Assembly: GCF_022846255.1 (NCBI RefSeq)
Contig: NZ_AP025682.1
Reading direction: 5' to 3' (one strand)
Length of the DNA: 64,000 nucleotides
Source: Escherichia coli
GTDB taxonomy: Bacteria > Pseudomonadota > Gammaproteobacteria > Enterobacterales > Enterobacteriaceae
Shown here: in pieces, positions 1 through 64,000 of the stretch
How positions within the stretch are numbered: the first letter of the stretch is position 1
Layout: the number at the start of each line of letters is the position of its first letter
The notes under the pieces: generated by a model
Databases searched by the model: none
Seen by the model: the letters and a program-made list of their open reading frames with translations, nothing else
What the model was told of the DNA's origin: nothing
Translations under genes and position numbers: made by a program

Positions 1-1
1 C

Positions 2-1114
<1,113 letters not shown>

Positions 1115-1115
1115 G

Positions 1116-1334
1116 ATGGAAAAAGAGCAGCTGATTGAAATAGCCAATACGATAATGCCGTTTGGCAAGTACAAAGGGCGTCGCTTAATCGACCTGCCGG
1201 AGGAGTATCTGCTGTGGTTTGCCCGCAAAGATGAGTTCCCGGCAGGGAAGCTCGGTGAGCTAATGCAAATCACGCTGCTGATTAAAACCGAGGGGCTGAC
1301 GCAACTGGTCCAGCCCCTGAAGCGTCCGCTTTAA
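1116..1334 (+). CDS. ypeB: small conserved protein YpeB (72 aa)
   Basis: ATG at 1116 two bases after the ligA stop; track ORF 1023..1334 trimmed to this internal Met; position matches K-12. Confidence 0.7.
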   Translation: MEKEQLIEIANTIMPFGKYKGRRLIDLPEEYLLWFARKDEFPAGKLGELMQITLLIKTEGLTQLVQPLKRPL

Positions 1335-2329
1335 GCTTTATCGGCGCTGCTTTCCTGCTGCGCCTGTAACTGTTCGGTCTGGCGTTTGTATCGACGCGCC
1401 AGCACCGCACAGACCATCAATTGGATCTGATGGAAAATCATCAGGGGCAGCACCATCATACCGATCACCGATGTGGGGAACAGAATGTTTGCCATCGGGA
1501 TGCCATTTGCCAGACTCTTTTTCGAACCACAAAAGACGATAGTAATTTCATCTGCCTTATTGAAGCCCAGTCGGCGTGCCATAAAGACGTTAACTACAAT
1601 CACGATAGCCAGAAGAACGCAACTGACCACCACGATAAACAGCAATGATCCCCAGCCAACTTTGTGCCAGATACCGTTAACGACGGCTTCGCTGAATGCC
1701 GTATAAACCACCAACAGAATGGACGTCTGGTCAGTTTTCGCAATCCATTTTTTATTACGCGACACCCAGTCACCAATCCACGGCCGGGAAAGATGCCCCA
1801 ACACAAATGGCAGCAACAGTTGCAGCATAATTTTACCGACCTGCTCAAGGCTGCCCCCTGCACCGTGAACATTCATCACCAGACCAACCAGCAATGGTGA
1901 AAGGAAAATCCCCAGCAGGCTGGATGCTGACGCAGAACAAACCGCCGCCGCGACGTTACCGCCCGCCATTGACGTGAAGGCGATTGCAGACTGCACGGTC
2001 GCGGGGAGAATGCACAAGTAGAGAAAACCGGAGTAGAGCATCGGGTCGACATTTACCGGTTTCCACCAGGCAAACAGCACGCCCAGAATCGGAAACAGCA
2101 CGAAGGTGCTGCACATTACCCACAAATGCAGTCGCCAGTGACCACCGCCAGCAATAATCGCCTCACGCGACAACTTCGCGCCGTGCATAAAGAACAGCAG
2201 AGCAATCGCTGCAGTGGTCAGATTTTCAAAGAAGGGGACGAAATCGCCTCTGGCCGGAAAGAAAGAGGCCAGCAACACCACCGTGATCAGGGTTAAGGTG
2301 AAAGGATCGAGGATACGAAAAAGTTTCAT
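1331..2329 (-). CDS. yfeH: inner membrane transporter, bile acid:sodium symporter-like family
   Basis: 332-aa polytopic membrane ORF; length and position match K-12 yfeH. Confidence 0.8.
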   Translation of the reverse strand: MKLFRILDPFTLTLITVVLLASFFPARGDFVPFFENLTTAAIALLFFMHGAKLSREAIIAGGGHWRLHLWVMCSTFVLFPILGVLFAWWKPVNVDPMLYSGFLYLCILPATVQSAIAFTSMAGGNVAAAVCSASASSLLGIFLSPLLVGLVMNVHGAGGSLEQVGKIMLQLLLPFVLGHLSRPWIGDWVSRNKKWIAKTDQTSILLVVYTAFSEAVVNGIWHKVGWGSLLFIVVVSCVLLAIVIVVNVFMARRLGFNKADEITIVFCGSKKSLANGIPMANILFPTSVIGMMVLPLMIFHQIQLMVCAVLARRYKRQTEQLQAQQESSADKA

Positions 2330-2418
2330 AAAGACTCCAGATGATCGATGGTTCTATTGTGCTTCTTCCAGTTTGAGAAATAAAATTGATTTATTGCATC
2401 CATTCATGAAAAAAACAG

Positions 2419-3345
2419 ATGAATTATTCTTTAAAGCAATTAAAGGTTTTCGTCACAGTAGCGCAGGAGAAAAGTTTTAGTCGTGCAGGAGAGCGTATCG
2501 GCCTGAGCCAGTCGGCAGTGAGTCACAGTGTGAAGGAGCTGGAAAATCATACTGGTGTTCGCCTGCTGGACAGAACCACGCGTGAAGTGGTGCTTACAGA
2601 TGCAGGGCAGCAGTTGGCTTTGCGTCTTGAGCGACTGCTGGATGAACTTAACAGCACGTTGCGCGATACCGGGCGTATGGGGCAACAACTGAGCGGAAAA
2701 GTTCGGGTCGCTGCCAGCCAGACCATTTCCGCGCATCTTATTCCGCAATGCATTGCTGAAAGCCATCGCCGCTATCCAGATATTCAGTTTGTCCTGCACG
2801 ATCGTCCGCAGCAGTGGGTGATGGAAAGTATTCGCCAGGGAGATGTCGATTTTGGCATCGTCATCGATCCAGGCCCAGTGGGCGATCTGCAATGTGAAGC
2901 GATTCTTTCCGAGCCTTTCTTTCTGCTTTGCCATCGCGATAGCGCTTTGGCCGTGGAAGATTATGTCCCCTGGCAGGCATTACAGGGAGCGAAATTGGTG
3001 TTGCAGGATTACGCGTCAGGCAGCCGACCGCTGATTGACGCAGCGCTGGCGCGCAACGGTATTCAGGCGAATATTGTGCAGGAGATTGGTCATCCGGCGA
3101 CGCTGTTCCCGATGGTAGCCGCAGGCATCGGCATCAGTATTCTTCCCGCACTGGCGCTACCATTGCCTGAAGGTAGCCCACTGGTGGTAAAGCGCATTAC
3201 GCCAGTGGTTGAACGCCAGTTGATGCTGGTGCGCAGGAAGAACCGTTCACTTTCCACCGCCGCTGAAGCGTTATGGGACGTAGTACGAGACCAGGGCAAT
3301 GCGCTAATGGCTGGGCGGGAAGGGGATCCGTTGTATCAGATATAG
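2419..3345 (+). CDS. yfeR: LysR-family transcriptional regulator
   Basis: 308-aa ORF with N-terminal HTH ([38 protein letters not shown]); position matches K-12. Confidence 0.85.
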
Positions 3346-3383
3346 AGTGAATTCATACTGCCGGGAGCTCCGGCAGTAATCAA

Positions 3384-4148
3384 TCAGAAATTAAATTTGA
3401 TGGAGTAGATTATCGCATCCTGGTAAAAATCTTCGCCCAGTTTGTCATCCGCATAACGATACTGAATCCCTGTGGTGATGTGTGAAGTTGCATTCCACCA
3501 AAGTGCGACGGCACCGTTCAGACCTTCTTTGCCGCCATTACCTGCCGCGTAGGTGGCATCACGATCAAACTCGTACTCGTTCCAGTTGGTGAGGGTGAAT
3601 TTCTCACTGCCCAGCATAAAGCTGTAACCTGCAACCCAACCGGCGACATAACCGTTATCGCCGGTATAATAGGTTTGGTCTGTATAGCGTTTTGCAAAGA
3701 ACGGTTTGAACCACCAACCGCTGCCGGTGAAATTGTAGCCGATCCCGTAAAGGAACATATCGTCATGGAAATTCACACGATTCGCAGAACCGTAGGTGCC
3801 ATACGCATGCAAGTAGAGATTAAATCCGGTGTCACCCAGGTAAATACGGTTGGTATTTTTAAATGTATAACGCTGCTCGCTACCCGGTTTATCATGACGA
3901 TCATTATAAAAGTTTTCCCAGTCGAAGAACCCGTACATTTCTCCCCAACTAAAGTTAGCGCCGCCTTCCAGTTCCAGATATCCAAAATCATCTTTGTGTG
4001 ATTTGGTCGACGATTTCTCAGTGGTTCTGCTAGTCCAGTCAAGATAATGAATACCTATATCAGCAAAACCGCCTTTAAATTCTGCATGGGATACTGCTGG
4101 TATCGCCAATACAGAAGAGAGTGTCAGAGTAAAAAGATGTTTTTTCAT
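3384..4148 (-). CDS. yfeN: outer membrane protein, Tsx-like nucleoside channel family (254 aa)
   Basis: Start placed at internal Met giving signal peptide MKKHLFTLTLSSVLAIPAVSHA; C-terminal aromatic residue typical of beta-barrels; lies beside the xap genes. Confidence 0.7.
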   Translation of the reverse strand: MKKHLFTLTLSSVLAIPAVSHAEFKGGFADIGIHYLDWTSRTTEKSSTKSHKDDFGYLELEGGANFSWGEMYGFFDWENFYNDRHDKPGSEQRYTFKNTNRIYLGDTGFNLYLHAYGTYGSANRVNFHDDMFLYGIGYNFTGSGWWFKPFFAKRYTDQTYYTGDNGYVAGWVAGYSFMLGSEKFTLTNWNEYEFDRDATYAAGNGGKEGLNGAVALWWNATSHITTGIQYRYADDKLGEDFYQDAIIYSIKFNF

Positions 4149-4395
4149 AGCATAATTCCCTATGCCGATCGTTATTAGTTGATTGCTTAATAAAAGGTTG
4201 ATTAAAAGCGGCATATTGTTAATGCAAGGGAAAGGAGAGTACCAATACAGTTTTTTCAGCCTATTAATAGTGAAAAAATATAAATATATCGATATCGAAT
4301 AACTATCGGATACATGAAAAAAGTGTATTGGTATGAGGTAGGGCAATCTCGTTATAAAAAGGCGTTAGATTCCACCCTACAAAAAAAGGATATAT

Positions 4396-5229
4396 ATGTA
4401 TCAGGCTCAGTTTTCTCATAACCCACTGTATTGCGTAGATATTATCAAGACTTATAAACCTGATTTCACGCCACGAGTGGCCTTTATTTTAGGTTCCGGG
4501 CTGGGCGCGCTGGCCGATCAGATTGAGAACGCGGTCGCAATTTCCTACGAAAAGCTGCCTGGGTTCCCGGTAAGTACCGTACACGGTCATGCGGGTGAGC
4601 TGGTGCTGGGTTATCTCCAGGGGGTGCCAGTGGCGTGTATGAAAGGTCGCGGACATTTCTACGAAGGTCGTGGGATGACCATCATGACGGATGCAATCCG
4701 TACCTTTAAGTTGCTGGGCTGCGAGTTGCTGTTCTGCACCAATGCGGCTGGCTCACTGCGCCCTGAAGTGGGGGCCGGCAGTCTGGTCGCATTGAAAGAT
4801 CACATCAACACCATGCCGGGAACGCCGATGGTGGGTCTTAATGATGAACGTTTTGGTGAGCGCTTCTTCTCGCTGGCGAATGCCTACGATGCGGAATACC
4901 GCGCACTGTTACAAAAAGTGGCGAAAGAAGAGGGGTTCCCTCTGACGGAGGGCGTGTTCGTCTCGTATCCGGGGCCGAATTTCGAGACTGCGGCGGAAAT
5001 TCGCATGATGCAAATTATTGGTGGGGATGTTGTTGGTATGTCTGTGGTGCCTGAGGTTATTTCAGCTCGCCATTGCGAACTTAAAGTCGTTGCGGTCTCT
5101 GCGATTACCAACATGGCGGAAGGTCTGAGTGACGTGAAGCTTTCTCATGCCCAAACGCTGGCAGCAGCGGAACTCTCAAAGCAAAACTTTATTAATCTTA
5201 TTTGCGGCTTTCTGCGCAAAATTGCCTGA
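4396..5229 (+). CDS. xapA: purine nucleoside phosphorylase II (xanthosine phosphorylase)
   Basis: 277-aa ORF with PNP-family motifs; xapA-xapB-xapR order. Confidence 0.9.
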   Translation: MYQAQFSHNPLYCVDIIKTYKPDFTPRVAFILGSGLGALADQIENAVAISYEKLPGFPVSTVHGHAGELVLGYLQGVPVACMKGRGHFYEGRGMTIMTDAIRTFKLLGCELLFCTNAAGSLRPEVGAGSLVALKDHINTMPGTPMVGLNDERFGERFFSLANAYDAEYRALLQKVAKEEGFPLTEGVFVSYPGPNFETAAEIRMMQIIGGDVVGMSVVPEVISARHCELKVVAVSAITNMAEGLSDVKLSHAQTLAAAELSKQNFINLICGFLRKIA

Positions 5230-5289
5230 GTAAAACAACAATAAACGGCCTTACTGAGTGAGGCCATATGATGCGACAAGGAAACGATT

Positions 5290-6546
5290 ATGAGCATCGC
5301 TTTGCGCTTAAAGGTAATGTCCTTTTTGCAATATTTTATCTGGGGGAGCTGGCTGGTTACCCTCGGTTCTTACATGATTAATACCCTTCATTTCACCGGC
5401 GCTAATGTTGGCATGGTTTACAGTTCCAAAGGGATCGCCGCGATTATTATGCCTGGTATAATGGGGATCATCGCAGACAAATGGCTGCGTGCAGAACGTG
5501 CATACATGCTGTGTCACCTGGTGTGTGCGGGCGTACTTTTTTATGCGGCATCCGTAACTGATCCGGATATGATGTTTTGGGTGATGTTAGTCAATGCGAT
5601 GGCGTTTATGCCGACTATTGCGTTATCGAACAGCGTCTCTTATTCCTGTCTTGCCCAGGCAGGGCTTGACCCGGTGACCGCTTTCCCGCCCATTCGCGTT
5701 TTTGGTACGGTGGGGTTCATTGTCGCCATGTGGGCAGTAAGCTTGCTGCATCTGGAATTGAGTAGTCTGCAACTGTATATCGCGTCCGGTGCGTCATTGC
5801 TGCTGTCGGCTTATGCGCTGACTTTGCCGAAGATTCCGGTTGCGGAGAAAAAAGCGACTACATCGCTTGCCAGCAAGCTGGGTCTGGATGCCTTCGTGCT
5901 GTTTAAAAATCCACGCATGGCTATCTTTTTTCTCTTCGCCATGATGCTGGGTGCGGTGCTGCAAATTACCAACGTTTTTGGCAACCCGTTCCTGCATGAT
6001 TTCGCCCGTAATCCTGAGTTTGCTGATAGCTTCGTGGTGAAATATCCGTCCATTTTACTGTCAGTTTCACAGATGGCTGAAGTCGGTTTCATTCTGACGA
6101 TACCGTTCTTTTTGAAGCGTTTCGGTATTAAAACCGTCATGCTGATGAGTATGGTGGCGTGGACGCTGCGCTTTGGCTTCTTTGCCTATGGCGATCCATC
6201 ACCAACCGGGTTTATTTTGCTGTTGCTGTCGATGATTGTTTACGGTTGTGCATTCGATTTCTTCAATATTTCTGGTTCGGTCTTTGTCGAACAGGAAGTT
6301 GATTCCAGCATTCGTGCCAGCGCCCAGGGCCTTTTTATGACGATGGTAAATGGCGTCGGCGCATGGGTTGGCTCGATTCTGAGCGGTATGGCAGTGGATT
6401 ACTTCTCGGTGGATGGCGTAAAAGATTGGCATACCATTTGGCTGATGTTTGCAGGGTATGCTCTTTTCCTCGCAGTGATATTTTTCTTTGGGTTTAAATA
6501 TAACCATGACCCTGAAAAGATAACGCATCGTTCAGTTACACATTAA
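5290..6546 (+). CDS. xapB: xanthosine/nucleoside:H+ symporter (MFS, NHS family)
   Basis: 418-aa polytopic membrane ORF directly downstream of xapA. Confidence 0.88.
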   Translation: MSIALRLKVMSFLQYFIWGSWLVTLGSYMINTLHFTGANVGMVYSSKGIAAIIMPGIMGIIADKWLRAERAYMLCHLVCAGVLFYAASVTDPDMMFWVMLVNAMAFMPTIALSNSVSYSCLAQAGLDPVTAFPPIRVFGTVGFIVAMWAVSLLHLELSSLQLYIASGASLLLSAYALTLPKIPVAEKKATTSLASKLGLDAFVLFKNPRMAIFFLFAMMLGAVLQITNVFGNPFLHDFARNPEFADSFVVKYPSILLSVSQMAEVGFILTIPFFLKRFGIKTVMLMSMVAWTLRFGFFAYGDPSPTGFILLLLSMIVYGCAFDFFNISGSVFVEQEVDSSIRASAQGLFMTMVNGVGAWVGSILSGMAVDYFSVDGVKDWHTIWLMFAGYALFLAVIFFFGFKYNHDPEKITHRSVTH

Positions 6547-6598
6547 AAGGATTCGCAGCTCTGTTCCTTGGGGCTGCTTTTATGATAAAGGTTAATTA

Positions 6599-6757
6599 GT
6601 GAAAGATATTTTATTTTCTTCTGGCGTTGGTTTTGGCATTGGTGCTTTGTTTACAATCGTGCGATTACCTATTCCTGTTCCAAATGTATTGCCGGGTATA
6701 TTATCCATCGTGTTTATGTATGTCGGATATCTGGTGGTGAAATACTTTATGCCATGA
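6599..6757 (+). CDS. hypothetical small hydrophobic protein (52 aa, GTG start)
   Basis: Open frame encoding VKDILFSSGVGFGIGALFTIVRLPIPVPNVLPGILSIVFMYVGYLVVKYFMP; below the 60-aa track cutoff; no homology support. Confidence 0.2.
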   Translation: MKDILFSSGVGFGIGALFTIVRLPIPVPNVLPGILSIVFMYVGYLVVKYFMP

Positions 6758-6797
6758 TAATTTAATACGATATATTTTTTATATGGAGCACTTAATT

Positions 6798-7682
6798 ATG
6801 GAACGCGTATATAGAACAGATCTTAAGTTGCTCCGTTATTTTCTTGCCGTAGCGGAAGAGTTGCATTTTGGTCGCGCAGCAGCGCGTTTAAATATGTCTC
6901 AGCCTCCGCTCAGTATTCATATTAAAGAGCTGGAAAATCAACTCGGCACGCAGCTTTTTATTCGCCATTCGCGCAGCGTCGTACTGACACACGCGGGCAA
7001 AATCTTGATGGAAGAATCGCGTCGATTGCTGGTGAATGCAAATAATGTATTGGCTCGGGTTGAACAAATAGGTCGGGGAGAAGCAGGGCGGATTGAACTC
7101 GGGGTTGTGGGAACGGCAATGTGGGGACGGATGCGCCCGGTTATGCGGCGATTCCTTAGAGAAAATCCTAACGTTGAAGTTCTGTTTCGCGAAAAGATGC
7201 CTGCGATGCAAATGGCCTTGCTGGAACGCCGCGAACTTGATGCCGGGATCTGGCGAATGGCGACAGAACCACCGACTGGTTTTACCAGCTTACGGTTGCA
7301 TGAATCGGCGTTTCTGGTGGCGATGCCTGAAGAGCATCATCTCTCATCATTTTCCACCGTCCCGCTGGAAGCGCTACGTGACGAGTATTTCGTTACAATG
7401 CCGCCCGTGTACACTGACTGGGATTTTTTGCAGCGAGTTTGCCAGCAGGTGGGATTTTCACCGGTTGTTATTCGCGAAGTTAATGAACCGCAAACGGTAC
7501 TCGCCATGGTCAGTATGGGTATTGGTATCACATTGATAGCGGACAGCTACGCGCAGATGAACTGGCCCGGTGTCATATTCCGTCCGCTCAAAGAACGCAT
7601 CCCGGCAGACTTATATATTGTTTATGAAACGCAGCAGGTGACGCCCGCGCTGGTTAAACTGCTAGCGGCGTTGGCGCAGTAG
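6798..7682 (+). CDS. xapR: LysR-family activator of the xapAB operon
   Basis: Track ORF 6783..7682 trimmed to Met-6 to give 294 aa; LysR HTH at N-terminus. Confidence 0.85.
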   Translation: MERVYRTDLKLLRYFLAVAEELHFGRAAARLNMSQPPLSIHIKELENQLGTQLFIRHSRSVVLTHAGKILMEESRRLLVNANNVLARVEQIGRGEAGRIELGVVGTAMWGRMRPVMRRFLRENPNVEVLFREKMPAMQMALLERRELDAGIWRMATEPPTGFTSLRLHESAFLVAMPEEHHLSSFSTVPLEALRDEYFVTMPPVYTDWDFLQRVCQQVGFSPVVIREVNEPQTVLAMVSMGIGITLIADSYAQMNWPGVIFRPLKERIPADLYIVYETQQVTPALVKLLAALAQ

Positions 7683-7766
7683 ATGAGAGGCACGGGAACT
7701 GCCGGACATAGTTGGTCTGATAAGCGAAGCGCATCAGGCAATTTCGCAAATTGCAGATAGCAAAAA

Positions 7767-7789
7767 AGCGCCTTTAGGGCGCTTTTTTA
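7767..7789. terminator. bidirectional rho-independent terminator (GC hairpin agcgcctttagggcgct flanked by A- and T-tracts)
   Basis: Inverted repeat with T-run on + strand and A-run upstream; lies between xapR and the convergent tRNA operon. Confidence 0.6.
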
Positions 7790-7792
7790 CAT

Positions 7793-7868
7793 TGGTGGGT
7801 CGTGCAGGATTCGAACCTGCGACCAATTGATTAAAAGTCAACTGCTCTACCAACTGAGCTAACGACCC
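7793..7868 (-). tRNA. lysV: tRNA-Lys (UUU)
   Basis: Reverse complement reads a 76-nt tRNA with anticodon loop CTTTTAA and 3' CCA. Confidence 0.9.
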
Positions 7869-7872
7869 GAAG

Positions 7873-7948
7873 TGGTGGGTGATGACGGGATCGAACCGCC
7901 GACCCCCTCCTTGTAAGGGAGGTGCTCTCCCAGCTGAGCTAATCACCC
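7873..7948 (-). tRNA. valY: tRNA-Val (UAC)
   Basis: 76-nt tRNA on minus strand; anticodon loop CTTACAA; one of three identical copies. Confidence 0.9.
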
Positions 7949-7994
7949 ACTTCGGTACTTCACATTGTTACAAGAAATCTAGCTGGCGAGAAAG

Positions 7995-8070
7995 TGGTGG
8001 GTGATGACGGGATCGAACCGCCGACCCCCTCCTTGTAAGGGAGGTGCTCTCCCAGCTGAGCTAATCACCC
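7995..8070 (-). tRNA. valX: tRNA-Val (UAC)
   Basis: Identical 76-nt copy. Confidence 0.9.
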
Positions 8071-8114
8071 ACTTCTCAATTTCTTGCTACACGGCGGAGA
8101 CTACATAAAGTAGT

Positions 8115-8190
8115 TGGTGGGTGATGACGGGATCGAACCGCCGACCCCCTCCTTGTAAGGGAGGTGCTCTCCCAGCTGAGCTAATCACCC
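8115..8190 (-). tRNA. valU: tRNA-Val (UAC)
   Basis: Identical 76-nt copy, first gene of the minus-strand tRNA operon. Confidence 0.9.
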
Positions 8191-8207
8191 CCGCTGTGTG
8201 GAGTCGC

Positions 8208-8235
8208 ATTATAGGGAGAGTTCAAAATGAGTCAA
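8208..8235 (-). promoter_or_regulatory. sigma70 promoter of the tRNA-Val/Lys operon (-35 TTGACT, 16-bp spacer, -10 TATAAT)
   Basis: Minus strand reads TTGACT-N16-TATAAT about 18 bp upstream of the first tRNA. Confidence 0.6.
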
Positions 8236-8448
8236 CGCATTTTCTAAAGAAATTGTTCGTTCGTCGTAAATTTAAGCAAGATGATCGCAAAACAGACCGT
8301 GTTGCGCAATTTGTCAACGAAAACAATAATGCGTAAGGTTGCAACCCGAACTACATTGAGGAATCAGGCGGGAGTGATAGAATATCGCCCACTCAATTTT
8401 TCCAGGATTTGCCGGTTGTCGGCATCTTTCTAAACGTAAGGCCATTTC

Positions 8449-9864
8449 ATGAAAATCAAAACTCGCTTCGCGCCAAGCCCAACAGGCTATCTGCACGTTG
8501 GCGGCGCGCGTACTGCTCTTTACTCCTGGCTTTTTGCACGTAACCACGGCGGTGAGTTCGTGCTGCGTATTGAAGACACCGATCTTGAGCGTTCCACGCC
8601 GGAAGCTATCGAAGCCATTATGGATGGCATGAACTGGCTGAGCCTGGAGTGGGATGAAGGTCCGTACTACCAGACCAAACGTTTTGATCGCTACAACGCG
8701 GTGATCGATCAGATGCTGGAAGAGGGCACAGCTTATAAATGCTATTGCTCTAAAGAGCGCCTGGAAGCGCTGCGCGAAGAGCAAATGGCGAAAGGTGAGA
8801 AGCCGCGTTATGACGGTCGCTGCCGCCACAGTCATGAGCATCACGCTGATGATGAGCCGTGTGTCGTACGTTTTGCTAACCCGCAGGAAGGTTCTGTTGT
8901 TTTTGACGATCAGATCCGTGGTCCGATCGAGTTCAGCAACCAGGAGCTGGATGATCTGATTATCCGCCGTACCGATGGTTCCCCAACCTATAACTTCTGT
9001 GTGGTTGTCGATGACTGGGATATGGAAATCACCCACGTTATCCGTGGCGAAGACCATATCAACAACACGCCGCGCCAGATCAACATTCTTAAAGCACTGA
9101 AAGCGCCGGTACCGGTTTACGCGCACGTTTCTATGATCAACGGCGATGACGGCAAAAAACTGTCCAAACGTCACGGGGCGGTCAGCGTAATGCAGTATCG
9201 TGATGACGGTTATTTGCCAGAAGCACTGCTGAACTATCTGGTGCGTCTGGGCTGGTCCCACGGCGATCAGGAAATCTTCACTCGTGAAGAGATGATCAAA
9301 TACTTCACTCTGAATGCCGTCAGCAAATCTGCCAGTGCGTTCAACACCGACAAGCTGCTGTGGCTGAACCATCACTACATTAACGCGCTGCCGCCGGAGT
9401 ATGTTGCTACTCACTTACAATGGCACATTGAGCAGGAAAATATCGATACCCGTAACGGCCCGCAGCTGGCTGATCTGGTGAAACTGCTGGGCGAACGCTG
9501 CAAGACGCTGAAAGAGATGGCACAGAGCTGCCGTTATTTCTACGAAGATTTTGCTGAGTTCGATGCCGACGCCGCGAAAAAACATCTGCGTCCGGTAGCG
9601 CGTCAGCCGCTGGAAGTGGTTCGTGACAAACTGACTGCGATTACTGACTGGACCGCTGAAAACGTTCATCACGCTATTCAGGCGACGGCGGATGAGCTGG
9701 AAGTGGGTATGGGTAAAGTTGGTATGCCGCTGCGTGTCGCCGTAACCGGTGCGGGGCAGTCTCCGGCGCTGGATGTTACCGTTCACGCAATCGGTAAGAC
9801 CCGCAGTATCGAGCGTATCAACAAAGCGCTGGCTTTTATTGCTGAACGCGAAAATCAGCAATAA
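8449..9864 (+). CDS. gltX: glutamyl-tRNA synthetase
   Basis: 471-aa ORF with class I aaRS motifs (HVGG, KLSKR). Confidence 0.93.
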
Positions 9865-9882
9865 TTAGCGCATAAAAGATAA

Positions 9883-9912
9883 ACGGCAGGAGAGATACCC
9901 CTGCCGTTTTTT
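9883..9912. terminator. rho-independent terminator between gltX and yfeD
   Basis: Hairpin acggcagg...cctgccgt followed by T-run. Confidence 0.6.
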
Positions 9913-9914
9913 AT

Positions 9915-10307
9915 TTATTCTGATTCATCTATGTCGAGACAAGCAAGGAAATTACGAATTCCTTCGCGTGACAAAAATTGCGCAACTTTTTCCTGCTCAC
10001 TGTGAGTCATGTTGTCTATTGCGCTGATGATTTGCCGATAAGCAGGAGTGCGAATCCCCGGTGCGTATTCGGCAAGGGGTTCTTCGGCTTCCAGAAGCAT
10101 CGGCGTGTTATGGAAGGCTGGCGTGTTCTGAATAAATTCGCAAACTTGCGTATCGACCAGAATAAGTCTGGCACGACCGCCTTTCACGCCGGGAAATTTT
10201 TCCGTTTTCCAGCCTTTTTCTCTGATCCAACGGTTAACAGTTTGTTTAGCCACACCGAGGCATTCAGCCAGTTCTTCGGTGGTCATTTTATTGCGTAATC
10301 TTTTCAT
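9915..10307 (-). CDS. yfeD: putative DNA-binding protein YfeD (130 aa)
   Basis: 130-aa ORF with HTH (LAECLGVAKQTVNRWIREKGW); paralogous to the adjacent ORF. Confidence 0.75.
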   Translation of the reverse strand: MKRLRNKMTTEELAECLGVAKQTVNRWIREKGWKTEKFPGVKGGRARLILVDTQVCEFIQNTPAFHNTPMLLEAEEPLAEYAPGIRTPAYRQIISAIDNMTHSEQEKVAQFLSREGIRNFLACLDIDESE

Positions 10308-10308
10308 A

Positions 10309-10653
10309 TTATTTGCTATCGCGAATCCCTAAGCGTTGTAACAATCCGATAATCCCTTCCCGCAGAAGCAAGGATGTAAACTGTTTTTGTTCAACTGGCG
10401 TCATCTCTTTCGCCAGTGTCACCAGCAATACTTCAAGCGGCGCATCACCAGAAAGGGCTGGCGTTTCTCCCTGACTTTCCGGACGTTCAGCATTGCGAAT
10501 ATATTCACGAACCTGTTCATTGACGTGAACCAGTCGGGCTTTGCCACCCTGGACGCCAGGTTTTGGTGACGTTGTCCAGCCTTCCTTGCGTACCCATTTA
10601 TTAATGGTCTGGCGGCTATAGCCGGTCAGTCTGGCAAGTTCATCTGGTGTCAT
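10309..10653 (-). CDS. yfeC: putative DNA-binding protein YfeC (114 aa)
   Basis: Track ORF 10309..10668 trimmed to Met-6; HTH (LARLTGYSRQTINKWVRKEGW). Confidence 0.7.
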   Translation of the reverse strand: MTPDELARLTGYSRQTINKWVRKEGWTTSPKPGVQGGKARLVHVNEQVREYIRNAERPESQGETPALSGDAPLEVLLVTLAKEMTPVEQKQFTSLLLREGIIGLLQRLGIRDSK

Positions 10654-10827
10654 CCTCTCCTTGAACATAACAATTCCCTGAATGTATGTGGGTCTATTAG
10701 TAGTTCATTTTATAACACCACTTTACATGAAACCGTGACATGAATAACTACTGAATGCGAGCGGTTTTCCAAAATTGTTCATTTGCCTGATTTTTCAGCG
10801 ATTGAAACTACACGTTGCAATTTGCCG

Positions 10828-10856
10828 TTGACACATTCGGGCGGAATTCATATGAT
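10828..10856 (+). promoter_or_regulatory. sigma70 promoter of the tRNA-Ala pair (-35 TTGACA, 17-bp spacer, -10 TATGAT, GC-rich discriminator)
   Basis: Consensus-like hexamers with stringent-type GC-rich discriminator about 30 bp upstream of the first tRNA-Ala. Confidence 0.6.
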
Positions 10857-10888
10857 GCCGCCCGTCAACTCGACAAGCTTTACGTGAC

Positions 10889-10964
<76 letters not shown>

Positions 10965-11003
10965 AATTTTGCACCCAGCAAATTTGGTACGTAAACGCAT
11001 CGT

Positions 11004-11079
<76 letters not shown>

Positions 11080-11090
11080 AATTTCAAACC

Positions 11091-11117
11091 CTCGCTGTAA
11101 AGCGGGGGTTTTTTGTC
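11091..11117 (+). terminator. rho-independent terminator after the tRNA-Ala pair
   Basis: Hairpin ccctcgctgtaaagcggggg followed by TTTTTT. Confidence 0.55.
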
Positions 11118-11286
11118 TCTGCTTTTTGCCGCTTTTGTAATACAGTCTACGTCCGGGTTAGCGCCGCCTGGTGAAAGCATCATTGGATGAAAAATCGGCA
11201 ACAGGCTGGCCCCTGTTTGCTTCGCGATGCGAATAAACTTATTATTTGTGTGCCTGAAAACCCCGATCAGTGAGAGTAGTGTACTC

Positions 11287-13476
11287 ATGTTTGTGGAGCA
11301 TAACCTGATAAAAAATATCAAGATATTCACACTAGCGTTTACGCTCACCGTGGTACTTATTCAGCTATCCCGTTTTATTTCGCCACTTGCCATTATCCAT
11401 TCCAGTTATATCTTTCTGGCGTGGATGCCACTGTGCGTAATGCTGTCAATCTTGTTTATCTTTGGCTGGCGCGGTGTCGTCCCCGTTTTATGCGGGATGT
11501 TTTGCACCAATCTGTGGAACTTTCATCTCTCTTTTTTACAGACCGCGGTCATGCTCGGCAGCCAGACGTTTGTGGTGTTGTGTGCCTGCGCAATATTACG
11601 CTGGCAGCTGGGGACGCGTTGGCGTTATGGATTGACCAGCCGATATGTCTGGCAACGTCTTTTCTGGCTTGGTTTGGTGACGCCGATCGGCATCAAATGC
11701 AGCATGTATCTTGTGGGGAGCTTTTTTGATTTCCCGCTAAAGATATCCACCTTTTTCGGCGATGCGGATGCCATTTTCACAGTCGTTGATTTACTAAGCC
11801 TTTTCACCGCTGTGCTGATTTACAACATGCTTTTCTACTATCTCACTCGCATGATTGTAAGTCCCCACTTTGCGCAGATATTGTGGCGCAGGGATATTGC
11901 TCCGTCGTTGAGCAAAGAGAAACGCGCATTTACCTTAAGCTGGCTGGCAGCTCTTAGCGTGCTGCTACTTCTGATGTGCACACCGTATGAGAATGACTTT
12001 ATTGCCGGTTACCTGGTACCTGTTTTCTTTATCATCTTTACCCTCGGTGTCGGTAAGCTTCGCTATCCGTTTTTAAATCTCACCTGGGCTGTTTCAACGC
12101 TTTGCCTGCTGAATTACAACCAGAACTTTTTGCAAGGGGTACTAACCGAATATTCGCTGGCATTTATTCTCGCGGTGCTGATTTCCTTTAGTGTTTGCCT
12201 GCTCTATATGGTGCGTATTTATCATCGTAGTGAATGGCTTAACCGCCGCTGGCATTTGCAGGCGCTGACCGATCCGTTAACGCTTCTACCCAACTTTCGT
12301 GCGTTGGAGCAAGCGCCGGAGCAAGAGGCGGGCAAGAGTTTTTGCTGCCTGCGCATTGATAATCTTGAGTTTATGAGTCGTCATTACGGCTTAATGATGC
12401 GCGTTCACTGTATCCGATCAATTTACCGTACGCTGCTGCCGTTGATGCAGGAAAACGAAAAGTTGTATCAATTGCCGGGTAGTGAACTGCTGTTAGTGCT
12501 GAGTGGACCGGAAACGGAAGGGCGACTCCAGCATATGGTTAACATCCTGAATAGTCGGCAAATTCACTGGAACAATACCGGGCTGGATATGGGCTATGGT
12601 GCTGCCTGGGGGCGTTTTGATGGAAATCAGGAAACCTTGCAACCCTTGTTGGGGCAGTTAAGCTGGCTGGCGGAGCAATCCTGCGCACATCACCATGTGC
12701 TGGCGCTGGATAGCAGAGAGGAGATGGTTTCCGGGCAGACCACTAAACAGGTGCTATTGCTGAATACCATTCGTACGGCGTTAGATCAGGGTGATTTGCT
12801 GCTCTACGCCCAGCCAATTCGCAACAAAGAGGGTGAAGGTTATGATGAGATCCTCGCGCGACTGAAATATGACGGCGGCATTATGACCCCGGATAAGTTT
12901 CTGCCCCTTATTGCTCAGTTTAACCTTAGCGCGCGTTTTGATTTGCAAGTGCTGGAATCCCTGTTGAAGTGGCTGGCAACACATCCTTGCGACAAAAAAG
13001 GCCCGCGCTTTTCAGTCAATTTAATGCCGCTCACGCTGCTGCAAAAGAATATTGCCGGGCGGATTATTCGTCTGTTTAAGCGTTATCACATCTCCCCGCA
13101 GGCGGTCATTCTTGAGATCACCGAGGAGCAGGCGTTTTCTAACGCAGAAAGCAGCATGTACAACATCGAGCAACTGCATAAGTTTGGTTTCCGGATTGCG
13201 ATTGATGACTTTGGCACCGGCTATGCCAACTACGAACGGTTAAAACGTTTGCAGGCTGATATCATCAAAATTGATGGCGTCTTTGTGAAAGATATCGTCA
13301 CGAATACGCTGGATGCGATGATTGTGAGATCAATTACCGATCTGGCGAAAGCGAAGTCATTGAGTGTGGTCGCGGAGTTTGTCGAGACGCAACAGCAGCA
13401 GGCGCTATTGCATAAGCTCGGGGTGCAATATCTGCAAGGGTATTTGATTGGTCGCCCGCAGCCATTAGCTGATTAA
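11287..13476 (+). CDS. pdeA: c-di-GMP phosphodiesterase (membrane sensor domain, degenerate GGDEF, EAL)
   Basis: Track ORF 11227..13476 trimmed to Met-21 (729 aa); multi-TM N-terminus and C-terminal EAL-type segment (EITE...DDFGTGYANYERL). Confidence 0.8.
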   Translation: MFVEHNLIKNIKIFTLAFTLTVVLIQLSRFISPLAIIHSSYIFLAWMPLCVMLSILFIFGWRGVVPVLCGMFCTNLWNFHLSFLQTAVMLGSQTFVVLCACAILRWQLGTRWRYGLTSRYVWQRLFWLGLVTPIGIKCSMYLVGSFFDFPLKISTFFGDADAIFTVVDLLSLFTAVLIYNMLFYYLTRMIVSPHFAQILWRRDIAPSLSKEKRAFTLSWLAALSVLLLLMCTPYENDFIAGYLVPVFFIIFTLGVGKLRYPFLNLTWAVSTLCLLNYNQNFLQGVLTEYSLAFILAVLISFSVCLLYMVRIYHRSEWLNRRWHLQALTDPLTLLPNFRALEQAPEQEAGKSFCCLRIDNLEFMSRHYGLMMRVHCIRSIYRTLLPLMQENEKLYQLPGSELLLVLSGPETEGRLQHMVNILNSRQIHWNNTGLDMGYGAAWGRFDGNQETLQPLLGQLSWLAEQSCAHHHVLALDSREEMVSGQTTKQVLLLNTIRTALDQGDLLLYAQPIRNKEGEGYDEILARLKYDGGIMTPDKFLPLIAQFNLSARFDLQVLESLLKWLATHPCDKKGPRFSVNLMPLTLLQKNIAGRIIRLFKRYHISPQAVILEITEEQAFSNAESSMYNIEQLHKFGFRIAIDDFGTGYANYERLKRLQADIIKIDGVFVKDIVTNTLDAMIVRSITDLAKAKSLSVVAEFVETQQQQALLHKLGVQYLQGYLIGRPQPLAD

Positions 13477-13486
13477 CAGGCGTAAA

Positions 13487-13514
13487 AAACCGGGGAATTA
13501 TCCCCGGCTTTTTT
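13487..13514. terminator. bidirectional rho-independent terminator between pdeA and nupC
   Basis: Palindrome ccggggaattatccccgg flanked by A-run and T-run. Confidence 0.65.
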
Positions 13515-13524
13515 ATGTATGGTC

Positions 13525-14727
13525 TTACAGCACCAGTGCTGCGATTGACGCAGACAGCACACTCACCAGGGTAGAGCCGTAAACCAGCTTCAGACCGAAG
13601 CGAGAAACCACGTTACCTTGCTCTTCATTCAGGCCTTTAACTGCACCTGCGATAATCCCGATTGAAGAGAAGTTAGCGAAGGAAACCAGGAACACAGAGA
13701 TGATGCCTTCAGCACGCGGAGAGAGCGTGGAAGCAATTTTCTGCAGATCCATCATCGCAACGAACTCGTTGGAAACCAGTTTGGTCGCCATAATACTGCC
13801 CACTTGCAGTGCTTCACTGGAAGGAACACCCATCACCCAAGCAACCGGATAGAAGATGTAGCCCAGGATGCCCTGGAAGGAGATGCTGTAGCCAAACCAG
13901 CCAGTCACGGTGGCGAACAGTGCGTTCAGCGCGGCGATCAGGGCGATAAAGCCGATCAGCATCGCGGCAACGATAATGGCAACTTTGAAACCTGCCAGAA
14001 TGTATTCACCCAACATTTCGAAGAAGCTCTGACCTTCGTGCAGGTTGGACATCTGAATATTTTCTTCACTGGCATCAACACGGTAAGGGTTGATCAGCGA
14101 CAGCACGATAAAGGTGCTGAACATGTTCAGTACCAGCGCCGCAACGACATATTTCGGCTCCAGCATGGTCATGTATGCACCAACGATGGACATCGACACG
14201 GTGGACATCGCCGTAGCTGCCATGGTGTACATACGATTGCGGGAGATTTTGCCGAGGATATCTTTATAGGCAATAAAGTTTTCAGACTGACCCAGAATCA
14301 GAGAGCTGACGGCGTTGAAGGATTCCAGTTTGCCCATACCGTTGACTTTGGAGAGCAGGAAACCAATTGCGCGGATAATCACCGGCAACACGCGAATGTG
14401 CTGGAGAATACCGATCAGCGCAGAGATAAAGACGATTGGGCACAGCACTTTCAGGAAGAAGAATGCCAGGCCTTGATCATTCATGCTACCAAAGACGAAG
14501 TTAGTCCCTTCGTTGGCAAATCCGAGCAGTTTCTCAAACATTTCGGAGAAGCCTTTCACGAAGCCCAAACCAACGTCGGAGTTCAGGAAGAACCACGCCA
14601 GTAACACTTCGATAACAAGCAGTTGAATAACATAACGGATACGAATTTTTTTGCGGTCGCTGCTTACCAGCAGTGCGAGAATCGCAACAACGGCAAGTGC
14701 CAGTACAAAATGAAGGACGCGGTCCAT
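13525..14727 (-). CDS. nupC: nucleoside:H+ symporter (CNT family)
   Basis: Track ORF 13525..14766 trimmed to Met-14 (400 aa); polytopic membrane protein. Confidence 0.88.
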
Positions 14728-14993
14728 ATTTGCTCCAAATATGAGGCAGGTTAAATTTCCGTGCACATTCTATGTAACATGGTTAAGGAAAACGAGATCT
14801 GACACACACTATAATGACGTCCTGTGACAAGCTTCAAAAATAGTGAGCTGTCATACATTTCTGCTATGTTGTGTATGGAAGCTGAAAGTTATGTAAATGT
14901 GCTAACATTAAACATAATCACAACATTCAAGTCATCAATCTTTTCGTCGTCATAATTCTGGTCTATCAAAGAAATCATCACAATCCACTTAAA

Positions 14994-15013
14994 TGAATTT
15001 GATAATCATTCTC
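14994..15013 (+). promoter_or_regulatory. Fur-box-like site in the mntH promoter region
   Basis: tttgataatcattctc resembles the GATAATGATAATCATTATC Fur consensus; mntH is Fur-regulated in E. coli. Confidence 0.4.
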
Positions 15014-15028
15014 GTTTGACATAGCATG

Positions 15029-15050
15029 AAACATAGCAAAGGCTATGTTT
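15029..15050 (+). promoter_or_regulatory. MntR operator (palindrome AAACATAGC-N3-GCTATGTTT)
   Basis: Perfect inverted repeat 13 bp upstream of the mntH start codon. Confidence 0.6.
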
Positions 15051-15053
15051 TAG

Positions 15054-16301
<1,248 letters not shown>

Positions 16302-16328
16302 TTGAATGAGCGTCGCATCTGGCACTAT

Positions 16329-16417
<89 letters not shown>

Positions 16418-16441
16418 ATTGTGCTCCATTGGCGAATGTGT

Positions 16442-16768
16442 TTAATGGCGGTGTCCATGTCCGCGGCCTTTTCCGCGATGATCGTCACGATCGCGCCAGC
16501 CTTCACGATAGCCACGCTCATACGCTTTACGCTTATCCCAGCCACGGTGGTAGCCATTATCATGACGCCACCAGCGGTTTTTACGCCATTCATAATTGCG
16601 ATGCCAGTAGTCACGGTCGCGCCAGTGACCACCGTCCCAGTAATTACCGTAATGATCGCGATCGCCAATTTGTAATTTGATTGATGGCAGTAGGGTGATT
16701 TCACCTGCGTTTGCCGCAAGCGGGGTAAATGCCATCAGGGCGGCCGCCAGAAACAGTGACCTGAACAT
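16442..16768 (-). CDS. ypeC: secreted low-complexity protein YpeC (DUF2502-like)
   Basis: 108-aa ORF with signal peptide and R/D/H/W-rich repeats; position matches K-12. Confidence 0.7.
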
Positions 16769-16882
16769 TGTTATTCTCCTTCACGATCGAAGCCGTCAGC
16801 GGCCTGTTAACGCAATATTACGGGGAGGTAAAGCCCCGTATCATCGCCATAACTCTTAAATCATAAAGGAGAGCATTTTTTG

Positions 16883-18139
16883 CTAAATGTTATCGTGGGG
16901 TGGCTGTTGCTTCGGACGATTGACCATCATCATCGGCTTACCTGCTAATAACAGCCATGCCGGAAGCATGACGATACAGAGCAGCGGTAGCAATGTGGTA
17001 TTGGGTACAACGACTGCCGCCATAAAAAGACTTAACCAGCCATCGCGTGTTACCACCAGCACGATGCCGAGAATAGCGCAGGAAACGGTTATTGCCGCTG
17101 GAACGGCGGGAACGTGCTCATGCAGCATCAACCCTAATGCCACCCCGACAAACACTGCCGGGAAGATTCGCCCACCGCGAAAGCCACTGGCGGCAGCAAC
17201 CACGAGAGCGGCAAGTTTAATCACCGCCAGCAAAAAGTAATCGCTGGTGCTGAAAGCCTGATTTGCCACCATCTGCTGCATCTCATCCAGCCCTTTAAAC
17301 AGCGAAACTGGTCCACCCATTACCCCCAGAATACCGAGAATAAATCCGCCAATACCCAGCACGAGCACCGGATTTTTCATTTGATGCATCATCGCGTGCA
17401 ACCGTGGTAAGCACCATACGGCGACCATCCCTGCTGCGATGGCAATCGCCGCCACAATTGCACCACTGAGAATATCGGTCATTTGCATCTGTCCGTAATG
17501 CGCAATGGGCAGTGAAAAATGAGGATGGAAAAATAATCCGGTAGTTAGTGCACCAGCTGCTGCCGCCATTAACGGCGCAAAGAGACGATCCCATAGCGGA
17601 ACTTCACTACTGCCATTTAAGGTTTGCGAAAATATCAATGCCGCCGCAACAGGTGTGCCAAACAGCGCGCCGATAGTTCCAGCAGAGGCTAAAATAGTCC
17701 ACTCCATCCGGTTGACGCGCGGTAACAGACGAGCACCTATCGCAACCGCAAGGGCGATATTGACGGTCATGATCGGATGTTCCGGCCCCAGGCTGACGCC
17801 GCCAGCAAGACCGAGAATTAATGCTACGATAAGTCCTGGTAGCGCAGAGGGCGGAACCGGTGCGCCGATCAGCGGTTCACAGGCGGGGTCTGGTCCAGCA
17901 TGCCCCTGGCTGAAACGGATAACCAACCCCACCGCAATACCTGTTAGCGTTAATATGGCGATGATCCAGAAAGGTGAATCCTGGGCTATCCCCAGAGTTC
18001 CCGGCAGTCGTAGCCAGAGCAAATTCTGTAATACCGAGGCGATTTTCATCACCACAATCAGAATAAGACTGGACGCAATCCCAATTGCCACGGCGGGGAG
18101 CGATAATAACAACATGGTTCTGGCTCGCGGATGGAGCAT
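16883..18139 (-). CDS. yfeO: ClC-family anion channel/transporter homologue
   Basis: 418-aa polytopic ORF with ClC-like GxxxP segments; position matches K-12. Confidence 0.8.
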
Positions 18140-18342
18140 GTTCTATTCCTTATGCGGGGTCAGATACTTAGTTTGCCCAGCTTGCAAAAAGGCATCGCTG
18201 CAATTGGTGCTGAAACGATAAAGTAATTGTGTGACCCAGATCGATATTTACAGGGAGCCTGCCTTTCCGGCGTTGTTGTTATGCCCCCAGGTATTTACAG
18301 TGTGAGAAAGAATTATTTTGACTTTAGCGGAGCAGTTGAAGA

Positions 18343-19308
18343 ATGACAAAGTATGCATTAGTCGGTGATGTGGGCGGCACCAACGCGCGTCTTGCTCTGT
18401 GTGATATTGCCAGTGGTGAAATCTCGCAGGCTAAGACCTATTCAGGGCTTGATTATCCCAGCCTCGAAGCGGTCATTCGCGTTTATCTTGAAGAACATAA
18501 GGTCGAGGTGAAAGACGGCTGTATTGCCATCGCTTGCCCGATTACCGGTGATTGGGTGGCAATGACCAACCATACCTGGGCGTTCTCAATTGCCGAAATG
18601 AAAAAGAATCTCGGTTTTAGCCATCTGGAAATTATCAACGATTTTACTGCTGTATCGATGGCGATCCCGATGCTGAAAAAAGAGCATCTGATTCAGTTTG
18701 GTGGCGCAGAACCGGTAGAAGGTAAGCCTATTGCGGTTTACGGTGCCGGAACGGGGCTAGGGGTTGCGCATCTGGTCCATGTAGATAAGCGTTGGGTAAG
18801 CTTGCCAGGCGAAGGCGGTCACGTTGATTTTGCGCCGAATAGTGAAGAAGAGGGCATTATCCTCGAAATACTGCGTGCAGAAATTGGTCATGTTTCGGCA
18901 GAGCGCGTGCTTTCTGGCCCTGGGCTGGTGAATTTGTATCGCGCAATTGTTAAAGCCGACAACCGCCTGCCAGAAAATCTCAAGCCAAAAGATATTACCG
19001 AACGCGCGCTGGCTGACAGCTGCACCGATTGCCGCCGCGCGTTGTCGCTGTTTTGCGTCATTATGGGCCGTTTTGGCGGCAATCTGGCGCTCAATCTCGG
19101 GACATTTGGCGGCGTGTTTATTGCGGGTGGTATCGTGCCGCGCTTCCTTGAGTTCTTCAAAGCCTCTGGTTTCCGTGCCGCATTTGAAGATAAAGGGCGC
19201 TTTAAAGAATATGTCCATGATATTCCGGTGTATCTCATCGTCCATGACAATCCGGGCCTTCTTGGTTCCGGTGCACATTTACGCCAGACCTTAGGTCACA
19301 TTCTCTAA
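18343..19308 (+). CDS. glk: glucokinase
   Basis: 321-aa ORF; N-terminal ROK/glucokinase ATP motif [13 protein letters not shown]. Confidence 0.92.
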
Positions 19309-19526
19309 ATCCTTCCTGTTATATCGGGAGGTAACTCTCCCGATAATCTTTTAAATCATACAGTTAATTCAATTTTCCTTTGTGTCCCCTCACAAGGCCG
19401 ACCTGCGTCACACTTCCGTACAGCGGGATTAATTCTCCAGTAAATGCATTATTTGTCTGGTAACGGCGATTTGTTTTGCACGTTCATAATTTCACTCGTC
19501 AACTATCACTGAACGAGGAATTAACG

Positions 19527-19853
19527 ATGAGTAAGAAACTGATTGCTTTATGTGCCTGCCCGATGGGTCTGGCTCACACCTTTATGGCAGCCCAGGCGCT
19601 GGAAGAAGCGGCGGTGGAAGCAGGCTATGAAGTGAAAATTGAAATTCAGGGCGCGGACGGCATCCAGAATCGCCTGACCGCGCAGGATATCGCCGAAGCG
19701 ACCATCATCATCCACTCCGTGGCGGTTACCCCGGAAGATAACGAACGTTTCGAATCACGCGACGTTTATGAAATCACTTTGCAGGACGCAATTAAAAACG
19801 CTGCGGGCATCATCAAAGAAATCGAAGAGATGATTGCCTCTGAACAACAGTAA
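19527..19853 (+). CDS. fryB: PTS fructose-like EIIB component
   Basis: Track ORF 19476..19853 trimmed to Met-18 (108 aa); active-site Cys context LIALCACPMGLAHT. Confidence 0.8.
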   Translation: MSKKLIALCACPMGLAHTFMAAQALEEAAVEAGYEVKIEIQGADGIQNRLTAQDIAEATIIIHSVAVTPEDNERFESRDVYEITLQDAIKNAAGIIKEIEEMIASEQQ

Positions 19854-19874
19854 TATTCGACAGGGATAATTGTT

Positions 19875-21122
19875 ATGGCCATTAAAAAACGCAGTGCAAC
19901 CGTTGTGCCTGGCGCATCCGGTGCGGCAGCGGCAGTTAAGAATCCGCAGGCCTCTAAAACCAGCTTCTGGGGTGAACTCCCGCAGCATGTGATGTCAGGG
20001 ATTTCACGCATGGTGCCGACCTTAATTATGGGCGGTGTGATCCTCGCTTTCAGCCAGCTGATTGCTTATAGCTGGCTTAAAATTCCTGCTGATATCGGCA
20101 TCATGGATGCTCTTAATAGCGGGAAATTCTCCGGTTTCGACCTCTCCTTACTGAAATTTGCCTGGTTGTCGCAGTCCTTCGGCGGCGTGTTGTTTGGTTT
20201 TGCCATTCCGATGTTTGCTGCATTTGTGGCGAACTCTATCGGTGGCAAACTGGCGTTCCCGGCTGGTTTTATCGGTGGGTTGATGTCTACCCAGCCGACG
20301 CAACTGCTGAACTTCGATCCCAGCACGATGCAATGGGCGACCTCTTCGCCGGTGCCGTCCACCTTCATTGGTGCCCTGATTATTTCTATCGTTGCTGGTT
20401 ACCTTGTGAAGTGGATGAACCAGAAAATCCAGTTACCGGATTTCCTGTTAGCGTTCAAAACCACATTTTTGCTACCGATTCTTTCCGCCATTTTTGTCAT
20501 GCTGGCGATGTACTACGTCATCACCCCCTTTGGTGGCTGGATCAACGGCGGTATCCGTACCGTGCTGACTGCCGCAGGTGAGAAGGGTGCGCTAATGTAC
20601 GCGATGGGGATCGCCGCGGCGACAGCAATCGACCTTGGTGGCCCGATCAACAAAGCAGCTGGTTTCGTTGCCTTCAGCTTTACCACTGACCACGTATTAC
20701 CGGTTACCGCGCGTTCCATCGCTATTGTTATTCCGCCGATTGGTCTGGGTCTGGCGACCATTATCGACCGCCGTTTAACCGGCAAACGTCTGTTCAGTGC
20801 TCAGCTTTATCCGCAGGGTAAAACCGCCATGTTCCTGGCGTTTATGGGGATCAGTGAGGGTGCGATTCCGTTTGCGCTGGAAAGCCCCATCACCGCCATT
20901 CCGTCCTATATGGTCGGCGCGATTGTCGGCTCAACCGCCGCTGTCTGGCTGGGCGCAGTGCAATGGTTCCCGGAGTCCGCTATCTGGGCATGGCCGCTGG
21001 TCACTAACCTCGGCGTCTACATGGCGGGGATCGCGCTGGGGGCAGTCATAACTGCGCTGATGGTGGTGTTCCTGCGTCTGATGATGTTCCGTAAAGGCAA
21101 ATTGTTAATCGATAGCCTGTAA
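19875..21122 (+). CDS. fryC: PTS fructose-like EIIC component
   Basis: 415-aa polytopic ORF downstream of fryB. Confidence 0.85.
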
Positions 21123-21136
21123 GAAGGACAATCCTG

Positions 21137-22222
21137 ATGACATTACTCGCTTCGCTGCGCGACTGGCTTAAGGCGCAACAACTGGATGCGGTGCTTCTCT
21201 CCTCACGGCAGAACAAACAGCCGCATCTGGGGATCTCCACCGGATCAGGCTATGTGGTGATTTGCCGTGAAAGTGCGCACATTCTGGTGGATTCGCGCTA
21301 TTACGCGGATGTAGAAGCCCGCACGCAAGGTTACCAGCTGCATTTGCTCGACGCGATGCACACGCTTGCCACCATCGTCAGACAAATCATTGCCGATGAG
21401 CAGTTGCAAACGCTCGGTTTTGAAGGCCAGCAGGTGAGTTGGGAAACCGCGCACCGCTGGCAGTTCGAACTCAATGCGAAACTGGTGAGCGCCACGCCGG
21501 ATGTGCTGCGGCAAATCAAAACGCCAGAAGAGGTGGAGAAAATCCGCCTTGCCTGCGGGATTGCCGATCGTGGCGCAGAGCATATTCGCCGCTTTATTCA
21601 GGCGGGTATGAGCGAATGCGAGATAGCCGCTGAACTGGAGTGGTTTATGCGCCAGCAGGGCGCAGAAAAAGCCTCTTTTGACACCATTGTCGCCAGTGGC
21701 TGGCGTGGGGCGCTGCCGCACGGTAAAGCCAGCGACAAGATTGTTGCAGCGGGCGAGTTTGTCACTCTCGATTTCGGTGCGCTGTATCAGGGCTACTGCT
21801 CTGATATGACGCGCACCTTGCTGGTGAATGGCGAAGGGGTGAGCGCCGAATCTCACCCGCTGTTTAACGTCTATCAGATTGTCCTGCAGGCACAGCTCGC
21901 GGCAATCTCTGTAATTCGCCCCGGCGTGCGCTGCCAGCAGGTTGACGATGCCGCGCGCCGCGTGATTACCGAGGCCGGTTATGGCAAGTTTTTCGGCCAT
22001 AACACCGGTCATGCTATCGGTATTGAAGTCCATGAAGAGCCGCGTTTTTCACCGCGGGACACCACGACGCTACAGCCAGGTATGTTACTGACCGTGGAGC
22101 CAGGGATTTATTTGCCAGGGCAAGGGGGCGTGCGCATCGAAGATGTCGTGCTGGTCACCCCGCAAGGCGCAGAAGTGCTCTACGCCATGCCGAAAACAGT
22201 GTTGCTCACGGGAGAGGCATAA
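21137..22222 (+). CDS. ypdF: Xaa-Pro aminopeptidase (M24 family)
   Basis: 361-aa ORF with M24 metal-binding motif ([13 protein letters not shown]). Confidence 0.85.
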
Positions 22223-23259
22223 TGGATTTATCGCTCTTAAAAGCGTTGAGCGAGGCAGATGCGATCGCCTCCTCGGAACAGGAAGTACGGCAGATCCTGC
22301 TGGATGAAGCGGATCGCCAGCAAAAAGAGGTCCGTTTTGACGGCCTGGGATCGGTGCTGATTCGACTCAATGAGTCGACAGGTCCGAAGGTGATGATCTG
22401 TGCGCATATGGACGAAGTGGGATTTATGGTGCGCAGCATCTCCCGCGAAGGGGCGATTGATGTGTTGCCGGTTGGCAATGTACGCATGGCTGCCCGCCAG
22501 CTTCAGTCGGTGCGTATCACTACCCGTGAAGAGTGCAAAATTCCAGGCCTGCTTGACGGCGACCGGCAGGGGAATGACGTCAGCGCCATGCGCGTGGACA
22601 TTGGCGCGCGCTCCTGTGACGAAGTGATGCAGGCAGGAATTCGTCCAGGCGATCGCGTCACCTTCGATACCACTTTTCAGGTTCTCCCTCACCAGCGAGT
22701 GATGGGGAAAGCCTTTGATGACCGCCTCGGTTGCTATCTGCTGGTGACGTTACTGCGTGAGCTGCACGACGCCGAACTGCCTGCGGAAGTGTGGCTGGTG
22801 GCAAGTTCCAGCGAAGAGGTGGGATTACGCGGCGGGCAAACTGCCACCCGCGCGGTGTCGCCGGATGTCGCCATTGTGCTTGATACTGCCTGCTGGGCGA
22901 AAAACTTTGATTATGGCGCAGCTAACCATCGCCAGATTGGTAACGGGCCGATGCTGGTGTTAAGCGACAAGTCACTGATTGCGCCGCCAAAACTTACCGC
23001 CTGGATCGAAACCGTGGCGGCAGAAATTGGCGTACCGTTGCAGTCAGATATGTTCAGCAATGGCGGCACGGACGGTGGGGCGGTGCACTTAACCGGCACT
23101 GGCGTACCCACAGTGGTGATGGGGCCTGCAACCCGCCACGGACATTGCGCCGCATCGATTGCCGACTGCCGTGACATTTTGCAGATGGAGCAACTTTTAT
23201 CTGCCCTTATTCAACGTCTTACGCGTGAGACGGTTGTTCAACTGACGGATTTCAGATGA
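22222..23259 (+). CDS. ypdE: aminopeptidase (M42 family)
   Basis: 345-aa ORF, start overlaps the ypdF stop; M42-like motifs. Confidence 0.8.
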
Positions 23260-23283
23260 TCTCCTGATTAACCCGGAGCGGTT

Positions 23284-25779
23284 ATGTTAACGATTCAATT
23301 TCTCTGTCCTTTGCCTAACGGTCTACATGCTCGTCCGGCGTGGGAACTTAAAGAACAGTGCAGCCAGTGGCAAAGCGAAATCACTTTTATTAACCATCGC
23401 CAGAACGCAAAGGCCGATGCGAAAAGCTCGCTGGCGCTGATTGGCACTGGCACTTTATTTAATGACAGTTGCAGCCTGAACATTAGCGGTAGCGATGAAG
23501 AGCAGGCGCGGCGAGTGCTGGAAGAGTATATCCAGGTGCGCTTTATCGACAGCGATAGCGTCCAGCCGACGCTGGCAGAACTGACGGCGCATCCGCTGCC
23601 GCGTTCATTAAGCCGCCTGAACCCGGATTTACTGTACGGCAACGTGCTGGCAAGCGGCGTTGGCGTGGGTACACTGACCCTGTTACAGAGCGACAGCCTC
23701 GACAGTTATCGGGCAATCCCCGCCAGTGCGCAAGATTCCACCCGGCTGGAGCACAGCCTGGCTACGCTTGCCGAGCAACTGAACCAGCAGCTGCGTGAGC
23801 GTGACGGCGAAAGCAAAACTATCCTCAGCGCCCATTTGTCGCTGATTCAGGATGATGAATTTGCAGGCAATATCCGTCGCCTTATGGCAGAACAGCATCA
23901 GGGACTGGGGGCGGCGATCATCAGCAATATGGAGCAGGTTTGCGCCAAACTATCTGCTTCTGCCAGCGATTATCTGCGCGAGCGGGTCAGCGACATTCGC
24001 GATATCAGCGAACAGTTGCTGCATATCACCTGGCCGGAACTGAAGCCGCGCAACAATCTGGTGCTGGAAAAACCGACTATTCTGGTGGCCGAGGATTTAA
24101 CCCCAAGCCAGTTTTTGAGCCTCGATTTAAAAAGTCTTGCGGGCATGATTCTGGAGAAAACCGGGCGCACCTCGCATACACTGATTCTGGCCCGTGCCTC
24201 GGCGATCCCGGTTCTTAGCGGCTTGCCGCTGGATGCGATCGCGCGCTATGCCGGGCAACCGGCAGTGCTTGACGCCCAGTGCGGCGTGCTGGCGATTAAC
24301 CCGAATGACGCGGTGAGCGGTTATTATCAGGTCGCGCAGACGCTGGCGGATAAACGCCAAAAACAACAGGCGCAGGCCGCCGCGCAGCTGGCCTATTCCC
24401 GTGATAACAAGCGTATTGATATTGCGGCGAATATCGGCACCGCTCTGGAAGCGCCAGGCGCGTTTGCCAACGGCGCGGAAGGTGTCGGGCTGTTCCGTAC
24501 CGAAATGCTCTATATGGATCGCGACAGCGCGCCGGACGAGCAGGAGCAATTTGAAGCCTACCAGCAGGTGCTACTGGCGGCGGGCGACAAGCCGATTATC
24601 TTCCGCACGATGGACATCGGCGGCGATAAAAGCATTCCTTATCTGAATATTCCCCAGGAAGAGAACCCGTTCCTCGGCTATCGCGCGGTACGTATTTACC
24701 CGGAATTTGCTGGCCTGTTTCGCACTCAACTGCGGGCGATTTTGCGCGCCGCCAGTTTCGGCAACGCCCAGTTGATGATCCCAATGGTCCACAGTCTCGA
24801 TCAGATCTTATGGGTGAAGGGTGAGATCCAAAAAGCGATCGTTGAGCTTAAGCGCGATGGCCTGCGTCATGCAGAGACGATTACGCTGGGTATCATGGTG
24901 GAAGTGCCGTCGGTGTGCTACATCATCGACCACTTCTGCGATGAGGTCGATTTCTTCAGTATCGGCTCCAACGATATGACCCAGTATCTGTATGCGGTCG
25001 ATCGTAATAACCCGCGCGTATCGCCGCTGTATAACCCGATTACGCCATCGTTCCTGCGCATGTTGCAGCAGATTGTTACCACAGCTCATCAGCGGGGTAA
25101 ATGGGTAGGTATTTGCGGTGAACTGGGCGGTGAAAGCCGTTATCTTCCGCTACTGCTTGGGCTGGGCCTGGACGAGCTGAGTATGAGTAGCCCGCGCATT
25201 CCGGCGGTGAAAAGCCAGCTTCGTCAACTGGATAGCGAGGCGTGTCGGGAACTGGCGCGTCAGGCATGTGAATGCCGCAGTGCGCAGGAAATTGAAGCGT
25301 TACTCACCGCCTTTACGCCGGAAGAAGACGTTCGCCCACTGCTGGCGCTGGAGAATATCTTTGTTGATCAGGCTTTTAGCAATAAAGAGCAGGCGATCCA
25401 GTTCCTGTGCGGCAACCTTGGCGTTAACGGGCGTACTGAACATCCGTTTGAGCTGGAAGAGGATGTCTGGCAGCGGGAAGAGATTGTTACTACTGGCGTT
25501 GGTTTTGGCGTGGCGATCCCGCACACCAAATCTCAGTGGATCCGTCATTCCAGTATCAGCATTGCCCGGCTGGTGAAACTGGTTGACTGGCAGTCAGAAA
25601 TGGGCGAAGTCGCACTGGTGATCATGCTGACACTGGGCGCTAACGAAGGGATGAATCATGTGAAAGTCTTCTCGCAGCTGGCGCGCAAACTGGTGAATAA
25701 AAACTTCCGCCAGTCGCTGTTTGCCGCGCAAGATGCACAAAGTATTCTGACGCTGCTGGAAACGGAATTAACCTTCTGA
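23284..25779 (+). CDS. fryA: PTS multiphosphoryl transfer protein (HPr-EI-EIIA fusion)
   Basis: 831-aa ORF with HPr-like N-terminus, enzyme I core and fructose-type EIIA C-terminus. Confidence 0.88.
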   Translation: MLTIQFLCPLPNGLHARPAWELKEQCSQWQSEITFINHRQNAKADAKSSLALIGTGTLFNDSCSLNISGSDEEQARRVLEEYIQVRFIDSDSVQPTLAELTAHPLPRSLSRLNPDLLYGNVLASGVGVGTLTLLQSDSLDSYRAIPASAQDSTRLEHSLATLAEQLNQQLRERDGESKTILSAHLSLIQDDEFAGNIRRLMAEQHQGLGAAIISNMEQVCAKLSASASDYLRERVSDIRDISEQLLHITWPELKPRNNLVLEKPTILVAEDLTPSQFLSLDLKSLAGMILEKTGRTSHTLILARASAIPVLSGLPLDAIARYAGQPAVLDAQCGVLAINPNDAVSGYYQVAQTLADKRQKQQAQAAAQLAYSRDNKRIDIAANIGTALEAPGAFANGAEGVGLFRTEMLYMDRDSAPDEQEQFEAYQQVLLAAGDKPIIFRTMDIGGDKSIPYLNIPQEENPFLGYRAVRIYPEFAGLFRTQLRAILRAASFGNAQLMIPMVHSLDQILWVKGEIQKAIVELKRDGLRHAETITLGIMVEVPSVCYIIDHFCDEVDFFSIGSNDMTQYLYAVDRNNPRVSPLYNPITPSFLRMLQQIVTTAHQRGKWVGICGELGGESRYLPLLLGLGLDELSMSSPRIPAVKSQLRQLDSEACRELARQACECRSAQEIEALLTAFTPEEDVRPLLALENIFVDQAFSNKEQAIQFLCGNLGVNGRTEHPFELEEDVWQREEIVTTGVGFGVAIPHTKSQWIRHSSISIARLVKLVDWQSEMGEVALVIMLTLGANEGMNHVKVFSQLARKLVNKNFRQSLFAAQDAQSILTLLETELTF

Positions 25780-25781
25780 CG

Positions 25782-26639
25782 TTAGCCCTGAAAACGTGCG
25801 CTATACTCTCCCGGCGTCAGACCAAACTGACGCCGGAAAACGCGACAAAAATAGTCGCTATCCGGAAACCCGCAACGCTGCGCCACTTCATGAATCGACA
25901 GATGATATTTTTGCAAAATCATCCTCGCTTTTGCCATTCGTACCCAGCGAACATACTCGATAAAACGCATTGTTCCATGCTGAGCAAACAGTTTTGACAG
26001 ATGATTTGGCGTGATATTAAAAAACTGCGCCACGCTCTCGCGAGTAAGCGGTTGCGCATAATTATCCTGAACCCAGTTACAAATGCTGTGATAGAGAAAA
26101 TCGCCGCGCGGCTGCGAATTGCCCGGCGGCATATTCACCACGTTGCGGCAAAGATGCAGCAAACTTAACACCAGTGGCTGAATGATATTTTGCTTCAGCG
26201 GCGAACGGCTAAGATGGGTGAGGGCAGTAAGCATTGCTTCACCTTCGCCGCGTTGCAGGCTGGGAAGTTGGATCTGGCGAGCAGGATGCAACAACGACGT
26301 GGTGCGGCTATCGTAAAACGATAACCCAAGCCAGGTCGGCGCGAATACCAGGCTTAACAGCATTACCGGTTTGTTGTTGACCGGTAAATTAGCCGCGCGC
26401 GCTGGAATAAACAGCATTTCTCCTTCCACCATACGCTGCTGCTTTGCTTCCAGCAGGTTGCCGTATTCGCCGCGTAGCACGATATCCAGACGGGGAAAAT
26501 CAATACATAAACTGCCCACCGGCAATGAGGCAGGCAGGCTGGCAAACCAGACGCACCCAAGGAGTTGCGGGTTAAGCACCAGGCCGCTGAACAGATCGGC
26601 GAAAAATTGTTGATCGGCGGGCAAGCCTGGTGCTTTCAT
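25782..26639 (-). CDS. ypdC: AraC-family transcriptional regulator
   Basis: 285-aa ORF with C-terminal AraC HTH. Confidence 0.8.
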   Translation of the reverse strand: MKAPGLPADQQFFADLFSGLVLNPQLLGCVWFASLPASLPVGSLCIDFPRLDIVLRGEYGNLLEAKQQRMVEGEMLFIPARAANLPVNNKPVMLLSLVFAPTWLGLSFYDSRTTSLLHPARQIQLPSLQRGEGEAMLTALTHLSRSPLKQNIIQPLVLSLLHLCRNVVNMPPGNSQPRGDFLYHSICNWVQDNYAQPLTRESVAQFFNITPNHLSKLFAQHGTMRFIEYVRWVRMAKARMILQKYHLSIHEVAQRCGFPDSDYFCRVFRRQFGLTPGEYSARFQG

Positions 26640-26651
26640 GAAAGTTCCCGA

Positions 26652-27389
26652 TTACAGATGCATTAACTGGCGGAATTCTTTAACTTTGCTACGGCTGACC
26701 GGCACTTCAAAATCCAGATCTTTCAGCCGCAGAATGTAGGTGTTATTAAACCACGGTTCGATTTCGCGTATTTTGTTCAGATTGACACAAAATGAGCGAT
26801 GGCAGCGGAAAAAATGCGACGGCGGCAGCTTGCTGCAAAACTCGGTAATGTTCATCGGCATTACGTAGGATTCACGCCGCGTATAGACAAAGGTCATTTT
26901 CTCGTGCGCTTCGGCGTAATAGATATCGTTAATTGGCGTGACGATGATTCGCTCATCTTTCACCAGATTAATGGTGTCATTCTCACGCGTTACCGTCGCG
27001 GCAGGCGTCGTACTGCTGGTCTGCTGTTGTTGCCAGGCTGCTTCCAGTTTTTGCAGCATCCCGGTAATGCGTGATTCCTGATACGGTTTGAGAATGTAGT
27101 CAAACGCTTCCAGTTCAAATGCTTCCACCGCATGTTCTTTCCACGCGGTGATGAACACAATAAACGGTTTATGGGCGAACTGGCTGATGTTTTGCGCCAG
27201 CAACACACCGTCCAGCGACGGAATATTGATATCCAGAAAAATGGCGTCGACGCGGTTATGCTGCAAAAACTTCAACACGTCCAGACCGTCGTCAAAGGTG
27301 CCGACAATCTCCATCTGGCTGTGCTCTTTAATTAGCCAGCTCAGTTCCTGTTGTGCCAGGAATTCGTCTTCAACAATGATGACTTTCAC
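26652..27389 (-). CDS. ypdB: LytTR-family response regulator
   Basis: Receiver domain plus LytTR DNA-binding domain; start set at the GTG giving (M)KVIIVEDE; track ORF runs to 27407. Confidence 0.75.
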   Translation of the reverse strand: MKVIIVEDEFLAQQELSWLIKEHSQMEIVGTFDDGLDVLKFLQHNRVDAIFLDINIPSLDGVLLAQNISQFAHKPFIVFITAWKEHAVEAFELEAFDYILKPYQESRITGMLQKLEAAWQQQQTSSTTPAATVTRENDTINLVKDERIIVTPINDIYYAEAHEKMTFVYTRRESYVMPMNITEFCSKLPPSHFFRCHRSFCVNLNKIREIEPWFNNTYILRLKDLDFEVPVSRSKVKEFRQLMHL

Positions 27390-27403
27390 AATATCACTCC
27401 GGC

Positions 27404-29101
27404 TCAAAGCAATAAGGTAGCCTGTGAGGCGACTGGGGTGCGTTGGTTAGGAATGTAAAACGCAATTTCCGTTCCTGGTTCCAGGCGGCGGATATGCAGC
27501 CCCTCGCCATACAATAACTTCACGCGATGATGGACATTCAGCAGGCCAATTTTATTGCCCGGCATTTCGTTCGCTTCGACCCGCTCAATCACCTTTGGAT
27601 CGATGCCGTGCCCGGTATCTCGCACCGCAATGCGTACCCGATTACCGCACTCAGCAACGCTGATGGTGACAACGCCTTTACCTTTGCAAGGCTGGATACC
27701 GTGGACAATGGCGTTTTCCACCAACGGCTGGATCAGCAGGCTGGGAATGCAGCAATTCACCTCTTCATCAATATCATAGATAACCGTCAGCTTGTCGCCA
27801 AAGCGGGCCTGCTCAATGGCAATATAGTCTTTAATTTGATACAGCTCTTTTTTGATATCGATTTGCTCATCGTCTTTTAATTCAATGTTATAGCGCAGAT
27901 AGCGCGACAAATTAAAGATCAGCTGGCGAGCAGTATCCGGATTCAGACGGATTGACGATGAAATAGCGTTCAAAGCGTTAAACAGGAAATGGGGATTAAT
28001 TTTGCTTTGCAGGGCGCGAAGCTCTGCCTTATTTGCCATTTCACGCAGCTGCTCAGCGCGCGAAACCTCCAGTTGCGTGGAGATGATTTGTGACAGACCG
28101 ACCGCCATTTCCTGTAATGACGAGGTTATCTGATGCGCGTGGCAGTAGTAAATTTTCAGCGTTCCGGTCACAACGCCTTTCTCCCACAATGGGATCACCA
28201 GCATGGAATGAATCTCTGGTGTGCGGTGGGCTTCATCATTGTTTTTAATGATGATTTTTCCATAATTCATCGCCTGACGGGTAGTCGGGCTAATGAAGTC
28301 ATCGCCATTCTGATAGTTATGTTCACCCACGCCAACGTAGGCCAGCACATGATCGGTATTAGTCATCGCCACCGCATCGGCGTGAATATCATCGCGGATA
28401 ATTTCGCAGACCTTGCGTAATGACTCGCTATTGACATGGCGAAACAGCGGCAGTGTTTTGTTGGCGATATCCAGCGCCAGCTTGGCCTGCCGCGCGGCGC
28501 TGGCCTCTTTTTCTCCCTCAACACTTTGTACCAGCAACACAATAAAGCCGATACAGACGCTGCCGAGGATCATTGGAATCCCGATTTTAGAGACGATATC
28601 GATCCCCAATGCGGTAGTTGGTGCCCAGACAATCACCAGAATCATGGTCAACGTTTCACACAACATGCCGCCGAGAATACCGACGCGCCAGCGCTGTGCT
28701 TTGGGGATTTTCAGGTTGATCCAGCCCGATATACAACCCGCCAGAATGCTGGTGATAAAGCAGGGGATCGCCGTCACGCCGCCGATGTCAATTAAATAAC
28801 GGTGAATACCCGCAATCACGCCGGTAATGATGCCCACCCACGGGCCAAACAGAATCCCGCCTGACATCACCGCGATAATACGTACGTTCACCAGCGAGCC
28901 TTCTACGGGAACGCCGGACCAGGTGCTGAACAGGGCGAACAGCGAGAAAATGGCGGTAACGGCGAGCAGCTCTTTCGGTGAGTGTGCCGACTTGTGCAAC
29001 AGTTCGCGAAACAGGCGGATACGGATGAGAAAAAACAGGCAGATAAGCATTAACGCAGCCCGATCGAAGACCGCCAGCAGCATGTTGAATATTTCGTGCA
29101 C
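27404..29101 (-). CDS. ypdA: LytS-type sensor histidine kinase
   Basis: 565-aa ORF with multi-TM N-terminus, GAF-like middle and histidine-kinase ATPase C-terminus. Confidence 0.85.
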
Positions 29102-29477
29102 GGGTGACTCTGAATAAGGATTAAACCTCTATGATAGGTAACCTGAAGGCTGATGACCAGCAGGCCTTTTTTGAGGAAAAACCATAATTTTAAAAGGGGA
29201 TTGAAAGATAAATGGTGTATTAGCAATGCATCTCTTGATAATGCACATCCGTTTGGTAAATTTATTGAAATTATAATGTTAATAAAATGAGTGGTAATTT
29301 TCTTGTTAGCGTAGATAAATTTCCTGTTTTTGAAGTGGAGTTCCTCATTTAAAGCCATTGATAAAAATGTTCTAAAACGCTGGACAGACAGAAATTAATC
29401 AGGCTATTTTCAAAACAGCCACCATCGTGGCAGCGTCGCTCGGACGGTCCGGGCGCTAACGTTAATCTGAGGAAATT

Positions 29478-30716
29478 ATGGCTGACACTCGCCCTGAACG
29501 TCGCTTTACGCGTATTGATCGTCTCCCGCCCTACGTTTTTAACATTACCGCTGAACTGAAAATGGCTGCGCGTCGGCGCGGCGAAGATATTATCGATTTC
29601 AGTATGGGTAACCCGGACGGTGCGACTTCGCCGCATATCGTCGAAAAATTATGTACGGTGGCCCAGCGCCCGGACACGCATGGTTACTCCACTTCACGCG
29701 GCATTCCGCGGTTACGTCGCGCCATTTCCCGCTGGTATCAGGATCGCTACGACGTTGAAATCGACCCGGAATCAGAAGCCATCGTCACTATTGGTTCGAA
29801 AGAGGGCCTGGCGCATCTGATGCTGGCGACGCTGGATCATGGTGACACAGTGCTGGTGCCGAATCCAAGCTACCCCATTCATATTTATGGCGCGGTGATT
29901 GCCGGGGCGCAGGTACGCTCAGTGCCGCTGGTGGAAGGTGTCGATTTCTTCAACGAACTGGAACGTGCCATTCGCGAAAGTTATCCGAAACCGAAGATGA
30001 TGATCCTCGGCTTCCCGTCGAATCCAACCGCGCAATGCGTGGAGCTGGAGTTCTTCGAAAAGGTTGTGGCGCTGGCGAAACGCTACGATGTGCTGGTGGT
30101 CCACGACCTGGCCTATGCCGATATCGTCTACGATGGCTGGAAAGCGCCGTCAATCATGCAGGTGCCAGGTGCACGCGACGTGGCGGTCGAGTTCTTTACG
30201 CTGTCGAAAAGCTACAACATGGCGGGCTGGCGTATCGGCTTTATGGTCGGTAACAAAACGCTGGTCAGCGCGTTGGCACGTATTAAAAGCTATCACGATT
30301 ACGGCACCTTTACGCCGTTGCAGGTGGCGGCTATTGCGGCGCTGGAGGGCGATCAACAGTGCGTGCGTGATATTGCCGAACAGTACAAACGCCGCCGTGA
30401 TGTGCTGGTGAAAGGGCTGCATGAAGCGGGCTGGATGGTCGAAATGCCGAAGGCTTCGATGTATGTCTGGGCGAAAATCCCGGAACCATATGCTGCTATG
30501 GGCTCGCTGGAATTTGCCAAGAAGCTGCTGAACGAAGCGAAGGTCTGTGTCTCTCCGGGGATTGGCTTTGGCGACTACGGCGACACGCATGTTCGCTTTG
30601 CACTGATTGAAAACCGCGACCGTATTCGTCAGGCGATTCGTGGGATTAAAGCGATGTTCCGTGCCGATGGTTTACTACCCGCCAGCAGCAAACATATTCA
30701 CGAAAACGCGGAATAA
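29478..30716 (+). CDS. alaC: glutamate-pyruvate aminotransferase (class I aminotransferase)
   Basis: 412-aa ORF with PLP-lysine context [12 protein letters not shown]. Confidence 0.88.
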
Positions 30717-30779
30717 CGCCTTCGCCAGAAATGCAAACAGGAGCCTGATGGCTCCTGTTTTTCATTGCACAGTTTGCTT

Positions 30780-30851
30780 TTAGATCATCAGGGCAAAAGT
30801 ACCGGCCCAAACGATGACCATAAAAGAAATGCCCATAAAGAAATATTTCAC
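30780..30851 (-). CDS. ypdK: small membrane protein YpdK (23 aa, GTG start)
   Basis: Minus-strand micro-ORF encoding (M)KYFFMGISFMVIVWAGTFALMI just after alaC; matches my recollection of K-12 ypdK. Confidence 0.45.
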   Translation of the reverse strand: MKYFFMGISFMVIVWAGTFALMI

Positions 30852-31206
30852 TTTACATCTCTCCGCGTAATTACTGTTACGCCTGAATGACTTCATTACA
30901 CCTGATACAGTGAGTTGACACCGGGTAAAACGACCTTAAAAGTCCTGTATTTTACCGTGGGCATCACCCCAGAATTCTGAGCTAAACTGCTCGAGACGGC
31001 GCTAATGTACGCCTAAAACTGAAACGAGACAAGAGGCATTTTCTTATTTACTTTTAGTAACTTACAGGTGTCTCATATCGGCGACAGTTTAATTTCTGAC
31101 GGTAATAATTAGAGATTCAGCGAAGGAAAAAACCTTAAGAAAAAAGCCATAAAAACCATGAGGTTATTATGGCTGATTTGAGGAGGGAAAGAGTAAGAGC
31201 CGTTTG

Positions 31207-32127
31207 TTAAATGTATAGCGACGATTCTCCCACCGGGCGCGTTTTAAAGCGACGGTGGATCCAGAGGTACTGCTCCGGTGCGCGCATGATCTCTTTTTCG
31301 ATAATCTTGTTCATATAGGCAGCGGCTTGATTTTCATCTGCCGGGTAGCCTTCCATCTCTGGGGTGATGTACAAACGATATCCGCTGTAATCTGCTTTTC
31401 TTACCATCGTTACGGTTAACATGGCTGCGCCAGAGAGACGTGAAAGGACATACGTGCCATTGGTTGTGGCGACATTTTCCACCGCAAAGAACGGCGCGAA
31501 GGAGCTGCCTTTACGACCATAATCCTGATCGGGAGCAAACCATACCGCTTCACCTTTCTTCAGTGCACTGACAATGCCGCGCAGATTATTTCTGCCGATC
31601 ATCGCTTTGTTAGAGCGCATGCGACCACGGGTCTGCACCCATTCCATCAGCTGATTATTATGCGGGCGATAGGTGGCCATCATTGGTTGGCAAAGTCCCA
31701 TCACCCGACCGCCCAGTTCCAGCGACATAAAATGGACGCCGACAACCATTACGCCGCGATTTTGCATTTGTGCGCGTTTAAGGTTATCCAGCCCTTCCAC
31801 ATCAAACCATTTACGTACGCGACTGTCGGGCCAGAACCACGCCATGCCGGTTTCTACCAGCGCCATGCCGAGTGAACGAAAGTTTTCGGCAATCATCTTC
31901 TCGCGCTCTTTCGCAGAATGCTGCGGGAAACAAAGTTCCAGGTTTTTACGGGCGATAGATTCACGACGTTTCAGGAATGGTCGCGCCATTGTGCCGATAC
32001 GCGTGCCGAGAAAGCAGAGAACAGGATAAGGAAGCTGTACCCAAAGCCAGAGTACACCAAGCCCAAACCACGTGAGCCAGTAGCGAGGATGCAGAAACTC
32101 GCGGGAAAATTTGCATTTTGGAAACAT
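31207..32127 (-). CDS. lpxP: lipid A palmitoleoyltransferase (LpxL/LpxM family)
   Basis: Track ORF 31207..32193 trimmed to Met-23 (306 aa); lauroyl/myristoyl acyltransferase family features. Confidence 0.85.
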   Translation of the reverse strand: MFPKCKFSREFLHPRYWLTWFGLGVLWLWVQLPYPVLCFLGTRIGTMARPFLKRRESIARKNLELCFPQHSAKEREKMIAENFRSLGMALVETGMAWFWPDSRVRKWFDVEGLDNLKRAQMQNRGVMVVGVHFMSLELGGRVMGLCQPMMATYRPHNNQLMEWVQTRGRMRSNKAMIGRNNLRGIVSALKKGEAVWFAPDQDYGRKGSSFAPFFAVENVATTNGTYVLSRLSGAAMLTVTMVRKADYSGYRLYITPEMEGYPADENQAAAYMNKIIEKEIMRAPEQYLWIHRRFKTRPVGESSLYI

Positions 32128-32479
32128 AGTTACCTTCTGTAGATACGAATTGTTGTATCGCAGAAGATTCCATGTCGACAGCGGTACACTCAATTGATTA
32201 GGCCATCATGTACGACAATGGTTCCTGTAAAGAGTGTAAAGACTAGTCAGGACATAACCACGAGGAGCATGAATGCGGTATCTGTACTTTATCACTCGCT
32301 GACTGCTTTCAGCTACTGATTATTAATCGTGCAAAGTAAATATTTTTCCGTACGTAACAGTCTTGCATTTAACATGCTGTTTTGATTGATGCTTAGCAAA
32401 AATTGCCAGAGGTTAAGGATTGTCTTACTATTAAAGTGACTGAAGTTACAGGTTTTTTAGCGCGGCAGGAGGTTGAGCT

Positions 32480-32722
32480 ATGATTTATTTATGGATGTTT
32501 CTCGCCCTGTGTATTGTCTGCGTAAGCGGATACATCGGTCAGGTACTGAACATGGTATCGGCGATCTCTTCTTTCTTCGGCATGGTGATCCTCGCTGCAC
32601 TCATTTATTACTTCACCATGTGGTTAACTGGCGGTAATGAACTGGTGACGGGGATATTTATGTTTCTTGCCCCGGCTTGTGGCTTGATGATTCGCTTTAT
32701 GGTGGGGTATGGCAGGCGATAG
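32480..32722 (+). CDS. yfdY: small inner-membrane protein YfdY (80 aa)
   Basis: Two-TM hydrophobic ORF; position matches K-12. Confidence 0.65.
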   Translation: MIYLWMFLALCIVCVSGYIGQVLNMVSAISSFFGMVILAALIYYFTMWLTGGNELVTGIFMFLAPACGLMIRFMVGYGRR

Positions 32723-32798
32723 TGGGTCAGGATGGCTCATTTGGGCAGGTGTTCACATCAGCATCAGACATGATTGTTCACCTGCCAGGTGACAGACG

Positions 32799-33074
32799 CT
32801 ATCGCAAAGGATGAATGAGATAATTCGCCTTTGTCGGATAAGTAGACGTGATGTCTTCTGTGAGGTTTAATGGTGGTGCATCTTCTCTCATCTTAAACAA
32901 AATCGCCTGTGATGGCTGAAGTTTTGTAGAATGCGTTGTCGTCATCACTGACGTTTTTTCTGTCTCTTTATAGCTCGCCTCACTACCACCACCAGAAATA
33001 GAAAATGCAAAAACATTGCATGCCATAATAGAGACAAATAAAAATAAGCTAAAAAGCATTAAGTTTACTTTCAT
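32799..33074 (-). CDS. ypdI: small secreted protein/lipoprotein YpdI (91 aa)
   Basis: Signal peptide MKVNLMLFSLFLFVSIMAC; position matches K-12. Confidence 0.6.
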   Translation of the reverse strand: MKVNLMLFSLFLFVSIMACNVFAFSISGGGSEASYKETEKTSVMTTTHSTKLQPSQAILFKMREDAPPLNLTEDITSTYPTKANYLIHPLR

Positions 33075-33368
33075 AGAAAATATCCTGAAAATGGTTCACT
33101 GAAAACCTACGATGTTATGGCTGTATTTATATTTAATTAATCAGTATTTACATCGATATAATAAATGACATATCTTTGTGGTATATAAGAATAGTTCTCT
33201 GCGACAGGAAGCAGATTCCTACAACTGTAAGACTAAAAGCGGCTTTGCGATAATAACTACAGTTGTAAGATAACCCTTTCAAAATGTCCGTTGCTCTCTG
33301 ATTTCTCATTTCATGCTCACCCAATATGATGGCGGCGTTTTCTAAAACTGTTAAAGAATGAGGTAAGT

Positions 33369-34001
33369 ATGAAACGTTTAATTATGGCTACTATGGTCAC
33401 AGCAATTCTGGCATCTTCAACTGTATGGGCTGCTGATAATGCACCGGTAGCGGCACAACAGCAAACTCAGCAAGTTAAGCAAACCCAGAAAACGGCAGCA
33501 GCAGAGCGTATCTCTGAACAAGGTTTATATGCGATGCGTGACGTGCAGGTAGCGCGCCTGGCTCTGTTTCATGGCGATCCGGAAAAGGCAAAAGAACTGA
33601 CCAATGAAGCTTCCGCTTTGCTGTCAGATGATAGTACCGAATGGGCAAAGTTCGCTAAGCCAGGTAAAAAGACCAACGTCAATGATGACCAATATATTGT
33701 CATTAATGCATCTGTCGGAATTTCTGAGAGTTATGTAGCGACACCCGAAAAAGAAGCCGCGATAAAAATTGCCAACGAAAAAATGGCGAAAGGGGATAAA
33801 AAGGGTGCAATGGAAGAGCTTCGCCTGGCCGGTGTTGGTGTAATGGAAAACCAATATTTGATGCCGCTTAAACAGACTCGTAATGCACTTGCTGATGCGC
33901 AGAAACTGCTTGATAAAAAGCAATACTACGAGGCAAACCTGGCGCTTAAAGGTGCGGAAGATGGAATCATCGTTGATAGCGAAGCACTGTTTGTGAACTA
34001 A
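33369..34001 (+). CDS. yfdX: periplasmic protein YfdX
   Basis: 210-aa ORF with signal peptide; first gene of the yfdX-frc-oxc-yfdV-yfdE cluster. Confidence 0.8.
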
Positions 34002-34512
34002 ACCTGACAGGCAATATATTGAGGTAAAGGATTTAACTCCCTCCAGTCGACAATTTTTTATGACCACAATACGACAGGTTGTGGTCATAAAATTATTTGG
34101 CGCTCGCGGTGCTATAAACTCGCATTTTATCTTCCTCAAAGTAAACCGCAATAATCCCATATTATCACAAATCATTTATTATGTTATATTTTATGGTACG
34201 CTTTAAATAGTGTAATCATAACCTTACTTGTAAATCACTGACACTTCTTACAGTTGTAAGAATAACATCACAAATGTCGCGGCTCTCTCTGATTACCGCG
34301 AACCAATATTTATTATATTCTTCTTTTCGTCCTCACTACTTACCATGCAGAAAGGAATTGGAAGTAGCGATGAAATGATTTTCAGCACTTGATACAGGAA
34401 TTTAAAAATATCGAGTGCAGCTACGACGATATTTTGCAGATTATTTATAGAGGCGTTATGCCTTAAATAAACGCTAAATTAACACATATTTAATTAACTA
34501 ATAGGTATTGCT

Positions 34513-35763
34513 ATGTCAACTCCACTTCAAGGAATTAAAGTTCTCGATTTCACCGGTGTGCAATCTGGCCCATCTTGTACTCAAATGCTGGCCTGGTTTG
34601 GCGCTGACGTCATTAAAATTGAACGTCCCGGCGTTGGTGACGTAACGCGCCACCAGCTGCGAGATATTCCTGATATCGATGCGCTTTACTTCACCATGCT
34701 TAACAGTAACAAACGTTCTATTGAATTAAATACCAAAACAGCGGAAGGCAAAGAGGTAATGGAAAAGCTGATCCGCGAAGCTGATATCTTAGTCGAGAAC
34801 TTTCATCCAGGGGCCATTGATCATATGGGCTTCACCTGGGAGCATATTCAAGAAATCAATCCACGTCTGATTTTTGGTTCGATCAAAGGGTTTGATGAGT
34901 GTTCGCCTTATGTGAATGTAAAAGCCTATGAAAACGTTGCTCAGGCAGCGGGTGGCGCGGCATCTACTACAGGTTTTTGGGACGGTCCGCCGCTGGTAAG
35001 CGCTGCAGCGTTGGGTGACAGCAACACCGGAATGCATTTGCTGATCGGTTTACTTGCTGCTTTGCTGCATCGCGAAAAAACGGGGCGTGGGCAACGAGTC
35101 ACCATGTCAATGCAGGATGCCGTGTTGAACCTTTGCCGCGTGAAATTACGCGACCAGCAGCGTCTCGATAAGTTGGGGTATCTGGAAGAATACCCGCAGT
35201 ATCCGAATGGCACATTTGGTGATGCAGTTCCCCGCGGTGGTAATGCGGGTGGTGGCGGTCAGCCTGGCTGGATCCTGAAATGTAAAGGCTGGGAAACCGA
35301 TCCTAACGCCTATATTTATTTCACTATTCAGGAGCAAAACTGGGAAAACACCTGTAAAGCCATCGGCAAACCAGAATGGATTACCGATCCGGCATACAGT
35401 ACAGCCCATGCCCGACAGCCACATATTTTCGATATTTTTGCTGAAATCGAAAAATACACTGTCACTATTGATAAACATGAAGCTGTGGCCTATTTGACTC
35501 AGTTTGATATTCCTTGTGCACCGGTTTTAAGTATGAAAGAAATTTCACTTGATCCCTCTTTGCGCCAAAGTGGCAGTGTTGTCGAAGTGGAACAACCGTT
35601 GCGTGGAAAATATCTGACAGTTGGTTGTCCAATGAAATTCTCTGCCTTTACGCCGGATATTAAAGCTGCTCCGCTATTAGGTGAACATACCGCTGCTGTA
35701 TTGCAGGAGCTGGGTTATAGCGACGATGAAATTGCTGCAATGAAGCAAAACCACGCCATCTGA
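34513..35763 (+). CDS. frc: formyl-CoA:oxalate CoA-transferase
   Basis: 416-aa family III CoA-transferase directly upstream of oxc. Confidence 0.88.
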
Positions 35764-35816
35764 TATTAACGGGGGCTTCTGGCTCCCAATTTATAAAAAT
35801 TTCGAGGTTATTAATC

Positions 35817-37511
35817 ATGTCAGATCAACTTCAAATGACAGATGGTATGCATATCATCGTTGAAGCATTAAAACAGAATAATATTGACACTATTTATGGT
35901 GTTGTAGGTATTCCTGTGACGGATATGGCGCGCCATGCCCAGGCGGAAGGCATTCGTTATATTGGTTTTCGTCATGAGCAGTCGGCAGGCTATGCCGCTG
36001 CAGCAAGCGGTTTTCTTACCCAAAAACCAGGGATCTGCCTGACAGTGTCTGCGCCAGGATTCCTCAATGGTTTGACCGCATTGGCCAATGCAACGGTAAA
36101 TGGTTTTCCGATGATCATGATTAGCGGCTCCAGCGACCGCGCGATCGTCGATCTCCAGCAAGGTGATTATGAAGAGCTGGACCAAATGAATGCGGCAAAA
36201 CCGTATGCCAAAGCAGCATTTCGCGTTAATCAGCCGCAGGATCTTGGCATTGCATTGGCACGCGCTATCCGGGTCTCAGTATCGGGTCGTCCTGGCGGTG
36301 TTTATCTTGATTTGCCAGCAAATGTCCTGGCCGCGACGATGGAAAAAGACGAAGCGTTAACCACGATTGTTAAAGTTGAAAATCCGTCGCCAGCATTATT
36401 GCCATGCCCGAAGTCAGTCACTAGCGCAATTTCGCTTTTAGCAAAAGCTGAACGACCATTAATTATCCTTGGCAAAGGCGCGGCGTATTCACAATCTGAT
36501 GAACAGCTTCGTGAATTTATTGAAAGTGCCCAGATTCCATTCCTGCCAATGTCTATGGCGAAAGGGATCCTCGAAGATACGCATCCACTTTCTGCGGCAG
36601 CTGCGCGTTCGTTTGCCCTGGCAAATGCTGACGTTGTCATGCTTGTTGGTGCACGACTGAATTGGTTACTGGCACACGGTAAAAAAGGATGGGCGGCAGA
36701 TACACAGTTTATTCAACTGGATATTGAACCGCAGGAAATTGACAGCAACCGCCCCATTGCTGTGCCAGTCGTTGGCGATATTGCATCCAGTATGCAAGGT
36801 ATGCTGGCAGAATTGAAACAAAACACATTTACGACTCCACTGGTGTGGCGCGATATTTTAAATATCCACAAGCAGCAAAATGCACAAAAAATGCATGAAA
36901 AGTTAAGTACAGATACCCAACCATTAAATTACTTTAATGCATTGAGTGCTGTGCGCGATGTTTTGCGCGAGAACCAGGATATTTATTTAGTTAATGAAGG
37001 GGCAAATACCCTGGATAATGCACGAAATATTATTGATATGTATAAACCACGTCGTCGTCTGGATTGTGGCACCTGGGGTGTCATGGGCATCGGTATGGGC
37101 TATGCCATCGGTGCTAGCGTGACCTCTGGTTCTCCGGTTGTCGCTATTGAAGGTGATAGTGCTTTTGGTTTCAGTGGGATGGAGATTGAAACGATTTGTC
37201 GATATAACCTGCCGGTGACGATCGTTATTTTTAATAATGGCGGCATCTACAGAGGAGACGGTGTTGACCTCAGCGGCGCTGGTGCACCATCGCCAACGGA
37301 TCTGTTGCACCATGCAAGGTATGACAAATTAATGGATGCGTTTCGTGGCGTTGGCTATAACGTCACCACGACAGATGAACTTCGTCATGCTTTAACCACC
37401 GGAATTCAGTCGCGCAAACCGACCATTATTAATGTGGTCATCGACCCAGCAGCAGGAACTGAAAGTGGCCATATTACCAAACTTAACCCAAAACAAGTCG
37501 CTGGTAATTAA
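35817..37511 (+). CDS. oxc: oxalyl-CoA decarboxylase (ThDP-dependent)
   Basis: 564-aa ORF with ThDP-binding motif GDSAFGFSGMEIETICRYNLPVTIVIFNNGG. Confidence 0.9.
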   Translation: MSDQLQMTDGMHIIVEALKQNNIDTIYGVVGIPVTDMARHAQAEGIRYIGFRHEQSAGYAAAASGFLTQKPGICLTVSAPGFLNGLTALANATVNGFPMIMISGSSDRAIVDLQQGDYEELDQMNAAKPYAKAAFRVNQPQDLGIALARAIRVSVSGRPGGVYLDLPANVLAATMEKDEALTTIVKVENPSPALLPCPKSVTSAISLLAKAERPLIILGKGAAYSQSDEQLREFIESAQIPFLPMSMAKGILEDTHPLSAAAARSFALANADVVMLVGARLNWLLAHGKKGWAADTQFIQLDIEPQEIDSNRPIAVPVVGDIASSMQGMLAELKQNTFTTPLVWRDILNIHKQQNAQKMHEKLSTDTQPLNYFNALSAVRDVLRENQDIYLVNEGANTLDNARNIIDMYKPRRRLDCGTWGVMGIGMGYAIGASVTSGSPVVAIEGDSAFGFSGMEIETICRYNLPVTIVIFNNGGIYRGDGVDLSGAGAPSPTDLLHHARYDKLMDAFRGVGYNVTTTDELRHALTTGIQSRKPTIINVVIDPAAGTESGHITKLNPKQVAGN

Positions 37512-37580
37512 ATACTGACATCGTCTCCTCTTGCCAACTTATTATGCGATGGTGAGGGGACCCTTATCGGAAATACTATT

Positions 37581-38525
37581 ATGCTAACATTTTTTATTGG
37601 CGATTTATTGCCTATTATCGTAATCATGCTGTTGGGTTATTTTAGCGGCAGACGAGAAACTTTTTCAGAAGATCAAGCCCGGGCATTTAATAAACTGGTA
37701 TTAAACTACGCTCTTCCTGCGGCTCTATTTGTTTCTATTACCAGGGCAAACAGGGAAATGATTTTTGCGGACACTCGCCTGACCCTTGTATCACTTGTGG
37801 TTATTGTCGGATGTTTCTTTTTCTCCTGGTTCGGTTGCTACAAATTTTTTAAACGTACCCATGCAGAAGCAGCAGTATGTGCATTAATTGCAGGTTCACC
37901 TACCATTGGATTCCTGGGGTTTGCAGTTCTCGATCCTATTTATGGTGATTCCGTATCAACAGGTTTAGTGGTAGCAATTATTTCTATTATTGTTAACGCA
38001 ATTACTATTCCTATTGGTCTGTATTTGCTGAATCCTTCCTCAGGAGCGGATGGTAAGAAGAATAGTAATCTGAGCGCATTAATTTCTGCGGCAAAGGAGC
38101 CAGTAGTATGGGCACCTGTTCTGGCAACGATCCTGGTGCTGGTTGGGGTAAAAATTCCGGCAGCATGGGACCCAACCTTTAATCTGATTGCGAAGGCTAA
38201 CTCAGGGGTAGCGGTATTCGCTGCGGGGTTGACTCTGGCTGCACATAAATTCGAGTTCAGTGCCGAAATTGCTTATAACACTTTCCTGAAGCTGATTCTG
38301 ATGCCACTGGCGCTGCTTCTCGTCGGTATGGCATGTCATTTGAATAGCGAACATTTGCAGATGATGGTACTGGCAGGCGCATTACCGCCGGCATTCTCCG
38401 GAATCATTATTGCCAGCCGGTTTAATGTCTACACCCGCACTGGTACAGCGTCATTGGCTGTGAGCGTACTGGGTTTTGTCGTCACGGCTCCTTTGTGGAT
38501 TTATGTCAGTCGACTGGTTTCATAA
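37581..38525 (+). CDS. yfdV: AEC-family membrane transporter
   Basis: 314-aa polytopic ORF. Confidence 0.8.
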
Positions 38526-38597
38526 TTAATCATGTTATTGATTTTACATAAATGCCGAAGTGTCTTTTCACCTTCGGCTTTTTCAAGGCATAAGCAA

Positions 38598-39743
38598 ATG
38601 ACAAATAATGAATGCAAAGGGCCGTTTGAAGGCTTATTAGTTATCGATATGACGCATGTCCTTAATGGGCCTTTCGGAACTCAACTTCTTTGTAATATGG
38701 GTGCAAGGGTAATTAAAGTTGAGCCGCCGGGTCATGGTGATGATACCCGCACATTTGGTCCCTATGTGGATGGACAGTCACTCTATTACAGTTTTATTAA
38801 TCATGGCAAAGAGAGTGTGGTTCTTGATTTAAAGAATGATCACGATAAAAGTATATTTATAAATATGCTTAAACAAGCTGATGTATTAGCTGAGAATTTT
38901 CGCCCAGGTACAATGGAAAAACTCGGGTTTTCATGGGAAAGGTTACAAGAAATCAACCCGCGCCTTATATATGCTTCATCGTCAGGTTTCGGACATACCG
39001 GTCCGCTAAAAGATGCTCCTGCCTACGATACCATCATTCAGGCAATGAGCGGGATAATGATGGAAACAGGATACCCTGATGCTCCGCCAGTGCGCGTTGG
39101 TACCTCTCTTGCGGATCTCTGTGGCGGTGTTTATTTATTCGGTGGAATAGTGAGTGCACTTTATGGCCGCGAAAAGAGCCAGAGAGGTGCGCATGTCGAT
39201 ATAGCGATGTTTGATGCCACTCTGAGTTTTCTGGAGCATGGACTGATGGCATATATCGCGACTGGGAAGTCACCACAACGCCTGGGAAATCGCCATCCCT
39301 ACATGGCACCTTTTGATGTTTTCGATACTCAGGATAAGCCGATTACGATTTGTTGTGGTAATGACAAGCTTTTTTCTGCGTTATGCCAGGCACTGGAGCT
39401 TACGGAACTGGTTAATGATCCCCGATTTAGCAGCAATATTTTACGCGTACATAACCAGGCTATTCTTAAAGAATATATTGAGCGGACGTTAAAAACGCAG
39501 GTAGCTGAAGTTTGGTTAGCCAGAATACATGAAGTTGGTGTGCCCGTCGCGCCGTTATTAAGTGTGGCTGAGGCCATTAATTTACCACAAACTCAGGCGA
39601 GAAATATGTTGATTGAAGCCGGGGGAATAATGATGCCGGGTAATCCGATAAAAATCAGCGGCTGCGCGGACCCGCATGTTATGCCGGGAGCGGCAACGCT
39701 CGACCAGCATGGGGAACAAATTCGCCAGGAGTTCTCATCATAA
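38598..39743 (+). CDS. yfdE: acetyl-CoA:oxalate CoA-transferase (family III CoA-transferase)
   Basis: Track ORF 38532..39743 trimmed to Met-23 (381 aa); paralogous to frc. Confidence 0.8.
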   Translation: MTNNECKGPFEGLLVIDMTHVLNGPFGTQLLCNMGARVIKVEPPGHGDDTRTFGPYVDGQSLYYSFINHGKESVVLDLKNDHDKSIFINMLKQADVLAENFRPGTMEKLGFSWERLQEINPRLIYASSSGFGHTGPLKDAPAYDTIIQAMSGIMMETGYPDAPPVRVGTSLADLCGGVYLFGGIVSALYGREKSQRGAHVDIAMFDATLSFLEHGLMAYIATGKSPQRLGNRHPYMAPFDVFDTQDKPITICCGNDKLFSALCQALELTELVNDPRFSSNILRVHNQAILKEYIERTLKTQVAEVWLARIHEVGVPVAPLLSVAEAINLPQTQARNMLIEAGGIMMPGNPIKISGCADPHVMPGAATLDQHGEQIRQEFSS

Positions 39744-39798
39744 ATGTAAGATGTGCTGGTAAATAGCTCCCACATTTGAACATTGTGGGAGCCGCTAT

Positions 39799-42700
39799 TT
39801 AGTCATTTTGCTGACAGAAAACAGTAATCTCCTGGTCCAGCTCTGCAATGTGTTCTTTTACAGAGTTCAGCAACTGAAGAATTTCAGGCTTACTGTCATC
39901 TGAAACAGGTGTTATTTCTAACTGGTGGCTAATATTAATCAACTTTTGCAAATTCAGGATGTTAGCCGCACCGTGGATGCGATGAATACACTGATGGAAA
40001 GTTCTGTTATCGCCAGCTTCTAGTGCATGAAACGCAGCGGGTAGATCTTTATGCGTTTCATGCTGGAAAGTCATGAGAATCTCCTGCATCAGTTGTAGAT
40101 CATTCGCCGTATTATTCTTCAGGGCCTCGATATCAAGGTGGCGATACTGAGGTGCAATATGCGCAACCTGGTGTAACTGACTTAAATGTGTTTTCAGTAC
40201 ATCCAGAGTCAACGGTTTGAACAAACATAAGTTCATGCCGCAATTTAACCCTTTTTCACGTTCGTTAGCCTGTGCGTTGGCTGTAAGCCCCCAGATGGGT
40301 AAGGAAGAATTTTGCTCACGGAGTTTGCGAGTCAACTCAAAACCATCCATATTCGGCATATTAACGTCAGTAATAAGCAGATCATAATGTTGCATACTGA
40401 CTTTGTGTAGCGCTTGCACACCATCAGTGGCTTCATCAACATCATATCCTAATAGATTTAGCTGGCGTTTGAGTAATAGCCTGTTGGTCGGATGATCATC
40501 CGCGATTAATATGCTCAACTTTTCAGGGAGTGTTATAGGTTGTTCTGCTTTTGCCTCGACAGCCGCCACTTGTTGGGTAATTTCTACCGGGATTGTGATC
40601 GTAAATATCGTTCCTATGCCTGGATGACTTTCTAATGACAAATCGCCCTGCATGTTTTTAATTAATTCTTTGCAGATCATTAAGCCTAAACCAGAACCTG
40701 TTTGCTGACGACCTGCACTTGTTTGGCTATAGCGTTTAAACAGTTGTTGTTGTTCTTCCTGAGATAATCCACTTCCAGAATCCATAATCGTCATTTTGAT
40801 AACAGCGTGGTTGTCATCAATGTGACCCAGGGAGGTCGTAATTTTTACTGCCCCCTCGGTAGTAAATTTGAGAGCATTACTCAGTAAATTAGATAAGACC
40901 TGCTTAAACGCCTGAGGGTCGATCTTAACCAGGTAGCGTTCAGGAAGCGTACTGCTGCAACTTAATGCGATCGATTTGCTTGCAGCAATCGCAGCGAAAG
41001 AGTGACAAGTGTTCTGGACTAAAGTAGGGATATCGACCCATTGTGGTTGAAGTTGATAGTTACCCGATTCAATTTTGTCGACATCAAGGATTTCACCAAT
41101 TAAGCCGAGGAGTGATTGTCCGGTGGCGTAGGCAAGTGAAATCGCCTCCACCCGTTGTTCCTTGCTAAGACCAGAACCCGACAGTAGTTCCAGGAAGCCC
41201 ATAATGGAGCTTATTGGTGTTCTTATTTCGTGACTCATTGTTGCCAGAAACTGGCTTTTTGCGACAGTTGCATTGATCGCTTTATTTCTCTCTACTTCGA
41301 GTGCATGAATTAAATCACGCGTCTCGGTAATATCTTGCCAACCACAAATATAAACAGCATGTTCGCTTGCTGGCAGATTACATAAGGTATGCCAGTGATT
41401 AATGCATCTTTTCTCGATGCCATTATCAATTTCAAATACCTGTGTGTATATTGTTCGGTTTTCTTTCGTTTCTGCTGTGACTTCATGCGTATTAGAAAAA
41501 ACATCTTTAAAGGGGGATTCACTGTTTTCTAATGGTAACATTGCATTTTTATAGTAATCAGCAGTGAAATAATGTTCAAATGCACTATTGTGACTAATGA
41601 CATTACCTTGCCAGTTTACAACATAAGTTGGATTCGGTAAGGAATCCGAGAGCGCTTTCCGGAATGATATTTGGTTTTCTAAATCACCCTGAATAACTTT
41701 ACGACGACGAACTGAGCGTAACAGGTAGAATCCCCATAAAAGGCTACTGCCAACTAATAAAACGGATAATGTCGTAACAATATAAAATTGCTCGCTATAG
41801 AGGTCCCATGTGTCAATGGTCACATTGGGCATTTTAATCCATTTTTCGGTCAGGCGCAGAACTTCGCTTGGGGGAATTGCATTCAGTGCTTTATTAATAA
41901 TATCCTTAAGTTCCGGTTCTCCGCGAGGAAAAGCGAACGAAAGTGATGCATTCTGAACGCCGGGAATAAGAAAATGATAAAGTTCATTAGGATAGTAATG
42001 GTCGATCATGTAACGCGAATTTAACTGTGTCGCGACCAGAGCATCAAGTTCACCTTCCTTGACCTTGTGAAATGCAGCGCTGGCGTTATCGACTTTTATC
42101 CACTCTACCTCCGGATACATCTCTTTTAATTGCGAATGAAGCTCATAATAATATGGAATGGCAACTTTCATTCCTTTTTTTAATGTTTGTTCACTGTCAG
42201 GCGCTTTTTGCATGACAAAAACGTAAGGCGTTGTTATGAAGACTTCAGCAAATGAAACATTATTTTCTCGATCTTCACTATAAATAGCGGCGGGCAATAT
42301 ATCCCATCCACCGGGGTTAAGCTGTGTCCCAGCATGAATATTATGTGAAACGGTGATCGGAGAAAAATTTAAACCTGTTTGCAAGGTAATAATATTAAGA
42401 ATATCACCCATCACGCCCCGAACTGAGCCAGTTTCATCTGTCATAGAATAGGGTGGCGAGTAAGGATTTTCCAGCACCTTTAAATCGGGATGCTGCTTAA
42501 TCCACTGTTTTTCATGTTCAGTGAGTTCTAATGGTTTGTTCAGAAAGGCCAGGTTTCCTGTATCAAGCCAATTTTGTGATACTTCATAGCGAACTTCATT
42601 TGTTAAAGCATCAACAAATCGATTGAGTACTTCATTAAGAACGATTGAATCTTTTCTGGTTAATAAAAAGTTAAATTGACGCGGTGAGTTATAATACTTC

Positions 42701-43392
42701 ACTACATTTAAGGAGTGAGTAAAATAACGGGAAATCATACTGCTGGTAATGATGTTACTACCAATAAAGTAATCATTCTGTCCGGCTGAGACGGATGCTA
42801 ATGCCTGATATAAATTTGTAAAAGAGATAATTGTTGCTTTTGGAAATGATTGATGAATTACCTCGTCTGGGGGATAATTTGCTACTCGAGCAATATTTAC
42901 TGGTTTTGATGAGGTAAGCGGTCGCATTGAATCGTGAAGGGTAGTGACCAGCGCCGGAAAGGTAATTATCAGAGGATTAGTTGCAGCAATGTCATCATTA
43001 AGAGGCGGCGAAGCAACTAAATGTGATAACACTATATCAACTTCACCGTCTTCCAGCGCGTCCATTGCTTTTTGATGATCTGCGTATTCCCGGAGTGTTA
43101 ATTTGATATTTAACGCTCTTTTTAAAAGATTTAAATAATCAGCATTAATACCACGAATCCGTTGCTGCGAATCGGTATGCAACAACGTAGCTGTTTGGGA
43201 CTTGTGTACTGCAATCACAAGATTTTTTTTGCTCGCGAGCCAACGTAATTCCTTGTTGCTCAGACGTAGTGGATCAAGTGTGACACGGTTGTTACTACTG
43301 ATGCCACGATATTCGATGTAATCTCCGTCTGCGAAACTTATGGTCGACCAAAGACCACAACAGAGAAGAAAAATATAGGGTAAAAACTTCAT
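39799..43392 (-). CDS. evgS: hybrid sensor histidine kinase EvgS
   Basis: 1197-aa ORF: tandem periplasmic solute-binding-like domains, TM, PAS, kinase, receiver and HPt domains. Confidence 0.93.
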   Translation of the reverse strand: MKFLPYIFLLCCGLWSTISFADGDYIEYRGISSNNRVTLDPLRLSNKELRWLASKKNLVIAVHKSQTATLLHTDSQQRIRGINADYLNLLKRALNIKLTLREYADHQKAMDALEDGEVDIVLSHLVASPPLNDDIAATNPLIITFPALVTTLHDSMRPLTSSKPVNIARVANYPPDEVIHQSFPKATIISFTNLYQALASVSAGQNDYFIGSNIITSSMISRYFTHSLNVVKYYNSPRQFNFLLTRKDSIVLNEVLNRFVDALTNEVRYEVSQNWLDTGNLAFLNKPLELTEHEKQWIKQHPDLKVLENPYSPPYSMTDETGSVRGVMGDILNIITLQTGLNFSPITVSHNIHAGTQLNPGGWDILPAAIYSEDRENNVSFAEVFITTPYVFVMQKAPDSEQTLKKGMKVAIPYYYELHSQLKEMYPEVEWIKVDNASAAFHKVKEGELDALVATQLNSRYMIDHYYPNELYHFLIPGVQNASLSFAFPRGEPELKDIINKALNAIPPSEVLRLTEKWIKMPNVTIDTWDLYSEQFYIVTTLSVLLVGSSLLWGFYLLRSVRRRKVIQGDLENQISFRKALSDSLPNPTYVVNWQGNVISHNSAFEHYFTADYYKNAMLPLENSESPFKDVFSNTHEVTAETKENRTIYTQVFEIDNGIEKRCINHWHTLCNLPASEHAVYICGWQDITETRDLIHALEVERNKAINATVAKSQFLATMSHEIRTPISSIMGFLELLSGSGLSKEQRVEAISLAYATGQSLLGLIGEILDVDKIESGNYQLQPQWVDIPTLVQNTCHSFAAIAASKSIALSCSSTLPERYLVKIDPQAFKQVLSNLLSNALKFTTEGAVKITTSLGHIDDNHAVIKMTIMDSGSGLSQEEQQQLFKRYSQTSAGRQQTGSGLGLMICKELIKNMQGDLSLESHPGIGTIFTITIPVEITQQVAAVEAKAEQPITLPEKLSILIADDHPTNRLLLKRQLNLLGYDVDEATDGVQALHKVSMQHYDLLITDVNMPNMDGFELTRKLREQNSSLPIWGLTANAQANEREKGLNCGMNLCLFKPLTLDVLKTHLSQLHQVAHIAPQYRHLDIEALKNNTANDLQLMQEILMTFQHETHKDLPAAFHALEAGDNRTFHQCIHRIHGAANILNLQKLINISHQLEITPVSDDSKPEILQLLNSVKEHIAELDQEITVFCQQND

Positions 43393-43396
43393 GTGG

Positions 43397-44011
43397 TTAG
43401 CCGATTTTGTTACGTTGTGCGAATGTGTAAAGATCCATCAGTGATTTGCATTCTAATTTTTCCATCAAGCGACTTTTATAAGTGCTGACAGTTTTGTTGC
43501 TGATGAACATTTTTTCAGCAATGTCATTATTATCCTTGCCATCAAGAATATACCGCATGACACTAATTTCTTGTTTCGATAAGGAGTCGAGTTTTTGCTG
43601 GTCGGACGTTAAACTTCCAACAAACCGGTTGAGAGAGAAGGGGAAATAGCAGTAGCCATTTTTTGCAGCTTCAATAGCTGCAATGATATTGTTCATGCCT
43701 TCTTTTTTACTCACGAAACCATTAGCGCCAGCATCAGCACAATGTTTCCCGTAAAAATGGTCATTTTTAGCGGAGACAATAATAATAATTCCGCTATATT
43801 GGCGCTTTCTCAGCGTTTCTAACACCTGGATACCGTTAACTCCGGGGATATCGACATCAATGATGACGATATCAGGCTTAAGTGTTTCCACCCGCTGAAC
43901 GGCGCTTCCGCCTTCAGTCAACTCTGCTAAGATTTCAATATCGTTTTTGATCAATAAATTACGAATTGCTGCGATAGCAAGAGGATGGTCATCAATAATT
44001 ATTGCGTTCAT
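43397..44011 (-). CDS. evgA: response regulator EvgA (NarL/LuxR family)
   Basis: 204-aa ORF with receiver domain and LuxR-type HTH. Confidence 0.93.
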   Translation of the reverse strand: MNAIIIDDHPLAIAAIRNLLIKNDIEILAELTEGGSAVQRVETLKPDIVIIDVDIPGVNGIQVLETLRKRQYSGIIIIVSAKNDHFYGKHCADAGANGFVSKKEGMNNIIAAIEAAKNGYCYFPFSLNRFVGSLTSDQQKLDSLSKQEISVMRYILDGKDNNDIAEKMFISNKTVSTYKSRLMEKLECKSLMDLYTFAQRNKIG

Positions 44012-44236
44012 AGATTATTCCCTTTGCAATGAAGCATTTCCCTTCTCCCTGTAGTAATACAGACATAAGGTATCATCTCATTTTCTCAATAAAAATAAGA
44101 AAATTTGAGCTTCCTTTAAGATAATTCGACAAGTATACCATATAAATAGTCGGCATAAATAAAATGTCAACAATAAAATCAGGGATGATACCGATGATTT
44201 ATAGTTTCAAATGAGCACTATAAGTTTTCTCACTAA

Positions 44237-44253
44237 TCCTACAGGCGTAAGAA
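44237..44253. promoter_or_regulatory. candidate EvgA box (imperfect inverted repeat TCCTACA-GG-CGTAAGAA) in the evgA-emrK divergent region
   Basis: Resembles the EvgA consensus as I recall it (TTCYTACA...TGTARGAA). Confidence 0.4.
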
Positions 44254-44426
44254 TTGTATTGCAAAAGCCGCGGTTTAGTCCTCTGTTGTTATTTTTGCAC
44301 TTCATTTAAATTAGCCCTCCAACGTTCCCGGGATAATGTGCAAAACATGCACTGTGTTTGATATGAGGAATGAATACTCTTTTCATTCAATTCATAAATT
44401 TCATCTATGCGAAATGAGAGATAATA

Positions 44427-45590
44427 GTGGAACAGATTAATTCAAATAAAAAACATTCTGACAGAAGAAAATATTTTGCTTTGTTAGCGGTAGTTTTATT
44501 TATTGCGTTTTCAGGTGCCTATGCCTATTGGTCAATGGAATTAAAAGACATGATTAGTACAGATGACGCCTATGTCACGGGAAATGCAGATCCAATTTCT
44601 GCACAAGTCTCAGGCAGCGTCACTGTCGTTAATCATAAAGATACGAACTACGTTCGACAAGGTGACATTTTAGTTTCACTGGATAAAACTGATGCCACTA
44701 TCGCACTCAATAAAGCTAAAAATAATCTGGCAAATATTGTTCGGCAAACGAATAAACTATACTTACAGGATAAACAATACAGTGCCGAAGTCGCTTCAGC
44801 ACGTATTCAGTATCAACAATCTTTAGAAGATTATAACCGTCGTGTGCCTTTAGCGAAGCAAGGGGTTATTTCAAAAGAAGCGCTGGAGCATACCAAAGAT
44901 ACGTTAATAAGTAGCAAAGCGGCATTGAATGCTGCTATCCAGGCTTATAAAGCGAATAAAGCTTTAGTAATGAACACACCATTAAACCGTCAGCCACAAG
45001 TCATTGAAGCTGCAGATGCAACCAAAGAAGCCTGGTTGGCGCTTAAACGTACGGATATTAAGAGTCCGGTTACCGGTTATATTGCCCAGAGAAGTGTTCA
45101 GGTCGGCGAAACAGTGAGTCCCGGACAATCATTAATGGCTGTCGTACCGGCGCGTCAAATGTGGGTTAATGCCAACTTTAAAGAAACACAACTCACGGAT
45201 GTACGGATTGGTCAATCGGTCAATATTATCAGCGATCTTTATGGTGAAAATGTTGTGTTTCATGGTCGGGTGACAGGGATCAATATGGGAACCGGCAATG
45301 CGTTCTCCTTATTACCTGCACAAAATGCGACAGGGAACTGGATCAAAATCGTTCAGCGTGTACCGGTTGAAGTTTCTCTGGATCCAAAAGAACTCATGGA
45401 ACACCCTTTGCGCATTGGTTTATCGATGACTGCAACTATTGATACGAAGAATGAAGACATTGCCGAGATGCCCGATCTGGCTTCAACCGTGACGTCCATG
45501 CCTGCTTATACCAGTAAGGCTTTAGTTATCGATACTAGTCCGATAGAAAAAGAAATTAGCAACATTATTTCGCATAATGGACAACTTTAA
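44427..45590 (+). CDS. emrK: multidrug efflux membrane fusion protein (HlyD family)
   Basis: 387-aa ORF with N-terminal TM, coiled-coil and beta-barrel segments; EmrA paralogue. Confidence 0.88.
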   Translation: MEQINSNKKHSDRRKYFALLAVVLFIAFSGAYAYWSMELKDMISTDDAYVTGNADPISAQVSGSVTVVNHKDTNYVRQGDILVSLDKTDATIALNKAKNNLANIVRQTNKLYLQDKQYSAEVASARIQYQQSLEDYNRRVPLAKQGVISKEALEHTKDTLISSKAALNAAIQAYKANKALVMNTPLNRQPQVIEAADATKEAWLALKRTDIKSPVTGYIAQRSVQVGETVSPGQSLMAVVPARQMWVNANFKETQLTDVRIGQSVNIISDLYGENVVFHGRVTGINMGTGNAFSLLPAQNATGNWIKIVQRVPVEVSLDPKELMEHPLRIGLSMTATIDTKNEDIAEMPDLASTVTSMPAYTSKALVIDTSPIEKEISNIISHNGQL

Positions 45591-47128
45591 TGGCAATCAC
45601 TAAATCAACTCCTGCACCATTAACCGGTGGGACGTTATGGTGCGTCACTATTGCATTGTCATTAGCGACGTTTATGCAAATGTTGGATTCCACTATTTCT
45701 AACGTCGCAATACCGACAATATCTGGCTTTCTGGGAGCATCAACAGACGAAGGCACCTGGGTTATCACCTCGTTTGGCGTAGCAAATGCCATTGCGATCC
45801 CTGTTACCGGCAGGCTGGCACAAAGAATAGGCGAATTAAGGTTATTTTTACTTTCAGTAACCTTTTTTTCGCTGTCTTCATTAATGTGTAGTTTATCGAC
45901 CAATCTTGATGTGCTGATATTTTTTAGAGTCGTTCAGGGGTTAATGGCGGGGCCGTTAATTCCACTGTCACAGAGTTTATTATTAAGGAATTATCCACCA
46001 GAAAAAAGAACATTTGCTCTGGCATTATGGTCAATGACCGTGATTATCGCTCCGATATGTGGGCCGATATTGGGCGGCTATATTTGCGATAACTTTAGCT
46101 GGGGTTGGATATTTTTAATCAATGTCCCTATGGGGATTATCGTCCTGACATTATGCTTAACCTTACTTAAAGGACGAGAAACTGAGACTTCACCGGTCAA
46201 AATGAATCTACCAGGACTGACCCTGTTAGTGCTCGGTGTTGGTGGCTTGCAAATTATGCTTGATAAAGGGCGCGATCTGGATTGGTTCAACTCGAGTACA
46301 ATAATACTACTAACAGTAGTATCAGTTATTTCTCTGATCTCTTTAGTCATTTGGGAGTCGACCTCAGAGAATCCGATTCTTGACCTCAGTTTGTTTAAGT
46401 CCCGTAATTTCACCATTGGTATTGTGAGTATCACATGCGCGTATTTATTTTACTCTGGAGCGATAGTTCTTATGCCGCAGTTACTCCAGGAAACGATGGG
46501 GTATAATGCGATATGGGCCGGACTTGCCTATGCGCCCATCGGTATCATGCCGCTATTAATATCACCTTTGATAGGACGTTATGGCAACAAAATTGATATG
46601 CGGTTGTTGGTGACATTTAGTTTTTTGATGTATGCGGTTTGCTATTACTGGCGTTCTGTGACATTTATGCCAACGATTGATTTTACAGGCATCATTTTGC
46701 CACAGTTTTTTCAGGGATTCGCCGTTGCCTGTTTCTTTTTACCCTTAACAACGATTTCGTTTTCAGGCTTGCCAGATAATAAATTTGCCAATGCCTCGAG
46801 TATGAGTAATTTTTTTCGCACCTTGTCAGGATCAGTTGGTACGTCGTTGACAATGACACTGTGGGGACGCCGCGAATCGTTACACCATAGTCAGTTGACA
46901 GCAACCATCGATCAATTTAACCCCGTGTTTAATTCATCGTCACAAATTATGGATAAATACTATGGTTCGCTTTCAGGAGTTCTTAATGAAATTAATAATG
47001 AAATAACTCAGCAGTCACTTTCTATTTCTGCAAATGAGATTTTCCGTATGGCGGCTATTGCTTTTATCTTACTTACGGTTTTGGTTTGGTTTGCGAAACC
47101 GCCGTTTACAGCGAAAGGCGTTGGGTGA
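45590..47128 (+). CDS. emrY: multidrug efflux MFS transporter (DHA2, 14 TM)
   Basis: 512-aa polytopic ORF; start overlaps the emrK stop (ATGA-type coupling). Confidence 0.88.
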   Translation: MAITKSTPAPLTGGTLWCVTIALSLATFMQMLDSTISNVAIPTISGFLGASTDEGTWVITSFGVANAIAIPVTGRLAQRIGELRLFLLSVTFFSLSSLMCSLSTNLDVLIFFRVVQGLMAGPLIPLSQSLLLRNYPPEKRTFALALWSMTVIIAPICGPILGGYICDNFSWGWIFLINVPMGIIVLTLCLTLLKGRETETSPVKMNLPGLTLLVLGVGGLQIMLDKGRDLDWFNSSTIILLTVVSVISLISLVIWESTSENPILDLSLFKSRNFTIGIVSITCAYLFYSGAIVLMPQLLQETMGYNAIWAGLAYAPIGIMPLLISPLIGRYGNKIDMRLLVTFSFLMYAVCYYWRSVTFMPTIDFTGIILPQFFQGFAVACFFLPLTTISFSGLPDNKFANASSMSNFFRTLSGSVGTSLTMTLWGRRESLHHSQLTATIDQFNPVFNSSSQIMDKYYGSLSGVLNEINNEITQQSLSISANEIFRMAAIAFILLTVLVWFAKPPFTAKGVG

Positions 47129-47235
47129 TGGAAAAAGAGGAGGCTATAGCAGGTAAAACGGCAGAATCTTAAGTCTGCGTCATCGGCAGCATCGCTCACC
47201 CAGGGAAAGGATGGCGATGCTGCGTTGAAACGTTA

Positions 47236-48564
47236 TTAACGGCCTTTTGCCAGATATTGATTCATCTCTTCTTCCGGCACCATTCCACCTCCCGTCGCCC
47301 ACACCAGATGAGTGGCATTACGCAGTTGTTCTGCGCTGAAACCGTGCATCTGTTGGTAACTTACTGATGCGCACACGCGCTGAGACCCGGCCATACCCGC
47401 CAGTGCCGATGGTTCAAGACGAATACCTTCTTCCTGCGCCAGCCAGCCAAGCATGTCATACATGGTTTGATCGCTAAGGGTATAGAAGCCATCCAGCAGA
47501 CGCTCCATCGCCCGCCCGACAAAGCCCGATGCGCGACCAACCGCAAGGCCATCGGCAGCGGTAAGGTTGTCGATGCCAATATCCTGAACAGAAATCTGAT
47601 CGTGTAATCCGGTATGGACGCCTAATAACATACACGGGGAGTGTGTTGGTTCGGCAAAAAAGCAGTGAACATGATCGCCAAACGCCAGTTTAAGTCCGAA
47701 TGCGACGCCACCAGGACCACCGCCAACACCACACGGCAGATAGACAAATAGAGGGTTATCAGCATCGACGATACGGCCTTGCTGGGCAAATTGCGCTTTA
47801 AGACGCTGGCCAGCGACGGAATACCCAAGGAACAACGTGCGGGAATTCTCGTCATCAATAAAGAAACAGTTCGGGTCAGACTGCGCGGCTTTACGTCCTT
47901 CCTCGACGGCAACACCATAATCTTGCTCGTATTCCACGACAGTAACGCCATGACTGCGCAGTTTCGCTTTTTTCCAGGCGCGGGCATCAGCAGACATATG
48001 CACCGTTACTTTAAAGCCGATGCGGGCGCTCATAATACCAATTGATAACCCCAGATTTCCGGTTGATCCCACAGCAATACTGTATTGGCTAAAGAACTGT
48101 TTAAACTCCGGGGAAAGCAGTTTGCTGTAGTCATCTTCAAGCGTCAGCAACCCCGCTTCCAGAGCCAGTTTTTCTGCATGTGCCAGGACTTCATAAATCC
48201 CGCCGCGTGCTTTTATGGAGCCGGAAATAGGCAAATGGCTGTCTTTTTTTAGTAGCAATTGCCCGGCGATCGGTTGTTGATATTCCTTTTCCAGCCGTTT
48301 TTGCATAGCAGGAATAGCAACCAGTTCTGATTCAATAATCCCCCCCGCGGCAGCCGTTTCAGGAAATGCTTTTGCCAGATACGGCGCAAAACGAGACAGG
48401 CGCGCATGGGCGTCCTGAACATCCTGTTCGGTCAGGCCAACATAAGGTAAACCTTCTGCCAATGAGGTCGTGCCAGGATTAAACCAGGTGGTTTCTTTAA
48501 GAGCAACCAGATCCTCTACCAACGGATACTGGGCGATGAGCGAATTCATTTTAGCGTTTTCCAT
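47236..48564 (-). CDS. dsdA: D-serine ammonia-lyase (D-serine dehydratase)
   Basis: 442-aa PLP-enzyme ORF with lysine motif SGSIKARGG. Confidence 0.92.
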
Positions 48565-48581
48565 AGTACGTCTCTTTGCGC

Positions 48582-49919
48582 TTAGATGATAAATGACAGC
48601 AGGAATGTGCCCGCCAGAGCGATGACTGAAGCGATAAATGTCGCTGTCGTATAGTATTTAAATGTTTCATTGAGCGTAGCGCTGCAATATTGCTTCACCA
48701 GCCAGAAAAGCGAGTCTGTCACGATTGTGCAGCCAATTGCGCCCGAACCGATGGCAATTGCAATAATTTCCGGGCTGATGTCGGGATACAGCGGCAGCAT
48801 GGGTGCAACAATTGCCGTTGCCCCCATCATTGCCACCGTAGCGGAGCCCACTGCAGCATGCAGAATAAGTGCCACCAACCAGGCCAGAAGAATCGGGTGC
48901 ATATGCATATTGGAGAGAATAACTGCCAGCGTATCAGCGAGACTGCTGCTTTTTAAAATGGCGTTGAATGCGCCTCCGGCCCCGATAATCAGCAAAATAT
49001 TAGCAATAGAACCGAAACCATTTTCCGTATGTGTGAGCATCGTCCCCATGCTCATATGCTGACGTATACCCAACACATAATAGGCGACAAACACGGCGAT
49101 AAACATGGCAGTGATAGGGTTGCCAATAAACTCAAGCAAGGTATACAAACCACTCTCACGCGCCATATTCAATTCGGCAATCGTTTTCACCAACATCAGC
49201 GCAATGGGCAGCAGTACGGTGAATAACGTTGCGCCTAATGACGGTAGTGTTTTTTCATCGCGAACTTTGAGATCGGCAAACTCTGTGGGTACAGGCTTAA
49301 AGGGCAGTCGTTGACCCAGAAATTTAAGGAAAAGCGGGCCACCGATCAGTGATGCCATCAGCCCAACCAGCAAACCGTAGACGATCACCGAACCGATATC
49401 TGCGCCCAGCTTATTGGCAACATATAAAGCAGCCGGATGTGGAGGAACCACGCAGTGCACTGCCATCAATGCGGTACACAGCGGAATGGCCAGCTTTAAC
49501 AATGAGGTATTGGTTTTTTTGGCAATTGAAAAAGCCAGAGGAATCAATAGTACGACGCCCACTTCAACAAACAGCGTGATGCCGCAAATCAGGCCAACCA
49601 GCACCATAATGACATCAGCCGAAAGCCAGCGGCAGCGCTGAAGTGTCAGACCAATTCTTTCTGCGGCACCGGATACTTCCATCATTTTTCCCAGTATCGT
49701 GCCAAGGCCGATAACCGCAGCGAGGAAACCCAGCGTTCCGCCAATTCCACTTTCAATAGCATTTACCATATCCAGTGGTCCCATACCCATCATCGTTCCC
49801 ACGAAGAAGCTGGCCAGCAACAGCGCCAGAAACGGGTGGAATTTGAACTTCACGATGGTCAGTACAATTAACACGATGCTGATAAGCAGCGTGCTCACAA
49901 CCCAGATTTGAGAGTGCAT
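48582..49919 (-). CDS. dsdX: D-serine transporter (GntP family)
   Basis: 445-aa polytopic ORF upstream of dsdA. Confidence 0.9.
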
Positions 49920-50136
49920 ATCTCACCTTCCCCTGTGATTAACCTGATGATATTGGACAAAAAAACAACGCAGGCTGACAAACGATAAAATTTGCCTTTC
50001 ACATGAGCTAAATTGCATCAAGGGAGTGATTTACATCTAAAAATGAAGGTGAATTGAGATATGGTTCACTTTAGCTCACCTTACAGCTGAAATTTTGCCG
50101 CTATTTTTTTACACTTAAGAGAAAAATGAGGTGATT

Positions 50137-51072
50137 ATGGAACCCCTTCGTGAAATAAGAAATCGACTGCTTAACGGCTGGCAACTATCAAAACTGCATA
50201 CTTTTGAAGTGGCTGCCAGGCATCAGTCCTTCGCTCTCGCGGCAGAGGAATTGTCGCTGAGCCCCAGTGCGGTAAGTCACCGTATCAATCAGCTGGAAGA
50301 AGAATTAGGTATTCAGTTGTTTGTTCGTTCCCATCGCAAAGTGGAATTAACGCACGAGGGGAAACGTGTTTATTGGGCGCTAAAATCGTCGCTGGATACC
50401 CTGAATCAGGAAATTCTGGATATCAAAAATCAGGAGTTATCGGGAACGTTAACGCTGTATTCCCGGCCCTCTATCGCCCAATGCTGGTTGGTGCCCGCAT
50501 TAGGTGACTTTACACGCCGATATCCGTCTATTTCGCTCACCGTGCTCACTGGTAATGACAATGTCAATTTGCAACGTGCCGGAATCGATTTGGCAATCTA
50601 CTTTGATGACGCGCCGTCAGCGCAATTGACTCATCACTTTCTGATGGATGAAGAAATCTTGCCAGTTTGCAGCCCGGAGTACGCTCAAAGACATGATTTA
50701 ACCAACCAGGTAATTAACCTGCGCCACTGTACGTTGCTCCATGACAGACAGGCATGGAGCAACGACTCCGGTACGGATGAATGGCATAGTTGGGCGCAAC
50801 ATTATGCGGTTAATTTGCCGACATCTTCTGGAATTGGCTTTGATCGCTCTGATTTAGCCGTTATCGCCGCGATGAATCATATTGGGGTGGCGATGGGAAG
50901 GAAGCGTCTGGTACAAAAAAGGCTTGCCAGTGGTGAGCTCGTCGCGCCGTTTGGCGATATGACGGTGAAATGCCATCAGCATTATTACATCACCACATTA
51001 CCGGGCAGGCAGTGGCCAAAAATTGAGGCATTTATTACCTGGTTAAGAGAACAGGTAAAAACCACTTCATAA
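50137..51072 (+). CDS. dsdC: LysR-family activator of dsdXA
   Basis: Track ORF 50131..51072 trimmed to Met-3 (311 aa); divergent from dsdX. Confidence 0.88.
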   Translation: MEPLREIRNRLLNGWQLSKLHTFEVAARHQSFALAAEELSLSPSAVSHRINQLEEELGIQLFVRSHRKVELTHEGKRVYWALKSSLDTLNQEILDIKNQELSGTLTLYSRPSIAQCWLVPALGDFTRRYPSISLTVLTGNDNVNLQRAGIDLAIYFDDAPSAQLTHHFLMDEEILPVCSPEYAQRHDLTNQVINLRHCTLLHDRQAWSNDSGTDEWHSWAQHYAVNLPTSSGIGFDRSDLAVIAAMNHIGVAMGRKRLVQKRLASGELVAPFGDMTVKCHQHYYITTLPGRQWPKIEAFITWLREQVKTTS

Positions 51073-51171
51073 TGAATAAGACCACGAGTTCCTGGTGTGC
51101 CTTATTCGGCACTGCTAGTGCGAATTTAATAATTTACGGTTTTTACGTGGTTTTAGGGATAAACACAAGAA

Positions 51172-51186
51172 TGGTGTCCCCTGCAG
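51172..51186 (-). other. attR-type core: 15-nt copy of a tRNA-Arg (argW-type) 3' end (CTGCAGGGGACACCA on the minus strand)
   Basis: Exact match to acceptor-stem 3' strand plus CCA of argW as I recall that sequence; lies at the chromosome/prophage junction. Confidence 0.6.
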
Positions 51187-51259
51187 ACATCTACTTGAGG
51201 CGGCAGGGGATTGATTGGAATGGTGTTTTTTAGATGTGAGAAATATTTTACCCGCTATT

Positions 51260-51460
51260 TTACCCATTGGCGCGGCTTAAGAGCTTATTTTTGAATTCAC
51301 AATGGTCACGATATAACCATCTTGCTCTCCCGTGGATAACTTTGGCTTTTGGCAGGTCGCCGGACTTAATCCGGTCATAGATGAAGGTTTTACCGAAGCC
51401 AGTATCGGCCATGATGAATTTCAAATCAACCAGTGAATCAGGTTGTAGTTCGTGTTGCAT
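51260..51460 (-). CDS. torI: TorI-type excisionase / recombination directionality factor (66 aa)
   Basis: 66-aa ORF MQHELQPDSLVDLKFIMADTGFGKTFIYDRIKSGDLPKAKVIHGRARWLYRDHCEFKNKLLSRANG; matches my recollection of TorI, and is an AlpA/Xis-like winged-helix protein. Confidence 0.8.
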   Translation of the reverse strand: MQHELQPDSLVDLKFIMADTGFGKTFIYDRIKSGDLPKAKVIHGRARWLYRDHCEFKNKLLSRANG

Positions 51461-51478
51461 GAGTGCTATCTCCGAATA

Positions 51479-51494
51479 GGGAATCGAACCTGCA
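51479..51494 (-). other. second tRNA-derived fragment: 16-nt exact match to the argW T-arm (TTGCAGGTTCGATTCC on the minus strand)
   Basis: Exact 16-mer, about 300 bp inside the prophage, immediately upstream of torI. Confidence 0.55.
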
Positions 51495-51504
51495 AATCAG
51501 GCAA

Positions 51505-51525
51505 TAAAAAACCGCATTGATGCGG
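51505..51525 (-). terminator. rho-independent terminator (minus strand) downstream of the 114-aa gene
   Basis: Hairpin ccgcatcaatgcgg followed by a T-run on the minus strand. Confidence 0.5.
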
Positions 51526-51584
51526 CAATGGTAGGTCTGGATATCTTGAGAAATGAACGGGCCTCATCGAGTGTGAGGCTGTGG

Positions 51585-51929
51585 TTAGTCCTTGCGTAAC
51601 TCGCTAATTCTTCTGTAAGTCTCTGGTGCTTTGTTTCCGTGTATCTTCATTTCAGACTTCAACAGAGCAACGAGAGAATCCCATTCGTTGAGGATGCCTT
51701 TGAATGCCGGAACGCGCTTTGCAACCTTGTCGAATGAATCCCTGATTTCTGGAATCTGCTCGACAAGCGCAACGCATCGTCGGAAATCGGCTGCGTCATG
51801 TGGAGCACCGAAGCTATGACCATAGATATTCTTTTTCAGTCCACATGCGATTGAGGCAAGAGTTGCGCTACTGATGCCAACATCGCCAGTCGATTGCCAT
51901 TTCAAAACCTTCATAGCCAAATCTGACAT
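51585..51929 (-). CDS. hypothetical prophage protein (114 aa), no recognisable domain
   Basis: Track ORF; not hydrophobic; I recognise no family. Confidence 0.55.
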   Translation of the reverse strand: MSDLAMKVLKWQSTGDVGISSATLASIACGLKKNIYGHSFGAPHDAADFRRCVALVEQIPEIRDSFDKVAKRVPAFKGILNEWDSLVALLKSEMKIHGNKAPETYRRISELRKD

Positions 51930-51956
51930 TTCTTGTCTCCAATAAAAAAACCGCCA

Positions 51957-52124
51957 TCAGGCGGCTTGGTGTTCTTTCAGTTCTTCAATTCGAATATTGG
52001 TTATGTCTGCATGTGCTATCTGCGCCCATATTATCCAGTGGTCATAGCAGTCGTTGATGTTTTCTGCTTCGATAACCCTGTTGAATGGCTCTCCATTCCA
52101 TTCTCCTGTGACTCGGAAGTGCAT
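51957..52124 (-). CDS. hypothetical small prophage protein (55 aa)
   Basis: Micro-ORF MHFRVTGEWNGEPFNRVIEAENINDCYDHWIIWAQIAHADITNIRIEELKEHQAA whose stop codon sits in a strong terminator hairpin (gccgcctgatggcggc followed by a T-run); absent from the track because it is under 60 aa. Confidence 0.4.
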   Translation of the reverse strand: MHFRVTGEWNGEPFNRVIEAENINDCYDHWIIWAQIAHADITNIRIEELKEHQAA

Positions 52125-52266
52125 TTATCATCTCCATAAAACAAAACTCGCCGTAGCGAGTTCAGATAAAAGAAATCCCCGCGAGGGCGGGGATGTTAAG
52201 TCGGTGGGGGTACAGTATGGATATCGAAAATTATTGCGCGATTCTCATTACTCCCCTGGGAAAACA

Positions 52267-52725
52267 TTATCTGGCAAGCATACGTTGTTGATGCTGTTTC
52301 ACAACACGTAAACGTAAGCTGTCATAGGCCCAATTGTAGAACATGGTATATGGTAGAAAGAAAAGGAAGAATCCTATCTCTAGTGTAAAAGCCTGTAACA
52401 GACTGACGCTCAGAATCCAGGACACCATAATGACGCCGATCGCGATAAATCCACTTTCAAAGCCCAAAGCATGGAATGCACGAACTTTTGCAGTTCGTTT
52501 TACCTGATGAGCAGGCCAGTAGCGATCAAATAGCATGTTATAGATGATATTCCAGATCATTGCAGTTGAAGCCAACAAGATAGTCATCCCGCCCATTTCG
52601 AGTATAGTTCGCTGCATTAACCATGCTGTGGTGGGGGCCAGAATCGCAGTGGCAATTCCTTCAAAGCAAATAGCGTGAAAAATACGCTCAAGTAACGATC
52701 TGTGTTGAATCGCATTATGTTGCAT
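52267..52725 (-). CDS. PACE-family efflux protein (AceI-like; two tandem bacterial-transmembrane-pair repeats)
   Basis: 152 aa, four predicted TM helices, with the signature repeated once per half: ERIFHAICFEG and VRAFHALGFESG (compare AceI RLIHAISYEG / VRILHAIGFEG). Confidence 0.8.
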   Translation of the reverse strand: MQHNAIQHRSLLERIFHAICFEGIATAILAPTTAWLMQRTILEMGGMTILLASTAMIWNIIYNMLFDRYWPAHQVKRTAKVRAFHALGFESGFIAIGVIMVSWILSVSLLQAFTLEIGFFLFFLPYTMFYNWAYDSLRLRVVKQHQQRMLAR

Positions 52726-52828
52726 AACTTACCTTTCTTACAGTTTCGACCGCGTTATGGAGTTGTGAGATTTTTATCGATTTATGTGATATATAAAAGA
52801 TAGATACCATCGAAAAAATTGATAGATT

Positions 52829-53713
52829 ATGCGTTACTCACTTGAAGCGTTAAGTACATTTGTTGAAGTGGTTTCCTGTGGCTCCTTTTCTGCTGCGGCA
52901 CGAAGATTACGTAAAAGTCAGTCCGCAGTCAGTACGTCAATTGCCAATCTTGAGGTCGATCTTGGTATATCATTATTCGATCGCTCTTCGCGAGAACCTG
53001 TGCTGACAGAGGAAGGAAAGAAAGTATTGAGTTACGTTCATGCGATTTTATCAGCCAGTGAACGTCTTGAGGAGGTGGCGGTTTCGCTTGCCGGAGAGAC
53101 TGAAGCTCGTCTGACGTTTGTGCTTTCCGATACCCTACACCCTGACTTATTAGAAGACATCATGGTGCAGTTTGATAGTCAGTTTCCACATACTGAGTTA
53201 GAGGTTTTAATTGGTGAGGATGTCGATGTCATCGATCTTTTGCAAAAAGAACGAGCGCAGATCGGCTTAATTGAGTCTCGGGAACACTACCCCACCGATA
53301 TTGGCTCAACCCGTTTACCGATGCAAGCGTGGATGGGCATTTATGTTTCGGCGTCACATCCACTGTCTGCAGAAAAAACAATCCAGCGGGAACAACTTCA
53401 TTCATGGCGAGAACTTCGTCTTAATACTTATATCGATAACCGGGAGATGATTGCCCGTGGACCGGTTTGGTCTGCACCTAACTATTTGTTGTTACTCAGT
53501 ATGGCCGTACAGGGATTTGGCTGGTGCTCTCTGCCCTGTGCTCTGGTTGAGGAGTTTGCAACAGAAAAACCGCTGGTTCAGCTCGACGTACCTGGCTGGC
53601 CAAAGGCAATTTCTATCGATCTGCTTTGGAATAAAAAATCGCCACCAGGCGCGGCTGGAAATTGGCTTAAGCATCATTTACAGCATATCAATGCCCCAAA
53701 TAGTCGAACTTAG
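52829..53713 (+). CDS. LysR-family transcriptional regulator (AceR-like), divergent from the PACE gene
   Basis: 294-aa ORF with N-terminal LysR HTH (LEALSTFVEVVSCGSFSAAARRLRKSQSAVSTSIANLE); 103-bp divergent intergenic region. Confidence 0.8.
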   Translation: MRYSLEALSTFVEVVSCGSFSAAARRLRKSQSAVSTSIANLEVDLGISLFDRSSREPVLTEEGKKVLSYVHAILSASERLEEVAVSLAGETEARLTFVLSDTLHPDLLEDIMVQFDSQFPHTELEVLIGEDVDVIDLLQKERAQIGLIESREHYPTDIGSTRLPMQAWMGIYVSASHPLSAEKTIQREQLHSWRELRLNTYIDNREMIARGPVWSAPNYLLLLSMAVQGFGWCSLPCALVEEFATEKPLVQLDVPGWPKAISIDLLWNKKSPPGAAGNWLKHHLQHINAPNSRT

Positions 53714-53834
53714 ATTAGTTAAAATATGGAATCCTGAAATAATCTCTGTTGATATGTGGAGCCATCTTCCAGGCTCCCACCTAAATCATGTTAGCAGTTC
53801 CATTTTTTTGATGATTTCCGCATGAGCATCATCG

Positions 53835-53918
53835 TTATCCCCAGCGACAAATTGAATACAAAACCAGTGCTACCGCCATTGCAATTCCTACCGTTGCGAA
53901 TGCTTCAGGCCAGCTCAT
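53835..53918 (-). CDS. hypothetical 27-aa hydrophobic peptide, start overlaps the stop of the upstream gene
   Basis: ATGA overlap with the 214-aa gene; encodes MSWPEAFATVGIAMAVALVLYSICRWG (single predicted TM helix). Confidence 0.25.
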   Translation of the reverse strand: MSWPEAFATVGIAMAVALVLYSICRWG

Positions 53919-54559
53919 TGATTCACCTCCTGCGGCGGTTCTGGTAGTGGTATCCAGAACAAGGCGTTCCCTAACCACGATAAAGTGCCGTCGCTCAACT
54001 CCACGTATTCCCCTTGCACCTGTCCTGCCATATACTCACCGTGCTTTGAATAAATTAAAATCCAATCATCTTGAGCGGGCATTCGCTCACTACAGCTTAT
54101 CCAACCACCCGGAGTTACCGGAGAGTTGCCGCGTTCTTTAATGTGCAAGCGAGGCTCACCATCTTTTGGTTCAGGCCACTGGCGCTCCATGTTGATCTTC
54201 AATTTATCTTCCATAGCAGCGGTAATTTCAGCATCGCTGATGCCAGCACGGCGCTGTGCATCCCACAACAGGAACTGCATATCAGCCCACTCGCTGAGAT
54301 CGTCTGGTTCGGCTGCGGCTTCCAGAGCCTCTTTTGAGAGGTGTTTCAGTGGACCAATGGGGCCAACGCAGCCAAATGTGGAGTCAGACCATTTGGCATG
54401 CTCGTGGCGAATCTGTTCGCGTTCCAGTGAGGCGAGAGCGATTTTAAATGCTGTAAGCATGTGTGCTTGATCGTTGTCGAGTCCGAATGGCATTTCATCT
54501 CGTGCTGACTCAATACTGGTAATCGTATTTTGTAGCCATTCTTTGGTAAAAGTGCTCAT
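53915..54559 (-). CDS. prophage protein with MazG-like nucleotide pyrophosphohydrolase N-terminal domain (DUF550-like) and DUF551-like C-terminal domain
   Basis: 214-aa ORF; N-terminal acidic helices (EALEAAAEPDDLSEWADMQFLLWDAQRR) and C-terminal DUF551-like segment; common in enterobacterial prophages. Confidence 0.55.
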   Translation of the reverse strand: MSTFTKEWLQNTITSIESARDEMPFGLDNDQAHMLTAFKIALASLEREQIRHEHAKWSDSTFGCVGPIGPLKHLSKEALEAAAEPDDLSEWADMQFLLWDAQRRAGISDAEITAAMEDKLKINMERQWPEPKDGEPRLHIKERGNSPVTPGGWISCSERMPAQDDWILIYSKHGEYMAGQVQGEYVELSDGTLSWLGNALFWIPLPEPPQEVNQ

Positions 54560-54927
54560 CGTAAAATATCCTCTATACTGGTAAGTCCTTCATTATTTAG
54601 CCAGATCATGGCGTCATCCGGCAACTTGCTGTCTGGTTTGGCGTTTTTGAGAGAGGAACTCAGTCGCTTAATCCACATTGTCACCTCAGTAATGCGCCTG
54701 TCTTTGCCTTCCAGCTCAACACGCAGCTTCCCTACTGTTAGCGCAATATCCTCGTTCTCCTGGTCGCGGCGTTTGATGTATTGCTGGTTTCTTTCCCGTT
54801 CATCCAGCAGTTCCAGCACAATCGATGGTGTTATCAATTTATGGAAAAGGTCTGCGTCAAATCCCCAGTCGTCATGCATTGCCTGCTCTGCCGCTTCACG
54901 CAGTGCCTGAGAGTTAATTTCGCTCAC
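54556..54927 (-). CDS. Ead/Ea22-like prophage early protein (123 aa)
   Basis: Acidic coiled-coil protein; start overlaps the stop of the upstream zinc-finger gene. Confidence 0.5.
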   Translation of the reverse strand: MSEINSQALREAAEQAMHDDWGFDADLFHKLITPSIVLELLDERERNQQYIKRRDQENEDIALTVGKLRVELEGKDRRITEVTMWIKRLSSSLKNAKPDSKLPDDAMIWLNNEGLTSIEDILR

Positions 54928-55145
54928 TTCGAACCTCTCTGTTTACTGATAAGCTCCAGATCTTCCTGGCAACTTGCACAAGTCCGACAACCCTGAACGG
55001 CCAGGCGTCTTCGCTCATCTATGGGATCGCCACACTCACAACAATGAGTGGCAGATACAGCCTGGTGGTTCAGACGACGCATTTTTATTGCTGTATTGCG
55101 CTGTAATTCTTCGATTTCTGATGCTGAATCAATGATGTCTGCCAT
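54924..55145 (-). CDS. TraR/DksA-family C4 zinc-finger protein (lambda Orf73-like)
   Basis: 73-aa ORF with CxxC-N17-CxxC (CCECG...CRTCASC). Confidence 0.65.
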   Translation of the reverse strand: MADIIDSASEIEELQRNTAIKMRRLNHQAVSATHCCECGDPIDERRRLAVQGCRTCASCQEDLELISKQRGSK

Positions 55146-55243
55146 CTTCCATTAATCCCTGAATTGTTGGTTAATACGCTTGAGGGTGAATGCGAACAAT
55201 AAAAAAGGAGCCTGTAGCTCCCTGATGATTTTGCTTTTCATGT

Positions 55244-55525
55244 TCACCGTTCCTTAAAGACGCCATTTAACATGCCGATCGCCAGGCTTAAATGAGTCGG
55301 TGTGAATCCCATCAGCGTTACCGTTTCGCGGTGCTTCTTCAGTACGCTACGGCAAATGTCATCGACGTTTTTATCCGGAAACTGCTGTCTGGCATTTTTG
55401 ATTTCAGAATTAGCCTGACGGGCAATGCTGCGAAGGGCGTTTTCTTGCTGAGGTGTCATTGAACAAGTCCCATGTCGGCAAGCATAAGCACACAGAATTT
55501 GAAGCCCGCTGCCAGAAAAATGCAT
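55244..55525 (-). CDS. hypothetical lambda-type early-left protein (start may be the internal Met at 55459, giving 71 aa)
   Basis: Track ORF in the block between the TraR-like gene and exo. Confidence 0.4.
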   Translation of the reverse strand: MHFSGSGLQILCAYACRHGTCSMTPQQENALRSIARQANSEIKNARQQFPDKNVDDICRSVLKKHRETVTLMGFTPTHLSLAIGMLNGVFKER

Positions 55526-55535
55526 TCAGTGGTTG

Positions 55536-55727
55536 TCATACCTGGTCTCTCTCATCTGCTTCTGCTTTCGCCACCATCATTTCCAGCTTTTGTGAAAGGG
55601 ATGTGGCTAACGTATGAAATTCTTCGTCTGTTTCTACTGGTATTGGCACAAACCTGACTCCAATTTGAGCAAGGCTATGTGCCATCTCAATACTCGTTCT
55701 TAACTTAACAGGAGATGCTTTGTGCAT
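55536..55727 (-). CDS. hypothetical lambda-type early-left protein (63 aa)
   Basis: Track ORF; position equivalent to lambda orf63. Confidence 0.4.
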   Translation of the reverse strand: MHKASPVKLRTSIEMAHSLAQIGVRFVPIPVETDEEFHTLATSLSQKLEMMVAKAEADERDQV

Positions 55728-55888
55728 ATCGCCTCCCGTTTATTATTTATCTCCTCAGCCAGCCGCTGGGCTTTCAGTGGATTTTGGATAACAGAAAGGC
55801 CGGGAAATACCCAGCCTCGCTTTGTAACGGAGTAGACGAAAGTGATCGCACCTACCCGGATATTATCGTGAGGATGCGTCATCGCCAT
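55700..55888 (-). CDS. hypothetical lambda-type early-left protein (62 aa)
   Basis: Track ORF directly after exo; position equivalent to lambda orf60a. Confidence 0.35.
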
Positions 55889-56559
55889 TGCTCCCCAAAT
55901 ACAAAACCAATTTCAGCCAGTGCCTCGTCCATTTTTTCGATGAACTCCGGCACCATCTCGTCAAAACTCGCCATGTACTTTTCATCCTGCTCAATCACGA
56001 CATAATGCAGGCCTTCACGCTTCATCCGCGGGTCATAGTTAGCAAAGTACCAGGCATCTTTTCGTGTCACCCACATGCTGTACTGCACCTGGGCCATGTA
56101 AGCCGACTTTATGGCCTCGAAACCACCGAGCCGGAATTTCATGAAATCCCGGGAGGTAAACGGGCATTTCAGTTCAAGGCCGTTGCCGTCACTGCATAAA
56201 CCATCGGGAGAGCAGGCGGTGCGCATACTTTCGTCGCGATAGATGATCGGGGATTCATTAACATTCACGCCGGAAGTGAACTCAAAGAGGGCTCTGGCGT
56301 CGTTCTCGTACTGTTTTCCCCAGGCCAGCGCCTTAGCGTTAACTTCCGGAGCCACACCGGTGCAAACCTCGGCAAGCAGGGTGTGGAAGTAGGACATTTT
56401 CATGTCAGGCCATTTCTTTCCGGAGCGGGGTTTTGCTATCACATTGTGAACTTCTGAAGCGGTGATGATGCCGAGCCGTAATTTGTGCCATGCATCATCC
56501 CCCTGTTCGACAGCTCTCACGTCGATCCCGGTACGCTGCAGGATAATGTCCGGTGTCAT
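55879..56559 (-). CDS. exo: lambda-type 5'-3' exonuclease (Red-alpha)
   Basis: 226-aa ORF near-identical to lambda Exo as I recall it ([30 protein letters not shown]...). Confidence 0.93.
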
Positions 56560-57341
56560 GCTGCCACCTTCTGCTCAGTGGCTTTCTGTTTCAGGAATCC
56601 AAGAGCTTTCACTGCTTCGGCCTGTGTCAGTTCTGACGATGCGCGAATGTCGCGGCGAAATATCTGGGAACAGAGCGGCAATAAGTCGTCATCCCATGTT
56701 TTATCCAGGGCAATCAGCAGAGTGTTAATCTCCTGCATGGTTTCATCGTTAACCGGAGTGATGTCGCGTTCCGGCTGACGTTCTGCAGTGTATGCGGTAT
56801 TTTCGACAATGCGCTCGGCTTCATCCTTGTCATAGATACCAGCAAATCCGAAGGCCAGACGGGCACACTGAATCATGGCTTTATGCCGTAACATCCGTTT
56901 GGGATGCGACTGCCACGGTCCGGTGATTTCTCTGCCTTCGCGGGTTTTGAATGGTTCGCGGCGGCATTCATCCATCCACTCGGTAACGCAGATAGGATGA
57001 TTGCGGTCTTTGCGGTAAATCCGGCATGTGCAGGATTCGTTGTCCTGTTCAAAGTCCATGCCGTCAAACTGCTGGTTTTCGTTGATGATGCGGGACCAGC
57101 CATCAACGCCCACCACCGGAACGATGCCGTTCTGCTTATCAGGGAAGGCGTAAATTTCTTTCGTCCACGGATTAAGGCCGTATTGGTTGGCGACGATCAG
57201 CAATGCGATGAACTGCGCATCGCTGGCATCGCCTTTAAATGCTGTCTGGCGAAGAGTGGTGATCAGTTCCTGTGGGTCGACAGAATCCATGCCGACACGT
57301 TCAGCCAGCTTCCCAGCCAGCGTTGCGAGTGCTGTACTCAT
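56556..57341 (-). CDS. bet: lambda-type single-strand annealing protein (Red-beta)
   Basis: 261-aa ORF near-identical to lambda Bet; start overlaps exo. Confidence 0.93.
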
Positions 57342-57346
57342 CCGTT

Positions 57347-57643
57347 TTATACCTCTAAATCAATATCAACCTGGTGGTGAGCAATGGTTTCAACCATGTA
57401 CCGGATGTGTTCTGCCATGCGCTCCTGAAACTCAACATCGTCATCAAACGCACGGGTAATGGCTTTTTTGCTGGCCCCGTGACGTTGCAAATGATCGATG
57501 CAGAGCGATTCAAACAAATGCTGGGGCAGACCCTTTTCCAGGTCGTCTGCCAGTTCTGCCTCTTTCTCTTCACAGGCGATCTGCTGGTAGTGACGCGCCC
57601 AGCTCTGAGCCTCAAGACGATCCTGAATGTAATAAGCGTTCAT
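57347..57643 (-). CDS. gam: RecBCD inhibitor Gam
   Basis: 98-aa ORF near-identical to lambda GamS ([21 protein letters not shown]...). Confidence 0.9.
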
Positions 57644-57718
57644 GGCTGAACTCCTGAAAATGGCTGTGAAAATATCGCCCGCGAAATGCCAGGCTGATTA
57701 GGAAAACAGGAAAGGGGA

Positions 57719-58009
57719 TTAGTGATTCAGGCCGTTACCGCGTCCGTCGAGAAAAACTTCCACGAGCAAATCACGGGTATAAGTGCGCTCGATGCCGCGA
57801 TGCAGATATAGCCGTCCGCGTAAATTAGCTGATGCAGTCCAGGTACCATCTTTGTGTTTGACCAGCATTCCTGGCATGACCGCACCGCGATTAACGGTCT
57901 GCGTTCCGTAATGTTGATGAACCATAAAAACTCCTGCCCGTAAGCTGGGCTGCTGAACATATAGAGACTTCTGCGCGTATTCAGGCGGTGGATGGCCGCC
58001 GGTTGTCAT
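57719..58009 (-). CDS. hypothetical protein (96 aa), first ORF of the leftward early operon
   Basis: Track ORF preceded by a GAGG ribosome-binding site; matches nothing I recognise from lambda (not N, Kil or CIII). Confidence 0.45.
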
Positions 58010-58059
58010 AACTAAGCCGCCTCGTTGAAGCGACTAAGGTATGAAATGTTGAGTTGATT

Positions 58060-58210
58060 TCAGCTGGTCACACCGACGTTCACGCGTCCGTTTCACCCCT
58101 CGCACTCCCCGAAGCCTGCTGAAATTCAAACTGCGGATCTAAGCGGTCATCGCAACGGTGAATCAGGTGGTTGCCGTATCGTTGTGTTGTTGCGATGAAC
58201 TTATTTAAAA
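58060..58210 (-). ncRNA. structured 5' leader of the leftward early transcript (two long inverted repeats); candidate cis-acting regulatory RNA
   Basis: 9-bp perfect inverted repeat CATCGCAAC/GTTGCGATG (58159-58167 / 58200-58208) and 8-bp inverted repeat ATTTCAGC/GCTGAAAT (58068-58075 / 58129-58136), between the predicted pL and the 96-aa ORF. Confidence 0.3.
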
Positions 58211-58213
58211 CTA

Positions 58214-58256
58214 TAGTTGTTTTATCGTCAACAACAAAAGTTGTTTTATTGGTTGT
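58214..58256 (-). promoter_or_regulatory. candidate pL with overlapping operators (-35 TTGACG, 17-bp spacer, -10 TTAAAT; palindromes AACAAC-N4-GTTGTT and TAAAAC-N7-GTTTTA)
   Basis: Minus-strand hexamers at 58237-58242 and 58214-58219; this cassette is almost a copy of the pR cassette at 59252-59287. Confidence 0.5.
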
Positions 58257-58383
58257 TTTAGATATAACTGGTTGTATTTAGGATGGATTTATTTTGTGAC
58301 TTGAATCGCATAGCGATAACTGAAGCGAGGTTATGGTGGTTTTTTTAACGGTGTGTGTGATGAGGGGAGGGCAAAAGAAAACC

Positions 58384-58410
58384 CGGCACGGTGACCGGGA
58401 TTCTTACGCC
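58384..58410 (-). terminator. rho-independent terminator downstream of the repressor gene
   Basis: Minus-strand hairpin cccggtcaccgtgccggg followed by TTTTCTTTT. Confidence 0.6.
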
Positions 58411-58520
58411 GTTAGGTAAAGATATTATTGCGGTGGCTTAATATTACTACCTAGAGCAAAGATAGGAATTAGTTCTTTACTGAATGAGCACAATGCCCAG
58501 TTGATAATTTTTAATTGGTA

Positions 58521-59210
58521 CTACCCATGCTTCCTATATGTCTGCGGCATGCTCCCAATAACCTTACCGAAGATGAACACCCGGTTCATCTCGTCTTTCT
58601 CGATCGGGTCCCACGGTGAGTAGCTTTTGTTATCAGAGATGACCAGCAGCTTATCCTTCATCATTTGCAGGCGCTTTACATGGGCTGTGTCGTCGTACAG
58701 AAACGCATAGATACCATCACCGTCGAAAGATTTAACTGTGATATCAACGAACAGCAGATCACCTGGTTCGATCGTTCCTGACATGCTGTCACCACGCACG
58801 TTAATGATGCGGATATTTTCCGCCTTCCTACCATCGAACATGTGACGAGCATCGTCAAACGAGTACTCAACCGAGCGTAGAACTTCTACAAACTCACGGT
58901 TGATGACTCCCGGCCCAGCACTGACTTCTATATCAAGAACGTCAATCTTAAAGTATTTGGAATGGCTGACAGTTGATAGTATTGGTTGCACTGTACTGTC
59001 TGACATATTTCCAACGCCAGAAGATAACCATTCTGCGCGCACACCCAAAGCGTTCGCGATCTCCACGATTTTAGTTGTTTGATTAGCTTTCCCTGTTTCG
59101 ATTTTCTGAATAGCAGCCTGGCTAACCCCGACCAAATCCCCAAGCGCCTTTTGTGTAAGGCCTCGCGCTAATCTGGCTTCTTTAAGTCTTTCTGAGAGTG
59201 TTGTTTTCAT
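58521..59210 (-). CDS. cI: CI-like prophage repressor (XRE-type HTH plus S24 LexA-like peptidase domain)
   Basis: 229 aa from the Met at 59210 (track ORF extends to 59273); HTH LTQKALGDLVGVSQAAIQKIE; C-terminal GDSM...K autocleavage-type domain; start lacks a Shine-Dalgarno, consistent with a leaderless pRM-type mRNA. Confidence 0.85.
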   Translation of the reverse strand: MKTTLSERLKEARLARGLTQKALGDLVGVSQAAIQKIETGKANQTTKIVEIANALGVRAEWLSSGVGNMSDSTVQPILSTVSHSKYFKIDVLDIEVSAGPGVINREFVEVLRSVEYSFDDARHMFDGRKAENIRIINVRGDSMSGTIEPGDLLFVDITVKSFDGDGIYAFLYDDTAHVKRLQMMKDKLLVISDNKSYSPWDPIEKDEMNRVFIFGKVIGSMPQTYRKHG

Positions 59211-59216
59211 AGTCCA

Positions 59217-59287
59217 AATGTACAACCAAGGTTTTATTCCATCAAACGAAAATGGTTGTTGACTAAAAAACAACCATAGTTTTAATC
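59217..59287. promoter_or_regulatory. cI-cro divergent control region: candidate pRM (minus; -35 TTGATG, -10 TACATT), pR (plus; -35 TTGACT, -10 TTAATC) and operator palindrome ATGGTTGTT-N8-AACAACCAT
   Basis: 26-bp palindrome 59252..59277 overlapping the pR -35; pRM -10 ends 7 bp before the cI ATG. Confidence 0.5.
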
Positions 59288-59315
59288 TTGATTCAAATTA
59301 ACCACGGAGGTTGTT

Positions 59316-59546
59316 ATGAACCCAGCTATCAAAACAGCGATCAATATCGTTGGTTCACAAAAGAAACTGGGCGCTGCTTGCGAAGTTTCACAGCAGGCCG
59401 TCTATAAGTGGCTTCACAACAAAGCAAAGGTATCCCCTGAACATGTCGGCAGCATTGTTACGGCTACTGGTGGAGTAGTGAAGGCATACCAGATTCGCCC
59501 GGATCTTCCGAAGTTGTTTCCACACACCGAAAAGAACGCAGCTTAA
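59316..59546 (+). CDS. cro: Cro-like repressor (76 aa)
   Basis: Small HTH protein divergent from cI with a GGAGG ribosome-binding site. Confidence 0.7.
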   Translation: MNPAIKTAINIVGSQKKLGAACEVSQQAVYKWLHNKAKVSPEHVGSIVTATGGVVKAYQIRPDLPKLFPHTEKNAA

Positions 59547-59615
59547 ATTTCCATTTCACGCTCTTTAACAATAAGCAATCAACTTAACAGTCAATTCAAA
59601 CTAAAGGAGTCAATT

Positions 59616-60155
59616 ATGCAACCACTTACATACCAACAGACTAGCGGATTTAGCCCGACTGCGGTGATAAATCGTTCTCAAACAAAACAGGCGCCAGGCC
59701 ACGAAAAAATCCGTGATGCCGTTCGCGCCTGGTCGGCTGCAGATAATCAGGATGTTGTTGCCGCACTCATTGTGAATGAGTATCGGGAGCAGGGCGGCGG
59801 CACCATCGATTTCCCTGATGATGTCAGCCGTGCACGCCAGAAGCTGTTCCGCTTCCTCGATAACAAATTCGATTCTGAAAAATACCGAAATAACGTGCGT
59901 GAACTGACCCCGGCAATTCTGGCGGTACTACCGCTGGAATATCGCGGCCACCTGGTTGAGCAGGATAGCTTCATGGCTCGGTTGGCTGAAATGGATAAGG
60001 AACTCAGTGAGGCAAAGCAGGCGGTCATTCTCAACGCACCACGCCACCAGAAACTGAAGGAAATGAGTGAAGGTATTGTGTCGATGTTTCGTGTGGACCC
60101 GGATCTGGCTGGTCCATTAATGGCGATGGTTACCACCATGCTGGGGGCAATATGA
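59616..60155 (+). CDS. CII-like phage regulatory protein (CP76-type, 179 aa)
   Basis: Position between cro and O; family assignment is from memory and uncertain. Confidence 0.45.
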   Translation: MQPLTYQQTSGFSPTAVINRSQTKQAPGHEKIRDAVRAWSAADNQDVVAALIVNEYREQGGGTIDFPDDVSRARQKLFRFLDNKFDSEKYRNNVRELTPAILAVLPLEYRGHLVEQDSFMARLAEMDKELSEAKQAVILNAPRHQKLKEMSEGIVSMFRVDPDLAGPLMAMVTTMLGAI

Positions 60156-61171
60156 CAGGTTCAGAAATGGCGAAAGCCGGTCTGCGGGAACAGAGCCGAC
60201 TTTCAGGTGCAAATCGTAACGCACTCATTGCGGAAGGAATTATGGCAAACACTGCTGAGATATTCAATTTTCCAGTGCCGGATGAGGCACAAAAGGAGCC
60301 GCGCGTGGCAGATCTCGATGATGGTTATACGCGCATTGCAAATGAGTTGCTGGAAGCTGTGATGCTGGCCGGATTAACACAGCACCAGCTTCTGGTCTTC
60401 CTGGCTGTCATGCGCAAAACATATGGCTTTAATAAAAAACTGGATTGGGTGAGCAACGAGCAACTGTCCGAATTGACCGGGATATTGCCGCACAAGTGTT
60501 CTGCTGCAAAAAGTGTTCTGGTAAAGCGTGGGATTTTGATTCAGAGCGGGCGGAATATCGGTATTAATAATGTGGTCAGTGAATGGGCAACATTACCCGA
60601 ATCAGGTAAGAAAAATAAAGTTTACCTGAAAGAGGTAAATTTACCTGAATCAGGTAAGAAAAGTTTACCCAAATCAGGTAAAGGCGTTTACCCGAATCAG
60701 GTAAACACAAAAGACAAACTAACAAAAGACAATATAAAACCTTTTTCGTCAGAGAATTCTGGCGAATCCTCTGACCAACCAGAAAACGATCTTCCTGTGG
60801 TGAAACCAGATGCTGCAATTCAGAGCGGCAGCAAGTGGGGGACAGCAGAAGACCTGACCGCCGCAGAGTGGATGTTTGACATGGTGAAGACCATCGCGCC
60901 ATCAGCCAGAAAACCGAATTTTGCAGGGTGGGCTAACGATATCCGCCTGATGCGTGAACGTGACGGACGTAACCACCGCGACATGTGCGTGCTGTTCCGC
61001 TGGGCATGCCAGGACAACTTCTGGTCCGGTAACGTGCTGAGTCCGGCCAAACTCCGCGACAAGTGGACCCAGCTCGAAATCAACCGAAACAAGCAACAGG
61101 CTGGCGTGACAGCCGGCAAACCAAAACTCGACCTGACGAACACTGACTGGATTTACGGGGTGGATTTATGA
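60152..61171 (+). CDS. O: replication initiator O (divergent N-terminal iteron-binding domain, lambda-like C-terminus)
   Basis: 339-aa ORF; C-terminal 120 aa near-identical to lambda O; internal iterons at 60594-60706. Confidence 0.88.
   Translation: MTGSEMAKAGLREQSRLSGANRNALIAEGIMANTAEIFNFPVPDEAQKEPRVADLDDGYTRIANELLEAVMLAGLTQHQLLVFLAVMRKTYGFNKKLDWVSNEQLSELTGILPHKCSAAKSVLVKRGILIQSGRNIGINNVVSEWATLPESGKKNKVYLKEVNLPESGKKSLPKSGKGVYPNQVNTKDKLTKDNIKPFSSENSGESSDQPENDLPVVKPDAAIQSGSKWGTAEDLTAAEWMFDMVKTIAPSARKPNFAGWANDIRLMRERDGRNHRDMCVLFRWACQDNFWSGNVLSPAKLRDKWTQLEINRNKQQAGVTAGKPKLDLTNTDWIYGVDL
60594..60706 (+). repeat. ori iterons inside the O gene (four or five copies of TTACC[CT][GA]AATCAGGTAA[AG] with 23-24 bp periodicity) followed by an A-rich tract
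   Basis: Direct repeats read at 60594, 60621 (degenerate), 60641, 60664 and 60688. Confidence 0.8.
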
Positions 61172-61869
61172 AAAACATCGCCGCACAGATGGTTAACTTT
61201 GACCGTGAGCAGATGCGCCGGATCGCCAACAATATGCCGGAACAGTACGACGAAAAGCCGCACGTACAGCAGGTAGCGCAGATCATCAATGGTGTGTTCA
61301 GCCAGTTACTGGCAACTTTCCCTGCGAGCCTGGCTAACCGGGATCAGAACGAACTGAACGAAATCCGCCGCCAGTGGGTTCTGGCTTTCCGGGAAAACGG
61401 GATCACCACAATGGAACAGGTTAACGCAGGAATGCGCGTAGCCCGTCGGCAGAATCGACCATTCCTGCCATCACCCGGGCAGTTTGTTGCCTGGTGCCGG
61501 GAAGAAACATCCGTTACCGCCGGGCTGCCAAACGCCAGCGAGCTGGTTGATATGGTTTACGAGTATTGCCGGAAGCGTGGCCTGTATCCGGACGCAGAGT
61601 CTTATCCATGGAAATCAAACGCGCACTACTGGCTGGTTACCAACCTGTACCAGAACATGCGGGCCAATGCGCTGACTGACGCGGAATTACGGCGTAAAGC
61701 TGCCGATGAGCTGACCTGTATGACCGCGCGAATTAACCGTGGTGAGGCGATACCTGAACCAGTAAAACAACTTCCTGTCATGGGCGGTAGACCTCTAAAT
61801 CGTGCACAGGCTCTGGCGAAGATCGCAGAAATCAAAGCTAAGTTTGGGCTGAAAGGAGCAAGGGTATGA
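61168..61869 (+). CDS. P: replication protein P (DnaB helicase loader)
   Basis: 233-aa ORF near-identical to lambda P; start overlaps O. Confidence 0.92.
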   Translation: MKNIAAQMVNFDREQMRRIANNMPEQYDEKPHVQQVAQIINGVFSQLLATFPASLANRDQNELNEIRRQWVLAFRENGITTMEQVNAGMRVARRQNRPFLPSPGQFVAWCREETSVTAGLPNASELVDMVYEYCRKRGLYPDAESYPWKSNAHYWLVTNLYQNMRANALTDAELRRKAADELTCMTARINRGEAIPEPVKQLPVMGGRPLNRAQALAKIAEIKAKFGLKGARV

Positions 61870-62168
61870 CGGGCAAAGAGGCAATTATTCATTACCTGGG
61901 GACTCATAAGAACTTCTGTGCGCAGGACGTTGCCGTGGTAACAGGCGCAACCGTAACCAGCATAAATCAGGCTGCGGCTAAAATGGCACGGGCAGGTCTT
62001 CTGGTTATCGAAGGTAAGGTCTGGCGAACGGTGTATTACCGGTTTGCTACCAGGGAAGAACGGGAAGGAAAGATGAGCACGAACCTGATTTTTAAGGAGT
62101 GTCGCCAGAGTGCCGCGATGAAACGGGTATTGAGGGTATATAAAAGAACATCAATGGGTACACAATGA
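61866..62168 (+). CDS. ren: Ren protein (100 aa)
   Basis: Near-identical to lambda Ren (MTGKEAIIHYLGTH...); start overlaps P. Confidence 0.85.
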   Translation: MTGKEAIIHYLGTHKNFCAQDVAVVTGATVTSINQAAAKMARAGLLVIEGKVWRTVYYRFATREEREGKMSTNLIFKECRQSAAMKRVLRVYKRTSMGTQ

Positions 62169-62235
62169 TGAAACAGATGAGTTGAGTTCAAACTGTAGTA
62201 CAATTCTCTCCAGTTTGAACAGGAAAGAATATGCT

Positions 62236-62568
62236 ATGAATCCTTATATTTATCTTGGTGGTGCAATACTTGCAGAGGTCATTGGTACAACCTTAATGAA
62301 GTTTTCAGAAGGTTTTACACGGTTATGGCCATCTGTTGGTACAATTATTTGTTATTGTGCATCATTCTGGTTATTAGCTCAGACGCTGGCTTATATTCCT
62401 ACAGGGATTGCTTATGCTATCTGGTCAGGAGTCGGTATTGTCCTGATTAGCTTACTATCATGGGGATTTTTCGGCCAACGGCTGGACCTGCCAGCTATTA
62501 TAGGCATGATGTTGATTTGTGCCGGTGTGTTGGTTATTAATTTATTTTCACGAAGCACACCACATTAA
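62236..62568 (+). CDS. emrE: SMR-family multidrug efflux protein EmrE (110 aa)
   Basis: MNPYIYLGGAILAEVIGTTLMKFSEGF... with the conserved Glu14; track ORF 62182..62568 trimmed to this Met. Confidence 0.9.
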   Translation: MNPYIYLGGAILAEVIGTTLMKFSEGFTRLWPSVGTIICYCASFWLLAQTLAYIPTGIAYAIWSGVGIVLISLLSWGFFGQRLDLPAIIGMMLICAGVLVINLFSRSTPH

Positions 62569-62601
62569 AAATAATTTCTTTTGAATCGAGTGAAATAGGT
62601 T

Positions 62602-62629
62602 AGCCCGCATAAGTGCGGGCTGCTTTTTA
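62602..62629. terminator. bidirectional rho-independent terminator between emrE and the convergent esterase gene
   Basis: Hairpin agcccgcataagtgcgggct followed by a T-run. Confidence 0.6.
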
Positions 62630-63670
62630 CAGGTCAGCGTTTGTTTTTTGTTGTTGGGTAGCGGTTTTTATGGGGGTTCCCAGGTTTTTAGTAAACCACT
62701 CAACAACTCTGTTTATAATAATTGGCTGATACCATGTATTATCTCCATGCTCAGCCCCTTCTACCAGAACGTACTCAGCGTTATCGCCGTTCTTCTTCAA
62801 CATCCTGAATAGTTTGGCGCTTTGCTCAGGTGAAACCAGAGTGTCTTTGCTACCATGCATAATAAGAAATGGGGGGTTTACTCCTTTCATATGTCCGATT
62901 GGACTGGCGTTTAGCGCTTTTTCTTTTGACGCTGTTATGGGGGCTCCCGCAAAACTTCTGAATGCAGGGCCATTGATCATTAAGGCTTCGGTTACGGCAG
63001 GAGATCGATGAACCTCCTGCACAGATTCAGGGAACCCCTCGCCAATATTCAACAAGTCAGAAATCCCATAAAGTGTGGCAACTGCCTGAACATCTGCTGA
63101 TTGCTGAAGAAAGTCACCTTTATCAAAGGTTTTGTCACCATTTGTAGTTCCCATCATCTGGGCAAGCCATCCACCGGCAGAGTCACCCAGAACTCCGATT
63201 CTTTGAGGATCAATCCCATAATCGCTGGCATGTTCTCTCAAGTAACGTATTGCAGCTTTCCCATCCTCAACTGGTGCTGGAAATGTATCAGGAATTGTTC
63301 TGTATTCTACAGCGGCCACAACAAAACCAGCTTCAGCCAGAGCCATTCTCATTTCAATAAATTTGTCATGTTCAGAAGACATGAATCCGCCGCCGGGATA
63401 ATAAATAATGGCTGGTTTTAAATCATTTGTTCGTGGGACAAGAACTGACATGTGAAGCTGTCTGACAGAACGAGTTCCTTTTATCTGGGAATAAACAACA
63501 TCACCAATGAGATCGACCTGGTTTCTGGTCGGTGAAACACTAATGATATCTGCACCCGGGGTGTAACCAGGAAGATTAGTCTGGACAGGTGTTGCACAAC
63601 TCCCGACCGACATGGCCATTGACATACCATACAATAGTGTTGCAGATGATAATATCTTGTTAATTTTCAT
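62627..63670 (-). CDS. secreted or lipoprotein alpha/beta-hydrolase (esterase/lipase, hormone-sensitive-lipase-like)
   Basis: 347-aa ORF with N-terminal signal peptide ending ...SVGSC, oxyanion-hole motif YYPGGGF and nucleophile elbow GDSAGG; low GC by eye. Confidence 0.75.
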   Translation of the reverse strand: MKINKILSSATLLYGMSMAMSVGSCATPVQTNLPGYTPGADIISVSPTRNQVDLIGDVVYSQIKGTRSVRQLHMSVLVPRTNDLKPAIIYYPGGGFMSSEHDKFIEMRMALAEAGFVVAAVEYRTIPDTFPAPVEDGKAAIRYLREHASDYGIDPQRIGVLGDSAGGWLAQMMGTTNGDKTFDKGDFLQQSADVQAVATLYGISDLLNIGEGFPESVQEVHRSPAVTEALMINGPAFRSFAGAPITASKEKALNASPIGHMKGVNPPFLIMHGSKDTLVSPEQSAKLFRMLKKNGDNAEYVLVEGAEHGDNTWYQPIIINRVVEWFTKNLGTPIKTATQQQKTNADL

Positions 63671-64000
63671 GTTTTACATGCCTTGACTTATCGGATGAAA
63701 TTCTCTTACTGAATTTAACGGCAGTTTAATAGCCGTACAACTCGTGGTAGCTAGGGAAATATCCCAGTCGTGGTTAAGGTTGTACTTGACGGCTATTATT
63801 TCAACAATGCTTAAAGTGAGAGCTTAAGGTTATGCGTATGTTTTACAGTCCGAGTAGATTCTGACCAATAGCTTCTTTGTATGATTCTGTCAGAAATAAA
63901 TCTTGGCTTGCATGAAGTTTGAGACCTTATCTTGTTTGATTATGAATAATCAATTCGCCATAATTGTATCACCGGAGCCTGAACAACTTCGGTGACTTCT

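Follow-up and report, generated by a model that had tools for sequence, protein, structure and literature searches.

Does a 27-codon open reading frame that begins on the stop codon of a prophage gene encode a protein, and what would the two genes then produce? The frame lies in the 64,000-nucleotide stretch of Escherichia coli DNA that we analysed (contig NZ_AP025682.1; hereafter, the window), within the exo-xis region of a lambdoid prophage in which all features of interest are on the minus strand. Reading leftward, the gene order is a CI-like repressor, Gam, Bet/RecT, Exo, DUF1317, DUF1382, DksA/TraR, Ead/Ea22, a gene for a 214-aa protein and the micro-ORF, which would make the last two neighbours at the distal end of the pL (leftward early) operon. 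We consider it probable that these adjacent exo-xis genes specify a predicted DUF550-DUF551 enzyme and, from a genuine 27-codon gene, an inner-membrane peptide.

The 214-aa protein (53915..54559 in the ORF list, minus strand), whose N-terminus reads MSTFTKEW, is built of variable N-terminal helices followed by DUF550 and then DUF551. Its match to PF04447 (formerly DUF550; dATP/dGTP pyrophosphohydrolase, MazG-like; E 6.4e-42, 142.2 bits against a cut-off of 23) covers profile positions 1-96 of 97 and falls on residues 50-145 (54125..54412), so the MazG-like domain that an earlier note on this DNA had placed at the N-terminus is present but central. The second Pfam match, to DUF551 (PF04448; E 2.4e-9, 38.3 bits against a cut-off of 22), takes in residues 152-210 (53930..54106), and the identification of the larger protein as DUF550/DUF551 is thereby borne out for both domains. 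RefSeq names the protein 'dATP/dGTP pyrophosphohydrolase domain-containing protein', and phage records call its homologues 'EaA protein'. The acidic metal-binding motif, as read from the sequence, is intact (E77-A-L-E80 ... E90-W-A-D93, or ExxE...ExxD; nt 54281-54331) and aligns with the EEIGE ... EVAD segment of MazZ (PDB 7ODY), which was also the only match, and a marginal one (E 0.65), in a PDB sequence search. E77xxE80...E90xxD93 is invariant in 24 relatives, in which the whole DUF550 domain is almost invariant; among the top 150 cluster representatives the identity of the domain does not fall below 75%, and more diverse DUF550 relatives did not appear among the matches listed by two large protein searches, all of which are at least 75% identical in the domain. 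DUF551 is conserved at its edges, WISCSERMP and FWIPLPEPP (HWMPLPEPP in most relatives), around a hypervariable middle. Helices were placed at residues 76-80, 88-104 and 109-124 in an AlphaFold2 model from a 24-sequence alignment, a low-confidence model (mean pLDDT 46.9, ~30 across the DUF550 domain) that was too poor for a fold search. The DUF550 protein of Acinetobacter phage SH-Ab 15497 has been found by experiment to be a MazG-like dATP/dGTP pyrophosphohydrolase, and hydrolysis of dATP/dGTP to dNMP and pyrophosphate is an activity known only for that enzyme and MazZ (PMC12884076, PMC8342488). The PF04447 match, the intact metal-binding motif and this published enzymology argue for the nucleotide pyrophosphohydrolase activity that had been suggested for the protein. 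By its sequence it appears to be an ordinary EaA-type mosaic protein, the conserved core of which would be a DUF550 MazG-like dNTP pyrophosphohydrolase fused to DUF551.

The micro-ORF (53835..53918, minus strand), MSWPEAFATVGIAMAVALVLYSICRWG followed by TAA, is predicted to encode a single-pass membrane peptide. Its ATG occupies 53918-53916 and its stop 53837-53835. The TGA stop of the 214-aa gene (53917-53915) shares an ATGA with the micro-ORF start (53915..53918), and a Shine-Dalgarno sequence, AGGAGG (53926..53931), 7 nt ahead of the ATG, falls inside the Q-E-V codons with which the 214-aa gene ends. The overlap that had drawn attention to the frame is thus present here and, together with the Shine-Dalgarno sequence, proved to be the rule elsewhere: of 123 unique contexts, 110 have an SD-like tetramer at -17..-5, and in nearly all contexts the start overlaps, in an ATGA, the stop codon that closes a long ORF upstream, ATGA being part of the first search pattern. 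An ATG also stands at the expected place in copies found by a C-terminal pattern. On the other side of the 214-aa gene, the stop of the upstream Ead/Ea22-like gene (123 aa, 54556..54927, minus strand; ORF list and Pfam scan) overlaps the 214-aa start in a second ATGA, and in other phages the ...EDILR* junction of this Ead/Ea22-like gene runs straight into the micro-ORF. Downstream, a two-piece match marks the minus-strand remnant (53786..53833) of the 77-aa gene found behind the micro-ORF in P1-like phages; it retains the ATG, 2 nt past the stop of the micro-ORF, and the final ~15 codons, out of frame. Among 311 ATG-started ORFs of 20-40 aa in the window, two equal or exceed the micro-ORF in their best 17-residue hydrophobic stretch, and against a chance ORF the evidence from the window sequence by itself is only suggestive.

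We compared copies from two samples with independent ascertainment, a pattern scan of phage contigs that included ATGA (~130 copies, 79 unique 90-nt sequences) and a retrieval from the C-terminal end (n=85 contexts); more than 100 distinct sequence contexts of the micro-ORF occur in phage contigs. Of 60 core sequences, 55 stop at codon 28, some with TAA and others with TGA, and the stop position is kept across sequences with just 61-66% nucleotide identity. Changes are concentrated at third codon positions in the first sample (45/33/98 at positions 1/2/3 of codons 8-27, p=1.4e-9) and again in the C-terminal retrieval (43/30/69 in codons 2-20, p=2e-4). In the latter, 75 of the 85 contexts have exactly 27 codons and one has more, while two alleles start with GTG, two carry in-frame deletions and five are broken. 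Columns from -18 to +89, an island that spans ribosome-binding site to stop, have a mean identity of 0.6-0.95, against ~0.33 outside it. The sense-frame pN/pS of 0.41 indicates constraint that is moderate rather than strong. Variants of the peptide occur in 15 database proteins, one with an in-frame two-codon insertion, and W3R and P4S/T variants mean that the N-terminal motif allows more change than the first search implied. The gene is dispensable, and its damaged alleles comprise recurrent codon-3 ambers, a frameshift, a truncation and a degenerate form common to five loci. Taken together, the comparisons show what we regard as a genuine gene, modular, widespread and under purifying selection, and the frame whose conservation the earlier note had wanted checked is kept in related sequences, with conserved length and an excess of third-position changes.

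The peptide has no specific association with the MazG-like gene. Upstream of the micro-ORF we found 101 distinct proteins, many without DUF550, which makes it a portable module rather than a companion of the MazG-like enzyme. Of 5426 complete E. coli genomes, 1751 (about a third) have matches, at up to 9 places per genome, and 164 places are on plasmids; the E. coli copies number roughly 4,000, and many of the matches extend exactly from ATG to stop. Matching phage records number 94, including 933W, VT2-Sakai and BP-4795, and relatives of 23-25 aa that share the motif occur on a contig related to Salmonella P22-type (EaA) phages, on a rhizobial-type phage contig and in Nitratireductor. A scan of a genome collection with a 19-base pattern gave 7 hits, ~3 of them chance hits, and was too restrictive for taxonomic breadth; one distant member (L126) had no match among phage records. 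In E. coli K-12 the micro-ORF was not found in Rac or CPS-53, and ypdJ, which overlaps the end of yfdT there, is unrelated to it. A fusion of DUF551 with the peptide was also rejected: the 121-aa DUF551 proteins in the 90% cluster of the peptide end in ...PPQEVNQ, which points to a clustering artefact.

Several other explanations of the 84 nt have to be weighed. One is a frame open by chance, in non-coding spacer DNA where the operon ends; the earlier note had kept the possibility of a chance ORF. Such a view could point to the mere 27 codons, to a RefSeq annotation without the micro-ORF and to the broken copies; we judge it highly improbable, and it is already refuted by the comparative data, in which conservation is limited to the ribosome-binding site and ORF, the third-position excess recurs in both ascertainments, the stop position survives at 61-66% identity, in-frame indels are tolerated and the SD-like motif recurs. 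Conservation for a nucleic-acid function (a small RNA, terminator or recombination site) or for an opposite-strand gene is improbable too. Recombination sites can coincide with mosaic boundaries, but an Rfam scan of 53300-55000 gave no match, terminator and RNA-folding scans around the micro-ORF found nothing, and there is no excess folding energy (z=0.22). Two opposite-strand candidates came into question. We rejected a 41-aa plus-strand ORF (53822..53947) on its pN/pS of 1.86, and it is closed in 9 of 55 sequences. The other, an antisense frame whose wobble positions coincide with those of the sense frame, also has pN/pS 0.41, and 54 of 55 sequences keep it open; it was rejected solely because it has no consistent start codon, an upstream start being present in only 19 of 75 contexts and its length being variable. 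A protein encoded on the sense strand is instead in keeping with the three-base periodicity, with the hydrophobic helix and with an ATG and a stop that are both conserved. Least credible of all is a C-terminal membrane anchor that a programmed -1 frameshift would add to the upstream protein. The frame is open upstream of the ATG for 20 codons in the window (giving a 47-aa GTG-started ORF) and for 49 codons in L001, but the median upstream opening is just 18 codons and in some contexts 0-5, inspection of the last ~25 codons of the 214-aa gene revealed no in-phase slippery heptamer, the ATG and Shine-Dalgarno sequence are conserved, and the upstream proteins are mutually unrelated.

A different kind of alternative accepts the peptide as real and makes it a membrane-damaging toxin, either type I-like (the Hok, TisB, DinQ class) or of a Kil-type host-killing kind, tolerable, on this view, since lysogens keep pL repressed. 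We take the size and hydrophobicity of the peptide to resemble those of TisB and DinQ, and a hok/sok locus lies ~100-200 nt downstream of the micro-ORF in 933W and E. coli ABU 83972, although the Sok RNA annotated in 933W belongs to a separate downstream hokW gene. The recurrent codon-3 ambers could reflect selection against leaky expression, but three amber alleles sit in a Dcm CCWGG hotspot and can therefore be put down to mutation bias. A toxin also accords poorly with the lack of an evident antisense RNA or promoter of its own (a promoter scan found no promoter-like site on the minus strand around the micro-ORF), with a strong Shine-Dalgarno sequence and an operon placement that are unlike those of tightly gated type I toxins, with a helix devoid of charged residues and with the tolerance of up to 9 copies per genome. 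On balance we regard this reading as unlikely.

Our preferred reading is that the micro-gene would be a self-contained, portable module that brings its own Shine-Dalgarno sequence, ATG, 27 codons and stop, with the Shine-Dalgarno sequence housed in the last codons of whichever gene lies upstream and the ATG overlapping the stop of that gene (ATGA). From this arrangement we infer translation on the same mRNA, which would involve direct initiation and, probably in addition, termination-reinitiation coupling. The product would most likely be a single-pass inner-membrane peptide made early from pL. Its head is short and conserved (M-x-W-P-E/D-A-F), its helix is rich in Ala, Val and Gly with small-xxx-small spacing (G11xxxA15, A13xxxA17), and its tail reads C-R-W-G; we infer membrane insertion, and for its topology we favour an N-out, C-in orientation on the basis of E5 and R25. 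Most likely the helix would pack, in early infection or on induction, against a second membrane protein that belongs to host or phage, pore action being less likely; the target and physiological role that this implies are speculative.

Annotation pipelines miss the micro-gene because it is so short. It is annotated neither in RefSeq nor in the four phage records inspected, 933W among them, and NCBI annotation of identical genomes has the 214-aa gene without it, in agreement with the earlier remark that it lay outside the listed ORFs. Pfam, NCBIfam and PHROGs hold no significant family for the peptide. The best Pfam and NCBIfam matches have E-values of 0.0015-0.25, all under curated cut-offs (PTR2 of the POT family, E 0.0015, for one variant; KdpF, E 0.024; DUF883_C, E 0.04), and the best PHROGs matches are phrog_38566 (E 0.0065) and phrog_4612 (E 0.014-0.03); these look like matches of hydrophobic composition. 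We use a working definition, the 'MxWPEAF...CRWG' micro-protein family: 23-29 aa, an M-x-W-P-E/D-A-F head, one hydrophobic helix, a basic/aromatic C-terminus, an own Shine-Dalgarno sequence and a start that overlaps the upstream stop. The copy in the window has all of these features. A literature search with peptide sequence strings found none of them, the exo-xis papers searched for a small transmembrane ORF make no mention of one, and the EHEC ribosome-profiling supplements searched list no such peptide, pL genes being repressed in uninduced lysogens.

A conserved, mobile 27-codon gene has thus been left out of RefSeq in every record inspected, even though so large a share of E. coli genomes match it, often at several places. 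In Shiga-toxin phages its place is the exo-xis region, which is being actively studied for its effect on prophage induction and thereby on the release of toxin. Its modular design with a buried ribosome-binding site would illustrate how a micro-gene can move between phage operons and still be expressed. For researchers of small proteins it is a concrete and easily tested candidate. More tentatively, and with the odds against it, the copies could belong to a large unrecognised family of phage micro-proteins (~23-29 aa; MxWP(E/D)AF head, helix, basic/aromatic tail) that contributes to exo-xis phenotypes, a family which, if real, would have been missed systematically because it is below the length limits of gene callers. 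Motif-sharing relatives occur in large genomes of the myovirus type, Av-05 among them, and possibly in phages of rhizobia. On this reading the peptide could add to phenotypes now credited to annotated ORFs, such as lysis-lysogeny bias, host cell-cycle effects or superinfection exclusion, through binding to a host inner-membrane protein.

Among known systems, the 214-aa protein shares PF04447 and the ExxE...ExxD motif with the DUF5664-DUF550 protein of SH-Ab 15497 and with MazZ of cyanophage S-2L, and like theirs its gene is phage-encoded and in an early operon. In SH-Ab 15497, however, DUF550 is fused to DUF5664, whereas here it is joined to DUF551 and a variable N-terminus, and the purZ/datZ genes of the MazZ Z-genome (2-aminoadenine) pathway were not found beside the 214-aa gene; the neighbours scanned (Gam, Bet, Exo, DksA/TraR, Ead/Ea22) include no PurA-like or HD-domain gene. 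P22 EaA, Ea22 variant 2 (Ea22_V2) of Stx phages and YfdS of K-12 CPS-53 occupy the same slot between exo and xis/int and share DUF551 and the mosaic architecture, but YfdS and Ea22_V2 lack DUF550, and in CPS-53 no micro-ORF follows yfdS/yfdT. As for the peptide, Hok, TisB and DinQ are likewise short hydrophobic inner-membrane peptides of prophages, as is predicted here, and hok/sok is adjacent in some phages; unlike them, the micro-ORF is part of a long operon and has a strong Shine-Dalgarno sequence, and the antisense RNA, own promoter and mRNA fold-back control of the Hok/TisB class were not detected for it. The peptide has no significant similarity to curated small-protein families. In position it is matched by phrog_5525, a phage family of 40-aa small hydrophobic proteins encoded after EaA-like genes, and in character by the KdpF, AcrZ, MgtS and CydX class, proteins of <50 aa with one hydrophobic helix whose genes, like the micro-ORF, lie at operon ends with tight or overlapping junctions and often go unannotated.

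The 214-aa open reading frame of the ORF list (53915..54559, minus strand) ends in a TGA stop at 53917-53915 (-) that is contained in the tetranucleotide ATGA, and the same ATGA supplies the start codon (53918-53916, -) of a 27-codon micro-ORF, MSWPEAFATVGIAMAVALVLYSICRWG, which we read from the sequence to a TAA at 53837-53835 (-). An AGGAGG motif at 53926-53931 (-) lies 7 nt 5' of this ATG, within the final codons of the 214-aa gene. The large ORF, the overlap, and the short frame were thereby found as the earlier note had placed and described them. Sequence and ORF list reveal a second ATGA (54556-54559, -), in which the stop of a short, 123-aa Ead/Ea22-like gene (54556-54927, -) meets the start of the 214-aa gene. 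The counterpart of this upstream gene in strain SC477 is a partial pseudogene according to RefSeq, and exo, intact in the window (226 aa), is frameshifted in SC477. Leftward from a CI-like repressor (58521..59273), the gene order is Gam, Bet/RecT, Exo, DUF1317, DUF1382, a 93-aa ORF, a DksA/TraR zinc finger protein, the Ead/Ea22-like gene, the 214-aa gene, and the micro-ORF. The locus is the exo-xis region of a lambdoid prophage, a region transcribed from pL (PMC10834534), and the 1 kb of the window that was tested matched environmental E. coli chromosomes at 100%. Past the micro-ORF lies cargo consisting of a LysR regulator (+) and a PACE (chlorhexidine-type) efflux transporter (-) at 52267-53713, followed by a 55-aa gene (MHFRVTGEW..., 51957-52124, -) that comes after EaA-like genes in other phages (comparison loci L025 and L078). 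Positions 53786-53833 (-) hold the remnant of a 77-aa gene (MGKITFVVEFED...AEIIQKMELLTH in P1-like phage vB_EcoM-813R1), of which an internal deletion has left only the ATG, 2 nt past the micro-ORF stop, and the final ~15 codons, out of frame.

The earlier note had allowed that the micro-ORF might be a chance ORF. Within the window alone, the case against chance is only suggestive (2 of 311 small ATG-started ORFs equal or beat its best 17-residue hydrophobic stretch), and it is the comparison of related sequences that settles the question in favor of a gene. A DNA pattern restricted to the first seven codons recovered ~130 copies from viral contigs, representing 79 unique 90-nt sequences; the stop fell exactly at codon 28 (TAA or TGA) in 55 of 60 unique core sequences, despite nucleotide identity as low as 61-66%, and in codons 8-27, outside the pattern, parsimony changes at positions 1, 2, and 3 numbered 45, 33, and 98 (chi-square p=1.4e-9). 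An independent ascertainment with a pattern over the last seven codons only gave 85 family contexts, 75 of which had the ATG in the expected position and 27 codons; one was longer, two had GTG starts, two had in-frame deletions, and five were broken (four by an amber at codon 3, one by a frameshift). Here codons 2-20 lay outside the pattern and showed 43, 30, and 69 changes (p=2e-4); substitutions in the helix were conservative exchanges between V, I, L, M, A, and T. Frame conservation across related sequences, a check that the earlier note had proposed, thus came out in favor of a coding sequence under selection (pN/pS = 0.41 in the sense frame), and the conserved frame and stop, with third-position excess in both ascertainments, speak against a chance ORF. 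Among 80 loci gathered through relatives of the 214-aa protein, the peptide gene was intact in several distinct alleles, truncated in one, and degenerate in one common to five loci. When the GTG-extended form was searched against 5.8 billion proteins, 15 entries had variants of the peptide with differing upstream extensions, one of them with an in-frame two-codon insertion.

Broken copies also occur. The copy in the Shigella phage 75/02 Stx has an amber at codon 3 plus a 1-nt deletion, and the codon-3 change TGG to TAG recurs in five contexts (L002 3075-3083, L242, L243, L249, and L262), three of them in the Dcm (CCWGG) context ACCTGG, where a deaminated 5-methylcytosine in the opposite strand turns CCTGG into exactly CCTAG. 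The recurrence may reflect a mutational hotspot, selection against the peptide, or both.

Other readings of the conserved segment were weighed against a sense-strand gene. The antisense frame whose wobble positions coincide with those of the sense frame likewise has a pN/pS of 0.41. Only 19 of 75 contexts, however, offer it a start codon 5' of the footprint, and its length is variable; in the sense frame both the ATG and the stop are fixed, and 110 of 123 contexts have an SD-like motif. A plus-strand 41-aa ORF (53822..53947) was rejected on a pN/pS of 1.86. Rfam had no family for the micro-ORF, and its RNA showed no excess of structure (z=0.22). Fusion of the peptide onto the upstream protein by frameshifting is unlikely because, 5' of the ATG, the peptide frame stays open over a median of just 18 codons and in some contexts over no more than 0-5.

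The gene is also mobile. We aligned 75 unique contexts at the ATG; column identity averaged ~0.33 upstream of -30, 0.6-0.95 from -18 to +89, and again ~0.33 from +90, so that the conserved island is exactly the ribosome-binding site and the ORF. With a query of 116 nt, many of the matches in E. coli covered precisely positions 28-111, from ATG to stop. The gene follows 101 different upstream proteins, all ending at ATGA, among them DUF551 proteins (some also carrying DUF550, others not), Ead/Ea22-like proteins with an ...EDILR terminus, and a zinc-ribbon protein of 131 aa; downstream, 48 of 75 contexts had no same-strand gene within 120 nt, and in others a gene begins 2-4 nt past the stop. These sequence comparisons therefore show the micro-gene to be a portable cassette rather than a partner of the MazG-like enzyme, with no specific link between the two genes.

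Matches were present in 1751 of 5426 complete E. coli genomes (4382 places, at most 9 per genome, 164 on plasmids) and, at the protein level, in 94 phage records, including 933W, VT2-Sakai, VT1-Sakai, Stx2 II, Min27, BP-4795, P1-like phages, and 121-134 kb genomes such as Av-05; the micro-ORF is absent from Rac and CPS-53 of K-12. NCBI annotation of identical or near-identical genomes never includes it, though the 214-aa gene is listed, and in 933W, Stx2 II, ArgO145, VT1-Sakai, and E. coli ABU 83972 the only annotated feature beneath the match is the 4-nt tail of the upstream gene. A few GenBank records hold the 27-aa product as 'hypothetical protein' or 'bacteriophage protein' (e.g., AOM45384.1 and ETJ68712.1). 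We found no significant family in Pfam, NCBIfam, or PHROGs, no occurrence of the peptide sequence in the literature searched, and no mention of a small transmembrane ORF in the exo-xis literature searched for one. The large protein is already known, and the micro-gene is a new, uncurated one among small phage membrane proteins; its interest is moderate because it is widespread, was missed by RefSeq and the inspected phage records, and is located in the exo-xis region of Shiga-toxin phages.

Shorter peptides (23-25 aa) that share the head and have one helix were found in one contig 3' of an EaA-like gene with matches in Salmonella P22-type phages, in a Rhizobium/Sinorhizobium phage-related contig, and twice in Nitratireductor. 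The 25-aa MNWPEAFAAVGFAFAVALMVWSVRR and MSWPDAFANVGGAIAFVAVVWILFR have their head and helix pattern in common with the E. coli family (L213 6587-6664; L212 508-585, Nitratireductor aquimarinus; L127, a rhizobial-phage-like contig) and may represent it distantly in Alphaproteobacteria. Of the 16 positions left free by the search pattern, the Nitratireductor peptide shares 8, and its homology to the E. coli family is likely, though unproven. The slot of the micro-ORF is also filled by other small hydrophobic ORFs with an identical stop/start overlap, namely a 29-aa MMPPVKVVIITLVMIVIARIMSGEIGWIW and a 40-aa phrog_5525 protein, MNKCNALLYAMVIGFGLAAGIRVYIAWESLINLAWSAIRG (directly past the EaA-like stop in L027/L028/L033/L036 and L040; also L001 2823-2945, -); at this end of the operon, small membrane peptides seem to recur. 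In 933W (L206 1501-1950) and E. coli ABU 83972 (L219 2501-2951), the micro-ORF lies ~100-200 nt upstream of hok/sok-type loci, the toxin locus sokW/mokW/hokW and hokD, respectively.

By analogy with established overlapping stop/start arrangements, translation of the micro-ORF would take place on the pL mRNA and be coupled in part to that of the upstream gene. Its product is predicted to form a single transmembrane helix (F7-C24) flanked by W3 and W26, probably oriented N-out and C-in given E5, R25, and the positive-inside rule. Its apparent small-xxx-small spacing (G11xxxA15, A13xxxA17) is typical of helix-helix packing; G11 had only synonymous changes in the first data set. From these predicted features we tentatively favor, as a possible role, a small modulator that would bind an inner-membrane protein, of the host or of the phage, in the early phase of infection or induction. 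The main functional rival, a membrane-damaging toxin, appears improbable.

Homologues of the 214-aa protein are named 'EaA protein' in phage records, and its gene is an ordinary prophage gene of this already-named kind. A Pfam search bore out the DUF550/DUF551 assignment, with PF04447 ('dATP/dGTP pyrophosphohydrolase', formerly DUF550) at residues 50-145 (E 6.4e-42) and PF04448 (DUF551) at residues 152-210 (E 2.4e-9). The MazG-like domain of the earlier note is therefore present, but not at the N-terminus; its position and the missing specific link between the two genes are the corrections to a note whose observation is confirmed and whose interpretation is supported. Among 24 relatives of this mosaic protein, the DUF550 core is nearly invariant, whereas the ~45 N-terminal residues vary freely, as does the DUF551 middle, which is bounded by the conserved edges WISCSERMP and HWMPLPEPP. 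DUF551 (53930-54106, -; loci L006-L085), with its hypervariable middle, adjoins the near-invariant core, and the pattern resembles that of a conserved enzyme linked to a binding module that diversifies. Domain identity was at least 75% in the best 150 matches, proteins of 111-477 aa, from a 50%-identity representative library. Structure prediction was too poor for use (pLDDT 47). The DUF550 protein of Acinetobacter phage SH-Ab 15497 converts dATP and dGTP to monophosphates and is the counterpart of MazZ, a MazG-like enzyme of phages whose genomes contain 2-aminoadenine (PMC12884076, PMC8342488). The sole solved structure found by sequence was MazZ of cyanophage S-2L (7ODY), at a marginal E of 0.65; in that alignment E77xxE80 and E90xxD93 of the 214-aa protein, invariant in the 24 relatives, fall on the acidic metal-binding segments of MazZ. 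Neither purZ nor datZ is among the neighbors of the 214-aa gene, and its product is therefore not a Z-genome enzyme.

Follow-up and report, generated by a model that had tools for sequence, protein, structure and literature searches.

A lambda-type exo-xis early block with a TraR-family zinc-finger protein and internal terminator-like hairpins in an Escherichia coli prophage

The 64,000-nt stretch of E. coli DNA analysed here (the window) carries a block of small early genes on its minus strand at 54924-55888. Its upstream boundary is exo (55879..56559, minus strand), which encodes a 226-aa lambda exonuclease near-identical to lambda Exo (Pfam YqaJ, E=2.7e-30). The downstream boundary is a gene for a 123-aa Ea22-like protein (54556..54927, minus strand; Pfam Ead_Ea22, E=1.2e-21), whose GTG start overlaps the stop codon of orf73 (GTGA). 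Between these two genes we found, all on the minus strand, a 62-aa orf60a homologue of the DUF1317 family (55700..55888; Pfam E=2e-38), which aligns to lambda orf60a and whose start overlaps the exo stop, a 63-aa orf63 homologue of the DUF1382 family (55536..55727; Pfam E=1.7e-30, lambda alignment), the full-length 71-aa form of orf61 (55244..55459, with its ATG at 55459; PHROG 303, E=1.5e-35) and orf73 (54924..55145), which encodes a 73-aa TraR-family C4 zinc-finger protein. A sequence-only reading of this DNA had placed four small minus-strand ORFs between exo and the Ead-like gene, and all four have the limits that it gave them. Its count was nevertheless too low, as the chain actually consists of six coupled ORFs, including one of 27 and one of 29 codons.

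The same reading had described the block as a lambda-type early-left region, which agrees with our alignment. Compared with lambda and phage 434, the window shows 98% mean column identity over ~1020 nt of DNA, and the order exo, orf60a, orf63, orf61, orf73 and ea22 on one strand matches that of lambda. Positional equivalence to lambda orf60a, orf63, orf61 and orf73 is therefore exact. Substitution patterns were also determined: in orf60a we counted 18 synonymous to 19 nonsynonymous changes in frame compared with 9:28 and 8:29 off frame, in the 71-aa frame of orf61 14:12 compared with 5:19 and 6:19, and in orf73 17:6 compared with 5:18 and 2:21. Judged by these data, the ORFs of the block are homologous genes rather than chance ORFs. 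With 90-99% identity, the exo-xis block occurs in 183 records of a phage collection search as well as in E. coli genomes by the thousand; it is among the most widely distributed cassettes of E. coli lambdoid and Stx prophages. By its sequence, the region at 54924-55888 is the already known set of lambda-type exo-xis early genes in an E. coli prophage.

An unannotated hydrophobic ORF of 27 aa, MTTTECIFLAAGFKFCVLMLADMGLVQ (55456..55539, minus strand), was read from the sequence and is also found in lambda, at about 30925-31008. It sits between orf63 and orf61 and shares ATGA overlaps with the stop of the former and the start of the latter. Among 46 distinct sequences it showed 9 synonymous and 4 nonsynonymous changes in frame, whereas the other frames gave 1:12 and 2:11 (Fisher p=5e-4), a pattern that looks like that of a coding sequence. 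The ORF is annotated neither in lambda, 434 or 21 nor in the RefSeq E. coli records. RefSeq-style annotation hence misses this coding-like ORF and usually also the hairpin-bearing ORF of 29 aa described below. orf61 itself is annotated with 216 nt in RefSeq E. coli, 434, 21 and PhiR34_1. A mechanically called 93-aa ORF (55244-55525) was considered as orf61 and rejected, as its extension frame (2:11) is not coding-like, and the 71-aa gene is likely. The Pfam match of this longer ORF to Viral_DNA_Zn_bi (E=0.0097) was below the cutoff and was regarded as noise.

The prophage that contains the block belongs to the PhiR34_1/DLP12 type and has dsdC as its neighbour at the insertion site. It encodes a cI-like repressor (58521-59273) and possesses cro, cII, O and P. 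A candidate pL with two operators is located at 58203..58245 on the minus strand; the promoter, TTGACG-17-TTAAAT, was identified by eye at 58231-58203, and the operators lie at 58206-58221 and 58230-58245. A strict consensus promoter scan did not pick up this candidate. Another by-eye sigma-70 promoter, TTGACG ... TATAGT, has a spacer of only 10 nt and was dropped in its favour. The palindrome AACAAC-N4-GTTGTT is present at OL and, in three copies, at OR, and a 45-nt inverted repeat with 80% complementarity links OL and OR. The block thus appears to follow a pL under repressor control, with which it shares its orientation, and, by analogy, is probably expressed from it. Loss of the cI-like repressor would start leftward transcription from pL through kil, gam, bet and exo, and the transcript would then cross the coupled orf60a, orf63, 27-aa ORF, orf61, 29-aa ORF, orf73 and ea22-like gene.

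Alternatively, the block might be a silent relic of a decaying prophage without function in this strain. The closely related soil E. coli strain SC434 carries the same block in a degraded prophage, in which gam borders directly on a truncated P gene, an IS3 element has inserted in the vicinity and the gene for the Ea22-like protein has become a pseudogene. Likewise, where the prophage studied here ends on the left, the window contains no integrase gene. However, none of the ORFs of the chain is disrupted in the window, the substitution patterns are those of purifying selection, and the prophage has the repressor, the operators and cro, cII, O and P. In addition, its left end is closed by a TorI-type excisionase, and PhiR34_1, a viable phage, is arranged in the same way. 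We therefore consider a relic highly improbable.

The 73-aa protein had been proposed to carry the C4 zinc finger of TraR/DksA-type proteins, and Pfam, sequence motifs, PDB matches and predicted fold agree on this. Orf73 matched zf-dskA_traR (PF01258) with 35.4 bits (cutoff 24.9, E=1e-8) and PHROG 54 with E=3e-26. The match to TIGR02419 covered positions 1-64 of the 64-position profile (E=6e-15) and with 55.6 bits remained just under the cutoff of 59.7. The homologue in strain SC434, WP_000763370.1, is named 'TraR/DksA family transcriptional regulator' in RefSeq. Alignment to lambda Orf73 and TraR had been set beforehand as the check on which the proposal could fail; Orf73 is identical to lambda Orf73 at 71 of 73 residues (97%) and to F-plasmid TraR at 32% over 62 residues (E=2e-9). 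The two differences from the lambda protein, I30V and V49A, are conservative and lie outside the motifs listed next. The DxxDxA motif is present as M-A-D3-I-I-D6-S-A8, the putative zinc ligands C35/C38/C56/C59 (CxxC-17-CxxC) align with C37, C40, C58 and C61 of TraR, and R46/R47 are the equivalents of TraR R48/R49. In an 84-member family alignment C35, C38, R46, C56 and C59 are invariant, while conservation reaches at least 90% at D6, A8, I42, R47 and G52.

TraR in the PDB was already matched by the Orf73 sequence, whereas DksA was not matched by this single sequence at E<=1. The profile of the family alignment, in which TraR itself is one of the 84 rows, matched TraR (E=6e-22), YbiI (2e-17) and DksA, the latter at residues 90-148 (E=3e-6). 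Since a single-sequence AlphaFold model of Orf73 (pLDDT 59) was too poor for a fold search, it was replaced by an AF2 model based on the same alignment. This model reached a pLDDT of 85.3 and has helices at 3-22, 44-49 and 57-70. Its best PDB match in Foldseek was RNAP-bound TraR, 6n57_M (TM 0.67/0.68, probability 1.00, E=2.9e-3, rmsd 2.9 over 70 columns), followed by YbiI, TraR 5w1s and DksA. The predicted fold is TraR-like, with a long N-terminal helix, a Zn globule and a C-terminal helix in ~70 aa and no coiled coil.

Gopalkrishnan et al. (2022, PMC9239242) reported that lambda Orf73 binds RNA polymerase in competition with DksA, switches off the promoters of rRNA and r-protein genes in the absence of ppGpp (IC50 ~50 nM on rrnB P1) and complements a dksA null strain. 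In their study the DxxDxA motif was required for activity in both TraR and lambda Orf73, D3 and D6 mutants of the latter were inactive, and TraR R48/R49 were described as contacting the rim helices and beta'Si3. Carried over from the 97%-identical lambda protein, binding of RNA polymerase and inhibition of rRNA promoters would be expected for Orf73 of the window as well. Its N-terminal helix with DxxDxA would reach down the secondary channel, while the Zn-finger globular domain and the C-terminal helix would contact the rim helices, beta'Si3 and betaSi1. Orf73 would inhibit rRNA and ribosomal-protein promoters independently of ppGpp, and this shutdown would slow the host and free resources for a higher phage yield.

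An increase in burst size of 3- to 4-fold by lambda Orf73 was indeed reported (PMC9239242), although an earlier study, as discussed in that paper, found phage yield to be decreased, and not increased, by orf73. Assays of the Wegrzyn laboratory class orf73 and ea22 as pro-lysogenic (PMC8614690), and work cited in PMC9239242 implicates orf73, ea22, ea8.5 and orf55 in blocking the initiation of host replication. Thus, the main role of Orf73 might be pro-lysogenic or lie in cell-cycle control, as part of the 'bin' function by which host DNA replication is kept from initiating, instead of a higher lytic yield through the shutdown of ribosome synthesis. On the other hand, the direct biochemical target of Orf73 is RNA polymerase, dnaA mRNA was barely affected, and in-frame as well as point mutants cut the burst size 3- to 4-fold (PMC9239242). 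We consider such a main role unlikely. Nevertheless, the two views are compatible, since shutting down rRNA synthesis could itself lead indirectly to a block of replication.

Two terminator-like hairpins lie within the chain. The first, t1, is located inside orf60a (55796..55818, minus strand; GAGGCUGGG-UAUUU-CCCGGCCUU followed by UCUGUUAUCC) and has 9 pairs, 6 of them GC. Its fold is strong (-17.6 kcal/mol, z=-3.7) and was matched by none of 200 shuffles. t1 is probably the classical lambda terminator tL3, which goes back to Luk & Szybalski 1982 and is also part of the lambda segment of pKD46. Annotation of tL3 is absent from both lambda GenBank records, and among the matches listed in a plasmid collection search there were no Red helper plasmids that would delimit it. 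According to the literature, pKD46 keeps the 'native terminator tL3' after exo. The sequence of t1 is identical to the t1 published by Bloch et al. (2014, PMC4195576).

The second hairpin, t2 (55197..55223, minus strand), had been placed between orf61 and orf73 at about 55181-55200. A terminator-like hairpin does exist between these genes, but the true stem-loop is at 55205-55223, 5-40 nt upstream of that position. It reads AGGGAGCU-ACA-GGCUCCUU and is followed by UUUUAUUG down to 55197. The arms 55216-55223 and 55205-55212 form 8 pairs (4 G-C, 2 A-U, 2 G-U) around the 3-nt loop ACA, and the U-rich tail (55197-55204) begins with a U run directly after the stem. Moreover, the spacing between orf61 and orf73 is not empty but occupied by a conserved ORF of 29-31 aa, so that t2 lies inside an ORF in mid-operon, whereas an intrinsic terminator would be expected in untranslated RNA where a transcription unit ends. 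This ORF, MKSKIIRELQAPFLLFAFTLKRINQQFRD (55152..55241, minus strand), has 29 aa, or 31 aa if it starts from the GTG at 55247. It is annotated as CDS in phages 434 and 21 and, as far as the ribosome profiling is presented in PMC8614690, is probably the 31-aa 'orf2313' of lambda, which would lie at lambda 30620-30715. Its substitutions (5:6 in frame compared with 2:9 and 3:8) gave p=0.17. Formation of t2 would normally be opposed, as the hairpin is inside a probably translated ORF.

The proposed partial insulation by t2 repeats a published suggestion, and its terminator activity is presumed by analogy. Bloch et al. already predicted t2 as a terminator and proposed that it lowers orf73 and ea22 mRNA of lambda (PMC4195576). 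In a reading that we rate as less probable, t2 does not work as a terminator; it would result from what the 29-aa ORF encodes (RELQAPFLLF) or be at most an mRNA-stability element, and orf73 expression would vary through translation coupling, RNA decay or a weak promoter of its own. The hairpin is weak, with 6-8 pairs including G-U and -8 to -10 kcal/mol, and folded at -10.2 to -10.5 kcal/mol; the z=-2.2 of its 46-nt fold is unremarkable, and 9 of 200 shuffles folded as well. Besides, in 29 of 60 related sequences the second base of the stem is U (G-to-U), which shortens the stem to 6 pairs, and the embedding ORF is annotated in two phages and probably translated in lambda. In Phi24B, which has the identical t2 sequence, orf73 and ea22 mRNA was not lowered, and a promoter, p1, is predicted to overlap the T tract (PMC4195576). 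Yet the core of t2, GGAGCUACAGGCUCC, and T6 are invariant in 60 of 60 related sequences, the geometry with a 3-nt loop and immediate U run is classical, and in lambda qRT-PCR the mRNA of orf73, ea22 and ea8.5 was lower downstream of t2 (PMC4195576). Furthermore, the predicted p1 is a poor promoter whose -35 matches at 3 of 6 positions; in the window its -10 is TATTGT instead of TATTAT, and it did not pass the consensus scan. The conservation of t2 is inseparable from that of the whole cassette, which is 95-99% identical among the 60 sequences, because the relatives are all at least 90-95% identical; a search for covariation in 80 IMG/VR loci and in a distant-mode phage search, with relatives of 90-100% identity, found no compensatory changes. 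A simple scan detected 13 terminator-like sites in 5 kb compared with 5.1 +/- 2.3 in shuffles, and the pattern is thus not rare.

The lambda operon is N/nut-antiterminated, and N-modified polymerase is expected to read through t1 and t2 there. Here, in contrast, there is no N-like ORF between pL and kil, and PhiR34_1 likewise lacks one. For a put-like element, no BLAST similarity was detected to the HK022 segment 19000-30000, which comprises the nun-cI interval according to the ORF listing and should contain putL. The pL and pR leaders share no element except the operators, the pL leader does not fold better than shuffles (z=-0.35), and there were no Rfam matches in 53000-60000. As the prophage is without an N gene, t1 and t2 may matter more here than in lambda. 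The strong t1 in orf60a and the weak t2 between orf61 and orf73 would most likely reduce but not abolish distal transcription, and in N-less prophages two internal terminators could set an expression gradient along the leftward operon.

A more speculative option, which we regard as quite improbable, is that t2 is a translation-sensitive attenuator in the translated 29-aa ORF coupled to orf61 in this N-less prophage. Ribosomes close behind the polymerase would cover the 5' half of the stem and let the polymerase read on into orf73, the ea22-like gene and eventually TorI; with lagging translation the hairpin would form and cut off the distal genes. If this held true, the dose of an RNAP-reprogramming protein and of an excision function would be tied to the translational state of the host, and t2 would complement the fixed attenuation at t1/tL3 with no processive antitermination overriding either.

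Taken together, the locus is very probably best explained as the exo-xis module of a leftward early operon, with Orf73 as an RNA polymerase inhibitor; t1 and t2 would most likely lower distal transcription. A mechanism for the zinc-finger gene is already published, the hairpins are in print as predictions, and the value of the block lies in little beyond its correct annotation.

In comparison with lambda, the gene overlaps of the exo-xis region are the same, and the hairpin sequences of t1 and t2 are equal except for one base in the tail of t2. orf61 is intact with 71 aa here, whereas the lambda reference alone carries an extra A (A7 instead of A6) that shifts the frame and truncates the gene; it is a frameshifted oddity and unsuitable as a model for orf61. 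The first ~73 residues of the Ea22-like protein match lambda Ea22 with two substitutions, but then the sequences diverge, and the protein is shorter with a different C-terminus. Further downstream, lambda has ea8.5, orf55, xis and int, while this prophage has a dATP/dGTP pyrophosphohydrolase-DUF551 protein, LysR and PACE cargo and TorI. Lambda Orf73 (Orf2310) and Orf73 of the window have all six cysteines, DxxDxA and the RR pair in common. F-plasmid TraR (PDB 5W1S, 6N57) also has 73 aa and shares with Orf73 the DxxDxA helix, CxxC-17-CxxC, the arginine pair and the C-terminal helix. In contrast to TraR, Orf73 has two extra cysteines, C36 and C53, and ExxRL instead of ExxRK, and is encoded among phage early genes and not in a conjugative transfer operon. 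Lambda Orf73 inhibits promoters like TraR, but its activation is weak, if any (PMC9239242). With DksA (PDB 1TJL), Orf73 has in common the C4 zinc-finger domain and, by homology, the site in the secondary channel of RNA polymerase; however, it is half the size of DksA, lacks the coiled coil and would act without ppGpp.

An ORF listing gave an uninterrupted chain of genes on the minus strand at 54556-56559. It consists of exo (55879-56559; Pfam YqaJ, E=2.7e-30), orf60a (55700-55888; DUF1317, E=2e-38), orf63 (55536-55727; DUF1382, E=1.7e-30), orf61 (mechanical ORF 55244-55525), orf73 (54924-55145; zf-dskA_traR, 35.4 bits against a cutoff of 24.9) and an Ea22-like gene (54556-54927; Ead_Ea22, E=1.2e-21). 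In a three-way DNA alignment of the window, lambda (NC_001416, 30349-31369) and phage 434, mean column identity was 98%. The same 965 nt are carried at 90-99% identity by 183 phage records, the majority from lambda-like and Stx-converting phages, as well as by most complete E. coli genomes. The sequence-only reading had placed four small ORFs between exo and the Ead-like gene as equivalents of lambda orf60a, orf63, orf61 and orf73, and the Pfam, alignment, phage and genome matches show this assignment to be correct. The exo-xis block as such is already described in the literature. The Ea22-like protein shares its first ~73 residues with lambda Ea22 apart from two substitutions and then diverges, and it is shorter (123 aa compared to 182 aa in lambda).

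The same block was also seen in a degraded prophage of the closely related soil isolate SC434 (NZ_LR778142, 11486-15172), where a truncated P gene is abutted by gam, the gene for the Ea22-like protein has become a pseudogene and there is an IS3 close by. Moreover, three PLSDB "plasmids" from unrelated hosts (NZ_CP082339, Salmonella; NZ_CP104294, Stenotrophomonas; NZ_CP068597, Paenibacillus) match the block, all at 96.5% identity. At 48,499-48,502 bp they are nearly identical in length to the lambda genome, and assembly of lambda control DNA as plasmids is their probable origin.

The 73-aa product had been read as a TraR-like C4 zinc-finger protein, which our analysis bears out. Window Orf73 has just two substitutions relative to lambda Orf73 (I30V and V49A), and BLASTP aligned it to F-plasmid TraR with 32% identity over 62 residues (E=2e-9); a phmmer search of PDB sequences found YbiI and TraR. 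Among representatives clustered at 50% identity, 584 relatives were found at E<=1e-3, 82 of which were aligned with the Orf73 query and TraR. In these 84 rows the zinc cysteines C35, C38, C56 and C59 as well as R46 are invariant, conservation reaches 90% or more at D6, A8, I42, R47 and G52, and the consensus begins with MxDxxDxA. They match the elements to which Gopalkrishnan et al. assign functional importance in both TraR and lambda Orf73: the DxxDxA motif, the zinc site CxxC-17-CxxC and the equivalents of R48/R49 (2022, mBio, PMC9239242). The alignment profile matched TraR (6e-22), YbiI (2e-17) and DksA (3e-6) in the PDB, the TraR match partly by construction since TraR is one of the rows. 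The match to TIGR02419, the TraR subfamily model, spans the whole profile (E=6e-15), with a score of 55.6 bits that falls short of the 59.7 cutoff. An alignment-based AlphaFold model (mean pLDDT 85) was closest in Foldseek to RNA polymerase-bound TraR (6n57_M; TM 0.67, rmsd 2.9, 70 columns), followed by YbiI, TraR 5w1s and DksA. A single-sequence model was too poor for use.

Both the TraR homology of Orf73 and the demonstration of its mechanism have been published before. Donaldson et al. modelled lambda Orf73 on RNA polymerase (2021, PMC8614690), and later the purified protein was shown to bind at the DksA/TraR site, to inhibit rrnB P1 without ppGpp (IC50 ~50 nM) as well as rpsT P2, and to complement a dksA null strain, while D3/D6 substitutions abolished its activity (PMC9239242). 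Made from pL, it slowed host growth, and phage yield after induction was 3- to 4-fold higher with it; promoter activation was weak, if any, possibly due to two extra cysteines (PMC9239242). Since window Orf73 keeps all six cysteines and both substitutions are conservative, its mechanism would obviously be expected to be that of lambda Orf73.

A terminator-like hairpin separating orf73 from the other ORFs had been proposed as well, with partial insulation within the operon. The hairpin exists, yet it had been misplaced by roughly 20 nt: by sequence and pattern scan, its minus-strand stem pairs 55216-55223 with 55205-55212 around an ACA loop, followed by a U-rich tail to 55197. This hairpin, t2, folds at -10.2 kcal/mol (z=-2.2; 9 of 200 shuffles fold equally well), and in a simple scan terminator-like patterns were common (13 sites in 5 kb compared to 5.1 expected). 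Its core, GGAGCUACAGGCUCC, and the T6 do not vary in 60 related sequences, 29 of which have U as the second stem base, leaving six pairs. However, the whole cassette is 95-99% identical throughout the relatives examined, so that this conservation is not creditable to the hairpin and covariation is not testable. The predicted terminator and the same insulation idea are already in the literature: Bloch et al. predicted t2 with ARNold in lambda and Phi24B and ascribed lower orf73, ea22 and ea8.5 mRNA in lambda to it, yet Phi24B has the identical t2 sequence without the mRNA drop (2014, PLoS One, PMC4195576). A weak promoter overlapping the t2 T tract was predicted in the same study.

The hairpin t1 at 55796-55818 on the minus strand, inside orf60a, is much stronger than t2 (-17.6 kcal/mol, z=-3.7). 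We take it to be, probably, the classical tL3 terminator, which is kept after exo in pKD46. Bloch et al. list it alongside t2 (PMC4195576).

A minus-strand ORF of 29 aa (55152-55241; 31 aa from a GTG at 55247) occupies the space from orf61 to orf73, and t2 lies within its codons (RELQAPFLLF), a position that may make t2, if it terminates at all, sensitive to translation of this ORF. Phages 434 and 21 both carry a CDS annotation for this ORF, which is probably the 31-aa lambda "orf2313" detected by ribosome profiling (PMC8614690); in the same numbering Orf73 is Orf2310 (PMC9239242). Its substitutions are 5 synonymous to 6 non-synonymous, compared to 2:9 and 3:8 in the other frames, and the upstream start is ATG, GTG or GTA, whereas no variation occurs at the second ATG. 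Between orf63 and orf61, a 27-aa hydrophobic ORF (55456-55539, minus strand) shares one ATGA overlap with the stop of orf63 and another with the start of orf61. Across 46 distinct sequences it has 9 synonymous to 4 non-synonymous substitutions, compared to 1:12 and 2:11 in the other frames (Fisher p=5e-4), and this pattern looks like that of a coding sequence. Annotations of lambda, 434, 21 and RefSeq E. coli all lack it. The window copy carries I14K, which is rare among relatives.

One of the compared frames corresponds to the N-terminal extension carried by the 93-aa ORF and by orf61 as annotated in lambda. Since this frame appears non-coding beside the 27-aa ORF, orf61 is likely the 71-aa protein starting at 55459, the form annotated in 434, 21, PhiR34_1 and RefSeq. 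The 61-aa lambda orf61, which Donaldson et al. found truncated-looking (PMC8614690), results from a frameshift by an extra A in an A6 run (A7; about 3370-3380 in L001, our lambda record, equivalent to window about 55395). Only two lambda records among 69 sequences have the extra A; in the other 67, where orf61 encodes a 71-aa protein, the run is six bases long (A6; AAAAAT in the window).

Directly after the Ea22-like gene lies a dATP/dGTP pyrophosphohydrolase-DUF551 fusion gene (53915-54559, minus strand). Between it and two small phage genes, divergently transcribed genes for a LysR regulator (52829-53713, plus strand) and a chlorhexidine-type PACE efflux protein (52267-52725) lie within the early-left arm and look like cargo (moron) genes. 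The two small phage genes, leftward of the PACE gene, precede a 66-aa excisionase at the prophage left end (51260-51460, minus strand), which we take to be TorI-type from the K-12 TorI sequence. The host genes dsdC, dsdX, dsdA, emrY, emrK, evgA and evgS (39799-51072) adjoin it, which on the K-12 map places the prophage at the KplE1/CPS-53 site next to dsdC. No integrase was found at this end in the window; it presumably lies at the far prophage end, outside the window.

Going rightward, gam (57347-57643) and a Kil-family gene (57719-58009) are followed by a leader of roughly 190 nt and an operator/promoter region, OL, in which the palindrome AACAAC-N4-GTTGTT occurs at 58206-58221 and 58230-58245. 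A cI-like repressor gene (58521-59273) and three matching operators (OR, 59245-59315) come next, then cro, a cII-like gene, O and P in this order; an inverted repeat of 45 nt is made up by OL and OR together. The N gene is absent from the immunity region at 57650-59320, where no put-like or nut-like element was detected either. Searches for antitermination elements gave neither an Rfam match nor any similarity to the put region of HK022, and no element common to the leaders of the pL and pR transcripts was found. The same gene layout, cI-kil-gam-bet-exo-orf63-orf61-TraR, is seen in the viable phage PhiR34_1. If processive antitermination is truly absent, all leftward transcripts would be subject to t1 and t2, in contrast to lambda.

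Follow-up and report, generated by a model that had tools for sequence, protein, structure and literature searches.

An N-less left early control region in a common lambdoid prophage type of Escherichia coli, with a predicted pL, an untranslated leader of about 270 nt and kil

Three described systems come closest to the leftward early region analysed here. The first is put of HK022 and its counterpart putL of HK639, RNAs that bring about terminator read-through dependent on the beta-prime zinc-binding domain (PMC9378689). With these phages our locus shares a lambdoid organisation without N and a candidate element directly downstream of pL; indeed, UPF_BP1, itself a putL carrier, has a pL and operator type nearly identical to the one found here. 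However, our leader has neither the conserved put core (GAACGGC...GUCGG...GGCGGG...GGAUGA...CAAUG) nor the two covarying stems that go with it, there is no putR-like copy (as judged from phage 4A7), and no tL1-type terminator lies downstream to be overcome. The second system is N-nut of lambda and phi80. The operon plan is the same (cI, then OL/pL, then kil-gam-bet-exo), a consensus boxA follows cro, and the RNA module that precedes kil in our locus corresponds to the sequence found after N and tL1A in phi80; but N, the boxA and boxB of nutL, a boxB after the right boxA and tL1A are all missing. The third comprises the kilR-ydaE-recE prophages (Rac-like, with YdaS/YdaT, a repressor and KilR), in which kil is likewise the first gene after pL, N is also absent, a YdaT-type CII analogue lies on the right, and transcripts start ATCG... 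with a small 5' hairpin. Unlike our locus, these prophages have leaders as short as about 80 nt that lack the 115-nt segment and hairpins 1 and 2 described below, and their recombination module is recE rather than gam-bet-exo. In the literature searched, we found no account of how early transcription is controlled in DLP12-type phages (Bievrevirus) without N or put.

The window, by which we mean the whole 64,000-nt stretch of E. coli DNA that was analysed, contains the early region of a lambdoid prophage between 53.9 and 64 kb (Table 1). The same layout, with a leader that is 99-100% identical, occurs in the DLP12-type prophage at argU of E. coli 2014C-3097, which also carries intD, emrE, ybcK, ybcN and ninE, and it recurs in the deposited phages PhiR34_1, Turner, PhiR47_2, 4A7, 1W, 3W, D2 and Perceval. 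A 290-nt leader query was matched in 2230 of 5426 complete E. coli genomes (about 41%), nearly always at 95% identity or more. The locus is thus the leftward early promoter and approximately 270-nt untranslated leader of a very common N-less, lambda-like E. coli prophage. The initial annotation had described an N-less leftward region with a pL of its own, and this description extends to isolated phages of the type (4A7, PhiR34_1).

Table 1. Features of the prophage early region, in window coordinates
Feature	Position	Strand	Remarks
Intrinsic terminator, good, downstream of exo and inside the left operon	55205..55223	minus	
exo	55879-56559	minus	
bet	56556-57341	minus	
gam	57347-57643	minus	
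kil (68-aa Kil/KilR-family cell-division (FtsZ) inhibitor, by family)	57719..57925	minus	family matches, codon signature
96-aa ORF of the initial annotation	57719-58009	minus	
5' extension of the 96-aa ORF, noncoding	57926..58009	minus	no codon bias; ATG = 3' base of hairpin 1
Pre-kil RNA module, three hairpins	57926..58046	minus	nhmmer homologues, covariation
Hairpin 3	57950-57936	minus	adjoins kil Shine-Dalgarno
Hairpin 2	58000-57984	minus	GGCGG-CCATCCA-CCGCC
Hairpin 1	58043-58007	minus	15 pairs, 8 compensated
Orphan conserved leader segment (core 1)	58047..58162	minus	contains second inverted repeat
5'-terminal hairpin (first inverted repeat)	58147..58198	minus	arms 58198-58189 / 58156-58147, C-rich 32-nt loop
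Predicted transcription start, A of ATCGCAAC	58196	minus	7th base past -10 hexamer
Predicted pL and CI operator-like repeats	58203..58262	minus	inverted repeat with pR, UPF_BP1 likeness
Intrinsic terminator ending the cI unit, upstream of pL	58382..58399	minus	
CI-like repressor (cI)	58521-59210	minus	
pR (TTGACT, 17-nt spacer, TTAATC), mirror of pL	59259..59287	plus	
cro	59316-59546	plus	
boxA-like CGCTCTTTAACAA, just after cro	59559..59571	plus	sole exact match in window; no boxB hairpin after
YdaT-type CII analogue	59616-60155	plus	
O, P, ren and emrE-like gene	60152-62568	plus	

The proposal that a promoter with operators precedes the leftward genes is borne out. The predicted pL has sigma-70-like hexamers, a -35 TTGACG at 58231-58226 and a -10 TTAAAT at 58208-58203 separated by a 17-nt spacer, and reads TTGTTGACG-ATAAAACAACTATAGTT-TTAAAT on the minus strand. 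Positions 58205-58249 form a 45-nt inverted copy of the pR region at 59241-59285, with 80% complementarity, and pL carries three operator-like repeats, 17-mers in direct orientation that are spaced 24 nt apart and contain the motif AAAACAAC. A near-identical promoter stands directly before putL in Salmonella phage UPF_BP1. Because the promoter can be aligned to the putL starts of HK022 (the reference for the alignment; PMC9378689) and UPF_BP1, the transcript is predicted to begin near A58196, about 10 nt further downstream than the position near 58207 that had first been suggested. The 43 leader variants taken from IMG/VR include three unrelated promoter/immunity types, each fused to this leader near 58196, and the block of homology common to the different immunity types begins within a few bases of this position; such a joint is the pattern expected of a module boundary at a transcript start.

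The first gene of the pL operon had been described as an unrecognised ORF of 96 aa, with nothing Kil-like in the region. Its residues 20-96 match the Kil family phrog_294 (E = 1e-38; precisely 1.2e-38), and a match to the NCBIfam 'FtsZ inhibitor' model PRK11354 (E = 4e-17) scores 61.9 bits and falls below the curated cutoff of 92 bits for the Rac KilR subfamily. PF27398 is carried by 129 homologues; where these have informative names they are called cell division inhibitor or Kil, and the majority have 68 residues. Pfam-A gave no match for either of the two overlapping ORFs at this position, in a release without a Kil model. The protein shares 75-85% identity with Kil of HK225, KO-TP1 and S9-5, and resembles the Kil/KilR family (phrog_294, PF27398, PRK11354), without notable difference, in its size (about 68-73 aa in the family) and in its position by the recombination genes of the pL operon, here immediately upstream of gam-bet-exo. 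Polymorphism locates the start of the gene. Across 51 distinct sequences of 57925-57722, 18 of 20 polymorphic sites fall at third codon positions, with 21 synonymous changes versus 1 non-synonymous, and the 204 nt upstream of the ATG at 57925 have no codon bias in any frame (9 synonymous versus 15 non-synonymous changes in the kil frame). As the codon signature starts at this internal ATG, the gene is read as a 68-aa Kil beginning at 57925, whose inhibition of FtsZ would follow from its family assignment; only this frame (57925-57719) is coding, and the first 28 codons of the supposed 96-aa gene belong to the leader. A Shine-Dalgarno sequence, AGGAG, is located at 57935-57931, and PGAP calls the identical 68-aa kil. 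Since kil starts at 57925 and not at 58009, the leader is about 270 nt long instead of the approximately 200 nt first estimated. Two other sequences bear on the 5' extension. In the Citrobacter relative L107, the ATG at 58009-58007 reads ATC and its pairing partner has also changed (C-G to G-C), a double change that argues for selection on the RNA structure rather than on a peptide; in record L013, a 37-nt duplication disrupts the frame of the extension. An overlapping 77-aa frame (57727-57960), annotated in PhiR34_1, was rejected: it has no family match and is out of frame with the coding signature. Deposited records annotate the first pL gene as 77 aa, in the wrong frame, or as 128 aa.

The absence of an N, CIII, Ral, SieB or RexAB ORF, claimed initially, is upheld by PHROG and tblastn searches: no gene for N, CIII, Ral, SieB or Rex was found between cI (58521-59210) and gam. 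The N family phrog_271 matched none of the ORFs of the left operon or leader, and the same PHROG library recognises N in the relatives L105, L107 and L109. Searches by tblastn with four N proteins (those of L105, L107 and L109 and the annotated N of phi80) gave only chance matches in the window, 4A7 and PhiR34_1. From int to the right end of phage 4A7, a Q-type antiterminator is the only one detected. The left leader likewise contains no boxA or boxB that would constitute a nutL. The boxA-like sequence after cro accompanies this immunity type alone, 4A7 does not have it, and it is probably a relic of nutR rather than a general solution; L107 has boxA and boxB on both sides together with an N gene. 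We also considered an arginine-rich 31-aa ORF (58129-58034) as a miniature N and rejected it, as it has no PHROG match and no codon bias and suffers frameshifting 5-nt indels. The RTRERR in this ORF resembles the lambda N motif.

The search for put was equally negative. A covariance model was built from ten put RNAs (putL of HK022, HK639, S9-5, phiEt88, CobraSix, PdC23 and UPF_BP1, and three putR), and it finds put RNAs outside its training set in two Siccibacter prophages (L102 and L106) at 97 bits. Applied to the whole window with filters off, its best score is 9.4 bits (E = 0.49), at 62018-62080 inside ren, and it finds nothing in the leader (57900-58260). In position the leader does resemble put, being located immediately 3' of an early promoter where N is lacking. 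No second, putR-like copy exists: a blastn search with the leader, covering the window and the early right region of 4A7 as far as lysis, returned the leader itself only. A putR was also not found in the stretch of HK639 examined, and a second copy may not be universal. When the leader was aligned to putR over GAACGG...GUCGG, the score was no better than chance (z = 1.1) and the alignment was discarded; in local alignments to the put and phi80-type leaders significance is limited to the first 24 nt. The initial suggestion of a put-type leader is thus not sustained: there is no match to the model, no folding-energy signal, no compensatory change among 40 variants and no second copy.

The leader is not unusually structured and folds no better than shuffled sequence. 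Folding-energy z scores are -0.28 for the whole 274-nt leader, +0.31 for its first 150 nt and -1.84 for a 206-nt segment (58005-58210). Scanning 55000-64000 against Rfam with cmscan, at the permissive threshold of E up to 10, yielded six weak matches attributable to chance, none of them in 57900-58300. Two long inverted repeats had been reported. The first, a perfect 10-bp repeat, is equalled in length in 1.4% of shuffles and stands; the second (58124-58118 / 58064-58058), with 7 perfect base pairs, is matched in 46% of shuffles and is at chance level. The first repeat forms the 5'-terminal hairpin, in which seven pairs are kept across the three promoter types, in type C by way of G.U pairs. 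Over its first 24 nt, the transcript is similar to the 5' end of the pL transcript of S9-5 (z = 4.5), with CGAAAC/GTTTCG there and CGCAAC/GTTGCG here, and the transcript of the kilR-ydaE-recE prophage L114 starts ATCGACAAC...GTTGTC. We read the 5' end as a conserved terminal hairpin, comparable to those of other N-less pL transcripts. Hairpins at the 5' terminus are generally known to influence mRNA stability, and by analogy the likely role of this one is to protect the 5' end of the message.

The second part of the leader is a segment of about 115 nt, 58162-58047, that is confined to the present phage type. It occurs in 16 phage records only, all at least 96.6% identical, and has no homologues in 15 other enterobacterial kil loci. 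The segment has no coding signature, and 5-nt indels are tolerated at about 58058. Nucleotide diversity (pi) is 0.019 in the adjoining module (58046-57926), 0.024 in the 115-nt segment, 0.034 in the kil-gam spacer and 0.077 at the 4-fold sites of kil; the leader is therefore some 3-4 times less diverse than these sites and is constrained. Among 40 distinct DLP12-family variants, no base pair has changed on both sides, and with no double changes in existence the shuffle control equals the observed value in 500 of 500 cases. Twelve pairs vary in a wobble-compatible manner on one side, against two broken cells, a count that is biased because these sequences also served to select the RNAalifold structure.

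The remaining part of the leader, the pre-kil module at 58046-57926, is shared more widely. Searches with nhmmer detected it, conserved at 72-97%, in 13 further distinct phages and prophages: HK225, KO-TP1, S9-5, CobraSix, HK639, phi80 and seven prophages from Citrobacter, Huaxiibacter, Siccibacter and one further enterobacterium. An alignment of 12 sequences gives it 28 pairs, of which 11 show compensatory changes; 94% of cells are paired, and values as high as those observed were never obtained in 500 shuffles. The module is a conserved, covarying RNA structure, without a match in Rfam, and is the sole part of the leader with true covariation. The covariation anticipated for the leader is, accordingly, present at 58046-57926 and absent among the 40 DLP12-type variants. 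The module cannot substitute for N or put, as it is also found downstream of N or put in other phages.

What precedes the module separates the DLP12 type from its relatives. In every module-bearing phage examined outside this type, the module is placed directly 3' of an intrinsic terminator that is strong and has the pattern GCCGCC..GGCGGCTTTTTT or CCCGC..GCGGGTTTTTT. The combination of terminator and module is found in phages with N (L105, L107, L109), in phages with put (HK639, S9-5, CobraSix, L102, L106) and in those with a phi80-type leader annotated as a putative nutL (phi80, HK225, KO-TP1, L108). In phi80 the terminator is annotated as tL1A and comes right after the gene annotated as N, with the module following at 3226-3367 of its record (L118). 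We had also entertained the leader of HK225, KO-TP1 and L108 as a third kind of N-less RNA; this was rejected, the leader being the phi80-type region with the annotated putative nutL. Only the DLP12 type lacks a terminator before the module: here pL, the 5' hairpin and the 115-nt segment are joined to it at 58047/58046. In the kilR-ydaE prophage L114, kil is likewise read from pL, and the leader there is no longer than about 80 nt; this precedent follows the logic proposed below for the DLP12 type. Elsewhere in the region, the terminator that ends the cI unit is kept in relatives that have GevT/GevA genes between cI and pL, and the terminator downstream of exo (55223-55205) is the only strong one met by the pL transcript within the window. 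Phage 4A7 has an equivalent of the latter (L003 7256-7270) upstream of a dksA-like gene, xis and int, and two good terminators between pR and Q.

We give about an even chance to the explanation that the locus controls the left early operon of a DLP12-type lambdoid prophage with no involvement of N. According to this explanation, pL would be repressed by the CI-like protein at the three operator-like repeats and would start a transcript near 58196, consisting of an untranslated leader of about 270 nt followed by kil-gam-bet-exo. The leader has three parts, the 5' hairpin, the 115-nt segment found in this phage type only and the 120-nt, three-hairpin module, the last of which would supply the region in which kil translation starts. 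The promoter is joined to the module without N, nutL or a terminator. With neither N (or put) nor the first terminator in place, kil-gam-bet-exo should need no processive antiterminator; it is this joint absence of N and tL1 that, we infer, makes the operon N-independent. The leader would then act post-transcriptionally, on the stability or translation of the message for a toxic protein, and not on RNA polymerase. Three observations count against this explanation: the 115-nt segment is constrained, the good terminator at 55223-55205 still separates exo from the distal genes, and 4A7 has two good terminators between pR and Q, so that some read-through mechanism may still be needed.

In an unlikely alternative, the 5' hairpin and the 115-nt segment (58196-58047) form a new cis-acting, polymerase-modifying antiterminator RNA, unrelated in sequence to put. 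If so, the commonest lambdoid prophage type of E. coli would read through the terminator before xis and int without N. Isolated phages of this type have neither N nor put, and 4A7 has a good terminator before xis and int; the element lies at the very start of the pL transcript, as putL does (PMC9378689), is constrained relative to synonymous sites and shares homology over its first 24 nt with the leader that precedes putL in S9-5. Single nucleotide changes within its helices are mostly wobble-compatible (12 pairs versus 2 broken cells), subject to the bias from the choice of structure. However, the put model has no match, the folding energy is that of shuffled sequence and 40 variants yield no compensatory change. 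The right operon of 4A7, although it contains more terminators, has no second copy, and homologues are confined to one closely related group of phages. The most obvious need for such an RNA is also removed, as the DLP12 type lacks the terminator found before the module in other phages.

The same orphan status could mean that the 115-nt segment (58162-58047) has no function and is what a deletion or recombination joint left behind, seemingly conserved owing to a recent spread of the phage type. This we regard as unlikely as well. The lack of homologues outside the phage group, the lack of a structure signal and the tolerance of 5-nt indels at about 58058 would all be accounted for, but diversity is about 3-fold below that of adjacent 4-fold sites and also below that of the kil-gam spacer, and the segment has been retained beside three different immunity regions and in 16 of 16 phage records.

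A third possibility, distinctly unlikely in our estimation, places the function of the leader in attenuation or in the production of a short RNA, with hairpin 1 and its U-rich 3' side stopping or pausing most pL transcripts to give an RNA of about 190 nt and so limiting Kil, a protein that is toxic according to its family annotation. The GC-rich stem of hairpin 1 is conserved and covaries, with UUAGUUAU after it, and the depositors of HK639 annotated the neighbouring hairpin 2 as a terminator. The U-rich stretch, however, is taken up in pairing with CAUAC at the foot of hairpin 1, the terminator scan does not call hairpin 1, and hairpin 2 has no U run after it in the window. Finally, it is very improbable that the leader DNA carries protein-binding sites (for YdaT, a CII-like protein or another regulator) or an antisense promoter: CP-933P YdaT is known to bind TTGATTN6AATCAA (PMC9986795), an AATCAA half-site lies at 58059-58054, the leader shares a 13-nt match with the cro-ydaT spacer and a promoter-like plus-strand site occurs at 58190-58217, but no full YdaT inverted repeat is present, the 13-nt match is by our estimate at chance level for its length, and the plus-strand site falls inside the operators in a scan that gave fewer sites than shuffled sequence.

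In summary, the left early region of this prophage type combines a predicted pL with a leader whose parts merit separate attention. We recommend annotating the first pL gene as a 68-aa Kil. The pre-kil module, which precedes the kil gene block and is widespread among lambdoid phages of enterobacteria, is a candidate for the control of a toxic gene, and the constrained, orphan 115-nt segment provides a defined candidate for a new regulatory RNA. As isolated phages use this leader and approximately 41% of complete E. coli genomes carry it, the control of early transcription without N or put is a question of interest. If the simple answer holds, namely that both N and its first terminator are missing, this arrangement would represent one route by which lambdoid phages may escape N and the host Nus factors.

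Many enterobacterial lambdoid phages share one arrangement at this position: an intrinsic terminator, directly followed by a module of three hairpins, which in turn is followed by the kil gene block. The terminator directly 5' of the module is the one annotated as tL1A in phi80. This RNA module, which shows strong covariation, has no match in Rfam; its copies are listed in the table with the other features. In the kilR-ydaE-recE prophages (L111-L117), kil is likewise the first gene of the pL transcript and N is absent; one of these, L114, has a leader of only ~80 nt (1940-2085 region), composed of a 5' hairpin and an element resembling hairpin 3.

Deposited records do not agree on kil, which is annotated as a Kil of 68 aa, as a Kil of 128 aa or, in the wrong frame, as a hypothetical protein of 77 aa; among these frames a coding signature is found in the 68-aa frame only. 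The TAG at 58036-58034 of the window is replaced in most variants by CAG, upon which the frame from 58129 runs open into kil, and it is for this reason that a 128-aa Kil was annotated in PhiR47_2. The leader also exhibits a 5-nt duplication (TCAAC, at ~58058) and, in one relative (L013), a 37-nt duplication upstream of kil. None of these three changes touches the 68-aa kil.

Features of the leftward leaders, kil and the region after cro
Feature	Sequence	Coordinates	Strand	Remark
Three-hairpin module	window	57926-58046	-	strong covariation
Module copy	HK225 (L093)	3498-3641
Module copy	KO-TP1 (L094)	3498-3621
Module copy	L006	2497-2639
Module copy	L008	3865-4003
Module copy	L005	4143-4280
Module copy	phi80 (L118)	3226-3367
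Module copies	L105, L107, L109 (N prophages); L108 (Huaxiibacter); L102, L106 (Siccibacter)
phi80-type leader	HK225 (L093)	2244-2480		boxA-like CTGCTTTTTAACAA
phi80-type leader	KO-TP1 (L094)	~2846-3060		boxA-like, as above
phi80-type leader	Huaxiibacter prophage (L108)	~1734-1975		boxA-like, as above
phi80-type leader	phi80 (L118)	2501-2710		boxA-like, as above
kil as annotated	PhiR34_1 (L001)	4581-4814
kil as annotated	PhiR47_2 (L002)	4377-4763
Exact consensus boxA, CGCTCTTTAACAA	window	59559-59571	+	just 3' of cro

A phi80-type leader, annotated as a putative nutL, is present in HK225, Klebsiella phage KO-TP1 and a Huaxiibacter prophage (identity, 85-98%), and a search 3' of it in these three found no N-like ORF. 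Its central 150 nt are common to about 100 Stx2a phages. Outside the training set of the covariance model, put RNAs were detected in two Siccibacter colletis prophages (L102 1921-2003 and L106 1341-1423; 97 bits each), together with a weak put-like match in a Citrobacter amalonaticus prophage (L099 1959-2021; 17 bits, E = 0.0045).

The boxA after cro is accompanied by neither a boxB hairpin nor an N gene and is restricted to the immunity type of the window; it is either a relic of nutR or an N-independent site for Nus factors. Between cI and pL, some relatives carry genes annotated as GevT/GevA, a toxin-antitoxin pair (L002 2648-4076; L003 2660-4076). The corresponding interval of the window (58260-58479) is without them and shares the downstream spacer and terminator with the relatives that bear them. 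A strong terminator hairpin also lies 3' of the emrE-like gene (62526-62636, plus strand); sub-threshold Rfam matches of this stretch to MicC and Trp leader are weak (E = 3-5) and almost certainly reflect merely the terminator hairpin.

The left arm of the prophage within the window (52267-54560) lacks xis and int and continues into LysR-family and PACE-transporter genes; no tRNA lies close by. Among 5426 complete E. coli genomes only 6 cover this junction, and the source of four of these was soil, leaf litter or water. The prophage element may be defective or rearranged.

Follow-up and report, generated by a model that had tools for sequence, protein, structure and literature searches.

Predicted operators and promoters on both sides of the cI gene in a widespread lambdoid immunity region of Escherichia coli

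A phage repressor gene in Escherichia coli is flanked by two intergenic stretches that are nearly the same sequence in opposite orientation. What are these stretches, and which parts of them would the repressor recognise? An initial annotation of the 64,000-nucleotide stretch of DNA analysed here (the window) took them for near-duplicate pL and pR cassettes, whose inverted repeats would act as operators and define the immunity specificity of the phage. We consider it highly probable that they are the left (OL/pL) and right (OR/pR) control regions within a lambdoid immunity module, with predicted CI-bound 14-bp dyads, three at OR and at least two at OL.

Two look-alike cassettes in a lambdoid early region

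There is a single copy of the pL-side 34-mer, TGTTGTTGACGATAAAACAACTATAGTTTTAAAT (58203-58236, minus strand), and a single copy of the pR-side 34-mer, GGTTGTTGACTAAAAAACAACCATAGTTTTAATC (59254-59287, plus strand). The two share 28 of 34 positions, and a repeat search extends the likeness to 45 nt (58205-58249 versus 59241-59285, 80% complementarity). Between 58100 and 59400 the best 34-nt inverted match scores 29, more than any of 100 dinucleotide shuffles (mean 22.8, sd 1.2, maximum 27). The reported near-identity over about 34 bp on either side of the repressor gene was thus borne out. The left cassette begins at 58203, so that the start at 58214 given previously falls 11 nt inside it. The inverted repeats described for both cassettes held in part: GTTGTT...AACAAC is found in pL and pR alike, and GTTTTA is also present in both, but its partner TAAAAC exists at pL only. 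At pR the sequence reads TAAAAAAC, leaving only AAAAC common to the two cassettes.

The genes and the terminator around the cassettes are as follows.

57719-58009, minus strand: kil, first gene of the pL operon (PHROG 294; annotation of related phages)
58372-58399, minus strand: intrinsic terminator predicted to end the cI transcript before OL (terminator scan; fold -13.2 kcal/mol)
58521-59210, minus strand: cI repressor, 229 aa (Pfam HTH_3 and Peptidase_S24; PHROG 'transcriptional repressor/CI-like')
59316-59546, plus strand: cro analogue of the YdaS family, 76 aa (Pfam PF15943, 4.1e-17; YdaS/P22_Cro)
59616-60155, plus strand: cII analogue of the YdaT family (Pfam PF06254, 2.1e-29; PHROG 163, CII-like activator)

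The left side continues on the minus strand from kil to gam, bet and exo, and O, P and ren lie to the right of the cII analogue on the plus strand. No N-like ORF was found between pL and kil; N/nut antitermination beyond pL and pR is a trait of lambda in the strict sense that not every lambdoid phage has. The region has the features of a lambdoid immunity region, namely a divergent pair of HTH + S24 repressor and cro, operator dyads over pR and PRM, and a look-alike set at pL. We conclude that it is the early region, or immunity module, of a lambdoid prophage. The placement of the two cassettes fits such a region and both contain conserved TTGAC -35 elements, in line with their earlier designation as pL/OL and pR/OR.

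The cI translation shows an Ala-Gly site (SAGPG), the serine of GDSM and the lysine of VKRL; with a full S24 domain, the repressor should be SOS-inducible. Its HTH and that of Cro are identical at 11 of 24 residues, and the Shine-Dalgarno sequence of cro, GGAGG, is located at 59306-59310. Three GenBank relatives are annotated with a TTG-initiated cI of 250 aa (58521-59273). We rejected this longer form, since it would traverse OR and the alignment with the 434 repressor begins only at residue 5 when cI is read from the ATG.

Predicted operators, promoters and the cI start

The motif ACAAC-N4-GTTKT (ACAACNNNNGTTKT) has five exact matches at four sites, one of them palindromic, where 0.21 would be expected by chance in the 64-kb window. 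All matches are confined to the two intergenic control cassettes, an enrichment of more than 20-fold. The recognition units are most likely these 14-bp dyads. The palindromic repeats of the initial annotation are therefore retained, but not GTTGTT-N8-AACAAC as the unit of recognition: the GTTGTT/AACAAC palindrome is most likely composed of the inner, right arm of O2 and the inner, left arm of O1. The predicted elements are listed below in order of position; the relatives named in the entries, including the Klebsiella phage ST101-KPC2phi6.1, are described in the next section.

58203-58208, minus strand: candidate pL -10, TTAAAT (17-nt spacer; position matches TATTAT of 4A7 relative to the shared leader)
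58207-58220, minus-strand ACAACTATAGTTTT: predicted OL1, 14-bp dyad in the pL spacer/-10 (exact motif match)
58226-58231, minus strand: pL -35, TTGACG (from the sequence; TTGACT in the Klebsiella phage; rare variants only in 110 loci)
58231-58244, ACAACAAAAGTTGT: predicted OL2, perfect dyad abutting the pL -35 (exact motif match)
58262-58275, ATATAACTGGTTGT: weak, degenerate candidate OL3 (GTTGT arm at 58271-75 alone conserved)
59217-59222, minus strand: candidate PRM -10, TACATT (17-nt spacer from TTGATG; invariant in 126 loci)
59222-59235, ACAACCAAGGTTTT: predicted OR3, inside the PRM spacer/-10 (exact motif match)
59240-59245, minus strand: candidate PRM -35, TTGATG, directly abutting OR2 (TTGCCG, with TTG kept, in the Klebsiella phage)
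59246-59259, ACGAAAATGGTTGT: predicted OR2, between the PRM -35 and pR -35 (24-bp spacing; conserved in the Klebsiella phage)
59259-59264, plus strand: pR -35, TTGACT (read from the sequence; kept in all relatives)
59265-59270, plus strand: A6 tract between the pR -35 and OR1, one A more than in nearly all relatives
59270-59283, ACAACCATAGTTTT: predicted OR1, in the pR spacer/-10 (exact motif match)
59283-59288, plus strand: candidate pR -10, TAATCT (TAnnnT retained as TATTCT in the Klebsiella phage)

The centre of OR2 lies exactly 24 bp from those of OR1 and OR3, and the same 24 bp separates the centres of OL1 and OL2. OR2 combines one consensus arm with a weak arm that has two mismatches to the motif. 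In both cassettes the TTGAC hexamer (pR, 59259-64; pL, 58231..58226) is positioned between O2 and O1. OL has two firm dyads; a full third operator is not evident in its sequence, and the OL3 candidate lies 31 bp from OL2. Near OL there is also a second, orphan GGTTGT at 58251-56, which is polymorphic. A direct-repeat model of the P2 C-like kind, built on the GGTTGTTTT repeats at OL, was discarded: this extra copy is polymorphic in 15 of 110 loci, and the dyad arms account for all invariant positions.

The -10 hexamers are of poor quality and can be placed only to within about 1 nt: TTAAAT of pL is without the conserved A at position 2, and TTAATC (59282-87) is an alternative for pR. The pL mosaic boundary, 58195/58196, falls about 7 nt downstream of TTAAAT. 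TATAGT or CATAGT as -10 elements would need TTGTTG (pL) or TGGTTG (pR) as -35, and the conserved TTGAC hexamers were preferred. A generic sigma-70 scan called neither pL nor pR nor PRM; its lone match, at 58190-58217 on the plus strand, was dropped as it is below the chance expectation of 3.1. The 181-nt pL leader contains one 10-bp stem and has no significant overall structure (z = 0.34). A distant blastn search with this leader gave no HK022 match, and an Rfam scan of 57000-60500 (E <= 1) returned nothing, thus no known nut, put or sRNA family.

On the minus strand, TACATT of PRM is followed by 6 nt (TGGACT) and then by the cI ATG at 59210. The Klebsiella phage has the equivalent geometry (TAAATT-GAAAAG-ATG), and lambda PRM has the same layout of -10, 6 nt and ATG. 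Among the 126 loci these 6 nt vary (AGTCC, AGATC, AGTTC, AGACC), with loss of the only GGA able to act as a Shine-Dalgarno sequence for cI; a conserved Shine-Dalgarno sequence is absent from the cI start in the related loci and in the Klebsiella phage. In this conserved, lambda-like geometry the ATG falls where +1 would be expected relative to the PRM -10, which supports in silico the earlier proposal of a leaderless cI mRNA, but not that of a weak pRM.

From the observed sequence architecture, the way it is conserved and the way it co-varies with the regulators, we infer how binding, occupancy order, cooperativity and transcription starts would combine in this switch. A LexA-like CI, consisting of a 434-type HTH and an S24 autopeptidase, would bind the 14-bp dyads as dimers. 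Occupation of O1 and O2 would occlude pR (TTGACT...TAATCT) and pL (TTGACG...TTAAAT). The divergent PRM (TTGATG-17-TACATT), with its -35 abutting OR2, would give a cI mRNA that begins at the AUG or immediately beside it, and OR3 inside PRM would allow negative autoregulation as well as repression by Cro. The YdaS-family Cro has a similar recognition helix and would use the same sites. The two cassettes probably look alike because in each a -35 hexamer is joined to an O2-O1 operator pair and the constraints are the same.

Conservation among relatives and competing readings

The same 1.6 kb is present in coliphages PhiR34_1 and Turner with 99.6-99.7% identity, and the same immunity module in PhiR26_1, PhiR5_1, PhiR47_2 and IdasGreatGrand; all six are temperate coliphages sequenced recently. 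This OR was also detected in 1518 of the 5426 complete E. coli genomes (~28%). A further 126 IMG/VR loci with this OR were gathered by one pattern scan, whose pattern fixed 59252-59287, which leaves only the positions beyond that stretch free of sampling bias. The alignments cover 110 loci over OL and 126 over OR, and none of the 30 arm positions in OL1, OL2 and OR3 is substituted in them. The variable positions are of three kinds: those in the central 4 bp of the dyads (58212, 58213, 58215, 58237, 59229), those in the spacers that separate operators from hexamers (58224-25, 58248-50, 59238-39), and 59212-14, in the stretch from the PRM -10 to the cI ATG. One locus has lost 24 bp (58219-58242), precisely the length of one operator period.

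The diverged Klebsiella phage ST101-KPC2phi6.1 encodes a cI N-terminal domain that is 61% identical to that of the window, with an identical cI recognition helix (GVSQAAIQKIETG) and an identical Cro recognition helix/HTH. It keeps all five dyads in the same places, OR2 being identical. Between this phage and the window the dyad arms agree at 50 of 50 positions and the other aligned positions at 123 of 183 (Fisher p = 6.6e-8).

In the heteroimmune relatives 4A7 and PhiR30_1, three segments match the window: the pL leader as far as 58195, the C-terminal domain of cI (58467-58973) and the region of the cI terminator. They differ from it in OL, in the N-terminal domain of cI, in OR and in cro, all of which are replaced, and their repeats belong to a different, ATTGCTATT-like family. 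Codons 1-79 of cI (58974-59210) are thus immunity-specific, with a mosaic boundary at 58973/58974. The recognition helices of CI and Cro co-vary, with VSQAAIQK/VSQQAVYK in the window versus VAQPTIWR/VAQPTVWR in 4A7 and PhiR30_1. At the level of sequence, this joint replacement is the signature expected of an immunity-specificity module. Since both operator regions are exchanged together with cro and the N-terminal domain of cI, the elements appear to track immunity specificity, which agrees with the role assigned to the operators in the initial annotation.

The A tract between the pR -35 and OR1 differs in length among these sequences. The version with one A fewer (TTGACTAAAAACAACC) is found in all six sequenced phages, in 125 of 126 IMG/VR loci and in the Klebsiella phage. 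In the sequence background of the window, A6 was seen in none of the 5426 complete genomes and in one of the 126 IMG/VR loci. On another background (ATCCC) it is present in 15 genomes, ten of them named O104:H4 and five listed without a serotype; E. coli 55989, a close relative of O104:H4, has the A5 allele. This distribution makes the change from A5 to A6 look like a recurrent slippage event. With A6 the pR spacer is 18 rather than 17 nt long and the OR1-OR2 distance 24 rather than 23 bp. The extra A also makes pR of the window resemble pL more than it does in most relatives.

How, then, should the repeats be divided into binding sites? The long palindrome noticed initially, of the GGTTGTT-N8-AACCAAC type (20-26 bp), could be one large site per promoter, lying over the -35 and spacer, to which one repressor dimer or tetramer would bind. 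It has 9-bp arms at pR (ATGGTTGTT-N8-AACAACCAT) and a 6-bp-arm version at pL, and both arms are invariant in relatives. However, the arms are separated by N7 at pR and N8 at pL in 125 of 126 loci, in six of six phages and in the Klebsiella phage, which is hard to reconcile with a single rigid dimer site: a 1-bp change would be disruptive within one dimer site and tolerable in a spacer between two operators. A single long site would also leave PRM/OR3 without a site despite the perfect 14-bp dyad there, and would leave the conservation of the outer arms (58207-11, 58240-44, 59246-50, 59279-83) unexplained. As the homologous 434 domain moreover binds 14-bp sites, we regard this division as very unlikely. 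A shifted 17-bp register, AAAAC-N7-GTTTT, which corresponds to the TAAAAC/GTTTTA repeat of the initial annotation, or the use of different registers of the AAAACAAC element by CI and Cro, is in our view improbable. Lambda-type operators are indeed 17 bp long, and AMAAC-N7-GTTKT matches OL1, OR1 and OL2 perfectly, while at OR2 each arm deviates at one position. Yet it fits poorly at OR3 (TGTAC...GTTTT), and relatives carry substitutions in its inner arms (58219-23, 58243-47), namely at 58221, 58246 and 58247, but none in the arms of the 14-bp register; the closest structural homologue, too, uses 14-bp sites.

The cassettes might also be without regulatory meaning: an AT-rich repeat that arose by chance, the product of a recent duplication or of gene conversion, or a bidirectional terminator hairpin. 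The terminator scan does flag 59252-59277 on both strands, where the fold reaches -10 to -11 kcal/mol (z = -2.8 to -3.4), but the stem has only three G-C pairs in nine and lies upstream of the pR start. That the enriched motif is restricted to the two control regions, that conservation across diverged phages is specific to the arms, and that the whole set co-varies with the recognition helices of repressor and Cro make a meaningless repeat extremely improbable. We therefore retain the 14-bp dyads as the predicted operators in the comparisons below.

Relation to phage 434, lambda and CP-933P

The closest solved structures to the repressor are the N-terminal domain of phage 434 repressor and an engineered derivative (E = 1.8e-9 to 4.5e-9, ungapped). 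The cI N-terminal domain aligns without gaps to 434 R1-69 over residues 5-68, with 38% identity (E = 4.5e-9). The residue aligned with Gln28 is shared, whereas the base-contacting Q29, S30 and Q33 of 434 correspond to A32, A33 and K36 in the window; the ACAA half-site common to both may thus be coincidental. The 434 record OL657226.1 contains six 14-bp operators, all of the form ACAA-N6-TTGT save for one non-consensus arm of OR3 (ACAG). The sites of the window are likewise 14-bp dyads starting with ACAA, which all five have on one strand; TTGT occupies the other arm only at OL2, a perfect match to the 434 pattern, and is replaced by TTTT or TCGT elsewhere. Comparison of the half-sites with known immunity groups, as suggested initially, therefore gives a mixed result: they begin as those of 434 do, but position 5 is invariably C in the window (ACAAC) and some other base in each of the twelve 434 half-sites, from which a different immunity specificity is to be expected. 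The recognition helix also differs (SQAAIQKIET/QAAIQK versus TQQSIEQLEN/QQSIEQ), which excludes membership of the imm434 group. These alignments indicate a 434-like mechanism with a different predicted specificity, outside imm434.

The layout shows the same mixture. As in the 434 annotation, the PRM -35 abuts OR2 and OR3 fills the PRM spacer; CI and Cro have similar recognition helices in both systems, and OL2 and OL3 are 31 bp apart, OL3 being only a candidate in the window. Operator centres in 434 are spaced by 22 and 23 bp at OR and by 23 and 31 bp at OL, so that its 22-23 bp contrast with 24 (or 23) bp in the window. The pR -35 lies between OR2 and OR1 in the window, as in lambda, but between OR2 and OR3 in the 434 annotation. 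In addition, an RBS and an upstream start are annotated for 434 cI in place of the leaderless geometry, and the window differs in having a YdaS-family Cro and neither an N gene nor nut sites.

Lambda has the same divergent cI and cro, three OR operators between pR and PRM, an operator pair in a near-duplicate cassette at pL, and a cargo slot and a terminator that separate cI from OL. It also has the leaderless geometry of cI (-10, 6 nt, AUG), an S24 autocleavage domain for SOS induction and a 24-bp centre spacing, with both 23 and 24 bp occurring among its operators. Unlike lambda, the window encodes a repressor of the HTH_3/434-like fold family with 14-bp rather than 17-bp operators, it has neither rexAB nor the N antiterminator, and proteins of the YdaS and YdaT families serve as its Cro and CII analogues.

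These analogues are shared with CP-933P/Rac (PaaR2 or RacR, YdaS, YdaT), in which they are also divergent from the repressor. For the YdaS/YdaT-type region of CP-933P a leaderless repressor was shown experimentally, and several intergenic repeats are bound by both regulators, with pL hexamers identical to those of pR (PMC8630535). The CP-933P repeats are four in number and 18 bp long, with the consensus GTTTAGTAA (PMC8630535). By contrast, the window uses predicted 14-bp dyads rather than 18-bp repeats, its repressor has a full S24 domain, and toxin-antitoxin genes are not fused to the repressor operon.

A literature search by operator strings and phage names returned no paper containing these operator sequences. 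As far as the literature searched shows, the operators of this widespread immunity type are thus apparently undescribed. From its sequence, the locus is a new and widespread immunity type with an ordinary, functional-looking promoter-operator architecture of a known kind.

Two further possibilities, which we rate as unlikely, would reach beyond the single prophage. Because of the shared ACAA...TTGT core and the perfect 434 pattern of OL2, repressors and Cros of 434-type phages and of this family could cross-bind; if so, 434-type phages and this prophage family could affect each other's immunity or induction. The pR A tract, for its part, may be a recurrent slip-strand site. In that case A5 to A6 would have arisen independently in the window and in the O104:H4 outbreak clone, and the changed pR spacer and OR1-OR2 spacing would tune or cripple lytic induction.

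The architecture is that of the textbook, and the understanding of lambdoid switches is unchanged by it. What the predicted operator map adds, with its five 14-bp dyads, promoters, leaderless cI and boundaries, is that immunity grouping can be predicted from sequence.

Operator variants and the pR spacer

Among the related loci, one (L109, from IMG/VR) carries a 24-bp deletion, which aligns to window positions 58219-58242. The deletion leaves one operator, a fusion of OL1 with OL2, and takes out the pL -35 element; it is a natural loss of one operator period.

At pR, an A6 tract occupies window positions 59265-59270, between the -35 element and OR1. The tract is A5 in all six sequenced phages, in 125 of the 126 IMG/VR loci and in the Klebsiella relative ST101-KPC2phi6.1. 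On another background, A6 is fixed in 15 genomes; 10 of these carry the name O104:H4, and the listing gives no serotype for the remaining five. The A6 allele is absent from strain 55989. This distribution suggests recurrent slippage in the tract, which would alter the spacer of pR as well as the distance between OR1 and OR2.

A further operator-like 14-mer, ACCACGGAGGTTGT, lies at window positions 59301-59314, 31 bp from the OR1 centre, with one mismatch and overlapping the cro Shine-Dalgarno sequence. The Klebsiella phage keeps it as ACTACGGAGGTTGT. This could be a fourth site, or merely reflect conservation of the ribosome-binding site.

The cI start codon and the adjoining slot

GenBank records of related loci differ in the start of cI, giving 756 nt from TTG versus 690 nt from ATG. 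The slot that separates the cI stop from the cI terminator/OL (window 58400-58520) is empty here and occupied in several relatives.

Features in related loci (coordinates within each record)
L001 3022-3777; L004 4000-4755; L005 3522-4277: cI annotated as 756 nt, from TTG
L002; L003; L006; L128 (RefSeq) 1796-2485: cI annotated as 690 nt, from ATG
L002 2907-3287; L003 2560-3988; L004 2304-3877; L129 748-2164: occupied slot

The TTG-started frame reads through OR; the ATG start agrees both with the alignment to 434 and with the map of operators, and the longer annotation is therefore probably wrong. The slot cargo varies, comprising annotated GevA/GevT, HipA/HipD-like genes, a lipoprotein and an ASCH-domain gene pair. 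In lambda, rexAB occupies this position, and the slot therefore resembles a hotspot for defence genes or morons.

The pL leader and the extent of the prophage

No N gene is present between pL and kil (window 58010-58195, minus strand). The 186-nt pL leader has 95-99% identity to its counterparts in heteroimmune phages. It begins with a perfect 10-bp stem (58189-98 paired with 58147-56). Inside the leader lies an ORF of 31 aa (58034-58129) that is rich in arginine, with the motif KRTRERR. The leader has no Rfam match, and its fold as a whole does not reach significance; it may hold an element that acts in cis in antitermination or processing.

On the left, the host LysR-type regulator genes stop at 53713, and small phage ORFs then fill only some 2 kb before exo, including the following.

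53915-54559: dATP/dGTP pyrophosphohydrolase-DUF551 gene

No ORF of integrase size occurs in 53713-55880, and therefore this side of the prophage may have undergone truncation or rearrangement. Beyond ren, an SMR-family (EmrE-like) efflux gene lies at 62182-62568, as is also annotated in phage PhiR47_2. DLP12 of E. coli K-12 has the same arrangement, ren followed by an SMR-family efflux gene; the prophage described here would then be a more complete relative of DLP12.

Follow-up and report, generated by a model that had tools for sequence, protein, structure and literature searches.

The O and P genes

In the window, that is, the whole 64-kb stretch of Escherichia coli DNA that was analyzed, the gene of the replication initiator O extends over 60242..61171 on the plus strand and encodes 309 aa when counted from the ATG homologous to that of lambda. 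The open frame continues on the 5' side as far as the ATG at 60152 (339 aa). RefSeq uses this ATG as the start, and it overlaps the stop codon of a ydaT-like gene; the 309-aa and the 339-aa forms are both present in public protein sets. At 60242, the residues MANTAEIFNF align with MTNTAKILNF of lambda, and a Shine-Dalgarno motif (GGAAGGA) stands 3 nt ahead of the codon. The homology with the O proteins of lambda, phi80 and Klebsiella phages, together with this motif, points to ATG 60242 as the probable start of O.

Residues 21-115 of O match the Pfam family Phage_rep_O (PF04492) with an E-value of 1.4e-34 and 118.9 bits, for a cutoff of 28.7. Based on Pfam and AlphaFold2, this N-terminal origin-binding domain (60302..60586, plus strand) is predicted to be a winged helix. 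The AlphaFold2 model has a mean pLDDT of 78, with values of 89-94 over aa 71-110, and it places the predicted recognition helix at aa 83-95 (PHKCSAAKSVLVK) and a beta-hairpin wing at aa 99-108. A fold search of the PDB with this model returned weak matches (E ≥ 0.008), mostly to winged-helix regulators (CAP/FNR, MarR, IclR), and a sequence search of the PDB with O gave zero matches and no solved homolog. The domain shares 48% amino-acid identity with its lambda counterpart, the first ~345 nt of the gene being diverged.

The C-terminal part of O (60705..61168, plus strand) is of the lambda type, with 94.2% nucleotide and 94.2% amino-acid identity to O of 434/lambda, and it is presumed to be the P-interacting domain. 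Megablast matches to lambda-type phages begin at query positions 541-554, which correspond to ~60692-60705 in the window, at the end of the iterons described below. Downstream of this lambda-like domain comes the P gene (61168..61869, plus strand), coding for a lambda-type DnaB helicase loader (Pfam Phage_lambda_P, E = 8e-62). Its product is 97.4% identical in amino acids to P of 434/lambda, and Ren is 94% identical to that of lambda.

A leftward promoter-like site, TTGAAT-17-CATAAT with a TG, was tentatively located at 60239..60267 on the minus strand. Its -10 element overlaps the O start codon, as is the case for pO of lambda. It was the sole match in the promoter scan, but shuffled sequences gave 2.5 matches, so the scan alone is not significant, and we keep the site only as a tentative positional analogy to lambda pO. 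Neither an oop-like stem-loop nor a T-run terminator was found downstream of it (60150-60235, compared with pO/oop of 434). A pO-like leftward transcript would be antisense to the O ORF extension and not to cII.

The iteron array and the A/T-rich tract

Direct reading and repeat finders both revealed five 17-bp near-palindromes with the consensus TTACCYGAATCAGGTAA at 60593-60704; the unit reaches 18-19 bp once the conserved flanking T/A are counted. All five fit the consensus in this copy, and the start-to-start intervals between iterons 1 to 5 are 29, 19, 24, and 23 bp. Iteron 1 (60593..60609, TTACCCGAATCAGGTAA) begins 29 bp upstream of iteron 2 and is additional with respect to lambda: it corresponds to a 30-nt insertion, or 10 codons, relative to O of lambda/434, and was found in all 80 related loci. 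Iteron 2 (60622..60638, TTACCTGAAAGAGGTAA) occupies the position of lambda ITN1 and is followed at 19 bp by iteron 3 (60641..60657, TTACCTGAATCAGGTAA), at the position of ITN2. Then come iteron 4 (60665..60681, TTACCCAAATCAGGTAA), 24 bp further on and at the position of ITN3, and, after another 23 bp, iteron 5 (60688..60704, again TTACCCGAATCAGGTAA), which stands at the position of ITN4 and abuts the A/T-rich tract.

The iteron pattern (up to 3 mismatches, both strands of the 64-kb window) gave 11 matches for 0.14 ± 0.40 expected by chance, the expectation being drawn from 100 dinucleotide-preserving shuffles, none of which reached 11. The five sites match on both strands because each iteron is a near-palindrome with dyad symmetry. 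An isolated match with 3 mismatches (TACCCTGAATCAGGAAA) also lies within dsdC, at 50397-50413, and is compatible with chance. An Rfam scan of 57000-62500 placed on the array only a chance-level match to rliD (E = 0.34).

Iteron 5 is directly followed by an A/T-rich tract of 40 bp (60705..60744; ACACAAAAGACAAACTAACAAAAGACAATATAAAACC...), which is A-rich on the plus strand. It aligns with the A/T-rich region of lambda/434, forms the left edge of the lambda-like half of O, and is presumed to be the DNA-unwinding element. Its core motif, CACAAAAGA(C/A)A, is common to most of the lambdoid O types examined: it is present in the origins of P22, HK97-type phages, the Providencia phage, Sf101, epsilon34, SEN34, and the Klebsiella phages, and in a diverged form in phi80-like origins. 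The tract is followed by an inverted repeat at 60745..60778 (TTCGTCAGAGAATTC-tggc-GAATCCTCTGACCAA), with 15-nt arms that are 87% complementary and a 4-nt loop, in which every base is the same as in lambda/434.

The first-pass annotation of this DNA had described four or five direct repeats of 18-19 bp with regular spacing at 60594-60706. The repeats are real and these coordinates were right to within 1-2 bases; the count, however, is five and not four. The A-rich tract announced after the repeats was recovered as well, with a G+C content of 0.25-0.275 and an AT skew of up to +0.73. The repeats had been assigned to the coding region of the divergent N-terminal domain: they are indeed inside O, and this domain is divergent, but the array itself sits in the inter-domain linker, just past the end of the Pfam N-terminal domain at 60586, where it marks the border between the divergent and the lambda-like halves of the protein. 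The general layout of a lambdoid ori, with iterons, A/T-rich tract and palindrome inside O, is well borne out, the last two elements being nearly identical to those of lambda/434.

Constraint on the iterons

Conservation was studied on 80 related IMG/VR loci, from which 61 distinct sequences were aligned. Over the ten half-site positions of each iteron, only 8% of the columns vary (mean entropy of 0.022), as compared with 72% of the third-codon positions of the N-terminal domain (entropy of 0.52) and 70% of the positions in the inter-iteron spacers. When only third-codon positions are considered, 7% of the half-site columns vary vs. the same 72% in the neighboring domain. In this alignment, codon periodicity vanishes inside the array. 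Also, the linker peptide is only 28% identical to that of lambda, and yet the geometry of the iterons is conserved.

The iterons are translated in two frames: three copies encode LPESGKK, LPESGKK, and LPKSGKG, vs. VYLKEVN and VYPNQVN for the other two. With two copies out of five translated in another frame, what is repeated is the DNA and not the peptide. From this sequence comparison, the constraint on the iterons, five direct repeats of about 18 bp with internal dyad symmetry within an O-type gene, acts on DNA independently of coding.

Iteron types and origin specificity

Repeats were extracted from 14 O sequence types, representing 17 O genes of lambdoid phages. Lambda, ES18, and epsilon34 share ATCCCTCAAAACGAGGGA, phi80 and mEp237 share TTCCCGAAAACGGGAA, and Gifsy-2 has ATCCCCGAAAACGGGGAT. 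The iterons are TTACC-N5-GGTAA in P22 and the Providencia phage, TTAGC-N7-GCTAA in HK97-type phages, phiES15, MS2_LVA, and SEN34, and GTCAC-N7-GTGAC in Sf101. The prophage of the window shares TTACC-N7-GGTAA with Klebsiella phages such as RCIP0098. A spacing of 20/24/23 bp recurs in 434/lambda, P22, HK97-type phages (mEp213), the Providencia phage, and Sf101. Iterons 2-5 of the window, at 19/24/23 bp, thus correspond by position to lambda ITN1-4, iteron 1 being supernumerary.

Over the 14 O types, the residues at the start of the recognition helix follow the half-site: HKCS or TKCS goes with TTACC, THxC with TTAGC, KRCN with TCCCT, and THVS, KHVS, or SHIS with TCCC(G/C). This covariation, read by eye from the alignment for 14 O types in about six iteron classes, and with a helix taken from a model of moderate confidence (pLDDT 78), is suggestive of a matched pair formed by the N-terminal domain and its iterons, in what is a small sample. 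Combined with the conservation of the iterons at the DNA level, it leads us to infer that this origin has a distinct specificity.

The O gene was compared with lambda by alignment with phage 434, whose record marks a lambda-type origin. As in lambda, the origin is inside O and has dyad-symmetric iterons, with 24/23-bp spacing and a first interval of 19 vs. 20 bp; the right palindrome is the same, the A/T-rich tract nearly so, and the similarity extends to the C-terminus of O (94%), P (97%), and Ren (94%). In contrast, the iterons are TTACC-N7-GGTAA vs. TCCCT-N7-AGGGA in lambda, they are five (with the 30-nt insertion) vs. four, and the iteron block cannot be aligned. Moreover, a YdaT-like protein replaces cII, and an oop terminator is lacking.

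With gene 18 of P22 and the Providencia phage PSTNGR2lys, the origin shares the TTACC/GGTAA half-sites, the 20/24/23 pattern, and the CACAAAAGACAAT motif of the A/T-rich region. However, the center of the P22 iterons is 5 bp, vs. 7 bp in every copy here, P22 has four iterons, and the C-terminus of gene 18 is unrelated and paired with a DnaB-type helicase (gene 12) instead of a lambda P loader. The origins of phi80 (gp15 sites) and HK97-type phages similarly comprise about four dyad-symmetric repeats in an O-like gene followed by an A-rich tract, and phi80 has the SSENSDESSD/palindrome segment too. They differ in their N-terminal domains, since those of phi80, HK97-type phages, phiES15, and SEN34 are only 39-60% identical to the domain of the O studied here, and the phi80 iterons (TTCCCGAAAACGGGAA) are spaced at 20/21/21 bp.

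According to others, phage 82 has iterons of its own, reportedly five, next to a right half and a P that are compatible with lambda. Late-region genes (Q) are common to phage 82 and DLP12-type prophages, quuD being nearly identical to Q of 82. The iteron type of the window may therefore be that of the classical phage 82 origin. No phage of that name was recovered from the phage collection, including when it was searched with quuD of DLP12. Origins with additional iterons are also known from the Shiga-toxin phages 933W and P27, which have six lambda-like iterons, the extra copies lengthening the origin and O with respect to lambda (PMC7466680); the primer table of this study indicates that these iterons are of the lambda type in sequence (PMC7466680). 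The extra iteron of the window likewise lengthens O, by 10 codons, but its iterons are not lambda-type in sequence.

The initial annotation had also put forward a non-lambda iteron sequence, which an exact match to the lambda iterons would have contradicted; the consensus TTACCYGAATCAGGTAA is distinct from ATCCCTCAAAACGAGGGA. The comparison with known ori types that it suggested gives iterons that are neither those of lambda nor those of phi80, and not exactly those of P22. Its proposal that the phage has its own origin specificity gains support from the sequences, although other phages and prophages have the same type of origin. As for a lambda-like C-terminus interacting with P, the percentages given above for O and P agree with it, and the interaction with P is presumed.

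Distribution and modularity

The segment comprising the N-terminal domain and the iterons was detected in 2,295 of 5,426 complete E. coli genomes (~42%), in prophages of the DLP12 family. Among the lambdoid O/ori alleles found in complete E. coli genomes, the one with TTACC-N7-GGTAA is the most frequent. Hundreds of public contigs encode exactly this O protein, which falls in a 90%-identity cluster of 7,825 members bearing generic names ("replication protein"). About 15 deposited phages, among them PhiR30_1, PhiR26_1, Turner, Lambda_4C10, 4A7, 1W, 3W, and Perceval, carry this O/ori at 97-99% identity; PhiR30_1 and PhiR26_1 are among those deposited with laboratory E. coli C or K-12 as the listed host. 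We infer that these, as well as Turner, 4A7, and Perceval, replicate using this allele. The records of the deposited phages annotate O and leave the origin and the iterons unannotated; an origin is annotated in the records of 434, phi80, P22, ES18, and epsilon34. The iteron strings (both orientations, with variants) were absent from open-access papers.

Exactly five iterons were counted in 79 of the 80 IMG/VR relatives, and the N7 center in all of them. The relatives include Klebsiella-type phages in which the N-terminus of O is 83-85% identical, and the C-terminus and its partner (an IstB/DnaC-like ATPase) are unrelated to those of lambda. The same N-terminal-plus-iteron module is joined to at least four C-terminal types; in E. 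coli, it is associated with the lambda type and lambda P. The N-terminal domain and the iterons form one exchangeable module, of which the mosaic junction is the A/T-rich tract.

Two loci presented variants of this organization. In L079 (IMGVR_UViG_2910596823_000013, ~1850-2080), nine iterons are present, with two extra in-frame copies of a 48-bp segment holding iteron 1 and iteron 2; these duplications lengthen O by 32 aa and constitute a natural origin expansion. In L062 (IMGVR_UViG_2939121850_000004, from ~1990 onward), the O frame and the homology break inside the A/T-rich tract after ...AAACTAACAAGG; unrelated sequence lies beyond the break and O ends at 162 aa, which suggests that the origin has undergone an insertion or a rearrangement.

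Prophage context

In the best E. coli matches, which belong to the DLP12 family, the order of the modules is intD ... exo-bet-gam ... repressor, cro, ydaT, O, P, ren, emrE, ybcK ... quuD. Upstream of O, we found an S24/HTH repressor gene on the minus strand, a YdaS_toxin/Cro-like gene at the position of cro (59316-59546), and, in the place of cII, a gene for a YdaT_toxin-domain protein of 179 aa (59616-60155), labeled "cII" in deposited phages. The right part of the immunity region (59316-60155) is Rac-like and not lambda-like. Downstream, emrE (SMR multidrug efflux, in the ORF 62182-62568) comes directly after ren, a hallmark of DLP12 (61866-62568), and a gene for an alpha/beta-hydrolase with a signal peptide (62627-63670, minus strand) takes the place that ybcK has in many E. 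coli strains. The end of the window lies about 2 kb beyond P.

On the left side, neither an integrase nor a tRNA was detected between dsdC (50131-51072) and exo-bet-gam (55879-57643), and the left arm of the prophage looks rearranged or degraded. Mixed with the phage-like ORFs of the region 51100-55800 are those of a small membrane protein (52267-52725) and of a LysR-type regulator (52829-53713). The tRNA clusters of the window are far off, in ordinary chromosomal context: Lys-Val-Val-Val at 7793-8190 on the minus strand and two tRNA-Ala(GGC) at 10889-11079 on the plus strand. A closely related DLP12-type prophage, in E. coli GE3 (L006, 10600-12201), has a SIR2-family gene between kil and the repressor gene, which is likely anti-phage defense cargo.

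Alternative explanations

The repeats could merely encode a flexible, repetitive linker of O (LPESGKK-like) without serving as DNA sites. The array is indeed translated and located between two domains, and three of its copies give LPESGK-like peptides. But the two copies in the other frame, the dyad symmetry of every unit, the near-invariance of the half-sites at third-codon positions, the loss of codon periodicity, and the maintenance of iteron geometry over a peptide so different from that of lambda all stand against it. A mere peptide repeat is effectively refuted by the frame and conservation analysis, and we regard such an explanation as extremely improbable. We attach just as little credence to an ordinary lambda specificity, i.e., lambda iterons. 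The right half of the origin, the C-terminus of O, and P are all lambda-like, but TTACCYGAATCAGGTAA differs from ATCCCTCAAAACGAGGGA at most half-site positions, and the 48% identity of the N-terminal domains is accompanied by a different helix start (HKCS vs. KRCN in lambda). At the level of sequence, lambda iterons are refuted. A specificity identical to that of P22 gene 18, or cross-reacting with it, is less easily dismissed, as P22 and the Providencia phage have the same half-sites, and as gp18 of P22 is the closest classical N-terminal domain (66%) with a helix start of TKCS vs. HKCS. It nevertheless seems unlikely to us: the center is 2 bp longer in each of the five copies and throughout the 80 relatives, which alters the distance and the rotation between half-sites for a dimer, and the N-terminal domains differ at about one third of their positions.

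Another explanation accepts the array as an intact origin, and considers it as a fossil in a defective, domesticated prophage without autonomous replication. This prophage copy may be defective, and its origin may never fire in this strain. Such a view is in keeping with the DLP12-like context in which ren is followed by emrE, with the left border near dsdC where no integrase or tRNA was detected and where the early-left genes include those of a LysR regulator and a membrane protein, and with the occurrence of the allele in ~42% of E. coli genomes, as is typical of prophage remnants that have long been resident. On the other hand, the O, P, repressor, Cro-like, and YdaT-like genes are all open, the five iterons match the consensus, and an identical module is carried by deposited phages. 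We consider this alternative as a real possibility, if less probable than not, and it concerns current activity rather than the identity of the element.

Proposed function of the array

In our opinion, the array is very probably the left half, the one that determines specificity, of a replication origin belonging to a lambda-like prophage of the DLP12 family. The anatomy of the locus, the DNA constraint on the half-sites, the non-lambda iterons, the divergent N-terminal domain, and the lambda-like C-terminus with P are results obtained at the sequence level. Iteron binding, unwinding, and helicase loading are suggested by homology with lambda and by conservation. Along these lines, dimers of O would bind each 17-bp dyad-symmetric iteron (TTACC-N7-GGTAA) through their N-terminal winged-helix domain, and the bound five-iteron array would assemble a nucleoprotein complex (the "O-some"). 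Stressed by this complex, the neighboring A/T-rich tract (60705-60744) would open, and O would then recruit a lambda-type P-DnaB complex through its lambda-type C-terminal domain, thus loading the host helicase. By analogy with lambda biology, the helicase would be released by the host chaperones DnaK, DnaJ, and GrpE.

Biological significance

The element is an ordinary lambdoid origin that is neither of the lambda nor of the phi80 kind, and that is related to, but distinct from, that of P22. Its importance lies mainly in annotation, as it locates the replication origin of the prophage; it belongs to a class known from textbooks, and E. coli genomes carry it very commonly. Also, about four in ten complete E. 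coli genomes have this O/ori allele, whose iterons are of a type unlike those of the textbook phages lambda, phi80, and P22. We hold as a tentative and rather doubtful idea that TTACC-N7-GGTAA constitutes a lambdoid specificity class never explicitly characterized, with P22-like half-sites, a dimer spacing wider by 2 bp, and a fifth iteron, and that no other lambdoid O/ori allele is as widespread in E. coli, with ~42% of complete genomes carrying it, for the most part in resident prophages of the DLP12 type.

The locus is a clean example of the lambdoid mosaic rule, in which the N-terminal domain moves as a unit with its iterons, and recombination at the conserved A/T-rich tract associates them with varied C-terminal domains and helicase-loader partners. 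Possible uses include the annotation of the origins that are now unmarked in about 15 deposited phage genomes, and the prediction of whether co-resident prophages and incoming phages are compatible in replication or interfere with one another. If the idea of a distinct TTACC-N7-GGTAA class is true, its resident O proteins and origins could act on superinfecting phages equipped with the same module, by complementation, titration, or interference.
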